Of a stretch of 64,000 nt of DNA, positions 1 to 64,000 are shown in pieces. The position numbers and the translations under genes were made by a program. Origin of the DNA: Schmidtea polychroa. Lineage: Eukaryota. The stretch covers positions 235,414,001-235,478,000 of the forward strand of contig CM097885.1 of assembly GCA_044892525.1 (NCBI GenBank), written 5' to 3'. A model generated the notes under the pieces. That model had not been told where the DNA came from. It searched no databases and was given only the letters and a program-made list of their open reading frames with translations. How positions within the stretch are numbered: position 1 is the first letter of the stretch; each line of letters starts with the position of its first letter.

Positions 1-2719
1 ATCACCGACATGTCTAAGTAGCCATGGGTGTAGTGATAGCTAGAAAGTGAAGCAATTTGGATTTTCAAAGTCAAGATTAACGGAAACCATGACACAGAAA
101 TAATTTTTCTATCCGAAACATAAACATTGAATTAATTTTATCATTTTTATGGTGGGGTTGATAGTAGTGAGCTGACTTAATTCGATGGTGACAACAGTTA
201 CCAATTTCTAAGAACGCAGTGTCTATTCACTATCAATGAAACTCTACAGTTTTATTTAAATTCATTTATCATAATTTTTTTTATCATATCCTAATATTAT
301 TTAACTATTTACATTTAAATATTTTTATTTGAAAATTTTTATTTAAGCATTCAACGAAATCGGATTATGGGATTTTAGCCCAGGGAAATTTTAAAATTAA
401 AACAAAAATTTTGTGTTGACCGAGTTTTATCTTAAAATTGATTCTATTCTTTAGAATAAGAAATATGCTCACTTGATTAATTTTATCGTTACATTAAATT
501 ATATTATGAATGTTAGGTATTCACGCTGAACATTGCACAATACATTTGTTTTTAGCATTGCGGCGTTCAACGTGTTAAAGCAAATTTACCATATAGTTAG
601 GGCATAACATAAATGTTTAAGTTTATTAAAACAATTTTTATTTTATATTAATGTCAGACATTACTGAATGTATAGCTAATGTATAGTTAATGTATAGTAT
701 TAAATGGACCACATTCAAAATATAGGACCGTCCACAAAATATCGAGTAAATATTCAAAATAAGTGAAATTGAAAAATATGGAATTAAATAATTAAAACAA
801 AATTTAAATTCCAGAATATATTCGGGGAATAAATTCAATTGAATTGATATAAACAACACACAAAATATTTAGAGTAATAAAAAAATCCTACAATTAAAAC
901 AAGGAAAATTAACAATAAGTAATTATTATTTTTAATTAAGATATTTACTGAAATTTTCAATTAAAATTTATTTAATCATTCAATCGTCGTCTGCGTTTTT
1001 ATTTTTTCAAACGAAATTAAATGACAATTTTACCCAATAATTATCTGGAATTTGTTTTTTTAAATTAGTATTTAATGTATTTTAGTGTGAACGGCTCAAG
1101 TTGACCATGAGCAATTCTATATGATGTACATTGCAAAATGAAAGGAAATCTTCATTAATGTAAAACAGTAATTTTTGTTTCAACTGAAATTTCCTATGTG
1201 TTAACTTGATCATATTAAAATATTTCCCTTTCAACAGAATGTTCGGTTTCAGATTTCAACTACATGCTACGGGAAACGACCGATGTGTTTGGGAAATTTC
1301 GCTCCTTCAATTGATGTTCAATTGGAAATATTACCGGAAACACTGCCGGTCAAATTGGGTGTTTTTTTCTCGTTTTCATAAAGGTTACTTTACAGATGAG
1401 GAAAAGCAATGAACTTTTACATAGTAAATGTTATGTTCATTTTTTAATTATAGCCAATAATTCAATTTTGTTTTAATTATCATTTTTGCTTTTTTCGACT
1501 TAAAAAAAATAATTTTATAATTAATTAACAATGTTTTTGGTTATTATTTTATTCTCCGACTTGGAATCCTGTACAAGTTCGATTTTAGCAGTCAGGGAGC
1601 CTTAGGCAAACTTTTTGTGACATTCAATTTGACTTAAATTAATTTTCTATATAGCATTGAAATAATTTCCATTGTAAATTGGAAATGGGGTCAAACTCAG
1701 AATAAACATTCTCAACAAATGAAATAGTTGACATAATTAAAACAAATGTTAAAACAAAGGATCTCAAACAGAAAGGAAGTTGCAGTATATTTCATATGTA
1801 TTATAAGGATTATTAAATGCTTAACAACTTGAGATCTAATTCGGTTAATTCATGTATGAAATTAATTGAAATTATTCTAGAATTCGCTTGCAATCATAGA
1901 AAAAGATTAATTCAAAACTTTTTAAGCTTAATTTTGGGAGGTCTTAGCGGTTACCAGTTTTACGTGATCCTGCTGGAGTAATGAAATTGTTTTCCTTTTA
2001 TAAAGTTCTCCTTTCTGTGAAAACGACCTCAAACCTAATTTTTGTGAATCACATTTTTTACCTTGTGAACAAATATCATAGCAATGGAAATTTTCGACAA
2101 AATTATTAAAGGCAGATTTTACTACTAATCTAGGAAGAGTCGTTTTAGGTGTATGAAGTACCATATATAATTAAATTAATAAAATTAATTTTTTTAAATA
2201 AATTAATTAATTTGCCAAAAATAGATTATCCCAGTCTTGTCAACAAATGGAAAATTAGTATTGTTTTATAAGTTTAAATAATTGTTTTCAACAATAAAAT
2301 TAATTTTGTTTATCTTTGAAGTTAAAAAGAATTTTTTTTTGTTTAAATCTTATTAACTTTAATCATAATTTTTTGACAAAAGCATTTCCAAAAACAGATC
2401 AGGCATTTTTTACATTTAAATTTTGCAATTATTTGTAAACAATTTATAAAGAAGTTAAATTAAATTATTTACTGGGTCGAATCCATTGATTTATGGAAGG
2501 TCTAAAATTAAAGCATTTTGACTTTATTATCCACAATTATCTCTTACATCTCATTTTCCCTCTTCCAGATATATATTTATTCAATACATCTGAATATGCA
2601 AACTGCTGAATTAATAAACGGCATCGAACAGCAACAAAATACATAGCTACATTTTCATTAAAACCTATGCAATAATTCTTGCCTATACATTTTTTAAAAT
2701 GAAAAAAAATTAAAAATGG

Positions 2720-2745
2720 TATATATATATATATATATATATATA
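2720..2745. repeat. (TA)n microsatellite
   Basis: Direct reading of the sequence. Confidence 0.95.
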
Positions 2746-3083
2746 CCATTTTTTTAACATATAAAAATTATTTTAATATAAAAAAAAGCACAAAATTGTT
2801 AATTTTTTTTATTAACCCATCAAATTTCTTCAACTTCTTCGGCAACTGCTTCAGTTGATTCAACTTCAGCAACTATGATCTGTTTTTGTTTTCTTTGAAC
2901 ATTCCATTGTTAATTTTGTGCGTTTTTTTAAAATTAAAATAATTTTTATATGTTTAAAAGAATGGTTTTTATTTTCAGAAAGAAGAAAAATTTTATTAAA
3001 ATATTTTTTAGTTTGATACAATTTGATTATGATTATTATTTGTTAATTTGTTTAAATATTCTTATTTTCATTAAGTTATTATT

Positions 3084-3155
3084 AATACGATTCCTAGCCT
3101 GAAGAAGACTGTTAAACGGTCGAAATATATGGCAATGTTATATATTCGTGTTCTT
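3084..3155 (+). ncRNA. Degenerate hammerhead-ribozyme-like core (Penelope pseudo-LTR type)
   Basis: CTGAAGA (3099-3105), A, stem GACTG/CGGTC around TTAAA, GAAA (3122-3125), then a self-pairing TATATGGCAATGTTATATAT segment. Stem I is not convincingly paired. Confidence 0.35.
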
Positions 3156-3329
3156 CACCTTTCTATATTTAAGTTCAAAATCATATACTGATAGATTTGT
3201 CAGTCATATATGAAAATAAGTGCTTATTGCATTTTTTCTAATACTCAAGAAAATCAAAGCTTTATTGTTTGTTTTATTGTTTTATTCAATATAAGTATTC
3301 TTTAAAATATGTTAAATATTCATAGACTG

Positions 3330-4020
3330 CCAGAAGTTCTTTTCTCGTATCAGAATAACCCTTTCATGTGCTATAAGATGCCTGGAACAATAACCTATCA
3401 CCTTTTTCTTTACCGTCTTCCTTAACCTGCCGTAAAACTATCCCAATTGCTCCAAAATTGAATCTGCATCCAGTATGCACATTACATTTTCCGTCAGAAA
3501 GTCTAATATTGGTGTTTCCCACAGTCTGTATTTCAATGTTTGGAAACTTTCCTCACACTCTTTTGCCAACACTATTTTTTTCATAACCTGTAGTGGCTGA
3601 ATATAAAGGTTCTGAGATCTTTGCTTTTTCTATAATAAACCTTATATAGTAATTAGTCAAACCTAAAAATGATCGAAGTTGTTTTGCATATTTTGGAACC
3701 GCTGCTAACTTGATTTCATTTAATTTTTTGAATTTGTCTAACATCCTTTTGCACTAATGATATGCCCTAAGAATACTAACTCGGTTTTATAAAGGTTGCA
3801 CTTCTCAGGATTTATTCTCAGCCCTATCTGTTGAATTCTGTTGAATTCTGTTATGTGTTTATTATAAATATCAAGATATCTTTGAGGAAAAGAACCAAGT
3901 CCTCCAATATTGCGTGAATCAGCCTTTGAAATGTGGCTAGGGATGTAGGCAATCCAAAATGTAGTCAATTAACTCAAAATTGACTTTCTTTAGCATTAAA
4001 TGCCACCTCTCCTGTGCTAA
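3330..4020 (-). pseudogene. Decayed Gypsy pol fragment (RT C-terminus to RNase H)
   Basis: Minus-strand peptides GLRINPEKCNLYKTELVFLGHIISAKG, KQLRSFLGLTNYY and AIGIVLRQVKEDGKEKVIGYCSR, broken by frameshifts. Confidence 0.85.
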
Positions 4021-4612
4021 TGGTGTCACTCTTACTTAATAAAATAAAAATAATTAAATAAAATCATAGAAATGTTTAAAATTTTTAAAATTTATATTAT
4101 TTTGTAAAGACTTTTTCACAAAAAAATGTTAGATTATGTTAAGGAATTTTTTACGCAAAATTCATAGAAATTAAACCACATTTTGGAAATAAACAAAAAG
4201 ATTTTTACATACTTTTTCAAAAAAAATTCTTACTTTTATTGTGAAAAATCCGTCATATTTTCTAAAAAAATATTTTTAAAAATTCTTTATAAAATCAGTG
4301 TAAAAATTAAAACGCGTGAGAATGACGATAAATAATTAAATCATATATTAAATTTAATTAAATTAATTAATATTAATTTTTCAAAATCACAATCGACGTA
4401 GTTAATATTTAATTTAATGAATATTAATGGGGAATTTATTAATATTCAGGGTAAATGAGGATGAATATCGAAAAATTAGCTTATTATTAGCATATATAAA
4501 AATAAAGAATTTCATAGAACCTATTAAAGTATTTTATTAAATTAAATTAATTGTTTTAAACAATTTGCTTATCTAATTAAAAAAGCGATAAAAAATATAT
4601 TCATTAATATAG

Positions 4613-4613
<1 letters not shown>

Positions 4614-4682
<69 letters not shown>
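4614..4682. repeat. (TAT)n microsatellite
   Basis: Direct reading of the sequence. Confidence 0.95.
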
Positions 4683-4683
<1 letters not shown>

Positions 4684-7600
4684 AAATCTTGTAAAAAGAA
4701 ATTAAAAAAATCATAACACTAATTTGTTTTTTTTCAAAGTGAAAACCGAAGCTCATTTGTCAGTAGTTTATCAGCAAATTGAACATGAAATAAAACCTAT
4801 CACTAAGATTCACACTAAGATATTGAATATACTAATTATAATTTCTCTAATAACACATCCTCAATGAAATCTGACCCCCCTCTACGCTTCGCAAAGTGAA
4901 TCAATTCAATGACAATCTTTGTCGATTATAAGATATTAAAAAGATAACTGCTATTACAATGAACTGGCTCAACATGATTTTACCTGTTATCATACGTTCG
5001 GCTGAACGAGCGCGATTGAAAATTCGCAGTAACTTGACGCATTCAATTTACTCGTATGTTTTTCCTACTCTCCCATACAGACAACTGCTCTCCAAACCAC
5101 CATATAGAATTAATTAGTCAAGATGAACTGGTGGATAAGATTTTTCTGAACTTTGCATGGCATTGAAACCATAAGAGCTACTAATATTATACTGCTATTT
5201 GATACTACTATTGCCGAGAAAAGCCAATTAAGATCTTTTCAATCTCCCTTGAGTCTATAGATTTGAATGAATTGAAACAAACGACACTCTTATATAACTC
5301 ACAACTGTGAAACAAATACTCCATGACAAAAACAATCTATGGTTCGAGTCGAGTCTTTCAGTAAATTCAATCAAGCATAGTATTTCTTTATGAAAAATTT
5401 AATAAAAGGTTCTTTCTTTTTGTTTTACTAAAAAAAACAATTAATATTTTTAAATAAAATTTTTAATATTTTGTGAGGAGAATGTCATTTTTAATTTTAT
5501 TTAGTAGAAAATTATTTTGAAAAAAAACTTACCTATAAATTAATAATTTGAAAATGAATTTCTGGAAAGGGTAAAACCTTTACAGTTCGAAAAATGAATT
5601 GTTCAAAAACAAAAAGATTACTGCGATAAGAATGTTAAAGATATTTTTAATATTTGTGTAAAAAATTTACAAATTTCAGGTCCAGCATGAAAGAAAATAT
5701 TTCTATATTTGTAGTAAATGTAATTTGACATTGTAATATTGTATGTTTTTTATGCATTTTATAACATCTGGTAGTTTTATTTATTTAGAAAAAATATAGA
5801 AATATTTTATAACAGAATAAATAATTTTATTTATCTAACTATTGACATATGAAAATAAAAATACACTAATAATTATTCAATGTGCCGTACTTATGTAATG
5901 TAATAACAAATACTGAAAATATATATGGTATAGTAAATTGCATTGTGTCACTGAAATAATTATCACCAGTCTAACTTGTGATTGATTCACACAGGATTTA
6001 AAGGGACTTAATTTGGATTTTTTATAATTTAAATCTTACTTTGAAAAAAATGGTGTTTGAAATTTAATTAACTTATATCAAACAGGCTATTTTAAAAATA
6101 TATGCCAAAAATATTTTCATTAATTAACAACAAATGTCAAATGATCGTAGACATTTAACTGCAGGGGACTCTTAGGAAAAGTACAATTGGATTCTGGTTT
6201 TTTTACTATCACTTTTAAATTTCGGTAAATATCCTCATTTTGCTTTGAGATCTATATCGGGCAGTTGGTGCATATTAGGACCAGCTTTGATCATTTAAAA
6301 TTAATCTTCAGGGCGGTTTGTATAACCGATTATCTTTCCTTAGAAAGCGACAGTTTTTTGTATCAGTTCAATTAATTGTACTTGTTAATAATAATTAGTT
6401 AATAAATTTTTATAAAACATATCGTTATTTATAAATTTAAACATACACGCGAATAGATATATTAATTAAAGCCAGGCATTTTTATTGTGTTAGGCGTACT
6501 CCACTATACGAACCTAACACTTGAAATAGATTTGTTTTTATGTAAAAAAATTCAATTCAATTTTCATTCGTTTTATTTAAATCCTTCGTTTTTTCTGAAA
6601 ATAAAATGTAACAAAATATTTATTTTATATTTTAATACAATGGTAATGGCAACACAATAAAGGAAACTGGCCGCATTTTGAGCACACCTGTCTTATGTTA
6701 TAACAATAATGTAATACGTGTAATATTCATCGTAATAGTTATTTCATTGTTGAAAATTCTCATTTTTGTTTTTAATAAATTTGAAACTTGTAGCAAAGCC
6801 TTATTATATTATTGTTAATTGATGCTATTACCAGGAAACAACTGTTTTATATTAACACGATATGTTGTTATGAAAATAAAAAATTGATTAAAAAAATAAA
6901 ATCCGAAATTATAAATATTGAAATATTTTTTATCAAAAAAAATAAGGAAAAATAAAATCGAAAATCATATAACTTTGGTAAACTAAAATAAACCAAAGGC
7001 AAAATAGTTCATCCGAACCAAACTTTCGAAACTGTAACTTTGTTGAAGTAATACAGTATAAATCACTTAAACCTAACTCGTTTAAACAGAACAAAAACAG
7101 ATCCCAAATCCACACTTTGGTATGTTTTATATTACATTTGCTCTGTTTAAGCACTGTAGTAGGTTGTTATATTTTTATTGTTATTATTATTTACAACAAA
7201 ACCACAATTAGGATTTTTCCTTTACGATCGTTTCGTTCCTGTAGCGTGGAGGAAATGAAATTAAAAAAAAATTTACTATAGTAAATCATCGCTATAAGAA
7301 AATTAAAGATTAAAAAAAATCAATATTAAAACTTAGAATTATATTAGGAAATTATAAGCAAACATTCACCCGAAGCTTTTACAAATCCGTTTAATAATTG
7401 GATATAAAACTTCACCAAACAGAAGACATAACCGGAATATATAAAATATAAAATACCAAAGAGCATCTTTAACCGATCACTCAGCGAATATAAAGACCAC
7501 TCTGCGAATCAAGTCAAGTCCATTTAAATTTACTCAAAGGAATTTCAAGTACAGATTTCAGTACCAAACACTGTAACTCAATTAATAAAGCAAATCCAAA

Positions 7601-8399
7601 TTCCCATCAGTCTATTAGCCTCTCAAGTACCATTATTATTCTTATTGTAAGCAACAGTTCGATCCCCGCTACCGGACGATTAATAATTGGACAAGTAATC
7701 ACTTTGTGGTTAACAATTTTTTAGTTAATTTTTAGTTAATAAATTTTGTAATTTTATTTAATATTTGATTAGTATTCTATCTGCTATCTTATACACACAA
7801 ACACCCCAACTGTCCCGAGACAGTATTTTTTTAAAGGTGACGCTGTTGGGTTCTACAGATTTCATAATAAATAACCACAATCACAATTTAAGATAAACAA
7901 TGCAATCTACAACAACCACATCTCTTTACCCGAAGCAATTTTAAAAATGTTTATAAAACATAAAATGTAAAGTAAAATGTAAATAAAAAAATGCAAAATT
8001 AAACATAAATATAAAATTCGTAAGTATAAAATATTATTGAAAGAATTAATTATCAAAGCTGTCTGTAAAATAAATAATTGATTTTTATTTCGTTTTAATT
8101 ATCATCTACAATTGGAATAATTCATTTAATTCCAATATTTTACATCCTCAGTGAAAAACAAAAAAATAAAATTTTAACTTAAAAAGTAAAATTAAAAAAA
8201 ATGGATTTGGGAATAAAGCAAGCCGATATTTCAAGGGAGTAATGATGTATATCCGTCTATAATTTCCTCTATAAAGTCTAATCGGGAATATATATAATAT
8301 ATAATAATATATAATAATATAATATATAATATATATATATATATTACTTAAGACCATTTTAAATGGATCATTAGAAACAAAAAAACCTTAAAAGAATTC

Positions 8400-9140
8400 T
8401 GAAGCTATATTTTTCTGAGCTTTTGGAATGGTTTGGATTTCAAAGGAATATATGTGTCCAATAAGCTCAGAAGTACTTTTATAAAAGGCCATTCAAGTTG
8501 CAACAAAACTTGATTTAGCAGATTTCAGGTTGAATTCAAAGCCTTACAACCCGTCATGATCTTAAATTTGGTGCTATTTCTGGAGAATCGGATTCGATTG
8601 ATAAAGTTCTTGTTGAATAATGGTCAAATGAAAAGGCCACAGACATGAAAAAGATATGAAGACAAAGATATTTTTAATGAGGATGAAACAGGATTATTGT
8701 TTAAAATGTTACCTAAAACACATTAAAATTTAAAGGCGATAAATCCAAAAGTGAGAAAATTTCTTAAGAAAGGTTGAACGTTTATTTATGTGCAACTGGA
8801 AGGAAATCGCCAACCATTATTAAATATCTTAAGTCTAGATGCTTTAAAAACAAGAGCTTAGCTCACAATAAATATCACAAAAATAGTAATGCTTGGATGA
8901 AATCTGATATTAAAATGGGATTCGAAATTAAGATGTAACATTTTGACAAATATTAAACTTTATTTTTTACCACCAAATGCAACAAGTATTTTACAGCCGA
9001 TGGACGCGGGAATTATTAAGAACTTTAAGGTAAATTCTCGTAATATGTTATTAACTGAGGGGGTAGAATTCAATGATCAACAAAAGGAGTTTGCAATTAA
9101 TCTTTTTGAAATTAAAAAGGATATTCAAGATAAATAATTT
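8400..9140 (+). pseudogene. Decayed Tigger/pogo (CENP-B/DDE_1) transposase
   Basis: Fragments resembling RHDLKFGAISGES, FNEDETGLLFKMLP, KERL and IKLYFLPPNATSILQPMDAGIIKNFK, with many stops and frameshifts. Confidence 0.85.
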
Positions 9141-9439
9141 TTTTAAAAAGATCAAGACAAAAGAAAATTACTGATTATTTGCAAAGAAAATAATATTGTA
9201 AGGTTTTTGGTAGTCAATTCATTTTAAATTAATACATGTTCTCTTTTATCGTAGTAAGTTTCGTTTGCATTTAATTACATGTACATTTAAAATAAAAATG
9301 AAATTTAATTTCAAATTGTTTACATAGAAAAATGTTTAAACAGAACAAATATTTTTGGCCCCAAAAATCTTCAATTTAAGTAAACTATTTTGAATATCTA
9401 ATATTTATGTATTTACATATATTAAAACAAATATATTAA

Positions 9440-9630
9440 NNNNNNNNNNNNNNNNNNNNNNNNNNNNNNNNNNNNNNNNNNNNNNNNNNNNNNNNNNNNN
9501 NNNNNNNNNNNNNNNNNNNNNNNNNNNNNNNNNNNNNNNNNNNNNNNNNNNNNNNNNNNNNNNNNNNNNNNNNNNNNNNNNNNNNNNNNNNNNNNNNNNN
9601 NNNNNNNNNNNNNNNNNNNNNNNNNNNNNN
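9440..9630. other. Assembly gap (others: 20034-20244, 24766-25123, 25878-26014, 26159-26296, 28830-29051, 35118-35299)
   Basis: Runs of N. Confidence 1.
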
Positions 9631-10297
9631 AAAAGAATCAACTCTAAAATTCTAAAAGGATTTCATAATATACAATTCGCTAATAAATTAAAATTGATCT
9701 TTTGTTTAAAACAATAAAGTGGTTTTTAAAAAATGTATTATTAACTGTATAACTAAATTGGTACTTTAAAATTTGAAGTGACAAAAATGTTGTTTTAATG
9801 CTCTTATCCGAGGGGAGATGTAACTAATTCAAGCGATTTTCATTGAAACGAGTAGTTTCTGTTTTTTTAATGAAGGTTTGAAATGTTCCTAGTGCTACCA
9901 AATTTCAACGGCAAAACGGCTGTTAGTATAGCTTGATTATCAGAAATATTGCTTCATTTGTATCCCATTCTCTGCTGAACAATACAACTATATTTGATGA
10001 AAATATTTAGTTCAAAAATACTAACTAAATTAACAAATTTTGTCAGTTTTTTTATTAAAAATAGCTTTCATGCTCTTTTGAGATGAAGTTTGCATTGTTA
10101 ACCGTGTCCGCTGAATGACTCTAGTCAAAAAGCTTTTATTTTCATACAATATAAAAAATTGTATAACATTTATTAAAAATTTTAAAATGTTATACAGTCA
10201 AGATACATTGATAAAAGTAAATAAAACAAAATATAAAATAAAAAATATACTTTTATTAAGATATTTTATTAAATTATAAAGTTCATTTAAACAAATA

Positions 10298-10514
10298 CAC
10301 TCATACCTCGCTATACGGCTGCTCTTTATACGGCTTTTCGCTATAACGGCCTACTTTAATTACGGCACTTTTTCGATTTACGGCCAAAAAAAGTGTGAAT
10401 TGTGTATGTGAAAGGGTATGGAATTGTATCAAAATATTTGATTCGTTATGCGGCGTTTCGCTTTGCGGCCAACTTTCCTGGAACGTATCTAGGCCGTAAA
10501 GCGAGGTATGAGTG
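10298..10514. mobile_element. Tigger/pogo-type MITE (217 bp)
   Basis: 22-bp TIR CACTCATACCTCGCT(A/T)TACGGC with 1 mismatch, TA flanking both ends, and internal TACGGC sub-repeats. Confidence 0.9.
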
Positions 10515-11683
10515 TAGTTGAAATGAAAACGTAATGATGATTAAACAAATTAATTAATTAATTCTACAAAATGTCTCATAAAAGAATTCATTTTTTAAAG
10601 ACTATTTTTTCCATTTTTTGTTCGAAAAAAAAAATTTCATAACATAAACTTTGTAAAGATGATAATAAAATTTCAATAATTAAAGATGTTGAATATAAAA
10701 GGCGATTCTGAGAAATTTATTTAATTCATTCAAATTTCCTTCTGTAAGTTTGTTGATTTAATCAAAACAAATGCAATTTTAATTATTGATTGTATTCGAA
10801 CTCCTCCATCTTTTTGGTATAAATTAATAATTACCAGGAATATAATGCAATTTTATTCATACAAATATAAAATCATTTTCAAATTAAACATTTACAACTA
10901 AAATTTATTAATTTAATTTCTAGTGACAGAGAAATGCATTCTCCTTTCGGAATAGGGGGGGTGCTTCTTTATTCGTGCAAAATGCTTGCTCTCGTGAAAT
11001 TTTGCAATTTTGAGAAAATCATTCTTCGTCTCTTATTTCGCAATGAATAAGTCCGCTGATTTATTACAGATTCGACCTGAAATGGACCAAAATATATAGA
11101 AACATTAACTTCCTTATTATCTTAGTAAACCAGTGTTCACAATTTGATCGCGCTATTATTTGAAGAGTAATATCTTTAATTAAAATAAGACATGCATATT
11201 TCCAAGAATTGCTAATGATGCCGAAAATGTATAACAAAAATGGTTTTGAATATTAATTGGTATTATTTGAAATAGTTTAGTTATTATAATAAGTAGTGTA
11301 CTGTTGGGGTTCAATGTTACAGGCACAGAATTAAAGCGAAAATCAATAAAAACATCAAATTCTCAATAATAATTAAAGCACGCAGATACAACACTAAATA
11401 AAGTTAAACTAAAACCACGTTAAAACACCCACTAAACACAATTAAAAGTACTTACGCAACACCAAAATGATAAACAAATGAGTAAAGTAAAATAAAACAT
11501 AAAGCAAGAAGTAATGCATGAAACAAACTCAAACATATCATATACACATAATAGAAGTAAACAAATTTTAATTAATGACGATAAAAGAAAGTAAGAATGG
11601 AAATTGAAAATATTTCCACAAAATAACATTAAAAAATGTATTAGGAGTCAAATGTATAATAGAAATAATAAGAAAGGCTAGTA

Positions 11684-13830
11684 CAGAGGTGTCCAACACG
11701 TGGCCCGCCGAGGTCTTCTATGCGGCCCCTACGTTATCCCAAAAATATTTGTCACCACATGTTTTTCGTTAATTTTTAATCATTACTTAATCATGTACTT
11801 CACGCGCGCATGAAGCGTGAAGGTATCCGGATGGCTATTTTCGCGTGAAGGTAAAACAATCGATTTATTTTGCTAGCCTTCATGTGAACATTTTGGTAAT
11901 ATATTTGTGCTACAGCAGAGCGTCTTCGGACAGCAGTCAGCAACAAGTCTGAAGCTTTAATCAAAGTATGTTTTTTAATAGCTGAAGCTATAGCTAAGCG
12001 AGGGAAAGTATTTTCCTATGGTGAATTTGTTAAGGAATGCCTCAGGCTGTTTACTGGTGTGGTCTGTCCAGAAAAGAAGTCAGAAGTAGAGAAAGTCAGT
12101 CTTTCTCATCAAACGGTTGCGAGAAGAGCTGACGAGCTCGCATCCAATATATAAGAAAGTCTCATTAAAAGACTTGCTGAATGCGAATTTTATTCTCTTG
12201 CGCTCGACGAAAGCACGGACAATAGTGATACGGCTCAACTGTCGGTGTTTGTAAGCGGAGTAACAGGAAAGTTTGTCATTATCGAAGAACTGTTGGATAT
12301 ATGTTCAACGAAAGGCACTACGACGGGGAGGATTATTTTGGATCAGGTCAAGAGGGTCCTCACAAAATTTAATCTTCCTGAGAATAAATTGAATGGTTTA
12401 ACCACAGACGAAGCCCCTTCAATGACAGGTAGACACAATGGGTTTGTATCTATTGGTTTGTATCATTAATGGTAAAATTACTGCCTCACAAAATTGTCAG
12501 TCATCACTGCATTATCCACCAAGAACAGCTATGTGCTAAGGTCTTGAGCATGCAACATGTAATGGACAATGTAGTTTCAACAGTCATTGTGATAAGGTCT
12601 CGTGAGCTAAACCACAGACAATTTCGGGCTTCCTTTGAAGAGTTGAGATCAGATCATTGTGATGTTATTTACTTCTGCCAAGTCCCGTAGCTAAGTAGGC
12701 CAAACACGTTAGCCAGGTTTTGGTCACTTTGAGACGAAATAAAAACATTTATGACAGAAAATGGAAAAGATGTTGGCTTCCTCGATGAACAGCAGTAGCT
12801 GAATGACTTGGCGTTTTTGGTGGACATGACCAAACATCTTGCAGATCTTAATGTCAAACTCCAAGGTAAGGATCAACTGGTCCATAAAATGTATGAGTGT
12901 GTTGTCGCGTTTGTGCAAAAACTGAAACTTTCCCGGAAACACTTAGATCAGAAGATCCTGTTACATTTCACAACACTAGCAGCAAGATCGCCTGAAACGC
13001 TGTCTCATTTGTAGTACTCCACACTTGTTAGCAAACTTGTTGATGAATTTGAAGAGAAGTTTCAGGATTTCCAACAACATGCGGATGACATGAACATGAT
13101 TAGTAATCCATTTAATATCGATCCCTCTGATGTACCTGATGAATTTCAACTCGAACTAATCGACATTCACAATGACAGCAATTTAAAAACTGCTTATGAT
13201 CAGCATGAGCTTGTTACCTTTTACAAGCAATATGTTTCATCAGAGTCTTTTTTTAACATAGCCAAACATGCTCGCAGGTATATTGTACTTTTTGGCAGAA
13301 CATATTGCTGTGAACAGTTTTTTCCAGACTGAAAAAAAAACAGATGAACTTTTATCAGGAATCCTTAGAATTGCCACATCCACTGTTGCAGCAGATGTCG
13401 ACTTTTTATGCAAACAGAAACAATGCCAAATATCTCATTAATGTCTGCAGTGCAGAAGACATTGAATACCTGTGGAATTTAATTAATCCGAATACAATAA
13501 TATTACGTGAGTCCTTGTCATGTAATTTTGTAAGTTTCATAAGTTTCTGTCTTCATGTTATTGAAATAAAAATCCAAAAGTAAAAAATTGGCCATAATAT
13601 CTATCGAATTATTTTCCAGAACACATGATTAATTTTTTATTATTTTTAATTATAATTATGTTAAAAAATACTATTGTATTGCGGTTTATTTATTAAGTAT
13701 AATAGTAATAGTCATACTAAATTACGATCTTATTTTCTGATGCGGTCAGCTACGCCAATTTACATTAGGCCCCCGGACCTTTTAAATTTTTGAAATATGG
13801 CCCCCAACGCAAAAAGTTTGGACACCCCTG
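11684..13830 (+). mobile_element. hAT DNA transposon (Charlie/SPIN, GTF2IRD2-like group), near full length, inactive
   Basis: TIRs CAG(A/G)GGTGTCCAA at both ends. Imperfect 8-bp TSD ggCTAGta / gtCTAGaa. Confidence 0.9.
11950..13420 (+). pseudogene. hAT transposase pseudogene
   Basis: Motifs FYSLALDESTDNSDTAQLSVFV, LTTDEAPSMTG, HCIIHQEQLCAK, LAFLVDMTKHLADLNVKLQGK and LFGRTYCCEQFF, split over several ORFs by stops and frameshifts. Confidence 0.9.
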
Positions 13831-14985
13831 GTCTAGAATATTCTATGAAAATAGCGAAATCCATCATGGCCGCCAAAAACTAGTAGAAGTTAAGTAATAT
13901 ATAAAAATAAATGATCAAAACTAAAATAAAACAACGTAAGAATTAAAAGAAATAAGAATTATATAATAAAATCCATAAAGTAGCATAAAATATTCTAGAA
14001 AGGGTCATCCCATCATGGCGGCGAAATTATTTAAAATTAAATAAAATCAGAAAATAAAATAAATGACAAATTATTAAAAAATCGCCATCAAAATTGACAA
14101 AAATTAAAAGTCACGCTAATTAGAATTAAAATAATTTAAATTTGTTTTACTGAATCAATGCACGCAAACATATACGCACACTAAAATCAGACTATAAATA
14201 CAGCGCATTTCAGTAATAATGAAATGCTGAAAATTTCAGCAGCCCAAAATTTTCTGAATTTGTGCCAGCTTAAAGAAGTAAGAATTTATAATAGTACTTT
14301 GTCTATGTATTCTAGAATTTTCATTATGCGATTAAAGTTTTGAATTGAATTTTTGTGTTCTTTTGTTATCTTTGAAAGACGAATTCACTTTCATTCAATA
14401 AAATCGCTAAACCTAAAAGTCGGGAAATCGTGGAGCACTACCGGCTCAAAATTTTAAAATCTAACATTGAACAACATCCATATTATAGGAAACTTAAAAC
14501 TCAAAAACAAGGAAATAAGGGCAGATCCCTGCTCAAAATTTTCGAAGCATAGTATAACATCAAGTAATGAGAGAACTCTGCAGGAACTGAACATCATGAA
14601 ACACACGAAATTCATTATAAATATAAAACAATAAAATAAGAAATTTAATTGTAAAATGATAACTTTATATAGATCTAAAATAAAAGTTAATTATTTGAAA
14701 TTATAAAATTAATTTTAGATTAAAGAAGAATTTAATAAGAAATGTAAAATTTTATAATTAAAATTTAATTTAGAAATTTGTTTTACTTTAACTTAAAATT
14801 TAGTTTTAAACTTTATAATTTAAGTATTATTTTTAGAATTTAACTCGATATTTGCTTTAATAATAATTTAACTTCATAATTTTAATTTTAATTTAAGATA
14901 AATAATTTAATGACTTTATGTAACTTTAATTAGAATTTATTTTTTTCTTTTATCCTGTTTACACCTTTTTCTTGTAATACTGGAT

Positions 14986-15228
14986 AATATTTAGTAAAAA
15001 ATTAATATGGTGAAAATGATTTTTTAAAATTAATATAATAATTATTAATAATAGTAGTTTGGCAGGGTTTTTATTGAAAGAATTTTGTGGTGAGAGAAAA
15101 TTTATTGACCAATCTTATAATAATATAAAATTCTTTTAATAAAAACCCTGCCAAACTACTATTATTAATAATTATTATATTAATTTTAAAAAATCATTTT
15201 CACCGTATTAATTTTTTTACTAAATATT
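14986..15228. repeat. Long near-perfect inverted repeat (foldback), arms about 103 bp, spacer about 35 bp
   Basis: 14986-15088 is the reverse complement of 15124-15228 apart from 3 substitutions and one 1-nt indel. Confidence 0.9.
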
Positions 15229-15939
15229 TAATAAGAGATATGTGTTTAGTATGTCAATCCAACAAACACTACGAAAGTGCTATCGAACGAGTACAATAAG
15301 GGATTAAAGAGTAGTATATATGCAAATGATGAAGTGTTTGTGATGGTATTGTCGTATTGCCTTATGGAAAACTAATGTGTAAAATAACATGAATGTAAAA
15401 ATTTTTAAATTTAATAAAAAATGTTTGTTTCAATTTAAAAGCTTTTGAAATTAATAAAGAGAGCTTGAAGACTATAAATCAGTAATATATCGATGTTTTT
15501 TGATACTCACGAATTTTCGGCACTGCCTTTTTAAAGTGAATTCACTATCTATTTTTAATGAATTCAATGGAAAAAATAATCAGTGGTGAAATTGGAAAAA
15601 AAGTTCTTATAATATTAAAATCTTTTAATTATTAAATTTTGAATGAGTCTTTAAAAATTAATGTATTATTTAACATGATTTTTTAGATTTCATTGTATGG
15701 AAATGAATACATTTTATTCACATATTTCATTTTAATTGTAATGTTTATTTTATGTTTGTTTATAATTATTGTTTAATGGATTTTAAATAGTAGATTTAGT
15801 TTATCTATACATATTGAAAAAAGCATACAACAAAAATTTAATATTTATCATTAAAGAAGTAAAAAATTATTGAGAATATACAATAAAATTAGATTTAAAA
15901 TGTTAGTAAAACGCTCATCAGATTCAAAAATAATTTAAG

Positions 15940-16250
15940 GATCGAGTTGATTGTGATACGTGTAAGGTATTCATGTCTCTTAAAAAAAGTGAAAACAAAT
16001 GGTTGGGGTTTGAATGGAGATGCCTTAATTATATGTGCCTACAAACAACTCTTAAGGAAGGATAGTTCTCTTGCAGATATCGCCATTCCAGGAAAAGAAT
16101 TTTTGAAGATCCTCTGTTATTGATTTAATGATCCCAAAGCGTTAAACGGGATTCATACACAAAATGTTGAAAGCTACAACAACAAATTGAAACTGAAAAT
16201 AAAAGAGATGAAAGGATTAAATGATGATACTAGAAAGATGTTTGTTTGTG
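15940..16250 (+). pseudogene. Merlin/ISXO2-like transposase fragment
   Basis: Peptide GIHTQNVESYNNKLKLKIKEMKG matches the G-x-HTQ-x-(I/V)ES motif. An upstream C-x2-C remnant is present. Confidence 0.7.
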
Positions 16251-16269
16251 AAACCGTTTACTATATATA

Positions 16270-16900
16270 TAATGGTTGAATGTGACGACACAAATAATAT
16301 ATAGTCAATAGTTCTGTTCATGTGATACAATATCCTCTGTGATCTGTAATGAATAATATGTTCATGTCCCTTGCGTCTGTATGAATTCTTTTTAGAATTT
16401 GTAAATAAGAGAATTTGGTGCTGTGGTCAACGCTATTTTCATTTCTTCGAAGGCTTTATCACAATCCTTAGACCAGATTGTTTTTTCACTAATGTTTACA
16501 TACATGCTTTGTAACGCTCTTGATTTCGTTATATATTCCATAATAAATCCCCGATAATAGTTTCATATACCTAAAATGCTTCTCAAATTTTTTATACGCT
16601 TAAGTCTCTGAAAAGATCTGATAGCCTCAATTTCACTCTGATCTGTTCAAATTCCTTGACTGTTAATTATTTATCCTAAAAACTTTACTTCGCTCTTTAA
16701 TAACTGACACTTTTCCGGGTTAATTCTTAATTTTGTTTCTATTAATTTCTCTAGAACTTTTCTGCACACCTTGTAATGTTCCTCAATTGTTTTCGTTAAA
16801 ATTAAAATATTTAAATACACCATAACTCATTCTTTCCGTAAATCGTTTAATATTTTTGTCATTAGTTTTTAGAATGTACCCGGTACCGCTGCAATGCTAA
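16270..16900 (-). pseudogene. Decayed Gypsy RT fragment
   Basis: Minus strand reads DILILTKTIEEHYKVCRKVLEKLIETKLRINPEKCQLLKSEVKFLG...LRSILG.*NYYRGFI. Confidence 0.85.
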
Positions 16901-17199
16901 AAGCAATTCTATTAAAACAAAATTGCCTTTCTTTAGTCTTTTCTTGAGATTTTGTCTAATTTTGTCTCATTTTTTCTGAAAATTTTAACTAAGCCGTGAT
17001 AGTTATTAATAATAATGCAACCATTGGTCACAAATATAATTACTTTTATTTAAAATAATTTAAAATACTTTAATATAAATTAATATAATATGATATAATT
17101 TAATAAAAATTTTAATATACAAATTTAACACCAATAGTTATTTCAACTAACTTATCACACTTATAACATTTAAACTATTTTATTTTTGAATAGAAGTTT

Positions 17200-18200
17200 T
17201 TGAATTCCTTACAGATAATATAGATTGAATGAACAAATTACACAAATTCAGTAAAAAGTGTTGATAGATTGGTAGAGTTGTTGATAAAGAATGGGTATTC
17301 AAAATAATTTTTGTTAGTGAGGATAAAAGAGACTGCTGATAAATTTATTAAGAATCCTAAGGATTCATGTTTGAAAATGTCTGGGCGTAATATGACTCAT
17401 GTGTGTAAATAACATTAATATAGCGTATCAGAAGGATGTCTAAATTTGTGTTGGTATTACCGTACTCTGAAGGTTTTACAAATTATAAGAGTAAGATAAG
17501 CAAGCAGTGGGATATTTAAATTATAAGATCTTCTCTAATTCATTTAAAGTACATGTCACAAACTCCAGTTGAATTGTGTACTGATCTCGTTTATCAATTT
17601 ACATGTAATAGATGCAATGACATATACATTGGAGAGACTTTCCATCATCTCTGCGTTTTAGTTCTTGAACATCTTCGAACGAAGAGATCAACCGATATTA
17701 ATGAGCACAATAAATGGCATACAAATAATATAGTCATGTATTTTTTTTAAATTTTAATAATTATTGGGAGCGTGTAATAAGTAAAGTTTTGTAGATAGGA
17801 TCATTGGATTCGAAAAATAAATTATCAAACTGATGTCATCAATTGTATTTTGAATGTGTTCAAGTAGTTCGTGTAGAAAATTGTGGTTATATGGATTGTT
17901 GTTGTTTTCAAATGTAATAAATTATAAAGTTAAATAACCTATTTTCTATTTAAAAATTTTTTTTTAATTTATAGATTTTTTGTTAAAATTAAAGTTATTA
18001 AATTATAAAAATTGTAATAAAATATTTTTGAAATTTTGAAATATATTTATTAAAAGTCTAAATGTATTTCATAATTGATCAGTTTAAATTAAATTAAAAA
18101 TTGTTATTTTAATTAATAAAATTTGCGTAATTTGTTTATTAAATAAAATATTTGTTTATGTCCATAGTTGTTTTTATTTTCCTGGTGATGACTGAAAGAA
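17200..18200 (+). mobile_element. Penelope-like element 3' fragment (GIY-YIG endonuclease plus AT-rich tail)
   Basis: ORF 17553-17750 contains LVYQFTCNRCNDIYIGETFHHLCVLVLEH. Confidence 0.75.
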
Positions 18201-19440
18201 TTTACAATGTGCAATCCAAGCGGCGTGGTTGTTATGCAAAATGATAATTCCATTCACTAAAATCTAGAGGTCATACAAAATTATACATATAGAAGTTTAT
18301 GTTGTAATATTATAAGTAATTTTAAACAATTTCAAGCATTTTTCCTTCAAGTTAAAGGATGATTGATTCCCTACTTTTCCCTATTTACTAGATAATTTTC
18401 GATGTTTTATATATCAATTTTTAACATTTTTAAATTTATATATTTATATTTTAAATATTTAACATTAAGCCAAAATGTCAATATCAATCAATTTTTTATT
18501 GGGACTTTTAAAAATTATTTATAAACCCTTCGAAAATCAATATTATCCCATTATAAATCGATATTTCTCAACAACCAATCAATATGTTTTTCACAGTGAA
18601 TTCTGAAAATAACATCCAGTTCCAACTTTTTTGTTTTGTTTTCATCGGAATTTCCGTGTAAATTTTTAAGTTAATTTTAAATTTGTAAAAATTAAGAAAA
18701 TTAAAATTAAATTAATAATGAGCAAAACCCCATGCTAATAACCGTGACAGTTTGCAAATATTACTCCTACAGTTTCCATGCGCAAACAATTTCTTTGGTT
18801 AAGTAACTTGCTTGATCTTTCTTTTAATTGGTTTAAAGCGAAGAAAAATTAGCATTCACTTTTTTTATTGGTCAATAGAAACTTTTCTAGCAATTTTTGC
18901 AAATTCTAATACATGAATATTTTGTTTGTCTGCATTTAAGTTTGTCATTTTTTATTAAAAATCCAATTTAGATTTTCAGCACAAACAAATAAACCAGGGT
19001 GAGGTCTTCATTAAATTAATCAATTAACTAAAGTTTATTTATATTATTAATTTGTTTTAATTCATACTGGGTCGGGTAATTTATTGATTATTGTAACAAA
19101 ATATTTGGATTCAGTTTTATGAAGTTAAAAAAAATTAAATTTGATTTTAATTAGTTTCCAATACCAGAATTAAGACGAACGAACATTTTGAATTTTTGTC
19201 CGGTTTATTTAAATTTTTGACTATAAATACATTAAAAATTGTTTCTATGAACAAAATACTAATTTTTAAATTACTTGCGCGTGACTTGAATGACGCAATA
19301 AAACTTTCGAATTGAACTTGTTTAAACTAGCACGTTTGACATAAATTTTCAACGATATTTATTTAATTTTCTTTGGGAATTGTAATTTTTATAAATTATT
19401 TTTTTGTTTTGTTTTAGTGTAAAAAAATCATTCAATTGAA

Positions 19441-19564
19441 ATGGACGATAGAACTTCATCAATGTTCGGAAATGAATCTGACGTTGAGCATGGCCAAGAC
19501 AATTCCGAAATCAACAACAATCAAACGAATTTGCAAGATTTGAATCATTCCTTGAAGAAACCAA
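19441..19564 (+). CDS. myt1: MyT1-family CCHHC zinc-finger TF, first coding exon (inferred)
   Basis: ATG at 19441 after an acceptor (ttttag, ending 19417). The GT donor at 19565 is phase 1 and joins in frame to the exon at 19947 (KKP-N-SEKNK). Confidence 0.6.
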
Positions 19565-19567
19565 GTA

Positions 19568-19633
<66 letters not shown>
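19568..19633. repeat. (ATT)n microsatellite in intron 1
   Basis: Direct reading. It explains the poly-Tyr ORF in the track. Confidence 0.95.
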
Positions 19634-19634
<1 letters not shown>

Positions 19635-19946
19635 TATCTGGAAAATCATTTTAATTTGAGGTTATGAAAAATTTCTTTATACTTTATTCTTTTACTAGTA
19701 AAAATTTTTTATGAAAAAAATTACTATAACAAATATTTAAGACATTTTATTTAAACAAAAAAAATTTACTATTATTAATTGTAAATCTCTGATAAATTTA
19801 TTAAATGAAAATGTAAGATTTCTTTTACCAGTGATGTGTGAAACTTCAGTTAATTTAAACAATCAATTTAAATTGGTCATCTTGATATATTTAATAAATT
19901 TACTGAAAAAGCACCATTATGACTTCTTTAATCGGATTATTTACAG

Positions 19947-20033
19947 ATTCTGAAAAAAATAAGCGACGAAGTGAAGAAAATAAATGTCCTACTCCTGGTT
20001 GTGATGGAGTAGGCCATGCTACCGGCTTATATT
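19947..20033 (+). CDS. myt1: MyT1-family exon, finger 1 N-half (runs into gap)
   Basis: Acceptor ttacag|. Translates SEKNKRRSEENKCPTPGCDGVGHATGLY, the canonical CPTPGCDGxGH start of a CCHHC finger. Confidence 0.9.
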
Positions 20034-20259
20034 NNNNNNNNNNNNNNNNNNNNNNNNNNNNNNNNNNNNNNNNNNNNNNNNNNNNNNNNNNNNNNNNNNN
20101 NNNNNNNNNNNNNNNNNNNNNNNNNNNNNNNNNNNNNNNNNNNNNNNNNNNNNNNNNNNNNNNNNNNNNNNNNNNNNNNNNNNNNNNNNNNNNNNNNNNN
20201 NNNNNNNNNNNNNNNNNNNNNNNNNNNNNNNNNNNNNNNNNNNNTTATCATTATTTTAG

Positions 20260-20300
20260 TCTTTCCGGCTGTCCAAGAAAAGATAAAATTTTATTTTCGG
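20260..20300 (+). CDS. myt1: MyT1-family exon, finger 1 C-half
   Basis: ttttag|T-CTT-TCC-GGC-TGT-CCA = (S)LSGCPRKDKILFS. Donor G|gtaaga, phase 1. Confidence 0.9.
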
Positions 20301-21889
20301 GTAAGATATTGTAGCAACTTAAATTAATGTTAAATTAATAGTTATTTACTTAAATTACTGGAATAACGAATTTTATATTTCAAAAATTTAACATTAAGCC
20401 AAAATGTTGATTTGTTGAAATTGTATATCACAAAAAATAATCTTGTTTTAATTGCCATAATATAAGGAAGCTTGAATTTTCCATATTTTCTAGTAATTTA
20501 TTTTAAAATCTGAATTTTAATATTTTAATTTGTTAAAATTGTATATAAAATTATAAACTTTTTATTTAAAATTTACTAAATATCTTCGGTTTATGCTAGA
20601 ATTTTAAAATATTTTTCTAAATTAATTTACCTCTAAGTGTAAAAAATGATTAAAGAAAGTCTTGTTAAAATTCTTTTCCACAATAAAAGGGCACCTCCAA
20701 TCCGAATTATGATTAGATTTGGTTGAGAACGCAGAGGCAAGGGTGAAAAAAATTGAAATTAACTGATAGTAAAATTATTTGAAAAGGTTTCACCCTTAAT
20801 TCCAAGTTGTCTCGCTATATCTTTCATGGTTTTTCAAAACTGCTTCAACATAAATAAATAAAATAAATAATAAAAAAAACTGGCAGGATTATGACCACTT
20901 TCTGATTTGTTATTAGTAAGTTAAAGGGTAAAGATCTAAAAAGCGCACACTGGTCAGAGGTATAACCAAAAGTCACAAATTTGCAAAGTTTATTCTATAA
21001 ATAAAGAAGAAATAAACTAATTAGACCTTTTCCAAATTTAAATCCGCCCTCTTAATAGATATTTGTCTTTCTAAGAAATTTCGGTAAATATCAAAATATT
21101 ATTTAGTGCATTAAAAAATTTTTAGGAGTGCAAATAAATTCAACTCAAAAAATATTCTGCAAAAAAAACTTTGACATAAAGGTTTAATGGCAAGAATCTA
21201 TTTTCGATGACAAGGAAAAGGTTAGGCCCTAACCGTTAGGGACGTATTTGACATAAGTAAGGATCAGAGAACAGACCCCAAAAAACTAAAACTATTTAAT
21301 CAGTAACTACCTATTTTATTCAATAATTTTAAAAGTAATTTTGCTATACTTGTGAAATATTCTTTAAAAATTTCTGTATTATTTTTAACTTTTAAGAGAA
21401 AACAAGTCAATAAATATTAATTTGTATATTCTATAATTGTTGTCAATCTTTTTATGTAAATTGAAATTAATGTTTTTTGATAAACTCTTGCAAGATTTAT
21501 AGACATGCAATATTTCCAAATTAAATCTGCTATAAGCAGAAAAATGTGTACAGATGCTTTTATTAGTGGCATACAGTCAGAACCATGAGACAAATACATC
21601 CGAATCTATTCACATCCATCAAAATTAGAAATTAGAACACAATTTTGATTTAATTGAGCGTTAGTATATTGACAACCGGCATGAAACCAGAAGAAATATC
21701 GTGTGTATTTGACTTACAAATTATCTGCTTATAGTAGATTCAATTTTGAAAATGTAAATATTTTATATAGTATGATCAAGACTGTTTGTAAATATCCTAT
21801 TGACTCTGAGGGGTTCGTATAATATTAAAATTATAAGTAATAATAAATATCAATATCTCAATAAAAATAATAAATATATATAAACTTTA

Positions 21890-22090
21890 AAAATTCCTTG
21901 GAATGGGAGGGATAGGAACAAAAAATCAGAATCATATAGCAAGTAATATTTCGTCTTTAGATAAAGTTCTATTGTGGAAGAAGGCAGTACACATTGGTAT
22001 TACATATGGGAAAACTTTTGATCTTAAATCCTATTGAAAATAATTGGAATATTAAAAGAAAAGATAAAAGAATCAAAGATGAACAAAAAT
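21890..22090 (+). pseudogene. Tc1-like transposase remnant
   Basis: Remnant of the SPDLNPIEN-x-W motif (D-L-[N/K]-PIENNWN), frameshifted. Confidence 0.45.
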
Positions 22091-22733
22091 AAATTATAGA
22101 TTTTTTATCATTATTTTTCATTTTAATTTAATATAATGAAATGTTTCTCCTAAACAAATTAGAAATAATGATGATTGGGTCGCATAAAAACATGTCTGCT
22201 TAAATTAAAGATCCGTTGAATGGTGATGAGTATATTATCAAGGAATTTCTCATTTCTTTAATCCTTTTAATAAAATATTTTCACATCAACCAGTATAAAT
22301 AATTTGTCAAGTCATGGATAAGTAGTTCTGAGTGCAGAAATTAATTCATAATTTGTTTATTTCAATAATTCCTTTATCTTGGTATTATTTAAAAAATTTG
22401 AATAATTTATCTCAGAAGTAGCCCAAAGAGGCTGAACTAATCGCATCGGTCAATTTACTTGCGGCTGAATAATAATGAACTTCAGATAAACCATAACTGT
22501 TGATAAGCTTCTCCATTGGGACTTAAGAGGTTAAAACTGTACATTTTCCGAGTGGATTAGAAATACCATTATAGGATTGGAAGAATGACATCAAAATTAA
22601 ATTTGACAAAATTCACTAAAGTCTGCTTTAAAAATTCTATAATAAACAAGATAGCATTTCACAATAAAATGTATTACCATTTAGTTGATTAAAACAAAAT
22701 TTATTTAAAATATTTATTTTGTTAAAAAATTAA

Positions 22734-22735
<2 letters not shown>

Positions 22736-22787
<52 letters not shown>
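22736..22787. repeat. (AAT)n microsatellite
   Basis: Direct reading of the sequence. Confidence 0.95.
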
Positions 22788-22790
<3 letters not shown>

Positions 22791-23879
22791 TTGATTATTT
22801 TTTACATAAATTTTGCTAGAACTGTCTTTAGTTGATAGCGGAAAGATTTAATGAGTATCCATTATTTTTTTGAATCACTAGAAAGATTAAATTTTTTACA
22901 AATAATACTTTGGAAATTCAAGGTCTACGCGAATCGTGTTGGATTGCGAATATGAAGTTTGGTTTCATTTGCTTATATAAATGACAAAAAGAATTGAAAA
23001 ATTATTTAGTTAATCATTTCCTTTTAAAACAGAAAAAACAATGAAAATCTTCTGTGACAAAATCCTAAAATTATCATTGTTACTCTATAATAATTCATGC
23101 TAATCTGTGTTTTTGTCTTTAAATTTCGAAGTATTATTAAACTCTTTTGTTTATTTAATTTAAAATTTAAAAAAAATAATGTAAACGTTTCTGAATTAAT
23201 ATTGTTGAAAGTGTGCAATAAAAAATGAAATATTATTTTTGAACTTGAGATTCATTTGAATATTTTTATTTAAAGTTTTTATAAGATTTTTCTCAATATG
23301 GACTCCCGGAAATTAATAGTCCCCCTATACTTTCTGATTCTTTCAGTTTCTTTCCGATGATTTTAATATTTCTGACTCATTCTGCCGAATTATATACAAC
23401 TTATTATATACCACTTTAAATATGTTTTCTTCTTTATACCCAATGCGCAAATTAATATTACCACTTGTGGGACAAAATTTTGACAAAACGTTGATTTTTC
23501 ACTCTGCTTTATTTTTTGAATGGTGCAAAGCAATTATTCTTCACCAGAATTTCTGGATCTTTAAGAATAAAAATTGCCTACTAGGGACAACGATCTAATT
23601 GGGGTAACTCGTATTCTTAATTCAAAGTGTTTTTATGAAAATAGAAATTGATACAGAATTTAACTTTACAAAATATTAAATAATAATGATAATTTTTCAT
23701 TCACATATATTTTTGCAATATATTTCGATAGTTTGGCTGTCATCATCAGCAAATAAACAACTTTAATAAAGACAATTATACTTATAGAATTATTAGCAAT
23801 TATGTAATTATATGTGAGGAATCCAATCAAATTTATTAATCCTAATAAAATGAATTAAAAATTCTCAAAATATACATGG

Positions 23880-24170
23880 TTATATACATGAATTTTGATT
23901 TTTGGGTTAAATGATTTTATTATCAAAGTCTCACATGTAATACGTCCCAAACAGTTTTTGAAACCCTTTGATAACAATTTGAAAGTATATGTCTAAATGA
24001 ACTTAATAATATTGCAAATGCATGCTGTAGAACTCGTGTACAGAGATGACAGACAATCTCTCTAATGTATGTGGCAATACCTCCATTACAAGTAAAACGA
24101 TATATGAGATCAGTGCATAGACAAAACCACCTCACATATTTATTACTGAATAAATCATGAACTTAACAAA
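23880..24170 (-). pseudogene. Penelope-like GIY-YIG fragment
   Basis: LCTDLIYRFTCNGGIATYIREIVCHLCTRVLQH, homologous to the copy at 17553. Confidence 0.75.
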
Positions 24171-24689
24171 ACTCTGAAATAATTGCAATGACTGGCATAG
24201 ATCTCATGAATATCGTATCCCAATTTTGTATAATAAATACAATAAATGTTATTTCAGAGATATGTGCATCTATTACTACTTTGATTATTTTGAAAAATAT
24301 TGTTGTATTATATTAAAACAAAAATTTGTTAAAGCAAATTTGCATTTTGAATTATATTAATGAGATATTTTCATTGTAATTGCTGTAAAAAATCTTAGAA
24401 ACTTTTCTGTCGCTTGAAGCAGTAAAGTTTTGTCTTTACATATTAACTTGTACCTGAATAAAAAAATTTACAAAAAATTTTTATAATATATTTCCTGTGA
24501 GTAGTTTTAGTGTTTCTAGGCATGATTCAAAAATGGGTTTTCAGGTATCAGAAATTTATTTCATTATCTATTGTCACTTGGTTATTATTTCAAAGGTTTT
24601 GCAAATTTTTCTTTGTCCGTTTCAGAAGATTTAAATAATTTTTTACTATTTTCTATAAATGTTGTGTAATTGTAATTTTTTATCTTTAG

Positions 24690-24765
24690 AATTAGGATTG
24701 ACATCATCCAGTTTAAAATGTCCAACTGTAGGATGTACAGGACGCGGTCATGTCAATGGTAATCG
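24690..24765 (+). CDS. myt1: MyT1-family exon, finger 2 N-half (runs into gap)
   Basis: Acceptor ctttag|, phase 1, in frame with the previous exon. Translates ELGLTSSSLKCPTVGCTGRGHVNGNR. Confidence 0.9.
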
Positions 24766-26108
24766 NNNNNNNNNNNNNNNNNNNNNNNNNNNNNNNNNNN
24801 NNNNNNNNNNNNNNNNNNNNNNNNNNNNNNNNNNNNNNNNNNNNNNNNNNNNNNNNNNNNNNNNNNNNNNNNNNNNNNNNNNNNNNNNNNNNNNNNNNNN
24901 NNNNNNNNNNNNNNNNNNNNNNNNNNNNNNNNNNNNNNNNNNNNNNNNNNNNNNNNNNNNNNNNNNNNNNNNNNNNNNNNNNNNNNNNNNNNNNNNNNNN
25001 NNNNNNNNNNNNNNNNNNNNNNNNNNNNNNNNNNNNNNNNNNNNNNNNNNNNNNNNNNNNNNNNNNNNNNNNNNNNNNNNNNNNNNNNNNNNNNNNNNNN
25101 NNNNNNNNNNNNNNNNNNNNNNNTAAAATGAATTTGATTCTGCTGATATTGTTTACAAGTATATTTAAACGGTCGAACGGTATTATTTATAAAATCATAA
25201 TAAGTACATTAAAAAATGTAATATTTTAATGAATATTCATCCAATTAATAAATTTTTGTATCTTTTACAATGAGTTGTTAACTGTAATTCATTTGTTTAT
25301 TTTATTTTCGTCAGCTTGACATAAATCTATTTAATAAATTCCAATTTTAACCAATTTGTCCATGAATGTAGAAAATGTTTATGTGGTCAATGAAAGAGAA
25401 TTTGACAAAAAATTTATAACTCATTTTATTGCTAACTTTTAATTACTAGACAAGTTTCCAATACCAGCAGACTCAGAGAGACTTTGTAACTAGTTTAGCA
25501 CAACTCTCTATCGCAGATATGTTTCATTGAAGATGATGCTGGGTTCAACAATATTGTGAAACGTAAACATTCTAAGTAATACGCAATGAAATATTTCAAT
25601 CAAACCCAGCTCTAGTTGACAAACCCACCCATTACGTTGATGATTATAACATAAAAGTCCTTGTTTCGTGTCATTCAAAATTTTGAATGGAAATATGTGA
25701 AAGAAATGTTTACTTTTCTTGGGTAAATAAAAACATGAATATTTGTTACATTATTAAGGTAGCAGTGCTAGTTCAACAATAAAATTTCAATAATATTTTT
25801 CACATGAAAACCTGAGATTAGAGAGGTCATTTTGTTATGGAGACAAGTAGCAGATAATTATTCATTGACGGAATTATNNNNNNNNNNNNNNNNNNNNNNN
25901 NNNNNNNNNNNNNNNNNNNNNNNNNNNNNNNNNNNNNNNNNNNNNNNNNNNNNNNNNNNNNNNNNNNNNNNNNNNNNNNNNNNNNNNNNNNNNNNNNNNN
26001 NNNNNNNNNNNNNNGTTGATTTTTGATTCAATAATTTATGAAATTTCGTTTTAATTAATAAAATGCCTGAATTTATTTAATTGGATTAACTTTGTTTTGA
26101 TTTGTCAG

Positions 26109-26158
26109 TTTATCTGGATGTCCAATTGCAGCGAAATGTAAATCGAGCAAAGATTCAA
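26109..26158 (+). CDS. myt1: MyT1-family exon, finger 2 C-half (runs into gap)
   Basis: ttgtcag|T-TTA-TCT-GGA-TGT-CCA-ATT-GCA-GCG = (S)LSGCPIAAKCKSSKDS, matching the MyT1 SLSGCPIAA motif. Confidence 0.9.
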
Positions 26159-26420
26159 NNNNNNNNNNNNNNNNNNNNNNNNNNNNNNNNNNNNNNNNNN
26201 NNNNNNNNNNNNNNNNNNNNNNNNNNNNNNNNNNNNNNNNNNNNNNNNNNNNNNNNNNNNNNNNNNNNNNNNNNNNNNNNNNNNNNNNNNNNNNNNAGAA
26301 AGTATCGGTTATGTCCTAGAGCTTCTTTCATAAATCGAGTTGTGTAGCACTTACTTCTTATATAACAATACTAATGAATAATAATTAATAATGATAATAA
26401 TAATATTCAATAGATATAAT

Positions 26421-26423
<3 letters not shown>

Positions 26424-26498
<75 letters not shown>
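26424..26498. repeat. (TA)n microsatellite
   Basis: Direct reading of the sequence. Confidence 0.95.
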
Positions 26499-26503
<5 letters not shown>

Positions 26504-26559
26504 ATTAGTACTTCATTACTCTCAAGTCGTTCTAACACTAAAATATATTGATGTTAGGA

Positions 26560-26990
26560 AGTAAAACCATAAAATGTTGAAACTTCTATCGTGTGAAACT
26601 GTTAATTATATGAGGATTGATTCTATGGTATCAGATGATCTAAATGGCGCAATTAATTTCCCAATTGAATTCCTTCATACATTATGTCCATCAGGAATGC
26701 CACCTCATTTATTGAAGCTGCAAGTTGATGAATTTATCATGTTGCTAAGAAATCTTAATTTGACGATTGATTATTAATAGTTTGCATCTAACGGCATTAA
26801 AACAGAAATCATAACAGGTAGTAATAAAGATCAAGAGGTTTGCATTATTCGAATTGATTTGGTGCCAAGGGGTAGAAGTATGCCATTCCAAATAAAGCGC
26901 CGTCAATTTCCGGAAATATTGTAATTTGCTATGATCATTAACAAGCCAGTCTTTTGATCATGTCGTTAATTATTTACCAAAACCCGCATT
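26560..26990 (+). pseudogene. Helitron PIF1-helicase fragment
   Basis: NFPIEFLHTLCPSGMPPHLLKLQVDEFIMLLRNL and IRIDLVP...MPFQIKRRQFP...FAMIINK. Confidence 0.85.
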
Positions 26991-27529
26991 CGGACAAATC
27001 TAAGGCTGTCGTTAAATTTTTCTTCGTTATTTTAAACCGTTTAATCAATTTTTTATAATTTCAACATTTTTATCCACGAATTTTCTATTAAAAGATTTTT
27101 GACTCCAAACTTTTTTGGGTTGGTAGTTTTAAAACAGTTACAAAAATTTTGCCACATCTTCATTTGAGAGTTTTTATATTTTTTTTTAAAAGGGATATTT
27201 CTGATATTTCCAAATAAAGGTTTTCTCAGTTATGTGATCTATAGAACAATTAGTTCATTCAAGCTGCTCCAGGCTACTCTAACATTTCCCATCTTGCCTA
27301 GATTTGGTTTTCTTAGATATTTATTTTTTCTATCATCCTGTCCAGTGACAAAGTTACTTCAACATTCAAAGAAATTTCTTTAACCAGAGAAACCTTTGGT
27401 TTTGGCTCGTCCATATTGAAATATATAATTCTTTGTTAGTTTCCCTACTGACTTGTTACACTAATTAAATAGTCTTTGTAATAAAACAATTTAAATAAAA
27501 TTTAGTTTAATTATCAGCAATAATATTAG

Positions 27530-28212
27530 ATTCAAAGTCAGCAGACAAAAAGGACTCCAATTCTTCTAATTCCATGAATCATTTATACAATTTGAGCCTC
27601 CTCAACAATCTCACAAATTCATTCAACAAACTTGATCAGTATTCATCACAATCGTATTTCTATAACAATTCTCAAGACATCCTAAATCCGAGTCCGGGAT
27701 TTAATGAAATCGTGTCTCATATCTCCAAACAGAATCTCGGTTTCAGATTTTCCGGAAATTTGTTGAATTCCAGTGCAAATCGATTGTCGAAAAATCTTAT
27801 TGATAATATAATGCATGAACAGACGAATGTCGATAAATTCAAAATAGATACCCTTATTAAACCGAACCCCCCGTCATTGTGGCAGGGGTTTAATCAATTT
27901 AAATCGGAAAAGTACGACTCTCCACTGCCGTCATTGCTAAATCATGACATGATTGGTTCACAAAAACATTCTTACTTTACGCATTTAAACAATCAAAATA
28001 AACCAAAATATAATCCAGAATTTTTATCCAAGCAGATTTCAAAGCAATTAAAATATTTTTCCTTCTTTGGAAATTGCCCGATTCCTCAGCGTCCACCTTA
28101 TTCGAATAAATATTACAATCAATTGAATTGCAGTCCCACTGTCAAATCCCATTTATCTATTTTTGAAGAAGATCTTGAAGAGCCCTTAGATCTTTCACAA
28201 ACTCAAAGATAA
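27530..28212 (+). CDS. myt1: MyT1-family terminal exon (Asn/Ser/Pro-rich, C-terminal PLDLS)
   Basis: Acceptor tattag| at 27529, open to TAA at 28212 and in frame with track ORF 27574-28212. Ends EEPLDLSQTQR. Linkage to the finger exons is inferred across a gap. Confidence 0.7.
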
Positions 28213-28455
28213 TTAATTTTAAATTCGTAAGTACTACTTATAATACCTATTATTTATTACCATTTTACAAATACTTTTACCAAAAAGCCCAAAAGTCCAA
28301 TTTTTTGAAATAGGAATAAATTTATCTCTTATTTGGATTATAACTTTAAAGTTTCAAAGTTAATGGTTAAGTTAGGTTGGTCATTTGTACAGCTATTTGC
28401 AGGACAGACCCGTATTTTAATTTATAATTATATAATCTTTTGATTAGGTGTAACT

Positions 28456-29173
28456 CAGTACCGGATCCCAATTGCATTTCTTCTCGGGGCCCTCAAGCTT
28501 TAAATAAAAAAAATTAATTTAAAACAGTTAGAATTTACATATTGAAATATAAATTTTAAATATTTATATAAACAAGATCCGAATATCAAAATCAAAATTC
28601 ATGATCCATTAGGAAAATAATAAAATCTAGATAATAAATCTAAATAATAAAATCTAGATCATTTTCAAATTTCTTTATTGTTAATGAATAATTAAAATTA
28701 AAATTTGATTTATCCATGTCAGCGTTAAAAGGAACTAAAAATAGATTCTGGTGCTGAAATGCGAAAATAAGTAATCCTCCAAGTCATTGACATGATGATA
28801 TTTATATATCATATATGGGTAGCTATGCTNNNNNNNNNNNNNNNNNNNNNNNNNNNNNNNNNNNNNNNNNNNNNNNNNNNNNNNNNNNNNNNNNNNNNNN
28901 NNNNNNNNNNNNNNNNNNNNNNNNNNNNNNNNNNNNNNNNNNNNNNNNNNNNNNNNNNNNNNNNNNNNNNNNNNNNNNNNNNNNNNNNNNNNNNNNNNNN
29001 NNNNNNNNNNNNNNNNNNNNNNNNNNNNNNNNNNNNNNNNNNNNNNNNNNNATAAAGCACAAGCTAAGATGTTATGTTAACGGAAGTGACTCTGATCCCC
29101 ACCACAGTATTGTTATATTTTTAATAATGATGTACCTAATATACTTTCATCAATCGTCTCATATCCGGCCCTG
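28456..29173 (+). mobile_element. Non-autonomous hAT-like element (contains a gap)
   Basis: Ends CAGTACCGGAT / ATCCGGCCCTG. 8-bp TSD gtgtaact / gtggagct (6/8 match). Confidence 0.55.
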
Positions 29174-29640
29174 GTGGAGCTTCTAACAAATATATCAAAA
29201 ATTTTATGGTTATGGTGTAAATTTACCTTCAAATAAAGAGCAAATATTACATCATAATTTAATAAAATTTTATTTTTATTTTTAATTAATTATTATTAAT
29301 AATTTATATAACATGGATCTAATATTAACATTTGTTAATCTTGTATGACAATTGAACAAATAATAACAATTTAACTAGTTATTACCAGTAACATCTTCAC
29401 CATTGATCATTTTTCAATTTCTTATATTTTCATTTATTTTTTGATTATCAATCAATATTTTATGAAATAGTAAATGGAAAACTAATGTACAAAATGATGT
29501 TATTGCAAGAATCTAAAAATTATTAAATTTAATAAAAATGTTTGTTTAAAAATAAAATTTATTTTTTAATGAAATAAGTTCTTTAAATTAATTATTTGAT
29601 ATTTGATTTTTAAAATGTTTTAAATTTGCTTGAATAGTTT

Positions 29641-29700
29641 TTATACCTGATGATGACAGTGAACCTGTTGAAATAAATCGTATAAGTGATATATGAGTGG
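29641..29700 (+). ncRNA. Degenerate hammerhead-ribozyme-like core, second copy
   Basis: CTGATGA (29647-29653), T, GACAG/CTGTT stem around TGAAC, GAAA (29670-29673). Confidence 0.35.
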
Positions 29701-30489
29701 TGTTTTTTTAATATTTAAATCACTGACATCAATGTTTTGTTTTATTTTTAATACGAATTTTCTGGCTCAGCCTTATTTTCTGGAAAGTATATACATTTTT
29801 ATACAAATACTTGGAAAAGACTGTCAAAAAGTTATGTTAATGAAGATAGGGGAAAAATTATTTTATTAATTCGATAACATTTTAATATTGCAATTACCAA
29901 AGCGCTTAGTAACAAAAGGATATGAGAAAGCAGCTTTCTAAATTGACAGCAAAATCTGCACATGATCTTTTTAGAATTTAATTTAACCAGAATTCTGAAA
30001 TAGATGGACGTAATAACATAAAATGTAAAATCTTACCCAACAATTGCTTGTTGATTCTTGTTGAACGACTTTAACCTAAATTTTGATGTTTTTCTGTATA
30101 AATTTCAGTTGAGTCAAGAAAAATAGGATTTAACCAAATTAATAAAATTACACTATAGTAAAAAAGAGTCGTTTTAATTATATCATTCTTATTATTGTAA
30201 CTTAAACAAAAATTTCAAATTACTTTGAAAAATAATTTTAACTTTAAACATCCAAGACCAAATAATATATTTTATGGCACTGCCAGTAAATAATTGATTC
30301 AATTGCATTTAAAATTATTTGTTTAAATTAAAATTTATCATAATTACTTATCAAAATATAAATATTAATGTAAATAAATGAAATAAATTTGACTAAATAT
30401 TTTATTTGCATTATTAATTTTACGAATCTTTTATCATCAATAATTAATAACGTGTTTAGTGGATGTTTAGTTTATAAGCAATTCATTTT

Positions 30490-30863
30490 GGTACTTCCGT
30501 GTTATCTTACCCCCAAAAATTAAATTAAAAAAGAACACATATAGTTATTATATTTATTTTCTAAATCACAGTTACAAACTCAGCAAATGTTTGTAAAGAG
30601 TTTGTAAATGGTCATCCAGGTGGCCAGAAAACCACAATGTCGTTGAGAATAGTGTCGAACACATCGGCACTGTTGCTTAGAACACGTTTGCGCCACATAA
30701 ACTCACATAATCACATAATCACATAAATCACAGATAGCCTTAATAAATTCATGTTCAATAATGTTCAATAACGTCATCAATAATGTATTCTCTCATTTTT
30801 ATATTGTTATTTTAATTGTATTTTATAATTTAATTTTTGGGGGTAACATAACACGGAAGTACC
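30490..30863 (-). mobile_element. Merlin (IS1016-like) deletion derivative
   Basis: About 39-bp TIR GGTACTTCCGTGTTAT(C/G)TTACCCCCAAAAATTAAATTA starting GG. 8-bp TSD ttcatttt / ttcatctt. Internal minus-strand peptide WRKRVLSNSADVFDTILNDIVVFWPPG resembles a Merlin C-terminus. Confidence 0.8.
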
Positions 30864-31663
30864 TTCATCTTTATTAAAATTTTTAAAAAATGTACAGAAA
30901 ATAGACTATTTTGAAAGAAAATTAGTTTTGAAATATTTTATTATTATTATTAATAAAATTGTCATTGTCGTGCTTAAATTCTCGATCTCTGTCGACAGAT
31001 GGAATTGATTAATATTAGTGAGCACAATAAAGAATGAAATTGTAGTGTGTGTAAAAATAATGATGAGTTTGTGTTTGTATTATAAAAATAAAAGCTTTTA
31101 TAATATAAAAAATCAATAAACTTATTATAGAAAAAGCAAACTACCTTGTGTGATGCATTGCAAGAAATAAAAGCATTTAATATAGAAATTGAGAAAGTTG
31201 TAGAAAAAATAAATTTAGCACACATACGCAGCATATAGTAAAATATGCATATAAAAAATTTAAAGAAGCAATTTTAATTTTTTGAAGAATCAATGACAGA
31301 TAAAAAATTAAAATTTTGTTCAATAAACTCTACTGAATTCAATGCTACTACTCTGGGATTTTCGAGAAAATTAAGAAAAAAATAGTGAATGTTGAAGACT
31401 AATTTTATTTCAAAATGTTATTATGAATACCAAAAATATAAAAAACTAAAATCATTAATTTTTTAATTTTGAGTGAGTGTGTAATAAATTTATTTTTTAA
31501 ATAAAATAAAATTTTAAAATTAATGTATTATTTTTTTCAAATTTTTAAAAAAATTTAATCGAGTAAGCAATTTAAATCTCTAAATTTTTTTTTGTTTTTA
31601 CCTAATGATGTCAGTGTCATTTTTTTGTAATATTTAAATCAGTGTCATGTTTATGATATTTAT

Positions 31664-32350
31664 TGTCGAACCCATATGTTACGCACGCCCATATCTTACG
31701 CAAAAAGAAAAAAATTACTAATACAAATTTATATATTCTTTTTCCTTATTTTAGTTTATGTCATGTCTTTTAAATCTTAGGGGTAAAGTTTTATTTTGTT
31801 TTTATAGCTTTTGGCGGGAAAATTTGGAGGGAATTTAAATCCCGAAAATGAAATACATTTTGACACTAGAAGAAATTGAAAAAATTAAAACTTGTCTAAA
31901 TCAAGGAAGTAGTTGGATTACTGACTTAGATAGACATTCAAAAAGAAATTTTATAAAGAAAGCTGAAAACTTTATTGAAGTGGAAAATAAGCTTTATCTA
32001 AAATCAGGAGAATGTAACAAAGAAATCATTGCAAATGATGATGAAGTTGGCCTGCACAATTTATTTGAAAGATTGCATCTCCCTGACCACACTGGGATGA
32101 AAGCAATGTATGAAAACTCAATATAATTGTACGCGGGCTTCAAAAGGGAAAGAATAACGCGATATGTATCTTCTTGTTTAATATCCAAAATTTAGAAAAA
32201 CAATAATTAAATTTCATTATTTAATTGCTTTTTATATAATATTTTGGTGTTTTTACTGCTTCTTATGCTTTTTTATCTAATTTGTTTCTTTGTGTAGAAT
32301 AAAAAAATTTTTGCGTAAGATATGGGCGTGCGTAACATATGGGTTCGACA
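31664..32350 (+). mobile_element. Ginger2/Tdd-like non-autonomous transposon (687 bp)
   Basis: Perfect 43-bp TIR with TGT...ACA termini and an exact 5-bp TSD TTTAT. The internal ORF 31848-32126 plus read-through gives an integrase-type H-x3-H...C-x2-(C) Zn motif. No DDE core. Confidence 0.8.
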
Positions 32351-32436
32351 TTTATTATACATTATTTAACTTTTTATTTTTGTTCATGATTATGACTCAA
32401 CAGGATTTTTAAAATAAGTTTTATTAAAAGCAAATA

Positions 32437-34081
32437 CAGTGATGCCTCGCAATTCAAACGCTGCTCACAACGAACTTTCCGTTCGTCCATTATGCGAATC
32501 ACACAACGGACTGCATTGTATTTTATCTTGCGCTCAAACGTACCTGTGTATCACAAGGTCGCCCCGTTTCCAAGGTTGCACGCAGTTGCATATGCATCAA
32601 CGCACGGCAGTCGTTCTTCTCTGTGCTTATCTCACGCACGTGTTTTTTTAATAAATATATTTTGTGTCTATTATGGCTTCTAAAAAGGTAGGAAGGTGAT
32701 TTTTGTTGAAATAAAGCAAGAAATAATTAGAAGGAGTAAATGTGGATGAGACAGTGCAACCTGGTCAGAGAATTTGGTCTTAGCAAGGGCACCATCTGCA
32801 TCATTTTGACCAATAAGGATGCCATCAAGTCAGAAATGATGGCCAAGTGAGTGTCAAAGTTTTTCCTTGAAAAACATAGTTCTTTAATCCACGAAGAAAT
32901 GGAAAAGCTTTTGGTGATTTGAATTAAGGATAGGCCGGTGAAAGGTGATATCTCTACCCAAAATATCATCTGTCATAGAGCCAAAGTCATCTATGACGAT
33001 TTAAAGAAAAATTATCCTGAAAAGCAGTAAAGGTGAGGAGAAAGAATTCACACAGGAAGAAGAACCCATATTGTTAATGAGGCTGACAGTGTGTACAAGA
33101 AAGAAGCAAAGAAATTGCGGAGTCACAAACCCATGAAGGACAGAGTGACACTTCTGTTTTCATTTATTCCCAGCAGAAACCTGAAGGTCAAACCTCTGCT
33201 AGTTAATCATTCTGAAAATCTTAGGGTTTTCAAGAAAAACAGCATTATGAAGTCATAACTGTTCGTCCATTGGAAGTCCAAGGAATGAATTCTGGAAACC
33301 TTTGCTCTTGCTGTGAAAAATTACTTGCTGAACAAAGAAATTTTGCTTAAAGCCTTGCTAATACTGGACAATGCCCCTTTTCACTCATAAGACTTGGAGG
33401 AAAGTTATCCTTTTTTCAAGGTGCAGTATCTAATAAGGTGTTTCAAGATTGTAAATTTTGTGGAGAGATGACTGTCCGGAAATTCTGGAAAGAGAAGTTT
33501 GATATTCTTATACAAAATGCCTTGGGAGAAGTTCATCAAAGGACTCTCAATTCAGCCTGGAAGATGCTTGCCAGAAATAAACAGTTGAGGACACAGAAGT
33601 GGTGAAGGACATCACCGTGGTGGCCCGAAAGTTGGAATTGAAGATAGAGAATGAGGAAATGCATGAGCTTCTTGAGGAACACCAAGAATAGCTGACAACT
33701 GAAGAGCTCCAAGCACTTCTGGTCCAACAATATGATGAAGTTCAAAGGGAAGTTTTATCTGACAACGATGATGAGCAATCAAATCAACCAATCTCTACTA
33801 TGACACCCTTGCCCGTTATTTTCGGCAGGTGTTGAAGAAGAGAGAGAAACATACAACCTTGGTAAGGTTTCCATAAAGCTAGCAGCCAAGAAGCAAAGGA
33901 TGGAACAAAAGGACTTGACACTTGGTAGACTCTCATAAATTTGAGTCTGACTAAAAACTATTTTTTAAAGAAATATGCTACAGAACGAATTAAAATTTTA
34001 ACATGTTGTTATGGGGAAACGCGTTTGCATAACGTACTTGGTCCTGGAACGAATTAAATACGTTATGCGCGGTCATCACTG
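32437..34081 (+). mobile_element. Tigger-like DNA transposon, decayed
   Basis: Termini CAGTGATG...CATCACTG with TA TSD. Remnants EMEKLLVI, KPMKDRVTLLF, VKPLLVNHSEN and KALLILDNAP. Confidence 0.85.
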
Positions 34082-35439
34082 TATTCGAATAAAGCTTGAA
34101 GAATTTAATTATGTATTTTCACATTCTGAGAGATACCAACAAACTAAAATCATGCATCTGCTATTTTATACATAAATTTATGAAATGAAATTACATAGTT
34201 ATATTAAAGATAAATTCGTTGTTAGATTCGTCTCACATATCCCATTAGAAATGAATTTCTCAGTTTATAAATAAAAATTAAATATATGAAAAAATAAAAA
34301 CATTTTTTGTTTTAAATTTACATTTTTTTCAATATTTTATTTTTATTTAAAAATGATAATATCAATGTAAAATGTGAATTACTTTTATTTTAACTAAGAA
34401 AATTGTTGGGGAAAATTTTTCATTTCTATTTAAAATTATTTAAAATATATCAAACTCTTACTTTCGATAATAGTTTTCGTAGAAATGCTATATAAACATG
34501 AATTGATAAGAGATAAAGGAATTGTAACGAAATTCTCCCATATTTTCAGGAGCATAGTAATTGCACGAGTGTTCTATTTCATAATAATTACGACCTCATT
34601 TCCACTACCGATCCATTCAATTTTAATGGCTAAACTTTAATTAGAATGGCAAACTTCGGACTTTCTTGCGATCTGTAATTATTGCACAAGGCAAGTAAAA
34701 TAACAGATATTGACTTTAGTTTAGATTAATCGTCGGTAAATTATTAGTTAATTACATTTTGTTCTAATGATCCTCGTAGCAAACCCGCCGTTTTGATTTG
34801 CTTGGAAATAGATATTAGTTCACATTGGAATTTTGCAGTTGTCGAATATTTTTTTCTTGGGTAAATATAAATTTATATTGTGAGATTTAACTGGAACTTT
34901 TTCCTTGGTTTCAAATTTTTTTTTGTTTATATTTATTTTTTTTATTGAGAATAAATTCAACTAGTGAATCATAAATATTCAACTGAGGATTTGGAATTTT
35001 GTGTTTAATTTTAAGGAAAACATTTTCATGCATAGTTTTTATTTTTAGATTTGTAATTTATAGTTAATTCATTATTAATGAGTTTGAGTTTTAAATAATA
35101 ATAGAGCTGGGCGTAATNNNNNNNNNNNNNNNNNNNNNNNNNNNNNNNNNNNNNNNNNNNNNNNNNNNNNNNNNNNNNNNNNNNNNNNNNNNNNNNNNNN
35201 NNNNNNNNNNNNNNNNNNNNNNNNNNNNNNNNNNNNNNNNNNNNNNNNNNNNNNNNNNNNNNNNNNNNNNNNNNNNNNNNNNNNNNNNNNNNNNNNNNNT
35301 GGTAGCAGCTTTAATTAAATTTTAAACAATTAAATGATAATTTAAGCCTTTTGCTGCGAATAATATATAACAACAACAATTCATAAATATAACTTAGAAA
35401 AAACTATTTAAAAACATTTAAAACCCAAGTAGTCACAGC

Positions 35440-35720
35440 ATTTTGCTCAATAATTTTCGGATCCAATGACTTTTTTACTAAAGCTTCACAAATTACACGT
35501 TCTTAATAATTATTGAAAATTTTTAATAATCAGACATACCTATTTTTTCCTACATCCCATATTGTGCTCACTAATATTGGTCAATGTCTTCGGTCTATAA
35601 TGTTCACAAGCTCGTATACAGAGATGATAAGAAGTCTCTCCAATGTATGTGGCATTGTACCCATTACATGTAAATTGATAAATGAGATCAGAACACAATC
35701 CCACTGAAGTTTTAAATAAT
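35440..35720 (-). pseudogene. Penelope-like GIY-YIG fragment
   Basis: Minus strand reads LCSDLIYQFTCNGYNATYIGETSYHLCIRACEHYRPK. Confidence 0.8.
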
Positions 35721-38289
35721 TAAATATTGCGTACTTTACATGAATTAGTGAAGATCTTATAATTTAAATTCCCCAGCTGCTTGCTTATCTTTCTTTTATA
35801 ATCGGTAAAACCTTCTGACTACGACAATACCAACATAAATTTAGGCTCATTTATTTTGTTGAAAATTATTTTTGTTTTATTAAATATGCGAGTTGGATTT
35901 GCAAAATTTGTTTAATATTTACGAAATATTGTTTAAAACTGTTTATTTTTTGTCAACCATTGGTAGTGGTAAGATGTTAGAATTCAATGAAAAAATAATT
36001 TTGTGGTTGAATACTTTGTAAAGTTAATCAGACAGGTGCAAGAAAGTTTCTGAAATTAAAAACATTTTCTCTTTGTGAATTATTTCACTATAACTATTTA
36101 GTTTATATTTTTCTCAAAGATTTTGTTGAAAAATAAGAGAGTAAAACCTTTTTAAATGGCTCAAAGAAGATCCCAAAACTAAACTCGTAATAAGATAAAG
36201 TTATAGAAATTTCATATAAAACTATTTCAATTAAGCTTTGGAGAATAACCGTAAAAATTAGATATCCTCCTAATTCCTTTGTTTTTTTATATCTGAAAAG
36301 AACATTATATTTTAAATTGTTACTAATTTCACACTTAAATACAGAATTTCCAAACATTTTTTGACAATTTAATCTATTTATCTGCAAGGGAATTCGTCTT
36401 AAAGGGAAAACTTCTTCATATTTACTTGCAATTTTTAACCTTTTTTCATATTTTTTAAAATTGAATTTCTTCTGGTTAAATATTTTTACTCGTCTTTTTT
36501 AATTTTGGATTTTTTTTATTATACAATTACCTTGTTGTCATTGATCACAATGGACTATTAAAAATTCATAAAAATAATTAATAACTCCAAAAATTTGCTA
36601 TTAATTGATTTCATAAGATTAATTTATTGCCTATTTGTCAATGTGATGATTTGTGACTGTTTTCAATGTTTTTTTAATTAATTAATTAATTAATTAATTC
36701 CATTTAATTTTATAGTTATTTTTTTCACTACTGGCTTCATTTTTTGTTATCCTATATCCATGAATCTTATTAAAACTCATTTGTTTCCTTCGTTTTAATA
36801 TTTGAATTTAATTAATTAATTAATTAATTTTAATTAATTCCAAACTCTTATGATAGATCAAATAATAATTTAGTGATAATAAATAGTAAAATTATGTAAA
36901 TTAACACCATCGGTTTATAATAAAATTGTATTTTTAGTTGGTTACTCAAATGATTTTGAAAATTTATAATTTTCATGTATTTTGTACGATATTAAAAGAT
37001 ATTAGGCATATTTATAAATATCAATTTTAAAGTCCAATAACCATTGCTCCTGGATCCAATTAATGAAATTTAATAAATTTGTTACATTTATTTTAAGGGG
37101 GAATTTTCCATTAATTCATTTTTGAAAATAAAATGAAAACCCAATTAATTATTAATAATTTTATTCTATATATTATTATAGACTACTTATTATTATTCAT
37201 CAGTATAATTTAAATTTTTTTATATTTATTTAGGTTTCAATATGCAGAAAAAGAATCTTAGCCAAATCAGTTATTAAATAAATAATTATAAATCCTATCA
37301 GGTAGCAAGGCATGAACAATTACATTTTGTCCTTTGTGATTGTTTGAAATTATAATTTATTTTAAATAATTTACTTTTATTTATTGTTATCAGTTAAATT
37401 TTCAAATGAGATTTTTGCCGTTGAAAATAAAATTTTGTTGTTAGACGGAAATCAATCAATTAAATTTCTTAAGGAAAACTTCAGATTGAAAAAAAATGGA
37501 ATTAAAAAATTTTCTCTCAATAGTGAACAAGGAAAATAAATTTGAAGTCTGGCATATGATATCCTTGATTAAGAACATATGATATCATCTGTTAGGAACA
37601 TTTATCGAAATTGAGTTTTTATCATTTATTTTTGTCTAAAACTGCAATTTCTACTGAATAAGATCAGTCTTTTATAGATTTGCATCTTTCTTCCAATAGT
37701 GTTAATAATTTCGGATGCGACAAAATAGGTTAGATCTAACCCAACACGCTCTGAGTTTATATTATGTATTTTTAGGTTTTAATTACCTGAAATGTGTGAC
37801 GTAAATATGACTCGTACTTTATTTGCTTATAGCAGATTCGATTTGGAAAGGGTGTATTTTAATTACATGAAAGTCATTTTAAATTTTTTTTTAAATTCAT
37901 ATTATTTTAATTTATATTTTTTTAATTACAGTCTTTATAATTAACGCTGTCTCGAATGAATTTTTTAATTTATTTAATTGCGCAAGTTTTTCTTCAATCA
38001 TGTAAATTTTTATCACTACAAAATTGGTATAAAAGCAGTTATTTTTTAAATCGGAATATTTGATTGCCTTGGATAACGTTGGTTCAGTTAACATCGCGTT
38101 TTTCTGGAACCATTACATAATTTTGTAGAAGTGAAAGTTGGCAAAGGCTGGTAAGAAGTGAGTAGGTAAAGCACAATTAGACATATGTAGTAGACTTTCA
38201 TGAGTAGACTTTCAATTTGTAGTTTAAGGTCCTAATATTGATATAATTTCCTTATTAATAATGAAGTCCTTCGGGATAGAAGAACCCCT

Positions 38290-40674
38290 ATTTAGGTGTC
38301 AATGGACAATAACATTACAAAGAATTTTATAAATATTTTATAAATTTACACCACATTTTTCACAACATTTTGTGGCATTTTTTTACAAAATGCACATCGA
38401 GTTTGTTTATTAGCTGGAATCATCCAATTAAGCCCAGTGTTTCTCAAACGGTGTGCCGTGGCACACTAGTGCGCCGTGAGGTTGAGATAGATGTGCCGCG
38501 GAACTTTTCCCCCTAAAAAGTTAGTAATAAAAAAAAATTACAAAAACTATATCAAGCTTTTCAATATGAAAAAGTCGCTTCTGTGGATCAAAATTACAAA
38601 ACATTTCTTAAAGAGAGAAGTACACAAAAAATTTAATTAGTATAGACTAAAAAGTAGCTTTTTATATATCATTGGAAAATAAAAAAATTTGTAAAAATAT
38701 TTGATTTTTAGGCAGGTGTGCCGCGAGCTAGAAAAGTCTGAGAAACACTGATCTAGCCGATCATTTCGAATTTCGACAGGCACCCTGCTAGATAATTCTT
38801 TTGAAGATTTTGGCCTTCCTTAGCCTTTTATGGGATTACCATTTTTTTAAGTACACTTGTACTATATTTCTTCTAAGCTACAAGTAATCTAACTTTATAT
38901 ATTCTGAATTTTTTCTATAAAGTTGCCAAGCATTATGAATTACAGTATCCAAACAAAAATTAAAAGTTTGACTGGTAGTTTCTTTTTTACGGAGGATATC
39001 CATCTTTGAGCCTGTCCTATTGGTTCTACAGGATCACAGGAGCTAACAGTGAGAACTACTTGGTTGTAATTCCAAGCTGTAATAGTAATGCCAGTTTTGG
39101 TGTCAGTATAAAATTCGTATGTCCCTCTTTTTTGTTTTTTTATAAATTTAGTATTTGATATAGGGCATTTTTCTGTTCTATTAGTCATTATTGTTCCCGT
39201 ATACCCTTACCCTAGTGTTTGCAAATGATTAACTAATTTTAACGAAGAAAATAAACTATCTGCATTGATTTTGAAAGGTGCATCTTTTGGGAGATTCGTC
39301 AACAAATTCACAACCACTGAACCTCCAACTCCCGATTCCATATTTTTTCTACGGGTTTGTTTTCCTTGGTATGGATCAAATTGTATGAGATAACTTAAAG
39401 GTTCACATAAACACCACATCTTATAACCGTAGCGGATTGGTTCACCACGTACAAATTGTTTAGCAGTATGTCTTCCAAAATATGGCACTATACTTTCATC
39501 TATGCTCAAATTCTCTAAAAACTCGGAGTATTTCAAATACCGGATATTTAGCAGATCAAAAAGTGGCCGAACTTTGGCAAATTTGTCATCTGGTATCAGA
39601 TTATCATTGTCAGAACAGTGGGCATATTTTTTTATTTGTTCAAACCGATTTCTTCTCATTGCATTAGCAACGACCGGATTATATGTTTCAGTATCGGTTT
39701 CCCATAACATTCTCCATCTGGGTAGATCTAAATACCTGGACAATAATAAAATTGCAATAAACCATTTTAGTTCTTTGACATCTACTTCAAAATTATGATC
39801 TCCTTTAGACCTTGCATATTTAATAAACATATTTTGAAGGAATTCATACACTTCAGCGCAAAAATATAACTCGAAATAACCCATGGAATTAGAAGGTATG
39901 GTTATTTGTGTCTTTGGAGATACAAAAGATTCAAAATTGCACACAAATTCTTTGGATTTTACCCAATGACACTGAATTTTATTCTGTTTCTGCCTCTTTG
40001 GTAACGGTGAATGAGGAACTTCGTCTTCTTCGTCATCTACGTTTTCACCCAAATTAAAAACTCATGTCGACGAATAAACTGTGGCAACAGCTGGAGCTTG
40101 CAACTGGCGCCCGCTCAGATGATTTACATCAACATTTCCATTTTCATCTCCGCTGTCCCCTTCAGTTTCAACACCGTCGTCGGGAGGGGTTATAAACACA
40201 TCTACGCTTTGTATATCCTTCCAAAAACTTTTGTCTTCAACAATTTCTTCCATCTCTGATGTTGTTAAAATTCTGGAGGAAATAAATTCAATGTTGGTAT
40301 AATCCCAGTCTTCCAAATTAGGAACATAGATAATATTGTGAATAAAAAAGTTACATATAGAAAAATTAAAAAAGTACTACACGTAACGAATCTAGACAAT
40401 AAGAGATTATAATAAGTATGAATCAATTTGTAAAAAATGTGTTATCAAGATGTGTAAACTTACTTGTCTGATGACATTTTCTTTGGAACGTAATTGATGC
40501 AAATAAAAAAGCACTGCTTATAACAGGTTTAAACCTGCAAAAATATTACAAGACATGATCTCCACGCTTACTGGCTGTAGACTGTTGCAGTCTAAACTTT
40601 TATTGCGCCGAGAATAGTGGAGAGGGGGTAAAAATACTAAATATTCTAATGTTGGAATACTGGGCAAAAATGGG
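38290..40674 (-). mobile_element. piggyBac (PGBD-like) transposon, inactive; left boundary approximate
   Basis: TTAA-CCCATTTTTGCCCAG terminus at 40674-40678. ORFs 40316-40062, 40052-39207 and 39188-38940 share one frame, separated by single stops (LSIDESIVPYFGRH, PIRYGYKMWCLC). C-terminal NAWQLYR and Cys-rich RCAFCK...CEKCGV remnants lie further left. Confidence 0.9.
38435..38750. mobile_element. hAT MITE (316 bp) nested in the piggyBac 3' end
   Basis: TIR CAGTGTTTCTCA. 8-bp TSD attaagcc / atctagcc. Internal GTGTGCCG(T/C)G repeats. Confidence 0.85.
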
Positions 40675-40839
40675 TTAAGAATTAAATATTAAATAACTGA
40701 AACATCTTTGAAGAATCGACAGTGTGTTGACAACTTTTTATTGTTTCGAGGAGTTTGTAAAAAAATATATTGTAAAAGGTGTCATTTATTTGAATTTTTA
40801 TGCCAGGAAAATAAAGTTTCTAAAATTCCCCTTCGTGGT

Positions 40840-41730
40840 GCAGAGTAACTTTCAATTAAAGCACATTCGCAATCTGATCTAAGTGTCTCAAATTTAACTC
40901 GGCAAAGAAAAAATTATTGGTTATATGGATTGAAGACAATAACCAATGGGGAATACCAATGAAAAAATGCTAAAATTATTTTTACGAATTTGAAGAGGGA
41001 GGGTACCTATGAATCGATGGAAAATGTAACATGCCAAGCAAGCCAATGTTAGTTTGGAAATTTTAAAAATCGACACAATTTGCGCAACTTAAAAATGAAA
41101 GATGAAGTAGTTAGTTCCGATGATAACGCATCTAAAGAATATTCCAATATTTTGAAAAGAATTATTGAAAAAGGTAGTTAGACAGGACTCTATTGGAAGC
41201 GAATGTTTGAATGAACGTGCATTTCAAAAACGAAAGTCTGTATCCGGTTATAAGATGTCTAAAGAACGATTAACTTTACTTCTTGGTGCAAATGCTGCGG
41301 ACGATTTTTAACTTAAGCCGCTTTAATATGTCTTTCCGAAATCCAAGGTGGTTTAAAGGGCTAGATTAGAAAAATTTGCCCGTTATTTGGAGATCCTACA
41401 ACAATGCTTGGATGACCAAATATCTCTTCGAAGATTAGTTCAAAAATCATTTTTGTCCACAAATGAGAAAATATTTACGAGACAATAACTTTAGCAAAAA
41501 ACCCTTGCTTATTTTGAATAATGCTGCAGGACATCCAATTAATTTATCTGAATTATCTGAAGATGTGGAGATATTCCCAAAAATACAACATCTATGATCC
41601 AGCCAATGGATCAGGGTACAATGGTCACATTCAAGACATATTATCTACGCAGAACATTTCGAAAACTTGTGAACGAAACCGATGGTGAATATTCGATTAG
41701 ACAATTTTGGAAAAACTACAACATCAAAGA
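40840..41730 (+). pseudogene. Decayed Tigger transposase
   Basis: EKLLVIWIED, GYKMSKERLTLLLGANAA, NAWMTKYLFED and TTSMIQPMDQG...FKTYYLRRTF. Confidence 0.9.
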
Positions 41731-41749
41731 TCCTTCACCGTTTCCTCGT

Positions 41750-42450
41750 CCTATTTAGCGACACCAGTCAGAGAGATATATCTGCTAAATTGATCAATAA
41801 TTGCGATTATATATCTTTTCTTTCTGAATGTTTCCTGTAATGGGCCACATATATCAATGTACATTGTACACTTTCTTCCACGGTTCCTTAGCTATCAGTT
41901 TTATTGTCTCTTCCTTCACCTTTGTTGTCACAACTTTTGTTCTTTGGCATGTGTTGTTGTTATGTTCGCAGCCGCCGAATGTATTTATGTTTATATATGA
42001 TAGGAATTCTTTATCATTTCTTGTCTGTTGTCTAGGTATTCATATCTTAGCCTCTATAGTTTTCACCATTTTGTCTACCAGTATAAATTTTCAACTTGAA
42101 CCCTGTGCTATTTCTTTTTTTATTTGTTCTATTTCTGTATTATCTTTTTGTCACTTACAATCTTCAGATTTTTCCATCGTGTTTATTCTTCGGGTTTTCA
42201 TTCTTTCCACTTTTGCGTCTTCGTATGCCATTAAACATTGTGTGCATGTTCTACATGTACTCCTTGTCAACATATCTGAATATGCATGATTCGTACCTAT
42301 TCTAGTTAATCCATGTCTGAAATTGCGTTGTTATTGTTAAACGTGATAGCTTTATAGTCCGTTCTCAAAATGAACTATTTTCCATATAAATAATAATTGA
42401 AGTGTTGACAAAAATAATAGATTGTCAGCAACTTTTTTCTTGTGTAATAT
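41750..42450 (-). pseudogene. Decayed Gypsy RNase H/integrase fragment
   Basis: Minus strand reads CQRTKV...KEPWKKVY, DICGPL and YIIAIIDQFSRYISL. Confidence 0.75.
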
Positions 42451-45400
42451 AAGGTTGTATTTCATAATTTAATAACATTAGGCATTTATGAACTATTCCT
42501 CCCAAATGAAAAATTATATTCTACGATATGAACCTCTATTTTATGATTGACTTAGGGGATTTGCAGACTGTATTCTAACCATGATGTATGGACATAATTT
42601 GACATTTAAGGAGTTTATAATTAATTGAGTCTATTCGTTTCATTATTTACACTTGTCGAACTTCTTTATGAGTATTATTACGGTTAATTCCGAGAAAGAT
42701 CTTTACGCTGATACGAAAATTTATTTATTAATGAGGTCCCTGTTATTATGTTGAGTCGAAACATACCGTTGTCGACCTATAATGAATAGTTGGAGCCATA
42801 ACGGAGGGGTTTTATCGACACAACTCCATGGCAGAACCATGAAGTGGACGACCTCCGATGACCGAACACAAAAAAAATTATAATAGATATAATGCATGGC
42901 TGCGTGCTACTGATTTTAAAGTATAGTTGTATAGTTGAACGCAGGACTGAATAGAGACGCAGATACATCAATACGTCGCTGAACACTCCTACGTTCAATA
43001 CAAAAATAAAGAGATAATAAAGAGATAATTCGTGACATAAATTATAATGAGGTTATTAACATCAACATAATATAAAATACCAAAAGCTTACTGTCGAATA
43101 GTTTTTCAGAATAAATTTACTGGCATAAAGAGTGTTTTGTGACTGAAATGCGTTGGTATATATACCTATTTTTGTGTGTGCAAGTACACGTGTATGTATT
43201 GATGCATTAAAACAAACCCGAATTCTTTTTATTCTAGAATTTTCTATTTTTGATATTTTTAATGCCATAATTTTTGTTTTTATTTTCTAATTATTTTTTG
43301 CTAAATTTACCTCCATGATGGATTTGGAACGATTTCAGAACATTCCATATTAATTTAAAATTAATTTTTATTTTAATGATGTTTTTCTTAATTTCCTTTT
43401 TCAAATTTTTATTTTTATAACTAATTTTTTTATTTTCGTTAACTTTTATTGATCTATATGGCTTTTATGATGGATGTCGCCATTCTTATGAAGTGTTCTG
43501 GAATTTTTCTAGAATTTTTAATGTTTTACTATCTTTCTAAGCTATTCGAGTCTGTTTTTTGTAATTTTGTGTTTCTTTGTTATATTTGAGTTAGTTTTCT
43601 TGCAATACTTCTCGCATTTGTATCATTTTATTTAATTTATGTGTTTATATTTTTGCTGTTTTCCTCTTAATAAATATTGTTTATTTGATGTATTTTTATA
43701 TTTAAATAAACTTATTGCTATTTGCGTGCTATGTACCAACACACCTCAGTCACAATTTAGAGTTTTGGGTCTAGAAATCAGTTCTAGTCCAACAATAGTC
43801 TGCGGAGAAGTAGTATACCATGTGTAGTTAGTTGGTTGAAATAATCATAGTCTTGGTCACACTGCATTTACTTACTTCAATTGTATTATCTGCAATAAAC
43901 GCCATTTTATCATCAACTTCTTAATAATACCAAGAGTTCAATTCAAGAATTTTAAGGGCTTTAAGAAAAAAGAAAAATCTCTAAAAAGTATGGACACCTG
44001 CTGTTTTTGGAGTAAGGACACTGACAAAATAATAGTAAATTCAAAGTAGGAAACTCAGAAATTGTTATCTGATGAAATTACATGCATTTTTGAATAAACT
44101 GATATTAAAGAAATACTCAACCCGTATATTTCTAAAGGGAAAGAATAAGAGAATAATGAATATTCGTTGAATCAGTTTATTTTATATAAGTTAGATTGAC
44201 AAAAAATTAATTTTTGTTGATTATTATACGAGATTTATTTATCTCATCTGACAGTAGTTTAGGATTAGTCATCGGTAGTATATGTTGATTAGTAATTTTT
44301 ACTGTGGTTCGTTGTTACAAATGATTACTTCTGTAATTAAATATGGAAGCGAACTATTTTTATGGTGCAATATAGTAAGGGATTTTATAAATAGGGTTTT
44401 CGACTGATAAATAGGTCTCAGCAAAAAAATTAATTTGGTTTCTAAGAAAAATAGGGACAAAAGTAATTTATAAAACTTTTATACTATTTGAATCATAATT
44501 AATGAGGACGCTTAAGAAATTTTTATGTATGTTTAAATGACTAGCCTGAGATAGGGAAAAAAGGATATATATAAATTCAATAAGTTTGAAACAAATTATG
44601 TTTGTGAAAAGGTATAATTTTCTTACAATTTTAATTAGAGACTGTAAAGTAAATTAGATACATTACATCAATAGTTCAAGGGACCATAGGAAGTGAGAAC
44701 ACTTTTTACTAACGTTATTCATTCAACGGATGTCGAGGAATAGGGAAAATTTTATAATCGATCACATTATCCTTAAGCATATTTTTATTTATTTCATGTT
44801 ACTAAAATAACAAAATTAATTATTTCTTTTATTGAATTATTTTAATTAACCTATTATTTACTACCTTTAAACTAGTCAAATTTAAACTACTTATAAAATA
44901 AGTTAACTCGTTTTTCTTTTTTATTTCTGTTCCCTATATTAAAGCTGCCTCTTATTCATTTCTATTACAATAGAAAGAGAAATATTAACCGAAAAAGGAT
45001 ACTAATATTTAAATTATATAATGATTATTAACATCTATCTATTCAATTATTTGAATAATTAAATGTTTGCTTTTGATTTTATAGATTATCAATGGCTAAC
45101 AAAGTCCACTCAAATTAAATTAACATACTCGTAATAAAAATAGATAAAACATTATTAATTCATTAAAAAATAACTAAATCAAATTAATTCAAAATATATT
45201 CATTAAATGCTCCAATTCTTGATGTTGTAATTTACCTAAATAAAATAATTAAAATCATAACAAATATTTGTTTACTTAAATAACAGAAATAGAGTTCAGT
45301 TATTTAAAAATAGAATCAGATATCATAGAGATTCCTACTAGGCTCATCATTAGAGCTATTTCTTATCAAATAAAAATAAAAAGCTCACCTAAAGTCTTCG

Positions 45401-47562
45401 TTTCCCCAATTGATTCGCTGTTGAATGACTGATCTAAAATTAACAATATCAATAAACTTAAAAGTATGATTAATATTATTTTTCATTTAAAAATATTCAG
45501 ATAAACCGACTCATCAAATCCCTTTATGACTGGGGCGGTAAAGGTCATCATATTAATGAAATAATTATATTTCAATCAAAATGAAACTTACAAATTTATG
45601 AAAATAAAATCAAGTTTTCAATTTTCGTCATTTGAATTTGCATCTATAAAAAATATATAATAAAAATAGATAAAATTTTCGGTATAAAATTATAACGAAA
45701 AGTTCTCATTAAAAGAAATTGTGCATCATAATTCAAATCAGACGGCACTTCCAAAATTAATCATAATTTAAATAAAAACTTAAAATAAAACTCAACATAC
45801 TTAGAATTTCAAGATTCATGTTTTAAACGATTTCATTAGACATAGTAAAATCGATAGTTTAAAAGCATAATTTGTATTTCATATTAGTTATTTAAACAAA
45901 ATTTGAAATATTTTAAATATAATTTATGACTTTTTTATTATTACTTTTTTCTAGAAAGATTTTCATGCAAATATGTGATAATTATTTGGTTTAATAGATT
46001 TTTCTTTTAATATTGAAAGCCATATTTTAATCTAATAACCAATTTAAAATGAAGAGATGAAATTTTCTACAACTTAGCTTTATTCATATACATTTTTCTT
46101 ATAATTAATTTTATTGTATATATTTATAATTAACACAATTGTTGGCATTAAGTCATTATGGTCATTTAATTTTAAATATTGTTTAGATTTATAAAATAAA
46201 AGGGAAATATGTTGTCTATCTGTTGCTACGCCTCTCGATCAATTCTTTTTTGGTACAACGGCAATGTCTGAACCATCACCAATTGACTCCACCCATATGA
46301 TGTGGCGTATATGTAATAATCAGCCATAAAAAATCGACGAATTCTACAGGATAACGTCCATTTTGGAAGTTTGTGGCAGCTTGTATAGTCACTGCTTTCT
46401 TTCAATACTTCGAAAATTTCACTTATTACTAATTTCAAATCAATTCACTTTATTTTCCACTGACTTTTTAATCATTAAATATTTCCCCACCGACCTTTAG
46501 ATTACGCCGGGCTTACCAAAATTTGAGTTAGTTTTAAATGATTCTGTGGGATATTTGAGAATCTAACTCCACGTGCTGTTGATCAAAGAACTGGCTCCAC
46601 GATAGTAACTTTTATTGATATTACACTTTACAAACTGAAGTTTTAATATTTTTACTTGATCTATGGGCAGGTAACCATATGGAAGACCATCTAGAGTAAG
46701 TTGACTAAACGAATTTGATATTACTCAAAAGAACTTTTCTTTTCTTTGATGCTTTTGGTTTTGCATTAATTTCAATTACTTCACTTCTTTCACTTTATTT
46801 ATTTTTTGTCTCAGACCAGAAAATTGACCAGCGATCTACCTTTATCGCTCATTTCTATAATTTTATTCACGGATCTTTTCAGTGATTTTTACTGATTGAG
46901 TAAGTCTTTTGCTTTTGCAGAAATGCTATCATTTGATTTCGATGGAGACTTGCCTAATTTCGATTAATATTGGATCTAAAGTCTAACTACTTGAGACAGA
47001 ATGTTTTGTTAAATACTCTAATTGTATAATGCCACAAGATTTCCTTTTACATATAAATACGAGTGTTGGGCTAAAACGTGGAGTTTCGAAAACTGGAGCG
47101 AATAGAAAAGTAATCCTTGAAAAATAAACGAAATAAAATAAAAATATAAAGTACCATCAAATTCTCGCTAATAAATCAAAAAGGAACAATAAAATATCAA
47201 TAAGAGAATAAGAATAAGTAAAACAAACTAAATAAAACCCAATAAACCCCTTGAGATTTAGAAATAAAGCGATTTAGGACCCAGCAGATGAAATAGAATA
47301 AAATAAGTAAAAAAGTGACAACAAATAAAAGAGAAATTTAAGAAATAAATAAAAAATAAAACTATCTTTAAGTCTAATTAAAACAAAAAATTATATTACA
47401 ATAAAGTAGCAATAAATCCACAGGAAAAATAGGAGGAAAATAATAAAAATAAGAAAATAAATAAAATAATAATAGGAAATAAGTTAAGTCATTAAAATCT
47501 AATATATTATAATAAAAAACATAAAAATAATAATAAATAGTAAAAATACAAACAAGTCGTGT

Positions 47563-47590
47563 CCTGATTGGACGAAAAATAATATATAAG
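47563..47590 (+). promoter_or_regulatory. Candidate LTR promoter: inverted CCAAT (ATTGG 47567-47571) and TATATAAG (47583-47590)
   Basis: Motifs are seen directly after an A-rich U3-like tract. Function is inferred. Confidence 0.35.
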
Positions 47591-49996
47591 GAACGGAAAA
47601 TATCTGTAGATTACCACTTTTAAAAAATTTTTCTACAGGTAAACTTCGGTTCGTTATATACTACCACTTTTAAAAAATTTTTCTACAGACTTGACAGATT
47701 TCGGAACCTTTAATTATCCTACAGCGAACTAGTTCAGAGATTACCAAACCAAACCGAGGAAGAAATATATAGAGGCCAAACTACAAATCCATTCGGGAAA
47801 AATTTTAAATTCAACCGATTTAACTTCAGTTTTCGAAACTCAAGGTATGCCTCGACAGTTGTTTTATTTATGGTTATTAGTTTAATTTAGTTAATCATTA
47901 TAAATATAATAAAACAATTTCTTATAATAAATTTATTTAAATGAAAAGTTGCCTTTCTTCATGGTACCGACGACTGTACCATCTGAGAGCTCCCAGTATG
48001 ATGTGGACGAGTTGGAATTGCACTGCAGTAGAGGACACCACCGTGGAAAGGTTGGTATGCATAAGAAATCACGAACATGCTGAAAAGAGAATGTGATATT
48101 TGTAGAGAGTGATATTTGTCATATTAGAGATCCACCAAGGAGACGATGAGGTTTCGATCATGTAGGAGGAGCAACATCATACTCGGAGATCCAAATGATA
48201 TGGTCGCCGGGTAAATTTTATTTATGCATTTTCTATCATTCAGTTTGATTATTATATTGTTGATTTGATTGAATGGAAAAGAGTTGATTGGTCCCTCATG
48301 ACGGTGCAAGGAGGTGGCAGCAATGAATGCCTTCTTGGGTGTGTCGTGAGGGGTGAAGAAACTCAGTAGGTGGAACATCCAGTTAATAAATGACCGTTCC
48401 TTCATCAAGCGCGATCGTCTGTAGAGCGTACCATCGGTTCATTTAGTTAAATCGAGATTTCCAGTAGATGTAGAGATGATTTGAATTCCGAATGCAGACA
48501 ATTCAGAGCGAGATAGGCAGTGACGTTCGTACAGATTCGATGATAATCCACATAGATAGGAGGAAAATTCTTTTCGTGATATTCAGCCGGTCAATCGACG
48601 TAGTTAGGAAAGAACGGTGTCGACCATAGATTGCAAGTAAATCCAACGATTTTTCGGTGACGCTCTGCGTTTGCAAGGTTCTGTCTGATTTGTGCCGTCA
48701 TGATGTTAGCGGCTACATCCATTGTCGATGTACTCTTACGATTTGATTGTCGTCCTTGAGTCACCAATGCCAGTGATAAAGAATCTCTCGCTGACAGGGA
48801 AGTAAACATCTTGTAGTGAAATTATCAAAATTCTTACTTCGAGCCCGCAGACAGTAGTTGTCAACGATAACGAAATCAGTTGATTTGCATTAGCCTGCGT
48901 AGAGTTAGTCGACAGGAGATATCTGATAACGTCCTGGAGAAGGAGATAACATGTTAACTTTTCTGGGAAAATGTCAAATGAATAAGCTGATAGTCATTGA
49001 TCTGAATTAATATCGTAAAAGGAAATTAGATGATATTGTTGAGCTTACCCAATAATCTATGAAGTTGTCGCCCACTCAGATTGATTAATCTGATTTTTCG
49101 ATTCATCTACGGCTGCTTATTTGAGGAATCTATTACGCAACCGCTAATATTCCGACTTGAGCATGCACATACACACGCACCACAGTCAAATATGCATAGG
49201 GCAGTGTAAAAGGAAATCAACGATTTTGGTGATGTAATAGCGGCATGATGGTATAAATTTCTCTAGAATAGCGAGATAATAGGATGAAGTAAGGGGATGG
49301 ATTTCCCCTACACAACTCGATATACAATAATTTATCATAACAGCATAAACCATCATTCGCGGAGATAGCCAACATACAGTTACAGATACCACCAGGAGTA
49401 ATGACACACCTACACAGTCAATCATAATGCATAATCACAAGTAAACGTTTTCCATGACGACGATTTTCGACGCGTTATTGGAATTAATTAGATGTAGATT
49501 AGAGCTGAATTTTCAACTGATTACACGATCAATTCCATAATTTTGAACGAGATAAAAACATAAATAATCTATTCCGTCGCCGTGAATTATTTCTCTGTAA
49601 TGTTAGGCAGGCCTACCTCGACGAATTGCCATAATGATATCGGCAAAAATTCTTAATTAAAATATACTAATGGGAACAAGGTTGAAGGGGATAAAGTAAA
49701 AGACGGGTTTTACCTGGGAATGGCCCATCCGAAATTAAACTCAAAGGGCGAGGTTTGTGTAGAAAGAATTTTTGGTATACGAATCCCCGTTTCCTTTTCT
49801 TAAATTACACGAATCAGGTGAAGAGATTTGAATGTTTGCAACTGAATGACTGCGTATAGAGATGGATGAAGAAGTGTGTGGGTCATCGTTGGGTGGTATG
49901 TTTGATCAAACTCCAAAACCATGCCCAAAAATTTGATTTTTCTTCACACTGATAGAGGTTTCTTCGAGTAAATATAAACAATGATTGATTTTCTAG

Positions 49997-50758
49997 ATGG
50001 CTACATCGTCCAACAACGCCAAAGAACTTCGCCCGTGTTTTTCTTGTGCGGACAAGAACGCGGATATCGCCCAACTCCACTTATATATCGGGGCTCTCAA
50101 AAAGAGAATTGATCTCTATGAAGGAACGTGGTTCTCCCCGCCACAAATGAAAGAGGAACGCAAGAAAATTCTCCGATTAGAGCATTGCAGGGACAGCCTG
50201 CTAGAGGAAAGCCGTTGTCAGCGGCTCACCATCAAAGCACAGTCAGAAGCCCTCCATAAGGTATATACGGAGGCAGAATTGGCTAAGCGGGTGCGAGAAT
50301 TCCCCGTTCTGGATGGGACGAATGTCTTTCCTCGTCACCACCCGTCTCCTACATCTTCCGGCTCGCACTGCCAGGGGCACGGCTCACAACTGCCGCCCAT
50401 TCCACCCCCGGTGTTGTCATGTCACCAGCCAAAGATAGGTGGACCTACTGATCCCATCGTAGCTCCAATCTTGGTAGCACCAATCGGTACCACGAACACC
50501 GAAAAACCCCCGACTACCCGCAAACGGAAACGGCCAACTCGAGCCGAGAAGAACCAAAAACGCCGAGATGCGATGACAGCACTCGAGACGTCCTTATCGG
50601 CGGCGAAATCAAAAATCCAAGAGATAACGTCCTCCCATTCAATCCCCTCAAAGGAAGTCTTCCGCATTGTTCCAGCTGAGGGCATCAAATACATTGTAGA
50701 TAGCCGATTACCGGTCGACATAGATGAGATACTGGCCGATGGGGATAACTTTGTTTAA
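49997..50758 (+). CDS. Orphan accessory protein, 253 aa (CxxC, coiled coil, Pro-rich linker, basic NLS-like RKRKR)
   Basis: Long intact GC-richer ORF, immediately preceded by the acceptor ttttctag|ATG and followed by an AATAAA signal near 50889. Confidence 0.75.
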   Translation: MATSSNNAKELRPCFSCADKNADIAQLHLYIGALKKRIDLYEGTWFSPPQMKEERKKILRLEHCRDSLLEESRCQRLTIKAQSEALHKVYTEAELAKRVREFPVLDGTNVFPRHHPSPTSSGSHCQGHGSQLPPIPPPVLSCHQPKIGGPTDPIVAPILVAPIGTTNTEKPPTTRKRKRPTRAEKNQKRRDAMTALETSLSAAKSKIQEITSSHSIPSKEVFRIVPAEGIKYIVDSRLPVDIDEILADGDNFV

Positions 50759-51758
50759 TGTGATGTAAAATTGAGCTTGATTTCCTCTTCATTGAGTTGT
50801 AAATTATCTCGTGAATGTTGCTAATGTTATATCTTTTTGACTGTTGTTGATCTGTTAGTAGTAATGATATTTTTATCGTTTCAGTGTCAATAAAATTTTC
50901 TGTTTGATTTTAGTTTTGTCGAGCTTTCATATATTTGTTTGTGCAATTAGAGTAGATGAGATAATGCTGCGGAATGAAGATAATTAAGGTTGAAGGTTGT
51001 TCCTTTGGACCAGGATCAGACCGAGTGACACGCATGTATATGGGTAAGTCCTTCTAAGGCACCGTGGGACCCGAACTGAGAAAGGGTTAGGAGTAGTCCT
51101 AAGGCAGGGGCTCACCTGCTAACCTTTTCCGACCCGTGTGAGCAGCACCAACATGGAACATCACCATGGGCTCATATGTGGGAATATGCAATCAATCATT
51201 TGGAGTATGTGTAGAAAATGTATAACGGAGCCATGATGCTTGATAGGTGTGATGGAAAGGCATGTATAATTTTTTTTTTCTTCTCCACATACGCCAACAT
51301 GATTTTTGGGGGCTCAGCCGGGATCTATATTGATTTGTTTGATTGTCTATTTTTGTGTTATGATGTGTTAGATTAACAATTTAATTAATTATGATAAAAA
51401 CGGAATCGGGGCTGAAATGAATTATAGTGCAATAAAATGATACGAACTGTCTGAGTTTGAAATAGAGCATGTGGTGAATGAAACGAACCTAAATGAGTTG
51501 GAATGAATGTGATGAAGTATGATGAGAAAAGAAAACGGGAATTGGTTATTGTGGTTAATTTTAACTGGTTAAAATAAAAGGGGGGGCGGAGAAAGTAAGT
51601 GATTAAAGCGAAAAGATGAAAGGGGAACTTCAAAGATCGAATAAAATACAAAAGTTAAAACACTAACGCACAGAAGTCAACGAATACTAAATACAAATAT
51701 AATAATATTATTTTTAATACCAGCAGGAACAAAATAATAACAACACATTCATTTAGAT

Positions 51759-52238
51759 ATGTCAGAAGCTAGACAACATCTACAACAGCTAAGCCGGTTC
51801 GTCGAAATAGAAAATGATTCAATAAAAACATTAAGAGAAAAACTGAAACAAATAGAACTGCTAGAACAACAAAGCCACAACGCACCGCTGATATCCAAAC
51901 AAAACTTTCTAACCGACAGATTAGGATCAACAAATACCGATACCGACTTGTCTATTCATTACCAATGGTTTCAGCAACGTCTCGACGACCCCGCTCTGAA
52001 CATCGAATATGTGAGGATACGCGAACGAGTCAAAACTCTGTCTCAGCGGATACGAACATCAATAGTAGAGAAAGCAGCGGCCTTGAGAACTTGTAACATT
52101 TGCAAGATGCGACCTGTCAAAATTCTGATTCTACCTTGTGGGCACCTTAGCCATTGTGACGAATGCGCCGCCGGTTTAATCCGTTGTTCTATGTGCACAT
52201 GTGTAATAAAAGAGAAGCACACCATCTACTTCAGTTAG
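51759..52238 (+). CDS. Coiled-coil plus C-terminal C3HC4 RING (IAP/MDM2-type) putative E3 ligase, 159 aa, no BIR
   Basis: CNIC-x11-PCGH-x3-CDEC-x6-CSMC followed by the hydrophobic tail IYFS-stop, the layout of IAP-type RINGs. Confidence 0.9.
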   Translation: MSEARQHLQQLSRFVEIENDSIKTLREKLKQIELLEQQSHNAPLISKQNFLTDRLGSTNTDTDLSIHYQWFQQRLDDPALNIEYVRIRERVKTLSQRIRTSIVEKAAALRTCNICKMRPVKILILPCGHLSHCDECAAGLIRCSMCTCVIKEKHTIYFS

Positions 52239-52821
52239 GTATGCGATCGTCGCTCGGTGAAGGAAACTGGATGATTAACAATTAGATTAAACATTTTTGA
52301 TATTTTTGTTCTGAATTAATTCGGTAATGTTTTATAATGATAGCATATATTATCTGTAATGTGGAGTAAATAACTAATAAATCCTTTCTGTGTATTCATT
52401 TCATTATACGAAGTTATAAATCGATTTGTGTTGTTATAATTTTCACCATGAAGAAAGGGCATTTTAAAAATTTAAATTGATTATTTAAAGTGGAACTAGT
52501 CCCATCATAGTGCTAAAGGGGGAATAAACCGAGCCACCTTCGGGAGGTACGATATTGGAACCATTTGGGAAGGGACAACCGATCACCCCGAGTAAGAGAT
52601 GTAAGGCGAGGTACCATCGCGAATATTGAAAAGTTTCTGCGGTATGGCTGATCACCATACCAATGTAGAAATGGATCAATGCGATCGTTTTGCGTTTTAA
52701 GCAAGGGGGGAAAGGGGAAACCTTCCAAAGCGGTACAGATTAAGTCGACAAATAAAAGTAAAAATAGGAAGATGACAGTATAGAATAAAGACAGAAAAGG
52801 AACGGAAGCATGCAGAGTTTA

Positions 52822-53265
52822 GAGACATTAAGGCCGAGCTGTTGAAAAGTCCAGCCGGTCAGGGAAATTGAAACTGAGCTGTGAAAAGTCCAGCCAGTCG
52901 GAGATATTAAGGCCGAGCTGTTGAAAAGTCCAGCCGGTCAGGAAAAATTAAAACTGAGCTGTGAAAAGCCCAGCCAGTCGGAGATATTAAGGCCGAGCTG
53001 TTGAAAAGTCCAGCCGGTCAGGAAAAATTAAAACTGAGCTGTGAAAAGTCCAGCCAGTCGGAGATATTAAGGCCGAGCTGTTGAAAAGTCCAGCCGGTCA
53101 GGAAAAATTAAAACTGAGCTGTGAAAAGTCCAGCCAGTTCGGAGATGAAGAAGATTGAGCTGTTGAATAGTGCCAGCCAGTCGTAAGATCGAGTTGTTGA
53201 ATAGTCCAACCGGTCAGGAGAAGAAGATTGAGCTGTTGAAAAGTGCCAGCCAGTCGTAAAGGCCT
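52822..53265 (+). repeat. Tandem array: four 80-bp units (two sub-repeats each) plus three diverged sub-repeats
   Basis: GAGATATTAAGGCC recurs at 52901, 52981 and 53061. The core GAGCTGT(T)GAA(A/T)AGT(G)CCAGCC(A/G)GTC occurs 11 times. Confidence 0.95.
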
Positions 53266-53923
53266 AAAGTAATAGTGAGATAGCATTCAAGCTACAAGTT
53301 GATAACATTTAAATTACTAGTGAGATGGAATATTAAAGCTAGCTAGAAGCAAAGTGAGTTTGAAATATGGTATTTGAATTTAGAAAGGATTAAACGAGCT
53401 CGTGGGAGGTAATAATGAAATTTTTTTTTCAGTGAGAAAGAGAAACTGAAAAGGAAAATGAATTAAAGAGATAATGAAAATAAAGAATAAGTGATGAGTA
53501 AAAGAGGAAGGTGATTAATTAATTAAAAGGGATCCCAGATAAGTAGACAAAGTTCTACAGAATTTTTTTTGGTTTAAACCGGTTAAACGAATTTTGTTTT
53601 GGTTACAGAGTAGAACCAAATAAGGGGAAACAGAGATGAAAGATTAAGTAAAATAGCGGAACCGCGTAAAAGGATTAAGAAAATATGGGAGGTAATAAGC
53701 AGTAACTGACAACGACCTATCGATATTATAAATGCTAACTATAGATAATTTATACGACTATATAGATAATTGTTACTACCCCAAATAGATAATTTAAAAT
53801 CGACGAAAAATATGGGTTGATGGGTAATTATATTCCGCGAAGAAGTGTATGAGGGGAAATGAAGAGAAGTATAACAGAGGCCCTAAAACGGTGTCTGTGC
53901 TTGAATGTGGCAAAAAGGAATGA

Positions 53924-56900
53924 TTGATTCGTGTAAGCAAAGGCAACACGATATCATATTTTCATTGTAGACATCAATCCAACCAAGTCAATTCAGAACC
54001 AGCTCAAGAGGAATCCAGAGAATATACAAACAACCCAGGAAAAGCAATTCAGAACCCGCACAAAGGAAGACAATATCAAAACCGAACTCGACCAATTCAG
54101 CAGACGCTAACCGTAGAAAATCCACGTGAAAAGACAGAAAAGAGTAAAAGGAAAATCACGGATAAACCCAACCTTAGATCTTCAAGTAAGCCAGGAGACG
54201 TATTATTTTCAGGAGACGAATTAGATCAACTCAAAAGAGGACGATCATTTAGGCAGCAGAGAGGAATATCACAAGGAGCAAAAAGACCCCACAAAACACC
54301 GATATACGATCAAGAAAACCCCACAGCCGGACATACGCCCAGTCGATCTAGAAGTAGAGAAAGTCTATCCGATATAACAAACAACCTAACCGGGTCAACA
54401 GAAGAATTATCCGTCCATAATTTAGCTACATCATTAGAAAATTTAAAAGAAATTTTAGCATTTCAAGAACCAATCAAGATGAATGTAGCAAAAACCGACG
54501 AATATAAAGAAAAATTTAGAGGCGAACCGTTCAACGGGAATGCGAACAAGTTGGCAACGTTCATAACCAATTTTGAAGTCTATATCGATGTGTGTGGATG
54601 GACATCCGAAGCAATTAGTAAACGAATGCCTCTGTTTTTGTGCGATAGCGCACTCGAAGTGTATCTGGAAGCAAAAGAAAGAAATACGAAATTAGACAAT
54701 TGGGAAAACATCAAAACATTTTTGAGAAAAACATTCGGAGCCAGCAAACCGATAAATCAAGCGTTAGGTGAACTGGCAAGTAGAAAACAAAGAGCAAACG
54801 AGTCAATTACGTTATACGCAAGTGAATTGCGAAGATTGGCAAAGAAGGCCATGAACGGAAACTTGCCGGAGGAAAACTTAATTGGGTACTTCATAGAAGG
54901 ACTACGCCGAGAAGAGGTAAGGGCCTCGGTGGGATGTCAAATGTGTAAAACACTAGAGGAAGCTATAGATTGGGCCACAAGATGCGAACTACACCTCCCG
55001 GCACAAATGAATGTCATGCAAGAGGAAGGAAGAATCGCAACAGCAGCGGTGAAAACGGAAAATGGAGATAACAATAATCATGAACCAAAGATGAATCAGT
55101 TTATACCAGGTGCGCATCAAATTTTCAAACCACCACAAGGACGATCAAACGGGAATAACAGTGAACGCAACAACTCGAACAATGGGAACAACTTTAATAA
55201 TCGACGAAATATGAACGATAACAAACAATGCCGAACATGCGGTAAACCAGGACATTGGGATAGAGATTGTTACCGAAACGCAAATTGCAATAGGTGTGGA
55301 CGACGAGGACACACGGAAAATATATGCCAATCGAGAGGATGTTTTAACTGCGGGCAACCAGGTCATATCTCAAGAGACTGTCGAGAAAGGAGCCAACATC
55401 AACGACCACCACAGCGAAATAATAACTATGCACCAAATCCGCAACGACAAAGTAATCCTAGTGAGGGAAAGCAAATGAATGTGATGCAAGAAATTTCACA
55501 AATGAAGCAGATGATGCAACAAATGATGAGACCGAGACAAGAGCAAGTACCACAACAAACCCAGAATATACGCATGATGAGAAGCACCGAGAATCTTAAC
55601 AATTATGAAGTGCAACAACATGCACAAGAATGGCAAAGACTACAAGCTGAAGAAGAAAGGATAAAAAGAGAGCGAATTCAGCAGCGACAAGAACAACCAC
55701 TACGAATAAATATGATGAGGATGGTAAAGGAGATAAAGGAGCAATATTGTTACAATTACGGTAAAAATCCAAGAGTTGTACCTATGAGCGAACCAGAGAA
55801 ACCGAAAGAAACAATTCCAGCAGCAAAAAAGGAAAATTCAACAACACCGCTAAAAGGAAATCAGAGAATTCAGAAAATATTTTGGAAAAAGATAAAAGAT
55901 AAAATCGAAAGAGAAAATGAGCAAACAAAAACAGAAGCAGAAGCAGAAAATAACGAAAATGGAAAACAGATTAATCATCTAAAGCATAATATGATACGAG
56001 AATTAGACTCAGAGGAGCTAACGATACTCGAGAACAAAAAGTTAAAGAAAGTACCAAGAATGAAAAATTTACGAATTAATATGATGAGGACAACAAAGAA
56101 GGTGTTGTCAACAGATGACGATGAGGATTATGTGAGTAGCCTTGGTGGAGAAATGTTACAGTTAAATGAAAATATCGACCAACTAAGAGAAAAGATCGGA
56201 GCAGATGAGGATGAAAGAGAAAGCGACGTGACAAGCGAAAGCGAAGACGAGAATATCGAAATGAAATTGAGAAAAGAAAGAGAAGAAGCGATAAAACAAG
56301 TAAAGGAAATACTTCCAGTGGTAGTAAGAAACCAGGAGTTCATCGACCTTATACCATATAAACGCTTCTTACAAAAGATAATGAAACTAGAAAGAAACGA
56401 AAAAGATCTAATACCAAACGAGGAAAAAGCGATAATAAAGAAGTATATGGAAAAAATGAAACAAGCGGAGACAACACGCTATGTAATAAAAATCGGAACG
56501 AGTAAAGGACTCGAGAGAATATGGATAAAAAATGCAGTCACAGACGAGCTTTTTGATTGGATAAGAGAACATTTGGGCAGCTCGAGAAAGAAAGAGTATT
56601 TATATCAATATCAAGGAGAACAAATTAAGCCAGACATGCACCTAATAGATGCATTGATCTGGCCAGGAGAAACTCAAATATTGAAATTGTATAAAGAGAA
56701 GCAACCAGCAAATATTCACGAATGGGCTAAAGACGCCAAGGCCGAGTATGATTTTAACATCAAGCTGAAGCTGGAACAAATAAAACAATGCACCTTGCGA
56801 CGAAATCTAGATAAATTAATCAAACAAATTCAAGAACAAGTCGAAGATAACTGGGATTTACTCATAGCAAGACGAACTCCAGACATGCATGAACTAATGA

Positions 56901-59900
56901 GCCGATTACGAGATACAGAATTGCTCAGGATGAGCGATTGGAGAACCATAAATTTGATCCACAAATATGGAAGGTTGAAAGAAACGCAACCGCAGAAATT
57001 AGAAATAACCATATGGTTACCAAACGAGGAGAAACGACGAATAAAGATGAGTAATCAGAGTACGGTGGATGACTTAGTAACCAAGATAAACCAAGAGATA
57101 ACGGAAAAAGTACGAAGCGAGAGTAGCGACGGGATGATAGATGACGTAGTCATGATGTACGATAAAATAATATTACGGGCCGAAGACGACACCTCGCTAA
57201 GCGAAATGGGAATGTGGGATAATCATCAAATCATCAGAATATTGCCCATGGACGAATTCCGAACAAGAGATATAACATACCAGAAAGAAATACGAGACAG
57301 GATGAAAACGCTATATCAAAAATCAGTAGAGATAATTGAAATTCATCAACAGTGGCTAAAAGAAAAAGAGCTTCAAGGAAAAATAAAGAAACTAAGTGTT
57401 AGATCCTGCAGACGAACCCCATGGGAAAGGACGTGGAATGCGGAAAACAAAGAATGGGAAATCAGGAAAGGGATTTTCGTGGAAACAGACATTGGTGAGA
57501 TAGAAAGCGAATCAGAAGAAGAGGAAGATGAACCTCCAAAATACGAAGAGGACGAAATAGAATCGACATCGGACGACGAAAGCGAAACGGATGTTACATC
57601 AGAAAGTGAAACGGAAACCAGACATATTCATGCGATGAGAAAGAAAGAACGCGAATATGCCGATATGGACAGCGAAGAAGCGATGGAAGCTCGAGAACGA
57701 GAAGAGAAGGAAAGATATAAACAATTAGGTGATATCTTAGCAACGGGAACAAAAAATCAAAAACGTCAAGTAATAGCATTGGCTAACATCATCCTAAAGA
57801 CATCAGAGAATATCCACAATCTAAGAGAAATGGCGAAAGCGATTGAGGAATACAGACAATATAACGAATGGTACCCAGAACAGCTAGAACAAATTATTAG
57901 GAAATGGAGAAACCAAGAATGGGCACAAGATACCCAGGAAAGGTATCGTATCCGAGTCAAGTATCCCGACAAAAGCATTGAGGATACAGAAGTACATCCA
58001 ACAACAAAGATCAGAGAGTTAAAAAAGAAATTAGCATACGAAACTCCATTTCACCTACAACTATTCGGAAAATCGTTGGATGATAATGCAGATGTCGGAA
58101 TAACACCCATGAGATTGGGGGAGATCAATGTATTGACAATGGCAGAAACATTGGGAAAACCGATTAAAAGGAAGAGCAAATCCAGTAAACCTACGAAAGG
58201 TAGCTTGAGTACACCAAGCCCTAACAAAGTGGCAAGTAAAACGAATGAAACCGAGGAAATCGAGGAAATTATATTGGAAGACAGCGATGAAGGAGCTGGA
58301 GAAAGATCACCAATTCTGGTAAGATGGCCGACAGGAGCCGAAATATGGACAACAAGCCAACCGTCAACTAGCTATCAGCAGCCAAATAAGCTGAGTATCG
58401 AGGAGATTATCGATAATACAACAGAAACCGAAACCGACGAACAATTCCAACGACAGAAAGGACCAACGAAAGCAACACCAGAAGGTCAAACGGACAAAAT
58501 AATAGACGAATGGAACGAATGGCTGAGAAACAACGATAGCTCATTGCCAAGAACGGATAACGAGAGAAACCCGAATTATGAAAATACAAGGGAAGCCGGA
58601 ACAATGATGGAAAAACGGGCAAAAGGGAGACCCAAGAAGCAAGGAGAAAAACCGGAATTTAAAACTAGAGAACAACTGAAACAAGAACAAGGACAAGTCA
58701 GATTAGAGAAACTGGATAAAATAGTGTGGGATCTAAAAGAGGCCCAGCCAACTATCGAAAGAGGCGAAAAATGGATACGAGAGCTAGTAAAAGATATGCT
58801 AATAATAACGAACCCACAATTGCGACGGTTATGGCAACGAAAAGTAGCAAGCGTAGACGCCAGACAACTATGGAATACAATATCCGGAATAATTCCGAAA
58901 TTAATCAAAGAGAAGACAAAAACCACTAAAACCGATTGGGAAGAGACAAGAAGAGTAATTGAACAATTAACTTTAAACGCAAACGACGACGAACATCATT
59001 TAGTAGTATTAACGTATCTAATGTACAATTTGATGGGATTAGCAGCGAGGAAAATACCTAACAAACAATTCGCAAATCATGTAGAAATGACCGTTACAAT
59101 CATCGAAAATACAATCGAACCACATATTATCCGCGCCGGTGGGTGGAAAAGACTCATACAAGCGCCACGAAAAAACGAGCAAGAGAGATCAATGCAAATT
59201 CGGTTGAAGAAATTACTAAACAAGCTAGAATGGGAATTGCCATTGAAAGACCCAGCCAGCAGAAAAGCGTCGATTAATTCACTAATGATGACCATGATGA
59301 TATGGATGCTCTGCACCAGTGGAGCCGCGGGATTTACTATTTACGACTGTGACAATTCGATAATAGGAGAAAGATACTCCCTGAGAGATATAGAGGAATG
59401 TAGACAGGCGTCTCCGAATAAATTAGATATAGTAAAAAAGAAAGTCTCCTATCACGTATACCAAGAATCAGATTTCATTAGAACGCAAGCTAGAGAATGC
59501 GTAGTATCGAAGAAAGTGTTGGCATATTACTGTGGACAATACTCATATTCAACCCTCATATTACCTGGATTAGATAAAGAAATAGTACCTATACAACGGG
59601 AAGACTGTAAAGAGCTTTTTAGAACCGGAGCGATGAGAATCAGGGATGGAGTAACAATACACGGACAAAGCGGAATGATCAAGACGGAAAGTATCTATGT
59701 AGCCGGACGAGTAAAATCAACGGATGGATCATGTAACGGAGGCACATATACGATCAGAGGAGAGGTGATATCAGGAGTAGTAGTAATTGAGTCCTACACA
59801 GTGGAGTTGAAGGAATACGAAGCACAATTCGACGCAAACAACTATCAAATGAAAACCAACCCAGCATGCAGAGCTACGGAAAACGTGTGTAGAACGGGGA

Positions 59901-62900
59901 TTTCGACTATAATATATGAAGCTAACACCCAAAAATGCCGACTCCAATTGTTAAAAAGTGCTCTATTCAATGAAGTAAAAGGAGAAATTTACGAAAACGA
60001 GGATGACGATGAAGAGAATGGAAACGTAAGGATGCGAAATGGGAAACCAGTTCCGCCATCCCCCAAAGAAAAGAGACTCACAACCCAAAAAACACCAACG
60101 GCATTAATTACCGATGATCCAGACATCGGCATGAGATTCATTAGAGAAAAAGAGACCACCAAATGTGACAGTATAGTATACTGGACGAACTACGCAGGTA
60201 TCTACATGTCAAGGCAAGTAATAGACCGAGCAGTGGGAAAGGTAGCAACGGAGGACGTAAAATTGTACCTGTATGCCAATAATAAGATGGACTTCTTGTT
60301 CCACCGAGGACAAACGACAATGCAAAAAGTGTATTACGATCTTATACAAAATGACTGTTCATTGAATAAAGAGATACTAAAAACAAAATTAGCCATCGCA
60401 ATAACACACCCAGATAACACAATGCCATCACTCCCGTTACCGGATGGACATTTTGGTAGAATGGTGGGAGAGGTAATGTATACATATGCATGTACCAAGA
60501 CATTTGCGCGACTGCCAAGAAAGCCCACAATTCCACCAGGGAAATGCGCAAACGAGTTGGAAATTAGTTACAAAGGGCGAAACAGATTCGTTCAACCCGT
60601 CACTCGAATCATGAACCCAATTGGATTTTATCCGAACACCTTTAACTGTTCAAATGCATACGGACCGTTATATGAAAAACCCGATGGGAAATGGATAATG
60701 TTACCAGTAAAAACCGAAGTACAAGAGCCTAAAAAGTTTGGACTAATAGAACTCGCAACAGAACAAGATTTCAAACCAATTGATGTGTCAAAAGCAGGTA
60801 TGTACTCACCAGAGGATTTAGAAACGGCACGATTAAACGTATTATTCCCAGCAAGACGGGAATCCATTCTATCGAATATGGTTACCATAACTGGGGGAAC
60901 GAATTTCCAGTCAGGCCCCAATTACGAACTATTATTGTCACCTGATCATTTTCAACAAGCCACGTCAAACATGATGAAAGCAATGTGGGGAAGATTTCTA
61001 GTGTTCGGTCAAATGATGGCAGGAATATTGGGAATCATTCTTATTATCCAGATAGTTAGAGTAATATTGACTCAAATGTTAGCGTGTTTTGATATCTATA
61101 AGAGAGAAAAGAAGGTAAATTGGAAATTGATAGTAGGCTTTCTACCATTTTTGGCAAAAACAATGGTGTTGCACGGTCATTCTAAAGACATACATAGAAT
61201 AAAACGATTGATCAAAATACTGACAAAAATAAAAGGAACTGACGAGGAAGTCGGTAGACGATTTCGGAAAACAATGTATGATGAAGCAACAAGGACGCAA
61301 CTGAAAAAGAACAAACCAAAATTCTTAGACAGATTTAGGAATCGATCAAACAGCAGCGATAGTGATGATGACGACAACGGGAATGACAAATACCCATATC
61401 CAAGTAGAAACCCGAATGAAAAGCCAATAGAAACAGCACCATATTGGGAGAAAGAAAAAACAAATACCTGGATAGCCAACGGAAGTTATATACCACCAGA
61501 TATCGTTGGACAACAAACAGCTTTGACCATGACACAAAATATGTATCCACAGTTACCAAGTCAACCAGGGATGAACTATATGCCGACCCGAAGAACGAAA
61601 AGTGTAGACCAAGCGGACGACGTAAGAACGATAGCAGTGATGAGTTCACCAGGAGGTGCGGCAGTAACAGTCATGATCCAAATCAACGGGAAAGAGACAA
61701 GCGCAATGATAGATACCGGAGCAAACGTATCAGCAATAGCAATAAACCAAATACCCAGTAAATGTTGGAAAGATATCGAACAAACAACTATCCATATTAT
61801 TGCATGCAGTAAAGAAACCGTAGACGTAGTAGGAAGATGGTGGACTACGTTACGATATCAGGATAACGAAATTGAAACGTATCTAGCGGTGATACCCAAA
61901 CTGAGTGAACCATGTATAATCGGAACGGATTTAATGCCGGAATTGTTTAAGGAAGTAGTAATCGATTTAACAACAATGTGTCTAAAAGACAAAATGGGTA
62001 GAATATGCAAGATGAACGCAATAATTAGATGTCCGGAGAAAATAATTGTACCCGCAAAATCACAGATGATATGTCAAATAAAAGTGGATGCAGGAATGGA
62101 AGGAGAAGTCATTTTTGAGCCAAGCAAATCATTCGAAAAACGACGAGAATTACCATTAGCAAGAGAAATAATAACAATAAATGAAGACGGGGAAATACCA
62201 ATTAACATCACAAATTTCGAGGAAGAAGACAAGATCATATATGAAAATGAAAGATTGGGTAGATTGACACCCATGATAGACATCGAATTACCAAAAATCA
62301 CCAACGAAACAACGAAAGCGGACGAATTATGGATAATTGATAGCACCTTGCTAACGGAAAAAGAAAAGGAGAGACTTCAACAATTATTGATAGAATATAA
62401 AGATATATTCGCAATTTCGGATTTAGATTTGGGAGCATGCGATGTTACACTACACGCAATACCATTAATAGACGAAACTCCAATCGCACTACGTCCATAC
62501 AAACTAGCAGAGAAGCAAAAAGAGATAGCCGAAGCAGAAGTACAAAAAATGCTAGATGCACAAGTGATCGAACCAAGTTGTTCGCCATGGCAATTTCCAG
62601 TAGTCATGGTGAAGAAAAAAGACGGTACTCAGAGATTCTGTATCGATTATCGGAAATTAAATGCAGTAACAAAAAGAGACACATACCCTTTACCAGACAT
62701 CAATGAGATGTTACTTATGTTACAGGGGGCCGCATATTTTACATCTTTAGATCTGAAAAGTGGATATTGGCAGATCAAAGTCAAGGAGGAAGACAAAGAG
62801 AAAACAGCATTCACATTGGGCCGAGATCTATACCAATTCAGGAAAATGCCGTTCGGACTGACCAATGCCCCAGCATCATTCCAGAGATGTATGAATTTTG

Positions 62901-64000
62901 TCACACACGGGATCAAGCAGTGTATGGTATATATTGATGATTTATTAATATATTCAGCAACTTTCGAACAACATTTGGAAGATATCAGAAACGTGTTCGT
63001 TCGATTACGACAATGGAAACTGAAACTTAAACCATCCAAATGTGATTGGGCAAAAGAAAAGGTTACGTTCTTAGGACACATAGTGTCAGCAAAAGGCAAA
63101 GAACCAGATCCAAGAAACATAGAAAAAATAAAAACATGTCCAGCACCAAAAACTGTCACCCAAGTTCAAGAATTTCTCGGATTATGCGGATATTATCGAA
63201 AATTCATCAAAAACTATGCAGGTATTGCGAAACCAATACAGGAATTAGTGAAAAAGGATATTTCATTTATTTGGGGTGCAGAACAACAAAAAGCGTTTGA
63301 GACATTGCGAGATAAATTAATTGAAGCCCCAATACTAGTACATCCTGATTTCAAGAAACCGTTCCTATTAGCAACAGATGCAAGTGGATATGCAGCCGGA
63401 GCAATATTAGGACAACTGGATGAAGAAGGAAAAGAAAGAGTGATTGGATACTACAGTAGAACGTTTAAAAAGCACGAGAAAAACTATTCCGTAACCGAGA
63501 GAGAAGCGTTAGCAATCATACAAGCAATTAAACATTTTCGATATTTGTTATGGGGACACGAAATATGTATCACCACGGATCATCAACCATTAGTATGGCT
63601 TGGTCAACACAAAGAAGCTTCAAGTAGATTGATGCGATGGGCAATGCAGTTACAAGAATATTCACCGTTCATAAAATTCAAAGCGGGAAGAGCGAATGCC
63701 AATGCGGATTGTATGTCCAGATTTATCTTTCCAGATTTAGTAGATCACGAAATGCAACGAATATGTCTGATGGTAGCAGAAGATTTAGATTTTTGCCAAT
63801 TACGGAAAGACCAACAAGAGGATACAGAGTTGAAGCAAATCATTGAATATGTGAAAACAGGGAAAGCAGAGGTATATGAGAAAGATCAAAAATTGAAGGA
63901 GCATATGGATAAACATCGACATCGATATATTATCGAGAAAGATTGGTTATTGATAATGGATGGCGAGAAAAGACTGATGTGCATTCCCGAGAATAGACGT
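53924..64000 (+). CDS. Single Gag-accessory-Env-Pol polyprotein, at least 3359 codons, 3' partial; first in-frame ATG at 54479
   Basis: Frame +2 is open from the TGA at 53921 to the window end. I translated most of it by hand and found no stop, and the track lists no closed frame +2 ORF here. Capsid, CCHC, DTG, YIDD and TDAS motifs all fall in this frame. Confidence 0.93.
   Translation, partial: [3359 protein letters not shown]
54479..55020 (+). other. Gag capsid domain
   Basis: [24 protein letters not shown]...[12 protein letters not shown]...[20 protein letters not shown]...YFIEGLR. Confidence 0.9.
55229..55381 (+). other. Nucleocapsid with three CCHC zinc knuckles
   Basis: [28 protein letters not shown] and [14 protein letters not shown]. 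Confidence 0.97.
56474..56700 (+). other. Ubiquitin/SUMO-like domain 1 (putative)
   Basis: [18 protein letters not shown]...[12 protein letters not shown]...[21 protein letters not shown], a beta-grasp-like pattern. Confidence 0.5.
56996..57250 (+). other. Ubiquitin-like domain 2 (putative)
   Basis: [32 protein letters not shown]...[29 protein letters not shown]. Confidence 0.65.
57941..58145 (+). other. Ubiquitin-like domain 3 (putative)
   Basis: [30 protein letters not shown]...[15 protein letters not shown]. Confidence 0.65.
58690..59170 (+). other. Bcl-2-like helical domain (putative)
   Basis: VIEQL...LVVLTYL followed by [15 protein letters not shown], a BH2-like GGW at BH1-BH2 spacing. 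Confidence 0.5.
59273..61620 (+). other. Internal signal peptide, chuvirus-like envelope glycoprotein ectodomain, TM anchor (about 60995-61090) and cytoplasmic tail
   Basis: [24 protein letters not shown]...YSLRDIEEC...YCGQYSYS...GSCNGG...LYANNKMDF...DCSLNKEIL...[10 protein letters not shown]...FVQPVTRI...AGMYSPEDL...[22 protein letters not shown], with 14 ectodomain Cys. Confidence 0.85.
61631..62023 (+). other. Aspartic protease
   Basis: [17 protein letters not shown] (DTG 61712-61720) and CIIGTDLM. Confidence 0.95.
62380..63200 (+). other. Reverse transcriptase
   Basis: [51 protein letters not shown] and YIDD (62930-62941). Confidence 0.98.
63355..63730 (+). other. RNase H (Ty3 type), followed by the start of integrase
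   Basis: [18 protein letters not shown]...VIGYYSR...[12 protein letters not shown]...ITTDHQPL...NANADCMSR. The window ends at [10 protein letters not shown], just before the expected integrase HHCC. Confidence 0.95.

Follow-up and report, generated by a model that had tools for sequence, protein, structure and literature searches.

The 64,000-nucleotide stretch of Schmidtea polychroa DNA analysed here, below called the window, carries the 5' part of a giant retroelement. We are fairly confident that this is a recently inserted Burro-type Ty3/Gypsy element, which probably replicates via enveloped particles and whose captured genes probably dampen host cell death and innate signalling. Giant Gypsy elements with an in-frame envelope and apoptosis/ubiquitin cargo are already known; the contribution of this copy is the full anatomy, the dating and the selection analysis of an abundant IAP-less sister of Burro1.

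Boundaries of the element

The full-length element, obtained by reading on from the window into the neighbouring assembly, is 30,585 bp long with an internal region of 22,113 bp, see Table 1. Coordinates above 64000 continue the window numbering past its end. The second LTR copy lies 26,349 bp downstream of the first and matches it over all 4,236 bp with no differences. The hallmarks of Ty3/Gypsy LTR retrotransposons (Metaviridae) are present, i.e., TG...CA LTRs, a target duplication and a tRNA primer site, and Gag, protease (PR), reverse transcriptase (RT), RNase H (RH) and integrase (IN) follow in this order with Gypsy-type profiles and intact catalytic motifs.

An earlier note, made from the window sequence alone, had proposed a giant Gypsy element of over 17 kb and had suggested extending the contig in search of the 3' LTR and the target duplication. 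Both were found, with identical LTRs and CGAG on both flanks. The start it gave, 47023, is corrected to the LTR boundary at 47064. Its leader of about 7 kb is mostly LTR and the 253-aa ORF is present twice, because the first 4,236 bp recur downstream; the true leader is about 2.9-3.2 kb. The two accessory ORFs and the tandem array reported in it are present as described.

Table 1. Features of the element, in window coordinates (the 3' LTR in continued numbering).
Feature	Position	Strand	Remarks
Target-site duplication, CGAG, 4 bp	47060..47063	+	repeated 3' of the 3' LTR
5' LTR, 4,236 bp, TG...CA	47064..51299	+	identical to 3' LTR
LTR-borne ORF, 253 aa	49997..50758	+	no Pfam family; in both LTRs; basic, Pro-rich
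Primer-binding site, 18 nt	51307..51324	+	7 nt past LTR; complementary to 3' end of host tRNA-Pro(TGG) plus CCA
Accessory ORF, 159 aa	51759..52238	+	coiled region, C-terminal C3HC4 RING of IAP-like type, no BIR; Pfam E 5.6e-8
Tandem array, 80-bp unit of two related 40-mers	52822..53259	+	94% matches
Conserved open stretch 5' of first ATG	54158..54478	+	opens at ACG in strong context, 107 codons
Gag: capsid (Retrotrans_gag) and three CCHC knuckles	54479..55384	+	Pfam E 8.8e-10
Three ubiquitin-like domains	56471..58156 (about 56471-56710, 56990-57265, 57929-58156)	+	profile search, model
Bcl-2-like domain	58736..59221	+	Pfam weak singly; pooled profile
Envelope-like fusion glycoprotein, in frame	59270..61069	+	PF24664 (Monjiviricetes-type), Pfam E 3e-71
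Aspartic protease (DTGA)	61640..62008	+	Pfam, motif intact
Reverse transcriptase (YIDD) and RNase H	62609..63661	+	Pfam, motifs intact
Integrase start	63776..64000	+	rest of integrase beyond window
3' LTR	73413-77648 (beyond window)	+	letter-for-letter copy of 5' LTR

The 5-mer TGATT directly follows the 5' LTR (window 51300-51304) and recurs immediately ahead of the 3' LTR; the sequence leading up to the 3' LTR is no plain polypurine tract. The tRNA primer-match pattern has 2,269 genomic matches, which are tRNAs only in part. No tRNA was present at the first three loci of the genomic tRNA search, but a long tandem array with a 475-bp period (G000:C1:130901009 onward) did contain one, a tRNA-Pro(TGG) gene seen in 4/4 fetched units.

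Polyprotein and cargo

The polyprotein frame spans 4,811 codons from stop to stop and encodes 4,626 aa from the first ATG, with the stop at 68359. The earlier note had seen an ORF of at least 3359 aa, which agrees with the 3,359 codons that are open between 53924 and the end of the window (3,174 aa when counted from the ATG at 54479), and had placed about 2100 aa between nucleocapsid and protease, close to the roughly 2,090 aa that separate the last zinc knuckle (residue 302) from the protease (about residue 2,390). The domain order is Gag, three ubiquitin-like (Ubl) domains, Bcl-2-like domain, fusion glycoprotein, protease, RT, RNase H, integrase and ankyrins. In Gag, zf-CCHC matches two stretches (Pfam E 4.5e-8) and the third knuckle was read directly from the sequence. 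Beyond the window the same polyprotein continues with the integrase, two ankyrin clusters and a second predicted signal-ectodomain-TM module. For a dUTPase-like region, in which the element differs from the published Burro description, no Pfam match was found. Five ORFs of 119, 462, 345, 233 and 208 aa follow 3' of the polyprotein, ahead of the 3' LTR, and the 462-aa ORF is a full-length TRAF (RING, zinc fingers, MATH).

The ubiquitin and apoptosis cargo named in the earlier note holds for the RING directly and for the Ubl and Bcl-2-like domains once homologues are pooled. On a single sequence the latter two calls are weak (Pfam E 0.04-0.08), and single-sequence PDB searches with the Bcl-2, Ubl and envelope regions matched nothing relevant. 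A Ubl profile built from nine segments of five families, with the three repeats pooled, matches single ubiquitin-like chains with E down to 3e-7 (ubiquitin, ISG15 and ubiquilin domains). The predicted model has a beta-beta-alpha arrangement at all three Ubl domains, confident for the third only, and Foldseek matches it to ubiquitin/ISG15. For the Bcl-2-like domain, a profile of five rows gave a best E of 0.0015, and the 60 matches listed are all Bcl-2 family members (Bcl-xL, Bcl-2). One broken copy was left out of the Ubl-Bcl-2 alignment and one mis-framed row out of a Pfam search. The 941-residue model in which the Ubl domains were seen was poor overall (mean pLDDT 43.8) and is uninformative on the Bcl-2 fold. 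The BH2-type GGW is invariant in the Bcl-2-like domain and the BH1 motif NWGR is not retained, therefore BH3 binding by this domain is doubtful.

The closest relatives of the element TRAF in a large protein set are only 23-29% identical, and a search of representatives gave 2 proteins. In a tree, the TRAFs carried by the elements cluster with TRAF-like genomic frames that have no introns (support 92/86, below the starred level), and 84 of the 92 genomic TRAF matches are without stops. TRAF parts may shuttle into and out of the polyprotein. A 235-aa protein (P0023) joins a polyprotein piece to TRAF-type zinc fingers, as judged by eye, near the site where MATH lies in frame in a Burro1-like family. 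Many MATH loci outside elements also exist in the genome. The hundreds of element-borne TRAF/MATH copies may bear on the counts of planarian TRAF expansion discussed in the accessible text of PMC6109357.

Leader and LTR-borne frames

The LTR-borne ORF has an acceptor-like AG immediately 5' of its ATG and is conserved in two diverged subfamilies (75% and 35% identity). A homologue is found in the LTR of the Burro1-like family, and an Atlas search with this ORF gave no usable match. The RING ORF shares 36% identity with the IAP RING of the Burro1-like family. At the position equivalent to the tandem array, the sister subfamily has a related array of 74-bp units.

The 185 codons between the opening of the frame and the first ATG fall into two parts. 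The first 75 or so are probably not protein, because a stop closes them in 4/11 copies. The remaining stretch is 72% identical in protein to the sister subfamily, with just 9/40 codons differing, and its opening ACG is retained in 11/11 copies. The ACG may be a non-AUG start of translation, or the stretch may serve as a conserved element of the RNA; the odds between the two are about even.

LTR-overlapping accessory genes are found in complex retroviruses, e.g., HIV nef, MMTV sag and foamy bel. By analogy, the ORF inside the LTR and the several small acceptor-preceded ORFs may be likened to these; however, the element has a Ty3/Gypsy Pol, a single polyprotein and an envelope upstream of Pol.

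In most accessory ORFs the ATG is closely preceded by an acceptor-like AG, and we therefore propose that they would come from spliced RNAs. No GT-AG joint was seen among the 15 of 56 joints listed from four contig sets on the window, and these contigs are uninformative on level, strand and starts of transcription.

A motif of the form basic-hydrophobic-N/C/H/A-hydrophobic-hydrophobic is found where capsid, nucleocapsid, protease, RNase H and integrase end. Defined after the sequence was seen, it has 15 matches in the window polyprotein against a shuffle mean of 2.2, some of them inside domains. In the Burro1-like family there are 11 matches against a shuffle mean of 1.9 and a shuffle maximum of 10, i.e., barely above the maximum, and in two distant families the motif is at chance level. 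The element protease would cleave the polyprotein at these borders.

Envelope and C-terminal module

The glycoprotein proposed in the earlier note is a clear PF24664 match with a 14-Cys ectodomain of 556 aa, a transmembrane helix at residues 2179-2197 and a predicted internal signal peptide. The latter was assigned by eye; its hydrophobicity is below threshold in the window family and its two nearest relatives and above threshold in two distant families. The ectodomain, bounded by the TM helix and the by-eye signal segment, is homologous to that of a published set of GAG-ENV-POL errantiviruses.

Two further hydrophobic segments lie near residues 4294 and 4562. Each of the five families examined has a comparable C-terminal hydrophobic-ectodomain-TM module, although some segments are below threshold in some families. 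The model of this second ectodomain is a six-strand sandwich (pLDDT about 70 over some 75 residues), with a best VIA Z of 7.5 among mixed beta-sandwiches. A fibronectin-III identity, considered by eye, is unsupported, as Pfam is blank and Foldseek gives nothing at E 0.001, and an Atlas search with the module returned no usable match. The terms fibronectin, polyprotein and in-frame are absent from the accessible text of PMC13524379. Neither this module nor the LTR-borne ORF is part of the Burro description in the accessible text of PMC6431247.

Copies, age and selection

Ten further copies were fetched whole; they were picked from the best matches and so lean young, and their LTR pairs are at least 99.9% alike in 10/10. 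All eleven copies have their own 4-bp target duplications and distinct flanks. The earlier note had regarded a lack of the leader ORFs in other copies as a sign of unrelated neighbours, and here the result came out against such a reading: each of the ten carries the RING ORF and the LTR ORF, together with homologues of all five 3' ORFs. The polyprotein is unbroken in five of the ten, and single accessory ORFs are broken in three.

Three of these ten copies form a sister subfamily whose LTR is unalignable by blastn, yet every ORF is kept in order. Identity between the subfamilies is 88% for the polyprotein, 42% for the RING ORF and 35% for the LTR ORF. Genome-wide, 617 exact junctions of LTR end and primer site, common to both subfamilies, were found (reversed control 0), together with 121 LTR starts of the window-family type. 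Nearly half of the RT matches (73/150) sit in frames of at least 4,700 codons.

Selection was estimated as pairwise Nei-Gojobori dN/dS against a natural sister-subfamily copy. The ratios, which are rough because dS is near saturation, are 0.05 for the polyprotein and for the envelope ectodomain, 0.02 for the Bcl-2-like domain, 0.01-0.05 for the Ubl domains, 0.08-0.11 for TRAF, 0.09 for the LTR ORF, 0.32 for the RING ORF and 0.25-0.43 for the 208-aa ORF. As the copies keep the cargo and dN/dS is low, the cargo belongs to the element and is selected as protein. The recent activity or selection suspected in the earlier note is thus borne out on both counts by the comparison of LTR identity and dN/dS that it proposed, with young LTR pairs, identical in the window element, and purifying selection across copies.

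Between the copy at G000:C1:168.4 Mb and the window copy, dS ranges from 0.09 (RING) to 1.7 (LTR ORF), a spread that suggests recombination between subfamilies. Head-to-tail runs of junctions or genes of the family with 13.5-kb or 26.4-kb spacing are seen at G000:C1:77268881-77323122, C2:107.33-107.36 Mb and C1:72.66-72.69 Mb, which suggests tandem or LTR-sharing copies.

Relationship to Burro and other families

The accessible text of PMC6431247, citing Grohme 2018 and Jurka 2007 on Burro/GYPSM1, describes Burro/GYPSM1 of Schmidtea mediterranea and a Burro-like element of Dugesia tigrina, with lengths over 30 kb. The order given there is Gag, Ubl/SUMO-like, BCL2-like, Env in frame between gag and pol, PR-RT-RH-IN and ankyrins; the in-frame Env is called a first, and Burro elements are proposed to be integrated proviruses that interfere with apoptosis and ubiquitination.

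The window element shares with Burro, as described in that text, a length over 30 kb, one ORF of 4,600-5,100 aa, a three-knuckle Gag, Ubl, a Bcl-2-like domain, an in-frame Env, Pol, ankyrins, accessory ORFs and tandem repeats. It agrees with the group in total length (above 30 kb, of which about 22-25 kb is internal) and in having a single ORF, about 4,900 aa in Burro, with the Burro domain order. From the published Burro descriptions and the comparison within the genome, the element is almost certainly of Burro type. It lacks both marks of Burro1/GYPSM1, MATH in the polyprotein and a BIR-RING IAP, and is therefore not Burro1. MATH occurs here in the downstream full TRAF ORF, while in D. tigrina it is described in an upstream accessory ORF. 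No BIR-type motif was found in six frames, and the IAP of the Burro1-like sibling matches the RING ORF only. The Burro elements mentioned in the earlier note are the right type, and the element may correspond to Burro-2, -3 or -4 or be distinct from them. The earlier note had also allowed that a published element might have the same architecture; this is largely so, because the order and the provirus idea are both already in the text of PMC6431247, and the architecture is not novel.

The genome also contains a Burro1-like family. Its RT is 89% and its integrase 81% identical to those of the window family, and it has the same gene order, a BIR-IAP and an in-frame MATH. One copy of about 35 kb (G000:C1:127698831-127734133) has MATH inside a 4,688-aa polyprotein, with TRAF and a BIR-RING IAP encoded in ORFs of their own. 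BIR matches in the genome number at least 150, most of them in frames of 392-393 codons. Burro1 itself (Lee et al. 2026, as reported in the accessible text of PMC13465017) belongs to the same group, and the window family differs in having no IAP ORF between TRAF and the next ORF. BURRO1 transcripts are under PIWI control according to the accessible text of PMC8532177.

Six S. mediterranea GAG-ENV-POL elements with an HSV/gB-type ENV, Smed_errantivirus_1-6, are listed in PMC13524379, in whose accessible text related envelopes are modelled as a gB-like trimer with fusion loops. The gene order and a homologous envelope are shared with the window element; the nearest of those listed is Smed_errantivirus_5 with 107/187 identical residues (about 57%, hand count), and over the compared stretch the window envelope is identical to none of the six. 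Another family in the window genome is identical to Smed_errantivirus_2 at 191/195 envelope residues (hand count), a match that points to a Schmidtea host. The table of these elements, as accessible, gives no LTR or tRNA, while the window element has a 4.2-kb LTR and tRNA-Pro.

Five families keep the envelope, although RT identity falls as low as 49%. Two of these are smaller, with 1.1-kb LTRs, Ubl or Bcl-2-like domains and the C-terminal hydrophobic-ectodomain-TM module. Smaller Gag-Env-Pol copies lie at G000:C1:110157847-110175583 (about 17.7 kb, 3,319 aa) and G000:C2:139620081-139633644 (about 13.6 kb, 3,029 aa).

Proposed mode of replication

We suggest that transcription would start from the LTR, that tRNA-Pro would prime reverse transcription and that replication would run along the Ty3/Gypsy route, which is established. 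The Gag-Ubl-Bcl-2 part would be cytosolic and the internal signal would send the glycoprotein into the ER lumen; the envelope TM would then bring Pol-ankyrin back to the cytosol on the envelope's tail, and the second signal and TM would make another small surface ectodomain at the C-terminus. Should signal peptidase cleave between Gag and the envelope, Pol would enter the particle on the envelope tail and not as a Gag-Pol fusion. Apoptosis and TRAF/ubiquitin signalling would be the targets of the Bcl-2-like, RING, TRAF and ankyrin products. Replication through enveloped particles, with captured genes dampening cell death and innate signalling, is likely, and cell-to-cell spread of the element is about as likely as not.

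A less likely reading is that copying is intracellular only and that the envelope-like protein is kept, e.g., for membrane anchoring of Pol/Gag at assembly, with no infection. In planarians, stem cells would allow somatic insertions to be inherited in the absence of infection. The envelope is also in frame, so that its loss by stop or frameshift would also lose Pol, and among the papers listed on such elements no particle data were found. However, the missense constraint covers the entire 556-aa ectodomain, the envelope has been kept in five families, and related envelopes are modelled as a gB-like trimer with fusion loops in the accessible text of PMC13524379.

An improbable reading is that the cargo is kept mainly for the benefit of the animal, the element being a tolerated partner and not a manipulator. 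Such a benefit has a precedent in the IAP of Burro1, which is reported to protect stem cells from apoptosis (Lee et al. 2026, cited in the accessible text of PMC13465017). The window family and its sister are, however, without a BIR-IAP, and constraint across hundreds of dispersed mobile copies fits selection on transposition. The copy survey rules out that the intact frame and the leader ORFs were created by assembly, or that they are unrelated sequences beside an ordinary Gypsy element: assembly collapse can yield identical LTRs, but flanks and target duplications are distinct throughout, the ORF set is always the same, diverged subfamilies are constrained, and contigs from a public run, possibly the source of the assembly, span the left junction.

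The data on this copy allow two questions to be put to the test: whether Gag-Env-Pol elements move from cell to cell in an animal where stem cells transmit insertions, and whether the reported benefit of Burro1 depends on the IAP alone. More tentatively, it can be speculated that Burro elements are active enveloped planarian viruses that build the whole virion from one membrane-threaded polyprotein, with a mid-chain class III fusogen, Pol on the fusogen tail, a second surface protein at the C-terminus as attachment partner, a regulator encoded in the LTR and a captured TRAF that dampens innate signalling. If this is true, the presence in one genome of sister families with and without an IAP would offer a natural experiment on the switch from virus to mutualist.

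Other features of the window

Host-like coding pieces are found at window 24659-24765 and 27511-28209, and the first has a CCHHC-like zinc-finger motif, which we take to be of the Myt1 type. A near-perfect, MITE-like inverted repeat of 91 nt lies at 14996-15217. A pair of repeats at 17440-17712 and 35560-35844 is 80% alike, in opposite orientation.

Follow-up and report, generated by a model that had tools for sequence, protein, structure and literature searches.

A predicted Bcl-2-like domain adjoins a likely env signal peptide in a probable Burro-type LTR retrotransposon of Schmidtea polychroa

A 64,000-nucleotide stretch of the Schmidtea polychroa genome (here called the window) encodes Bcl-2-like motifs just ahead of a hydrophobic segment and a glycoprotein. 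A sequence-only reading of the locus had proposed a divergent Bcl-2 mimic of a DNA virus, whose tail anchor would double as the signal peptide of the glycoprotein and would keep the domain on the membrane after cleavage. We asked what kind of element carries the motifs, whether they belong to a Bcl-2 fold, and whether the domain is anchored or released.

The Bcl-2-like motifs are part of a Ty3/gypsy LTR retrotransposon with an env region. The DNA-virus setting was rejected, since the motifs lie between LTRs and in frame with reverse transcriptase (RT), RNase H and integrase; rather than a free-standing vBcl-2 gene of the DNA-virus type, we found a domain embedded in the polyprotein of an LTR element. 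The element is 30,585 bp long and is flanked by a 4-bp target duplication, CGAG. Its two LTRs are 100% identical over 4,236 bp, indicating that it is young. ORF1 is a single plus-strand frame of 4,626 aa, counted from the first ATG, in the order gag-env-pol, and it runs 1,452 aa beyond the window to encode integrase, ankyrins and a second membrane protein. Pfam matched the ankyrins at E 7e-18 and a MATH domain, encoded by a separate ORF downstream of ORF1, at E 8e-25. The features within the window are as follows.

47064 to 51299, plus strand: 5' LTR, 4,236 bp with TG...CA ends; the partner 3' LTR lies beyond the window (L011:9413 to L012:3648).
51759 to 52238, plus strand: accessory ORF of 159 aa with a RING finger at its C-terminus (Pfam PF13920, E 5.6e-8).
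54479 to 64000, plus strand: ORF1 polyprotein with gag, three CCHC knuckles, ubiquitin-like domain, Bcl-2-like domain, env, protease, RT and RNase H (Pfam).
57950 to 58160, plus strand: ubiquitin-like domain, weak (Pfam PF00240, E 0.046; match 57950 to 58054, end estimated).
58736 to 59176, plus strand: Bcl-2-like helical domain, about aa 1420-1566 (Pfam, profile, structure model).
58985 to 59047, plus strand: BH1-equivalent and central hydrophobic helix, with DEHH where NWGR is expected (model, alignment).
59114 to 59158, plus strand: BH2-equivalent with GGW; His replaces the first Trp (frame translation, alignment).
59273 to 59284, plus strand: INSL, an inferred candidate site for the element's own protease (rank 19 of 4,610 positions).
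59282 to 59332, plus strand: likely internal signal peptide, with a hydrophobic core at about aa 1602-1612 plus a c-region; predicted cut at G1618/F1619.
59333 to 61069, plus strand: env, a Monjiviricetes-type fusion glycoprotein ectodomain plus TM helix (61013 to 61069) (Pfam PF24664, E ~5e-71; hydropathy).
61670 to 63661, plus strand: aspartic protease (61670 to 61945), RT (62609 to 63085) and RNase H (63272 to 63661) (Pfam).

Several further features of the element were recorded. A candidate primer binding site of tRNA-Pro type lies just past the 5' LTR at window positions 51300-51330, and a tandem repeat with a period of about 80 bp occupies 52822-53259, between the RING ORF and ORF1. The LTR itself contains a 253-aa ORF (49997-50758) that had no Pfam match. 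No stop interrupts the ORF1 frame over the 185 codons 5' of the first ATG (53924-54478), so that it measures 4,811 codons from stop to stop, and ORF1-like frames of similar length are present in many copies. Downstream of ORF1, an accessory ORF (L011 4977-6365) encodes a whole TRAF-like protein that combines RING, zf-TRAF and MATH; three ORFs scanned after it had no clear Pfam match. Pfam found no BIR in either the 253-aa LTR ORF or the 159-aa RING ORF, and neither BIR nor dUTPase among the selected ORFs scanned.

The element is abundant. The 643-bp stretch that carries the motifs matched the 781-Mb genome at 98-100% identity in all 40 matches scored (313 candidates), and a protein-level search of the same genome gave 91-100% identity in 150 of 150 scored matches (1,628 candidates). 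More diverged copies of this family, which we call family A, fall into subfamilies (L105-L109) between which synonymous sites are near saturation (dS up to ~2 in large regions) and proteins are 85-98% identical, low-complexity spacers included. Compared with five diverged copies, the Bcl-2-like domain has a dN/dS of 0.02-0.03, indicating purifying selection. The whole ORF1 frame gave about 0.01-0.10 where computable, again including the spacers, so the Bcl-2-like domain is not singled out by selection.

By its matching layout, which by itself points to a dugesiid planarian as host, the element is likely of the Burro type found in these planarians (Burro/GYPSM1; PMC6431247; Jurka 2007; Grohme et al. 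2018). As described in PMC6431247, Burro exceeds 30 kb and has one ORF with gag, a Ubi2/SUMO-like motif and a BCL2-like motif, the last credited to Grohme et al. 2018, and its env lies between BCL2 and protease and matches mononegavirus glycoproteins. The element in the window likewise has LTRs, a length above 30 kb and a single huge ORF in the order gag-env-PR-RT-RH-IN, with three CCHC knuckles, ubiquitin-like and BCL2-like domains (both weak) ahead of a mononegavirus-like env and in frame between gag and protease, as well as ankyrins, MATH/TRAF and hundreds of candidate copies. It differs from the description in PMC6431247 in that ORF1 has 4,626 rather than 4,873 aa, MATH/TRAF forms a separate ORF downstream of ORF1, and BIR and dUTPase were unmatched in the proteins scanned here; it is likened to Burro1-4 by description. 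The Bcl-2-like domain and its position ahead of env are thus already published for Burro. The Burro section of PMC6431247 mentions neither a signal peptide or anchor nor a missing NWGR, and we found no statement in the literature on an anchor or signal peptide at this place, a weak negative since Grohme et al. 2018 and Lee et al. 2026 may discuss the junction. BURRO1 expression is raised by smedwi-2 RNAi (PMC8532177), and the mention of Burro in PMC11410931 goes no further than the name.

The residues quoted in the sequence-only reading were all found in one plus-strand frame: VIEQL at aa 1493 (58955), LVVLTYL at aa 1508 (59000), IEPHIIRAGGWKRLI at aa 1546 (59114), and AAG/F, with G1618 ending at 59332. 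The spacing claimed between the BH1-like segment and GGW also held: the offset from L1508 to the initial G is 46 residues, or 47 with both ends counted. Five of six host Bcl-2-family sequences (alignment A3) have an offset of 46 as well, as does Bcl-xL by hand count. NWGR is indeed missing, with DEHH in its place, and the best 17-aa hydrophobic window begins 45 aa after GGW, as had been estimated. The BH1-like segment had been described as a strand; in our model it is a predicted helix (H100-120).

Taken by itself, the window sequence is a weak Bcl-2 candidate. It matched the Pfam Bcl-2 family (PF00452) at E 0.02 with 15.9 bits, below the gathering cut-off of 31.4, and a single-sequence search of the PDB matched no Bcl-2 protein. 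Support beyond chance comes from sister families. Protein homologue searches with the domain region, with the profile and with env found no relatives outside this genome; the window domain had 0 matches among 1.84 billion representatives and no ESM Atlas match at a threshold of at least 0.9, and the phage and viral contigs searched yielded no relatives. The collections searched may contain few eukaryotic repeats, so these blanks are no evidence of novelty.

Three sister families were found in the same genome. Family B came to light when the genome was searched with PF00452 (909 candidates, of which 150 were scored and 36 inspected) and is about 30% identical to the window element over the polyprotein stretch compared. 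Families C and D were reached through the env model (2,581 candidates, 68 of them scored), a route independent of Bcl-2; of the 10 places fetched, two (L099 and L102) were dropped for broken frames. In the profile of seven element domains, the Bcl-2-like domains of the sister families are 15-23% identical to the window copy. Pfam Bcl-2 was the best family for all five sister domains (E 9.9e-7 to 0.014, 16.4-29.7 bits), and the gathering cut-off was reached by no element domain, window or sister. We then scanned the junction in the window and 20 further loci, leaving out L077, L081-L083, L086 and L089-L092 (broken or not Burro) and L095. GGW, linker, hydrophobic segment and the YDC of env were present in 21 of 21 rows. 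The linker from GGW to the hydrophobic window measures 45 aa in family A, 48-50 in B, 20 in C and 33 in D, and in all four families the Bcl-2-like domain adjoins the hydrophobic segment. Elsewhere in ORF1, the ubiquitin-like domain of family C matched PF00240 at E 0.0016, and the end of the frame in families A, B and C has a second internal signal-peptide-like segment and a C-terminal membrane helix. This post-integrase segment (L011 ~3320-4359, with equivalents in L093 and L095) encodes an unnamed type I membrane protein.

On profile and model evidence, we consider it highly probable that the domain has a Bcl-2 fold. A profile built only from element sequences (A1, seven domains) found Bcl-xL or Bcl-2 in all of the best 60 of 133 matches at E<=10, the top one at E 5.2e-4, although the choice of the family B rows by a Bcl-2 search makes this result somewhat biased. 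An AlphaFold2 model built on the seven element sequences, without host Bcl-2 rows, has eight helices at low confidence (pLDDT 54.9, pTM 0.42); a helical bundle around a central hydrophobic helix is present in it at moderate confidence (pLDDT 55). Foldseek gave 0 matches at E<=0.001 in either the PDB or the viral-model library. Of the 39 PDB rows listed, 38 were titled as Bcl-2-family proteins (the other title is incomplete), with a best E of 0.028 and TM of about 0.4-0.6; among viral models most of the named top rows were vBcl-2 proteins, and every E exceeded 0.09. In a VIA structure search of 48,161 chains, the top 17 of the best 50 rows were Bcl-2 proteins (Z 9.6-7.3, rmsd 3.5-4.8, 111-139 residues aligned), and the first unrelated row had Z 7.2 over 72 residues. 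Helical bundles may reach Z of about 13 by chance and the best Z here was 9.6, so coverage and unanimity, rather than Z, carry the case for the fold. The sequence-only reading had made its claim depend on the predicted fold being a Bcl-2 helical bundle, and the refuting outcome did not arise, as the leading Foldseek and VIA rows are Bcl-2 proteins; a divergent Bcl-2-like domain is thus supported at moderate confidence, shorn of its viral setting and with the Burro motif already in print.

Compared with cellular Bcl-2 proteins (Bcl-xL, Bcl-2, Bak; PF00452), the element domain shares the predicted eight-helix bundle, the 46-aa BH1-BH2 register, GGW and a hydrophobic segment after the domain. It differs in falling under the Pfam cut-off, in the loss of NWGR and of the first BH2 Trp, in lying within a polyprotein, and in a hydrophobic segment that leads into a predicted luminal protein instead of forming a short tail. 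Viral Bcl-2 proteins (ASFV A179L, KSHV Bcl-2, BHRF1, adenovirus E1B-19K, adintovirus Bcl2) are among the structure matches and are likewise divergent Bcl-2 proteins on virus-like elements; theirs are free-standing genes of DNA viruses, whereas here the domain is a putative processing product of a reverse-transcribing element.

We next considered the hydrophobic segment, which is very likely the internal signal peptide of env. By inspection, a basic n-region, a hydrophobic core and small residues at -3 and -1 are present in the four families, with Asn or Ser at -3 in family B. Three places ahead of YDC, 19 of the 21 rows have a small residue (G, A, S or C), and position -3 is then A, N, S or T; the other two rows, L073 and L093, represent a single family B place in which the three residues preceding YDC are missing. 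Within family A, 35 copies differ in the segment solely at -3/-2 (AAG in 31, ATG in 3, VSG in 1), although 30 of them share 99% or more identity with the window, which leaves about three independent variants. The Pfam env model also reaches into the segment, since its positions 5-7, the first matched, fall inside it in families B and D. Signal-peptidase cleavage at AAG/F, as originally proposed, is a sound inference from the four families and from the natural variants before F, and would fall at G1618/F1619. Env has 14 Cys in 560 aa, compared with none in the 381 aa before the segment, and only one N-glycosylation sequon. A strong TM helix is found at aa 2179-2197 and a weaker one at 2213-2231. 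Provided that the weaker helix stays out of the membrane, these features predict a workable topology with env luminal and pol cytosolic: the segment would insert co-translationally and send env into the ER lumen, the env TM helix would bring protease-RT-integrase back to the cytosol, and signal peptidase would cleave G1618/F1619, leaving the Bcl-2-like domain cytosolic and held by the signal remnant.

Does the domain stay there? The core of an internal signal peptide remains on the upstream protein, so the anchored form would be the first product. To that extent the proposed membrane-anchored product follows from topology; its persistence is less likely, because the Pfam env model covers the segment and a protease-like site lies at its front edge. 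That site, INSL (aa 1599), belongs to a motif, [IVM][NHAC]x[ML], that was picked after inspection of the sequence and that marks the protease, RNase H/integrase and post-integrase borders. It occurs 12 times in the polyprotein, compared with 4.6+-2.0 in shuffled sequences (one of 1,000 shuffles was as high). Scored against five border sites, INSL ranked 19 of 4,610 positions, and a similar site ahead of the second internal signal peptide ranked 9; the scorer is unspecific, as k-mers within env and RT outrank INSL, at 4 and 6, and of the five training sites two stand only at 74 and 185. The aspartic protease may cut near INVL (aa 1216) and INSL, which would free a product of about 380 aa. Such release would parallel that in flaviviruses, where NS2B/NS3 frees the capsid from 'anchor C'. 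Anchor C is both an anchor and the signal of prM and is cut off on the cytosolic side by the viral protease, while in HCV signal peptide peptidase releases the core protein (PMC7601889). As proposed for the element, the C-terminal anchor of a cytosolic protein there doubles as signal sequence for the glycoprotein that follows, and is later cut off; sequences and enzymes are unrelated, the upstream protein there is the capsid, and the processing is proven there (PMC7601889) and predicted here. For family A we give release of the domain an even chance.

The alternative is that the segment is a lasting tail anchor, with the Bcl-2-like domain remaining and acting on the ER membrane, and that it may descend from the anchor of a captured host gene. 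We think this unlikely, though it has points in its favor: topology yields an anchored first product regardless, Bcl-2 and segment are adjacent in four of four families, and the motif found in family A is absent from the linkers of B, C and D. The case is best in family C, where GGW is followed by 20 aa with a basic KKGK and then by 17 hydrophobic residues (mean 2.5), a tail-anchor-like spacing that resembles the GGW, ~23 aa and hydrophobic tail of small genomic Bcl-2 genes (L028). Hydropathy and spacing favor a tail anchor less in the window copy, whose hydrophobic core of about 11 aa is weaker than that of any sister family (17-aa mean 1.4 vs 2.35-2.95). Membrane anchors normally span about 18-22 aa, and a core of this size is short for permanence. 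Furthermore, the linker varies from 20 to 50 aa, the sequence of the segment is not conserved, and the env model takes in the segment. The second internal signal peptide, after integrase/ankyrin in families A, B and C, has no Bcl-2 before it, so a signal peptide in this element does not require a tail anchor as its source. Finally, signal remnants are often cleaved by signal peptide peptidase, as in HCV core (PMC7601889). The idea of a tail anchor doubling as signal peptide is therefore half supported: the segment behaves as the signal peptide of env, while a lasting anchor is called into question by the 11-aa core and 45-aa linker. Overall, our reading of a predicted Bcl-2 fold and an env signal peptide, with a brief ER tether and likely release by the protease, stands at about one chance in two when taken as a whole.

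What might such a domain do? The W and G of NWGR are replaced in all seven element rows from the four families (DEHH, NRDK, DRDV/YRDV and DKEV). In the BH2 pattern W-x-x-x-x-GGW, by comparison, GGW is kept in seven of seven and the first W in six of seven, the window copy having His. The Gly and Arg of NWGR are needed for BH3 binding in Bcl-2 and Bcl-xL, so that, judged from the sequence, classical BH3 capture through the NWGR groove is doubtful, even though in several viral Bcl-2 proteins an altered motif is compatible with BH3 binding. We lean towards a putative pro-survival or immune role: where the element is expressed, the domain would damp signalling for cell death or stress, probably by a route other than the classical groove.

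A Bcl-2 fold might also have a non-apoptotic job, binding innate-immune or ubiquitin-pathway partners or tethering gag-side products to env during particle assembly, and either membrane model would accommodate this. Poxvirus proteins of the A46/A52/B14 type have a Bcl-2 fold and innate-immune partners. The family-wide replacement in NWGR fits such a role, as do the TRAF/MATH, RING, ankyrin and ubiquitin-like domains that the element also bears. We regard it as rather improbable, since the closest structural neighbors are cellular pro-survival and effector Bcl-2 proteins, the GGW of BH2 is invariant, and Burro1 is reported to shield stem cells from caspase-mediated death by means of an IAP region (Lee et al. 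2026, as cited in PMC13465017), which makes death control a known aim of Burro elements. Far less probable again is an unrelated helical bundle that resembles Bcl-2 by chance: the window sequence alone has no significant match in the PDB, the ESM Atlas or the 1.84 billion representatives and the pLDDT of the model is low, but sister-family Pfam matches, the element-only profile and three structure searches converge on one family, the likeness spans the whole domain with an ungapped BH1-BH2 register, and a published HHpred-based annotation concurs (PMC6431247).

As to its origin, a tree of 14 domains placed the seven element rows on one side of a branch (support 79/88, not starred, long branches), with the one Maverick-like small Bcl-2 row apart from the Burro rows. 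This fits a single capture of the domain, presumably from a host Bcl-2 gene. A bolder scenario, which we hold to be doubtful, is that a host Bcl-2 gene entered Burro with its tail anchor attached, and that this anchor took on the role of signal peptide for a fusion protein captured from a virus. A single helix would then both deliver env and plant an NWGR-less Bcl-2 on the ER beside every env molecule, coupling env synthesis to the control of ER-stress death via a non-classical surface.

The genome contains other Bcl-2 genes. Small, dispersed, multi-copy ones (L028-L033 and L035-L042) include some with a short intron and a hydrophobic tail of their own, and their context (L110-L119) consists of Maverick-like elements with A32-like ATPase, integrase and mini-TBP. 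Two unrelated classes of mobile element, Burro-type and Maverick-like, thus carry Bcl-2 here. The many Bcl-2 matches with one TAG stop were considered as read-through Burro copies and rejected, as the TAG resembles a splice acceptor and the five loci examined sit in Maverick-like elements, not in Burro. Separately, a host Bcl-xL-like exon that retains NWGR occurs seven times, in near-identical copies clustered within 0.9 Mb (L013-L019; G000:C4, 89.9-90.8 Mb).

Altogether, our additions to the published Burro description are small to modest, and are absent from the literature found: structure-level support for a motif called by profile, a Bcl-2/signal peptide/env junction shared by four families, the family-wide loss of NWGR, and a predicted processing map with two outcomes, anchored or released. 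Burro1 is reported to protect planarian stem cells through its RING+BIR region (Lee et al. 2026, as cited in PMC13465017). With one IAP module already credited with protecting these cells, a putative second death-control module bears on how such elements keep their host cells alive.

What the first reader, a model, noticed from the sequence alone, without database searches (positions are those of the whole stretch)
59273..61620. Chuvirus-like envelope glycoprotein encoded in frame BETWEEN Gag and protease
Seen: signal peptide, an ectodomain of about 550 aa with 14 Cys, a TM helix and a cytoplasmic tail, all in the same frame as upstream Gag and downstream PR-RT-RH. The Cys and motif pattern (YDC, SL-x-D-x-x-x-C, CG-x-x-S-x-S, G-x-C-x-G, Y-x-N-x-K, C-x-L, GE-x-x-Y-x-x-x-C, P-x-TRI, G-x-Y, W-x-x-F-x-x-FG) matches my recollection of chuviral/gB-like class III fusogens. 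A charged loop with KEKR (60065-60076) could be a convertase site. Known: env genes of retroviruses and errantiviruses, and captured fusogens of BEL/Pao elements, normally lie 3' of pol. A gag-env-pol single-ORF order in a Gypsy element is not one I know to be described. It would represent an independent envelope capture.
Basis: partly seen in the sequence, partly recalled or inferred. Interest (0 to 1): 0.95.

Follow-up and report, generated by a model that had tools for sequence, protein, structure and literature searches.

The report
Chuvirus-like envelope inside gypsy polyprotein
A large retrovirus-like mobile element carries a membrane-fusion glycoprotein gene of chuvirus type in frame between its capsid and enzyme genes; the feature is real, but the layout has been published and is shared by a whole clade of related elements.

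Summary
A single stop-free frame runs from window 53924 to the window end (3359 codons). In order it holds Gag (capsid plus three CCHC knuckles), a spacer of about 1270 aa, a signal peptide, a 554-aa ectodomain with 14 Cys, the only strong TM helix of the frame, a 190-aa tail, and then PR-RT-RNase H.

The env part matches Pfam PF24664 (Monjiviricetes_fusion) at E 6e-73. By sequence it matches named chuvirus glycoproteins (Tacheng Tick Virus 4, E 7e-36). By predicted fold (pLDDT 87) it matches chu-like virus G (Foldseek E 1e-36, TM up to 0.74) and herpesvirus gB (E 1e-13).

It is not an assembly chimera. At least 15 diverged relatives (27-40% identity in env) keep all 14 Cys, an internal signal segment and a TM. 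In 10 relatives checked with Pfam, env sits directly upstream of PR/RT in the same ORF.

The novelty claim fails. GAG-ENV-POL Ty3/gypsy elements with class III Env are described in Nematoda (Sacco 2022) and in Bryozoa and Platyhelminthes (eLife 2026). The KEKR convertase idea is not supported (0/14 relatives).

Possibly new: the size (a relative's unit is 16.7 kb), the long spacer, and the accessory RING and RNase_T ORFs. The host was not identified.

The parts
53924..64000 (+). Single open frame of the element (Gag-spacer-Env-PR-RT-RNase H), cut by the window end before integrase. No stop or frameshift occurs in the part held. The first in-frame ATG is codon 186, so the start is unresolved.
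54527..54979 (+). Gag capsid-like domain (Retrotrans_gag / Ty3_capsid), aa 202-352
   Evidence: BLASTP to gag parts of P0001, P0003 and P0004
55214..55393 (+). Nucleocapsid with three CCHC zinc knuckles
55454..59278 (+). Spacer of about 1270 aa, rich in K/E, with no family assigned. Weak hints only: PI3K_rbd/beta-grasp at E 0.019 and Bcl-2 at E 0.09. The last ~100 aa before the signal peptide are conserved in P0005 and P0009.
59279..59326 (+). Internal signal-peptide-like segment (aa 1786-1801), ending in small residues just before the ectodomain
59327..60988 (+). Env ectodomain, 554 aa, 14 conserved Cys, one N-x-S/T sequon. Class III fold with a 48-residue central helix.
60065..60076 (+). KEKR in a charged, low-confidence loop. 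Not conserved and not a canonical furin motif.
60989..61099 (+). Transmembrane anchor, the only strong TM segment in the 3359-aa frame
61100..61669 (+). Cytoplasmic tail / linker to protease (190 aa)
61670..61945 (+). Retropepsin (RVP), with D-T-G at aa 2597
62609..63085 (+). Reverse transcriptase (RVT_1), with Y-x-D-D at aa 3003
63272..63661 (+). RNase H (RT_RNaseH / RT_RNaseH_2)
52822..53259 (+). Tandem repeats of about 80 bp upstream of gag, in the LTR or leader region. Relatives L003-L006 also have tandem arrays upstream of gag.
51759..52238 (+). 159-aa RING-finger ORF, homologous to the last ORF of relative L004. Probably the 3' accessory gene of a neighbouring or tandem copy, or a product of an LTR-mediated assembly join.

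Best explanation
The segment is the envelope gene of a large Ty3/gypsy-type (Metaviridae-like) endogenous retrovirus-like element. It encodes a class III fusion glycoprotein of the chuvirus (Jingchuvirales) G family. An ancestor of a whole clade of such elements captured it and fixed it in frame between gag and pol.

Shown:
- the domain order
- the reading-frame continuity
- the family and fold of Env
- conservation of the layout, the 14 Cys, the internal signal segment and the TM anchor across the clade

Inferred mechanism:
1. The genomic RNA is translated as one Gag-spacer-Env-Pol polyprotein.
2. When the internal signal segment emerges, the ribosome is targeted to the ER.
3. The ectodomain is translocated, and signal peptidase cuts after the small-residue end of the signal segment, freeing Gag-spacer in the cytosol.
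4. The TM helix stops transfer, so the tail and PR-RT-RH-IN are made on the cytosolic face, tethered to the membrane.
5. The element's own aspartic protease then releases Pol and trims Gag, possibly at the recurring x-N-[VM]-M-[QR] motifs.
6. Env trimers in the membrane give particles a fusion protein that needs no convertase priming.

This is the topology logic used by polyproteins of several enveloped RNA viruses, here applied to a retroelement.

The confidence of 0.7 is a blend: about 0.95 for the identity and layout, about 0.5 for the polyprotein-threading mechanism.
For: - Frame and domains.
- Env family: PF24664 at 246 bits. There are more than 1000 HMMER hits, the standalone tier being 620-690-aa proteins at 22-27% identity. 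Clusters in that tier are named Tacheng Tick Virus 4 glycoprotein, Chuviridae sp., Yichun mivirus and Yanbian Chuvi tick virus 1.
- Fold: AF2 model with pLDDT 87.2, pTM 0.72 and a central helix at 313-360. Foldseek top viral hits are chu-related virus G at E 2.5e-36 to 5e-35, with TMq up to 0.74. The top 50 PDB hits are all herpesvirus gB, mainly postfusion forms, at E ~1e-13. The profile search against PDB sequences returns only gB (33 of 33, E >= 0.015).
- Clade layout: env is directly followed by PR/RT in the same ORF in P0001, P0003, P0004, P0005, P0006, P0010, P0016 and P0155 and in P0014 and P0226. Gag similarity in the same ORF is seen in P0001, P0003 and P0004.
- Conservation: all 14 ectodomain Cys are conserved in 15 of 15 members and sit in columns >=90% conserved across 68 family members.
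- Internal signal: 15 of 15 members have a hydrophobic segment just before the ectodomain and a TM after it. Only 5 of 14 relatives have a Met within 12 aa upstream. Where env-pol is its own ORF, the signal still lies 130-190 aa inside it.
- No furin-type motif anywhere in env.
- Candidate protease motifs flank the nucleocapsid.
- Homogeneous codon composition.
Against: - No transcript or protein data exist for this element, so translation as one polyprotein and signal-peptidase cleavage are inference.
- The window copy has a cluster of Met codons right at the signal segment, which would also suit separate initiation.
- One polyprotein gives equimolar Gag, Env and Pol, which is unusual for retroelements.
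- The ectodomain has only one N-glycosylation sequon.
- Fusion loops were not examined.
- The 3' half of the element (IN, any accessory ORFs, the 3' LTR) lies outside the window, so completeness and age of this copy are unknown.
- The start codon is unresolved.
Confidence: 0.7

Rival explanations
1. Env is expressed from a spliced or trans-spliced subgenomic mRNA, as in retroviruses. The continuous frame then only reflects the absence of a stop codon, not how Env is made.
For: The window copy has several Met codons at the start of the signal segment. In the single-ORF gypsy element Cer1 an accessory protein is made by splicing within the long ORF (PMC10309623). In L004 gag is a separate ORF from env-pol.
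Against: In 9 of 14 relatives no Met lies within 12 aa upstream of the signal segment. In env-pol ORFs the signal still lies 130-190 aa internal. No stop separates env from PR in any intact relative, so Env would still be made fused to Pol.
Confidence: 0.3
2. The copy is an inert genomic fossil, or Env has been co-opted by the host. On this view the intact frame only reflects a recent insertion, and Env no longer serves element spread.
For: Only one copy is present in the 64-kb window. No close (>50% identity) protein was found in the public protein collections. There is no in-frame ATG in the first 185 codons.
Against: More than 10 kb is free of stops. All 14 Cys, the signal segment and the TM are kept across relatives at 27-40% identity, which indicates long-term purifying selection on Env within mobile elements that also keep PR-RT-RH-IN.
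Confidence: 0.15
3. The gag-env-pol order is an assembly chimera, or a chuvirus EVE nested in a gypsy element.
For: The scaffold has seven N gaps elsewhere. A RING ORF typical of the 3' end of relatives sits upstream of gag, so some LTR-mediated misjoin upstream cannot be excluded.
Against: There are no N runs or frame changes within 53924-64000. The same order and frame occur in independent metagenome assemblies from at least three samples. Codon composition is homogeneous.
Confidence: 0.02

Closest known systems
GAG-ENV-POL Ty3/gypsy elements with gB-type (class III) Env: nematode 'non-canonical ERVs' (Sacco et al. 2022, J Gen Virol 103:1739) and the Nematoda/Bryozoa/Platyhelminthes elements of PMC13524379 (eLife 2026)
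   Same: Env lies between gag and pol of a Ty3/gypsy element. Env is a class III fusogen derived from a negative-strand RNA virus glycoprotein, as the title of Sacco et al. states. My recollection of that abstract, not verified here, is that the nematode elements have one continuous gag-env-pro-pol ORF.
   Different: The host here is unknown. The element is very large: a relative's unit is 16.7 kb, and gag-to-RNase H here already spans 10 kb. The eLife pipeline discarded LTR pairs more than 14 kb apart and looked for gag within 5 kb of env, so this lineage may not have been sampled. This copy has a 1270-aa spacer. Relatives have 1-3 protease domains and RNase_T and RING ORFs.
Jingchuvirales (Chuviridae) glycoprotein G, Pfam PF24664
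   Same: The same protein family by HMM, with the same 14-Cys framework, the same predicted fold and type I topology.
   Different: Only 22-27% identity. It is encoded in a reverse-transcribing element, not an RNA virus genome. It has no start or stop codon of its own.
Anakin: mosquito BEL/Pao elements with a captured chuvirus G (Dezordi et al. 2020, PMC7642597), and arthropod gypsy elements with the same G (PMC13524379)
   Same: A chuvirus-type G captured by an LTR retroelement.
   Different: I did not check the env position in those elements (a separate env ORF 3' of pol is my assumption). Anakin is Belpaoviridae, whereas this pol gives only Ty3/gypsy-type Pfam hits.
Herpesvirus gB (class III fusogen)
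   Same: Overall multi-domain fold with a central helix. Every one of the top 50 PDB matches listed is gB.
   Different: About 10% identity and TM only 0.40-0.44. Sequence-profile similarity is marginal (E 0.015).
Insect errantiviruses (gypsy, ZAM, Idefix)
   Same: Ty3/gypsy elements with an env gene.
   Different: Their order is gag-pol-env, and their env is a class I F-type protein of baculovirus origin expressed from a spliced mRNA (established knowledge; PMC13524379).

Membership tests
Pfam PF24664 Monjiviricetes_fusion / chuvirus-like G | HMM score above the curated gathering cut-off | tested here: met
   246.3 bits against 27; E 6.1e-73
Pfam PF24664 Monjiviricetes_fusion / chuvirus-like G | Conserved cysteine framework of the ectodomain | tested here: met
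   All 14 Cys sit in columns >=90% conserved among 68 members and are present in 15/15 of the retroelement clade
Pfam PF24664 Monjiviricetes_fusion / chuvirus-like G | Encoded as a separate gene of a negative-strand RNA virus | tested here: not met
   It is embedded in frame in a gag-PR-RT-RH polyprotein
Class III viral fusion proteins (gB / rhabdovirus G / gp64) | Multi-domain beta-rich fold with a long central helix | tested here: met
   Model pLDDT 87, helix at 313-360. gB matches at E ~1e-13, probability 1.0. Chu-like G matches at E 1e-36, TM up to 0.74
Class III viral fusion proteins (gB / rhabdovirus G / gp64) | Type I topology: N-terminal signal, single C-terminal TM anchor | tested here: met
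   Signal-like segment at aa 1786-1801 and TM at aa 2356-2392. No dedicated signal-peptide predictor was available
Class III viral fusion proteins (gB / rhabdovirus G / gp64) | Two internal hydrophobic fusion loops at the tip of domain I | not tested
   Model coordinates cannot be inspected with these tools
Class III viral fusion proteins (gB / rhabdovirus G / gp64) | Membrane fusion activity | not testable with these tools
   Functional property; no data
Ty3/gypsy (Metaviridae) | Gag with capsid and CCHC nucleocapsid; pol order PR-RT-RH-IN | tested here: met
   Gag, three knuckles and PR-RT-RH are in the window. IN lies beyond the window end but follows RH in relatives
Ty3/gypsy (Metaviridae) | Long terminal repeats, PBS, PPT, target-site duplication | tested here: inconclusive
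   The 3' end is outside the window. No second LTR copy is in the window. Relative L001 has terminal direct repeats 16,739 bp apart. No tRNA genes are in the window, and no PBS match was attempted
GAG-ENV-POL gypsy elements (Sacco 2022; PMC13524379) | Class III env placed between gag and pol | tested here: met
GAG-ENV-POL gypsy elements (Sacco 2022; PMC13524379) | Host in Nematoda, Bryozoa or Platyhelminthes; pol in the published clades | not testable with these tools
   The host was not identified. The published sequences are not held
Belpaoviridae 'Anakin' (chuvirus G in BEL/Pao) | BEL/Pao-type pol | tested here: not met
   Only Ty3/gypsy-type domains were found (RVP, RVT_1, RT_RNaseH, RT_RNaseH_2), with no BEL/Pao families. 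Nearest pol homologues are gypsy-type
Errantivirus (insect gypsy group) | gag-pol-env order with F-type class I env | tested here: not met
   The order is gag-env-pol and env is class III

The most novel reading that the evidence does not exclude
This copy and its metagenomic relatives may form a so-far undescribed lineage of giant (about 17 kb or more) gag-env-pol metaviruses. In this lineage the whole particle, envelope and replication machinery would be made as one membrane-threaded polyprotein through an internal signal peptide. The lineage would have added host-manipulating modules: multiple proteases, RNase_T exonuclease and RING E3 ORFs, and perhaps ubiquitin-like and Bcl-2-like domains in the spacer. 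Earlier surveys would have missed it because of their size filters.
Probability: 0.3. Interest if true: 0.65.

Novelty: new member of a known kind. Interest (0 to 1): 0.42.

Why it matters
Envelope capture is the step that can turn an intracellular retrotransposon into an infectious agent. This copy adds a well-preserved example of the rarer in-frame gag-env-pol solution: more than 10 kb of intact frame.

Together with 15 diverged relatives, it shows that the signal segment is internal to the polyprotein across the clade. That makes a concrete, testable question of how a retroelement polyprotein is threaded through the ER membrane and processed.

It also points to unusually large relatives with accessory exonuclease and RING genes, which existing surveys may have filtered out.

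It does not change the picture that such captures are ancient and recurrent, which is already published.

Tried and rejected
Searches that found nothing or could not be completed:
- Word-indexed protein search with env alone: no hit. Relatives appeared only when the candidate length was set by the whole polyprotein.
- IMG/VR scan with env: no relative.
- PDB sequence search with the single env sequence: nothing meaningful.
- Rfam and tRNA scans of the window: nothing.
- Sacco et al. 2022 is not held, and the eLife supplements are not held. Direct comparison with the published elements was therefore impossible.

Host identification failed:
- The pol search returned only 34-49% identical gypsy pols from many eukaryotes.
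- The nearest relatives come from ENA metagenomes without names. One was mis-binned as a Flavobacteriaceae MAG.
- The window background is 22-27% GC, which does not name a host.

Spacer:
- No internal repeats by BLAST.
- No similarity to relatives' spacers, apart from about 100 aa before the signal segment.
- The single-sequence AF2 model had pLDDT 37.6, too poor for a fold search, so the last fold-search job was not used.

Rejected ideas:
- Convertase site: rejected.
- Chimera: rejected.
- The upstream block 46000-53923 has no similarity to relatives except the RING ORF.

- In my working notes (thinking), not in any tool call or result, I wrote from memory a short spliced-leader sequence, telomere repeat units and a short Bcl-2 motif fragment. 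None was used.
- I also looked at the bases around the upstream bound of the open frame and discussed them in my thinking. No such detail is given here.
- The consensus line printed by the alignment tool was not used.


Full report
**What is in the window**

The + strand holds one stop-free frame from 53924 to the window end at 64000 (3359 codons). Nothing else in the window is open for more than 284 codons.

The translation and Pfam give this order:
- a 185-codon N-terminal stretch without any ATG
- a capsid-like Gag domain (Retrotrans_gag / Ty3_capsid, aa 202-352)
- three CCHC zinc knuckles (aa ~433-488)
- a K/E-rich spacer of about 1270 aa with no family assignment
- PF24664 Monjiviricetes_fusion, 'viral fusion glycoprotein'
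- retropepsin (aa 2583-2674, D-T-G at aa 2597)
- reverse transcriptase (aa 2896-3054, Y-x-D-D at aa 3003)
- RNase H (aa 3117-3246)

Integrase lies beyond the window. The surrounding DNA is 22-27% GC, while the element is about 39% GC and A-rich on its coding strand.

**Check of the observation**

- A signal-like hydrophobic segment lies at aa 1786-1801 (nt 59279-59326). It follows basic residues and ends in small residues.
- The ectodomain is 554 aa with exactly 14 Cys and a single N-x-S/T sequon.
- The only strong transmembrane segment of the whole 3359-aa frame is aa 2356-2392 (nt 60989-61099).
- A 190-aa tail leads into the protease.
- KEKR is at 60065-60076.
- Third-position composition of env resembles that of gag, spacer and pol. 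There is therefore no compositional sign of a recent insertion or a misjoin.

**Identity of the glycoprotein**

- Pfam PF24664 scores 246 bits against a cut-off of 27.
- An exhaustive HMMER search found more than 1000 homologues, 47 of them below 1e-30.
- The first tier (29-47% identity) is env embedded in long retroelement ORFs.
- The next tier consists of 620-690-aa standalone proteins at 22-27% identity. Their clusters carry names such as glycoprotein of Tacheng Tick Virus 4 (E 7e-36), Chuviridae sp., Yichun mivirus, Yanbian Chuvi tick virus 1 and Taiga tick nigecruvirus. One cluster is an endogenous copy in the beetle Zophobas morio.
- An AlphaFold2 model of the ectodomain, built on a 68-sequence alignment, is confident: pLDDT 87.2, pTM 0.72, with a 48-residue central helix.
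- Foldseek against viral models puts chu-related virus glycoproteins first (E 2.5e-36 to 5e-35, TM up to 0.74). Other Monjiviricetes G proteins and herpesvirus gB follow.
- Against the PDB, the top 50 matches are all herpesvirus gB, mainly postfusion forms, at E about 1e-13.
- A sequence profile of the family hits only gB in the PDB, and weakly (33 of 33, best E 0.015).

**Is the gag-env-pol layout real and shared?**

Yes.
- A search in which candidate length followed the whole polyprotein found four metagenomic proteins of 2099-3865 aa with 38-40% identity in env and the same fusion.
- Pfam shows PF24664 directly followed by protease and RT-RH-IN in P0001, P0004, P0006, P0010, P0016 and P0155, and by protease in P0003 and P0005.
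- P0014 and P0226 show the same from precomputed domains.
- Gag similarity lies in the same ORF in P0001, P0003 and P0004.
- The contigs come from at least three different ENA assemblies.
- In some relatives the coding region is split into two ORFs (L003, L004) or six or more (L006). I cannot tell decay from long-read assembly error.
- Across 15 members (27-40% identity), all 14 ectodomain Cys are present in 15 of 15. All 15 have a hydrophobic segment just before the ectodomain and a TM after it.

The capture therefore predates this copy and has been kept under constraint. The 'assembly chimera' refutation test fails.

**How it probably works**

The signal segment is internal in every member.
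- In 9 of 14 relatives there is no Met within 12 residues upstream.
- Where env-pol is its own ORF, the signal still lies 130-190 aa inside it.
- No stop separates env from the protease in any intact member.

The simplest reading is a polyprotein threaded through the ER membrane:
1. Gag-spacer is made in the cytosol.
2. The internal signal targets the ribosome to the ER.
3. Signal peptidase separates Gag-spacer from Env.
4. The TM helix stops transfer.
5. The tail and Pol are made on the cytosolic side and are released by the element's protease.

Recurrent short motifs are candidates for protease sites. One seven-residue motif occurs twice, once on each side of the nucleocapsid. A related motif occurs twice more, with looser variants elsewhere in the spacer.

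All of this is inference, since there are no transcript or protein data. The main rival is a spliced env mRNA. The window copy has Met codons at the signal segment, and Cer1, a single-ORF gypsy element, makes an accessory protein by splicing inside its ORF (PMC10309623).

The convertase idea is not supported. KEKR lies in a low-confidence charged loop, no relative has a dibasic pair there, and no R-x-K/R-R occurs anywhere in env of the 15 members.

**Comparison with what is known**

- The eLife 2026 survey (PMC13524379) states that Ty3/gypsy elements in Nematoda, Bryozoa and Platyhelminthes carry gB-type Env in the order GAG-ENV-POL.
- It credits Sacco et al. [quoted passage not shown]
- It also notes chuvirus-like G next to gypsy pol in several arthropod orders.
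- Chuvirus G capture by mosquito BEL/Pao elements (Anakin) was described in 2020 (PMC7642597).
- My recollection, which I could not verify because the paper is not held, is that Sacco et al. describe a continuous gag-env-pro-pol ORF.

The arrangement is therefore not new.

**What may be new is the scale**

- A relative's unit is 16.7 kb between terminal direct repeats.
- Relatives reach 4844-aa ORFs with up to three protease domains, ankyrin repeats, and RNase_T and RING ORFs 3' of pol.
- This copy has the longest gag-env spacer: about 1270 aa, against roughly 400-700 aa in three relatives.
- The eLife pipeline excluded LTR pairs more than 14 kb apart and sought gag within 5 kb of env, so such elements could have escaped it.

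I could not place this copy in the published clades or name its host.

**Verdict**

The feature is real, well preserved and correctly recognised. The interpretation as a chuvirus-like class III envelope in frame between Gag and protease is right. The claims of an undescribed order, an independent capture and a convertase site are not.

I file it as a new member of a known kind. There is a moderate chance that it represents a distinct giant lineage worth describing.

Noticed in passing
window 51759-52238 (+), with L004:22895-23398: A 159-aa ORF with a C-terminal RING finger (PF13920) lies 1.7 kb upstream of the gag frame. It is homologous (27% over 124 aa, E 1e-13) to the last ORF of relative L004, which there sits 3' of pol after an RNase_T ORF. 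This suggests the 3' end of a tandem or truncated neighbour copy sharing the LTR, or an LTR-mediated assembly join.
   Followed up: partly
window 52822-53259 (+); also L003:124-1553, L004:942-1081, L005:50-701, L006:2330-5336: Tandem repeat arrays (about 80-bp units in the window, 79-89% identical) lie upstream of gag in this element and in its relatives. They are probably in the LTR or leader. A purine-rich tract lies at about 52699-52722.
   Followed up: partly
window 55454-59278 (+), ORF aa 511-1785: The gag-env spacer is K/E-rich and mostly predicted helical or disordered (single-sequence model, pLDDT 37.6). Pfam hints are weak and below cut-off: a ubiquitin-like PI3K_rbd (E 0.019, aa ~1019-1065) and Bcl-2 (E 0.09, aa 1691-1741). 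About 100 aa just before the signal segment are conserved in P0005 (phmmer 1e-7) and P0009.
   Followed up: partly
window ORF aa 363, 519, 596, 689, 719, 1236 (nt ~55010-57640): Recurring short motifs of the type x-N-[VM]-M-[QR] occur in the frame. One seven-residue motif occurs twice, exactly flanking the zinc-knuckle region. These are candidate cleavage sites for the element's protease.
   Followed up: no
window 53924-54478 (+): The frame is open for 185 codons upstream of the first in-frame ATG and reads like a disordered basic protein. Relatives start only about 45-60 aa before the capsid-like domain. The true start (non-AUG, an upstream exon or a lost start) is unresolved.
   Followed up: no
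L001:12411-15688; L004:21702-22841; L005:9547-11622: Relatives carry one or two ORFs with an RNase_T-type exonuclease domain 3' of pol. This recalls the DEDDy exonuclease ORF3 reported in bdelloid rotifer LTR elements (PMC5408684, seen). Relatives also have 2-3 aspartic protease domains, ankyrin repeats and a C2H2 finger inside the polyprotein.
   Followed up: partly
window 39207-40052 (-): A 281-aa ORF matching the piggyBac-type transposase domain DDE_Tnp_1_7 (E 4e-45). It is a fragment of a DNA transposon.
   Followed up: no
window 3589-4009 (-) and 16416-16811 (-): Short degenerate reverse-transcriptase-like stretches, detected by tblastx against the relatives' pol regions. They are remnants of other LTR retroelements.
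   Followed up: no
window 48000-51700 (+), incl. ORF 49997-50758: A block of raised GC (0.39-0.46) begins near 48000, well before gag. It contains a 253-aa ORF with no Pfam match and no similarity to the relatives. Whether it belongs to the element is unknown.
   Followed up: partly
P0010 (NCBI HBK71150.1): A 2627-aa env-PR-RT-RH-IN polyprotein of this clade is deposited as a hypothetical protein of a Flavobacteriaceae MAG. This is almost certainly a eukaryotic contig mis-binned into a bacterial genome.
   Followed up: no

Follow-up and report, generated by a model that had tools for sequence, protein, structure and literature searches.

The window, a 64,000-nucleotide stretch of a Schmidtea polychroa contig (GenBank CM097885.1), carries the 5′ portion of an LTR retroelement, which spans 30,585 bp, as delimited by alignment of its LTRs, from position 47064 to position 5648 of a neighbouring stretch (L012:5648). 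The single mismatch in the 4,239-bp LTR alignment lies just beyond the LTR end; the identity of the two LTRs, together with the target-site duplication of the element (CGAG), indicates a very recent insertion. One stop-free frame opens at position 53924, runs past the window end at 64000 and closes at L011:6359; it counts 4,811 codons from stop to stop, with the first Met at 54479 (residue 186). As originally predicted, it leads from Gag to Pol without frameshift or read-through, while a Gag:G:Pol ratio of 1:1:1 (G being the glycoprotein) is only what such a frame implies. The repeats, the polyprotein and its non-membrane domains in the window are:

47064..51299, + strand: 5′ LTR, 4,236 bp, TG...CA
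L012:1413-5648: 3′ LTR, identical to the 5′ LTR
54479..64000, + strand, on to L011:6359: polyprotein from the first Met, 4,626 amino acids
54629..55381, + strand: Gag capsid (PF03732) and three CCHC knuckles (Pfam)
58994..59146, + strand: Bcl-2-like stretch just upstream of signal peptide 1 (weak, E 0.098)
61670..61945, + strand: aspartic protease (Pfam)
62609..63661, + strand: reverse transcriptase and RNase H (Pfam)

Along the frame, the order is Gag, Bcl-2-like stretch, signal peptide, gB/chuvirus-type G, protease (PR), reverse transcriptase (RT), RNase H (RH), integrase (IN) and ankyrins. The Pfam matches in the window are, in this order, Retrotrans_gag, zf-CCHC, Monjiviricetes_fusion (E 2.6e-71), RVP, RVT_1 and RNase H, followed beyond the window by IN and ankyrins. 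The protease motif reads IDTGA, with its Asp at 61712. The Bcl-2-like match is better in the relative P0009 (E 0.00096), and a BCL2-like region is named for Burro elements in the Burro section of PMC6431247. Traits of Ty3/gypsy elements are present, namely the PR-RT-RH-IN order in one pol and direct TG...CA LTRs with a target-site duplication. MATH/TRAF and RING are encoded by separate ORFs, the MATH/TRAF one downstream of the polyprotein.

The arrangement is not an accident of one copy. All 40 scored matches to positions 60700-61900 are 98-100% identical, and an open frame of at least 4,700 codons occurs in 43 of the 116 copies scored with the C-terminal protein. The distance from Gag to PR is 7.09-7.12 kb in 34 of the 35 copies matched by both the Gag and the PR probe, that is, G is kept. 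Moreover, all parts of the polyprotein are under purifying selection, as estimated by pN/pS from eight diverged copies, which are related to each other. The ratio is 0.04 for signal 1, 0.07 for the G ectodomain, 0.0 for its anchor, 0.011 for the hydrophobic patch that follows (patch 2), 0.06 for the G tail and 0.013 for RT-RH; downstream, it is highest in signal 2 (0.34), with 0.17 in the second ectodomain and 0.11 in the last helix. Two further copies were inspected: L050 is collinear and L051 carries a deletion different from that of the copy L049 described below.

The glycoprotein, its anchor and its tail

The membrane-related features of the G region, including the candidate protease site behind it, are as follows:

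59264..59332, + strand: internal signal peptide 1, with cleavage predicted behind ...AAG at 59332
59333..60943, + strand: G ectodomain of class III gB/chuvirus type, predicted lumenal, 14 Cys
60944..61057, + strand: membrane-proximal helix and single predicted transmembrane helix (core 60995-61057; Arg at 61058 ends the helix)
61121..61171, + strand: patch 2, WKLIVGFLPFLAKTMVL, predicted to be embedded in the cytosolic face without spanning the membrane
61172..61630, + strand: polar G tail and linker, predicted cytosolic, containing MYPQL at 61541-61555
61631..61642, + strand: IAVM, putative protease site, about 26 residues upstream of the catalytic Asp

Searches with the G region gathered fused relatives and many stand-alone G proteins. 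A C-terminal G query matched 147 proteins, 136 of which passed the score and coverage filters; we scored 16 fused sequences, which are not independent (this copy is among them, as are the closely related P0003 and P0004), and 97 complete stand-alone G sequences, leaving out 23 fragments or proteins of other lengths. The start of G was compared in 14 polyproteins (this copy, three genomic stretches of other families and ten database proteins). Topology was called from simple hydrophobicity scales (Kyte-Doolittle and Hessa) rather than with a trained predictor.

A profile of 118 G sequences found herpesvirus gB in 34 of its 37 matches to solved structures (best E 0.003), and the ectodomain has exactly 14 Cys in all 14 polyproteins. 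We accordingly predict that G is a fusogen of class III that lies in the lumen and is held by disulfide bonds. Upstream of the first ectodomain Cys, a signal-like stretch could be recognised by eye in 14 of 14 polyproteins. In this copy, it lies some 1,600 residues into the chain and is of moderate hydrophobicity (59285, Kyte-Doolittle mean over 19 residues, KD19, of 1.40); most relatives reach 1.6-2.4, while P0002 and P0006 stay below 1.35. N-glycosylation sequons do not discriminate between the two sides of the anchor, as there are 24 in 1,518 tail residues (one tail being shortened by the pattern) versus 25 in 7,543 ectodomain residues.

The most hydrophobic 19-mer among the 3,359 in-window residues of the frame is the G anchor (61013, KD mean 2.53), followed by patch 2 (61115, 1.41) and the signal-like stretch. 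On the Hessa scale (centre values), the three are clearly separated: −0.1 for the anchor, 1.7 for the signal and 6.9 for patch 2. The landmarks named in the original prediction were all found in place, FLVFGQ beginning at 60995, WKLIVGFLPFLAKTMVL at 61121 and IAVM at 61631. In the fused polyproteins, KD19 is at least 1.6 for the anchor in 16 of 16 and for patch 2 in one of 16; in the stand-alone G proteins, the corresponding numbers are 87 and 10 of 97. A Lys or Arg closes the anchor segment in all 16 fused sequences. The longest uncharged run of patch 2 measures 9-11 residues in 15 of these 16, with a flanking Lys or Arg on each side in 14 and a Pro in all; the position of this Pro is taken by an Asp in 36 of the 97 stand-alone proteins. 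The comparison thus speaks for the earlier proviso that patch 2 should not cross the membrane, and herpesvirus gB, for which one transmembrane domain followed by membrane-binding cytoplasmic helices is described (in the pertinent part of PMC12607583), provides a precedent.

The G tails are otherwise dissimilar, and a short YP motif is common to them. In this copy it reads MYPQL, a match to the YPXL late-domain or the YxxPhi sorting type. [LIVM]YP occurs in 11 of the 16 fused tails (shuffle mean 1.2, maximum 6), where the motif was first spotted, and in 57 of 96 stand-alone G tails (shuffle mean 3.9, maximum 11), which constitute an independent check. The stricter YPxL is found in six of the 16 fused tails (0.5 in shuffles) and in 27 of the 96 stand-alone tails (1.2). 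YxxPhi is a sorting signal. YPXL is an ALIX-binding late domain, as given in the relevant passages of PMC8952333; since both act in the cytosol, the motif can be taken as a marker for a cytosolic G tail.

Between G and PR, a linker of roughly 50-310 residues could not be aligned by eye across lineages, and the in-frame fusion of G to PR persists throughout the 16 fused sequences, whose identity goes down to about 27%. IAVM-like words also occur at other domain borders and directly ahead of both signal peptides. Such a word is found eight times in the window's frame versus 1.3 times in shuffles, with a pattern that was fitted to its own hits, and IAVM itself matches only a looser form of the word. 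When a looser version was applied to a second family of the S. polychroa genome, the hits did not fall clearly at domain borders. Cleavage by the element's protease at IAVM-type sites may be considered a candidate, weakly inferred.

A signal-like segment beyond integrase

Downstream of IN and the ankyrins, the frame holds two further features:

L011:5358-5405: signal-like segment 2
L011:5406-6212: predicted second lumenal domain of about 245 amino acids with Cys, and final transmembrane helix, then a basic tail

A signal-like segment past IN is present in all seven sequences that are long enough, and another hydrophobic segment comes after it in six. None of the seven has a segment of comparable hydrophobicity between the G anchor and signal 2. 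The Hessa cut-off used here, 3.7, was picked so as to include signal 2 of this copy (3.6), which is the weakest of the seven and contains a Glu. In P0153, signal 2 is directly followed by an Ig domain (E 1.5e-5; 25.8 bits, below the Pfam cut-off of 30), and its counterpart in this genome's second family is weakly FN3-like (Atlas 0.91, low recognition). The second ectodomain of this copy has no match in Pfam or Atlas, and across lineages these domains do not align with each other, except P0003 with P0004. With moderate support, the segment after IN can be predicted to export a second membrane-anchored surface protein. To export such a domain, a signal has to be presented from the cytosol, which would place Pol on that side.

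Proposed topology and its alternatives

We propose that the chain probably crosses the ER membrane four times and that Pol forms a cytosolic loop, held by the G tail at one end and likely by signal peptide 2 at the other. The part of this path in which G is lumenal, passes the membrane once and leaves its tail and Pol in the cytosol is predicted with good support. Signal peptide 1 would, with strong likelihood, open translocation, and G would fold in the lumen with seven disulfides; helix 60995-61057 would just as probably halt transfer, and patch 2 would rest in the leaflet facing the cytosol, comparable to the membrane-binding helices in the herpes gB tail. Once IN and the ankyrins have been made, signal peptide 2 may export a second surface protein, small and separately anchored. 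Signal peptidase would produce three membrane-bound pieces: the Gag side with signal 1, the G-tail-Pol piece with signal 2, and the second surface protein. These might gather at one membrane site, where YPxL in the tail could recruit ALIX/ESCRT or sorting adaptors, whereafter the element's protease might release CA, NC, PR, RT and IN. Pol would enter the particle via the membrane that it has in common with Gag, without a Gag-Pol fusion.

The cut signal peptide 1 would stay behind as a C-terminal anchor of the Gag side, by which the Gag precursor and Pol would come to lie on one membrane; the Bcl-2-like region with the adjoining signal 1 anchor presumably resembles a tail-anchored Bcl-2 protein. 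The original prediction of a signal into the lumen, one stop-transfer out and Pol cytosolic on the G tail agrees with four comparative lines, and it is still a prediction. It had Pol tethered to the G tail rather than to Gag: the tether to the G tail stands as predicted, albeit incomplete, for the far end of Pol also appears to be tied by the signal-like segment after IN, and “rather than to Gag” is incomplete, the Gag side being predicted on the same membrane via signal 1. The flavivirus-like logic invoked there agrees with the hydrophobicity of this element and its relatives, where internal signals and stop-transfer anchors are predicted to alternate in one frame. G trimers might also activate the protease, as suggested there.

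Were patch 2 a second transmembrane helix, the tail and Pol would end up in the ER lumen. Patch 2 is indeed the second-ranked 15-mer by hydrophobicity in the window's frame, and uncharged runs of at least 19 residues in the patch-2 region of 27 of the 97 stand-alone G proteins and of P0016 count against a single pass. In this copy, however, only ten uncharged residues with a central Pro are bounded by two lysines, and a basic stretch (net +6 in 25 residues) and then the cytosol-type tyrosine motif follow. RT and IN function in the cytosol and the nucleus; both are strongly selected, and this frame is their only visible source. We regard a lumenal Pol as very improbable. A dual topology, in which signal 1 is often missed so that a cytosolic Gag-(unfolded G)-Pol supplies the cores and the translocated part supplies G, would bring back the covalent Gag-Pol link. 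It draws on the moderate hydrophobicity of signal 1 here, its low values in P0002 and P0006 and its depth in the chain, but the stronger signal of most relatives does not favour it; moreover, the G anchor and signal 2 would still meet the translocon and would probably be inserted the wrong way round, and we deem this arrangement quite unlikely.

A different objection leaves the membrane path aside and supposes that a spliced or truncated RNA supplies a conventional Gag-Pol or excess Gag, the G-tethered Pol being a side product or the ratio far from 1:1:1. Particle assembly usually requires surplus Gag, and Cer1, a gypsy element with a single polyprotein, yields a spliced product (according to the part of PMC10309623 concerned). 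In one genomic copy, L049, G is missing and the Gag frame runs directly into the tail and PR; its junction, however, shows a 3-nt microhomology and no GT..AG ends, its RT is frameshifted and it represents one of 40 scored places, and we rejected it as a spliced product, for it looks like a one-off deletion. Synonymous variation at signal 1, G and the anchor (0.21-0.59, versus a mean of 0.35) shows no clear dip; the tail has a mild one (0.18-0.19), matched by several other regions. The eight in-frame slippery heptamers are followed by weak folds (best MFE −10.5 over 60 nt, calculated with no control), and the scan gave no 2A motif. First-look candidate counts, which are crude, were 322 for Gag, 564 for G and 580 for PR, with no excess of G-less copies. 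The 15 joints listed, out of 50, between 49000 and 64000 neither skip G nor have GT..AG ends; they come from three contig sets guessed to be RNA and one unlabelled run, the pieces being short and their RNA origin only guessed, so that they carry no weight for or against splicing. On balance, such an RNA source seems unlikely. The most serious competitor accepts the topology and holds that the tether is brief and unimportant: PR would soon cut itself off the G tail, and Pol would join particles by binding genomic RNA or Gag, as foamy virus Pol does. The candidate site IAVM directly ahead of PR, similar words directly ahead of both signal peptides and the variable, unalignable linker are consistent with this, but the unbroken G-PR fusion in the 16 fused sequences and the second predicted Pol anchor in seven of seven fit an anchoring role, without proving it, and we consider a dispensable tether somewhat unlikely.

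We disregarded single-contig poly-A or poly-T ends at 51614, 56266 and 61644; those at 51614 and 56266 are situated in A-rich sequence and likely result from internal priming.

Taking the four-crossing topology as the preferred reading, we tentatively envisage a lineage of reverse-transcribing viruses with flavivirus logic, although this wider picture may well prove wrong. One chain would give an anchored Gag, a fusogen bearing a budding signal and the whole of Pol on its tail, and an exchangeable attachment protein of the Ig or FN3 type, so that envelope assembly would package the enzymes and time their activation.

Relation to known systems

In textbook retroviruses and LTR elements, Pol is packaged while fused to Gag, and Env is synthesised on its own. 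How Pol is packaged after a signal-peptidase cut in gag-env-pol elements, which occur in three phyla, does not appear to be addressed in the main text of PMC13524379 or the Burro section of PMC6431247. Our comparison suggests a testable answer, membrane co-anchoring with Gag. The second predicted surface protein could, in turn, provide the receptor binding that a lone gB-type fusogen lacks; the entry of errantiviruses with gB-type env is called unknown in PMC13524379. BURRO1 is expressed in planarian tissue upon piwi knock-down (as stated in a passage of PMC8532177), hence native material exists.

On its described features, the element matches the Burro type of Ty3/gypsy elements. Burro (GYPSM1) elements are giant gypsy-like LTR retrotransposons of planarians (Burro section of PMC6431247, citing Grohme 2018 and Jurka 2007). 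In common with them, it has a length of more than 30 kb, multi-kb LTRs, one polyprotein (about 4,800-5,100 amino acids), a Gag with two to three CCHC knuckles, a BCL2-like region (weak here), an env in frame, PR-RT-RH-IN, ankyrins, MATH/TRAF and RING. Unlike Burro as described there, MATH/TRAF is located in a separate downstream ORF. Ubi2/SUMO-like and dUTPase-like domains, also Burro traits, gave no Pfam match at E 0.05-0.1, whereas PMC6431247 used HHpred. That Burro section mentions no signal peptides, membrane topology, tail motif or second membrane protein.

Errantiviruses with a GAG-ENV-POL order and an env of the HSV/gB type are reported from Platyhelminthes, Nematoda and Bryozoa in PMC13524379, including six Schmidtea elements of 14.5-18 kb; they share with our element both the order and the gB-type fusogen. 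By eye, the second family of this genome is identical to Smed_errantivirus_2 along 30 residues, and the element itself is closest in look to Smed_errantivirus_5, as far as these are presented there. The env ectodomain is said in PMC13524379 to be bounded by a signal peptide and a transmembrane segment, or by two transmembrane segments. The words polyprotein, fused, frameshift and splic- are absent from its main text, and the consequence for Pol is apparently not discussed there; the words transmembrane and signal peptide are absent from PMC7642597. The gag-env-pol order is, therefore, already published. No earlier description of the four-crossing topology, of the second surface protein or of the YPxL-type motif that is conserved among the tails of these G proteins turned up in our literature search, which covered neither the figures of PMC13524379 nor Sacco 2022 (doi 10.1099/jgv.0.001739), which may treat topology.

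Unlike RT and IN, which have to be packaged, the replicase of Flaviviridae stays outside the particle. Otherwise the likeness to this family is one of logic: a single chain threaded through the membrane is cut by host signal peptidase and by another protease, with the enzymes downstream of the envelope in the same frame. There is no homology, and the fusogen is class II in Flaviviridae versus class III here. In HCV, the envelope protein's signal peptide forms the end of the capsid precursor, and core keeps it as a C-terminal anchor (PMC5402940), as we propose for the Gag side. Gag is in frame with Pol in other gypsy elements too, such as DGLT-A and Cer1 (as described in parts of PMC6101501 and PMC10309623, respectively). 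The likeness to herpesvirus gB (PMC12607583, in the part cited above) comprises the ectodomain, the membrane-proximal region, one transmembrane domain and membrane-binding tail helices. Finally, the stand-alone G proteins of the chuvirus/Anakin type (PF24664) have the anchor, the position of patch 2 and the YP motif in common with the G of the element; the median length of their tails is 61 residues, whereas the tail of the element continues into Pol.

Leader, accessory reading frames and the C-terminal end of the polyprotein

The element carries several features outside the core domains of its polyprotein, some of them in L011, a genomic stretch adjoining the window beyond its end:
Window 49997–50758, 253-codon ORF within the LTR
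Window 51741–52238, RING-finger ORF directly past the LTR (Pfam)
Window 52820–53260, tandem repeat in the leader, with a unit of ~80 nt
L011:5358–6212, second signal-like segment, Cys-containing domain and final hydrophobic helix (same element, past the window end)
L011:6926–8365, ORF inside the element for a TRAF-like protein (RING, zf-TRAF, MATH)
L011:8580–9623, 347-codon ORF inside the element, charged and coiled-coil-looking

The number of units in the leader repeat differs among copies. Silent-site variation within the frame reaches its minimum at window 54149–54330 (0.07–0.16 versus a mean of 0.35), a stretch that lies 5′ of the first Met and that is possibly a packaging or translation signal.

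At the other end of the polyprotein, the Cys-containing domain spans ~245 amino acids between the second signal-like segment and the last hydrophobic helix; relatives show the same C-terminal layout (signal-like segment, domain, hydrophobic helix), with Ig- or FN3-like domains. The Pfam search returned no match for either the 347-codon ORF or the 253-codon LTR ORF.

Patch 2 and the G-less copy

The conserved Gly turn preceding patch 2, the short hydrophobic stretch behind the G anchor, is swapped for a charged run in the element (window 61100–61117) and in the related protein P0023, so that the side predicted to face the cytosol gains basic residues. In many relatives, patch 2 contains one or two Cys, which could be S-acylation sites.

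One genomic copy, L049, bears an in-frame deletion of 5,217 nt, by which the Bcl-2-like region, the signal, G, the anchor and most of patch 2 were removed; this is a single copy, and its RT is frameshifted:
G000:C1:66431001–66441000, L049, with its junction corresponding to window 55939/61157

Domain arrangement in relatives and in other elements

Related polyproteins P0003, P0004, P0006, P0007, P0010 and P0016 have two or three aspartic-protease-like domains each, one of which sits after IN in P0003 and P0004. In another relative, P0112 (1,000 amino acids), Ig domains are followed by two hydrophobic segments and then by a G of the same family as that of the element; in P0112 an Ig membrane protein is positioned before G, not after IN.

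The window also holds a transposase fragment that has no relation to the retroelement finding:
Window 39207–40061 (−), DDE_Tnp_1_7 (piggyBac-like) transposase fragment (Pfam)

At least two more families of G-carrying elements occur in the same genome (L013–L048), with a G identity of ~36–39%, and they share the layout of signal peptide, G, TM anchor and PR with the element.
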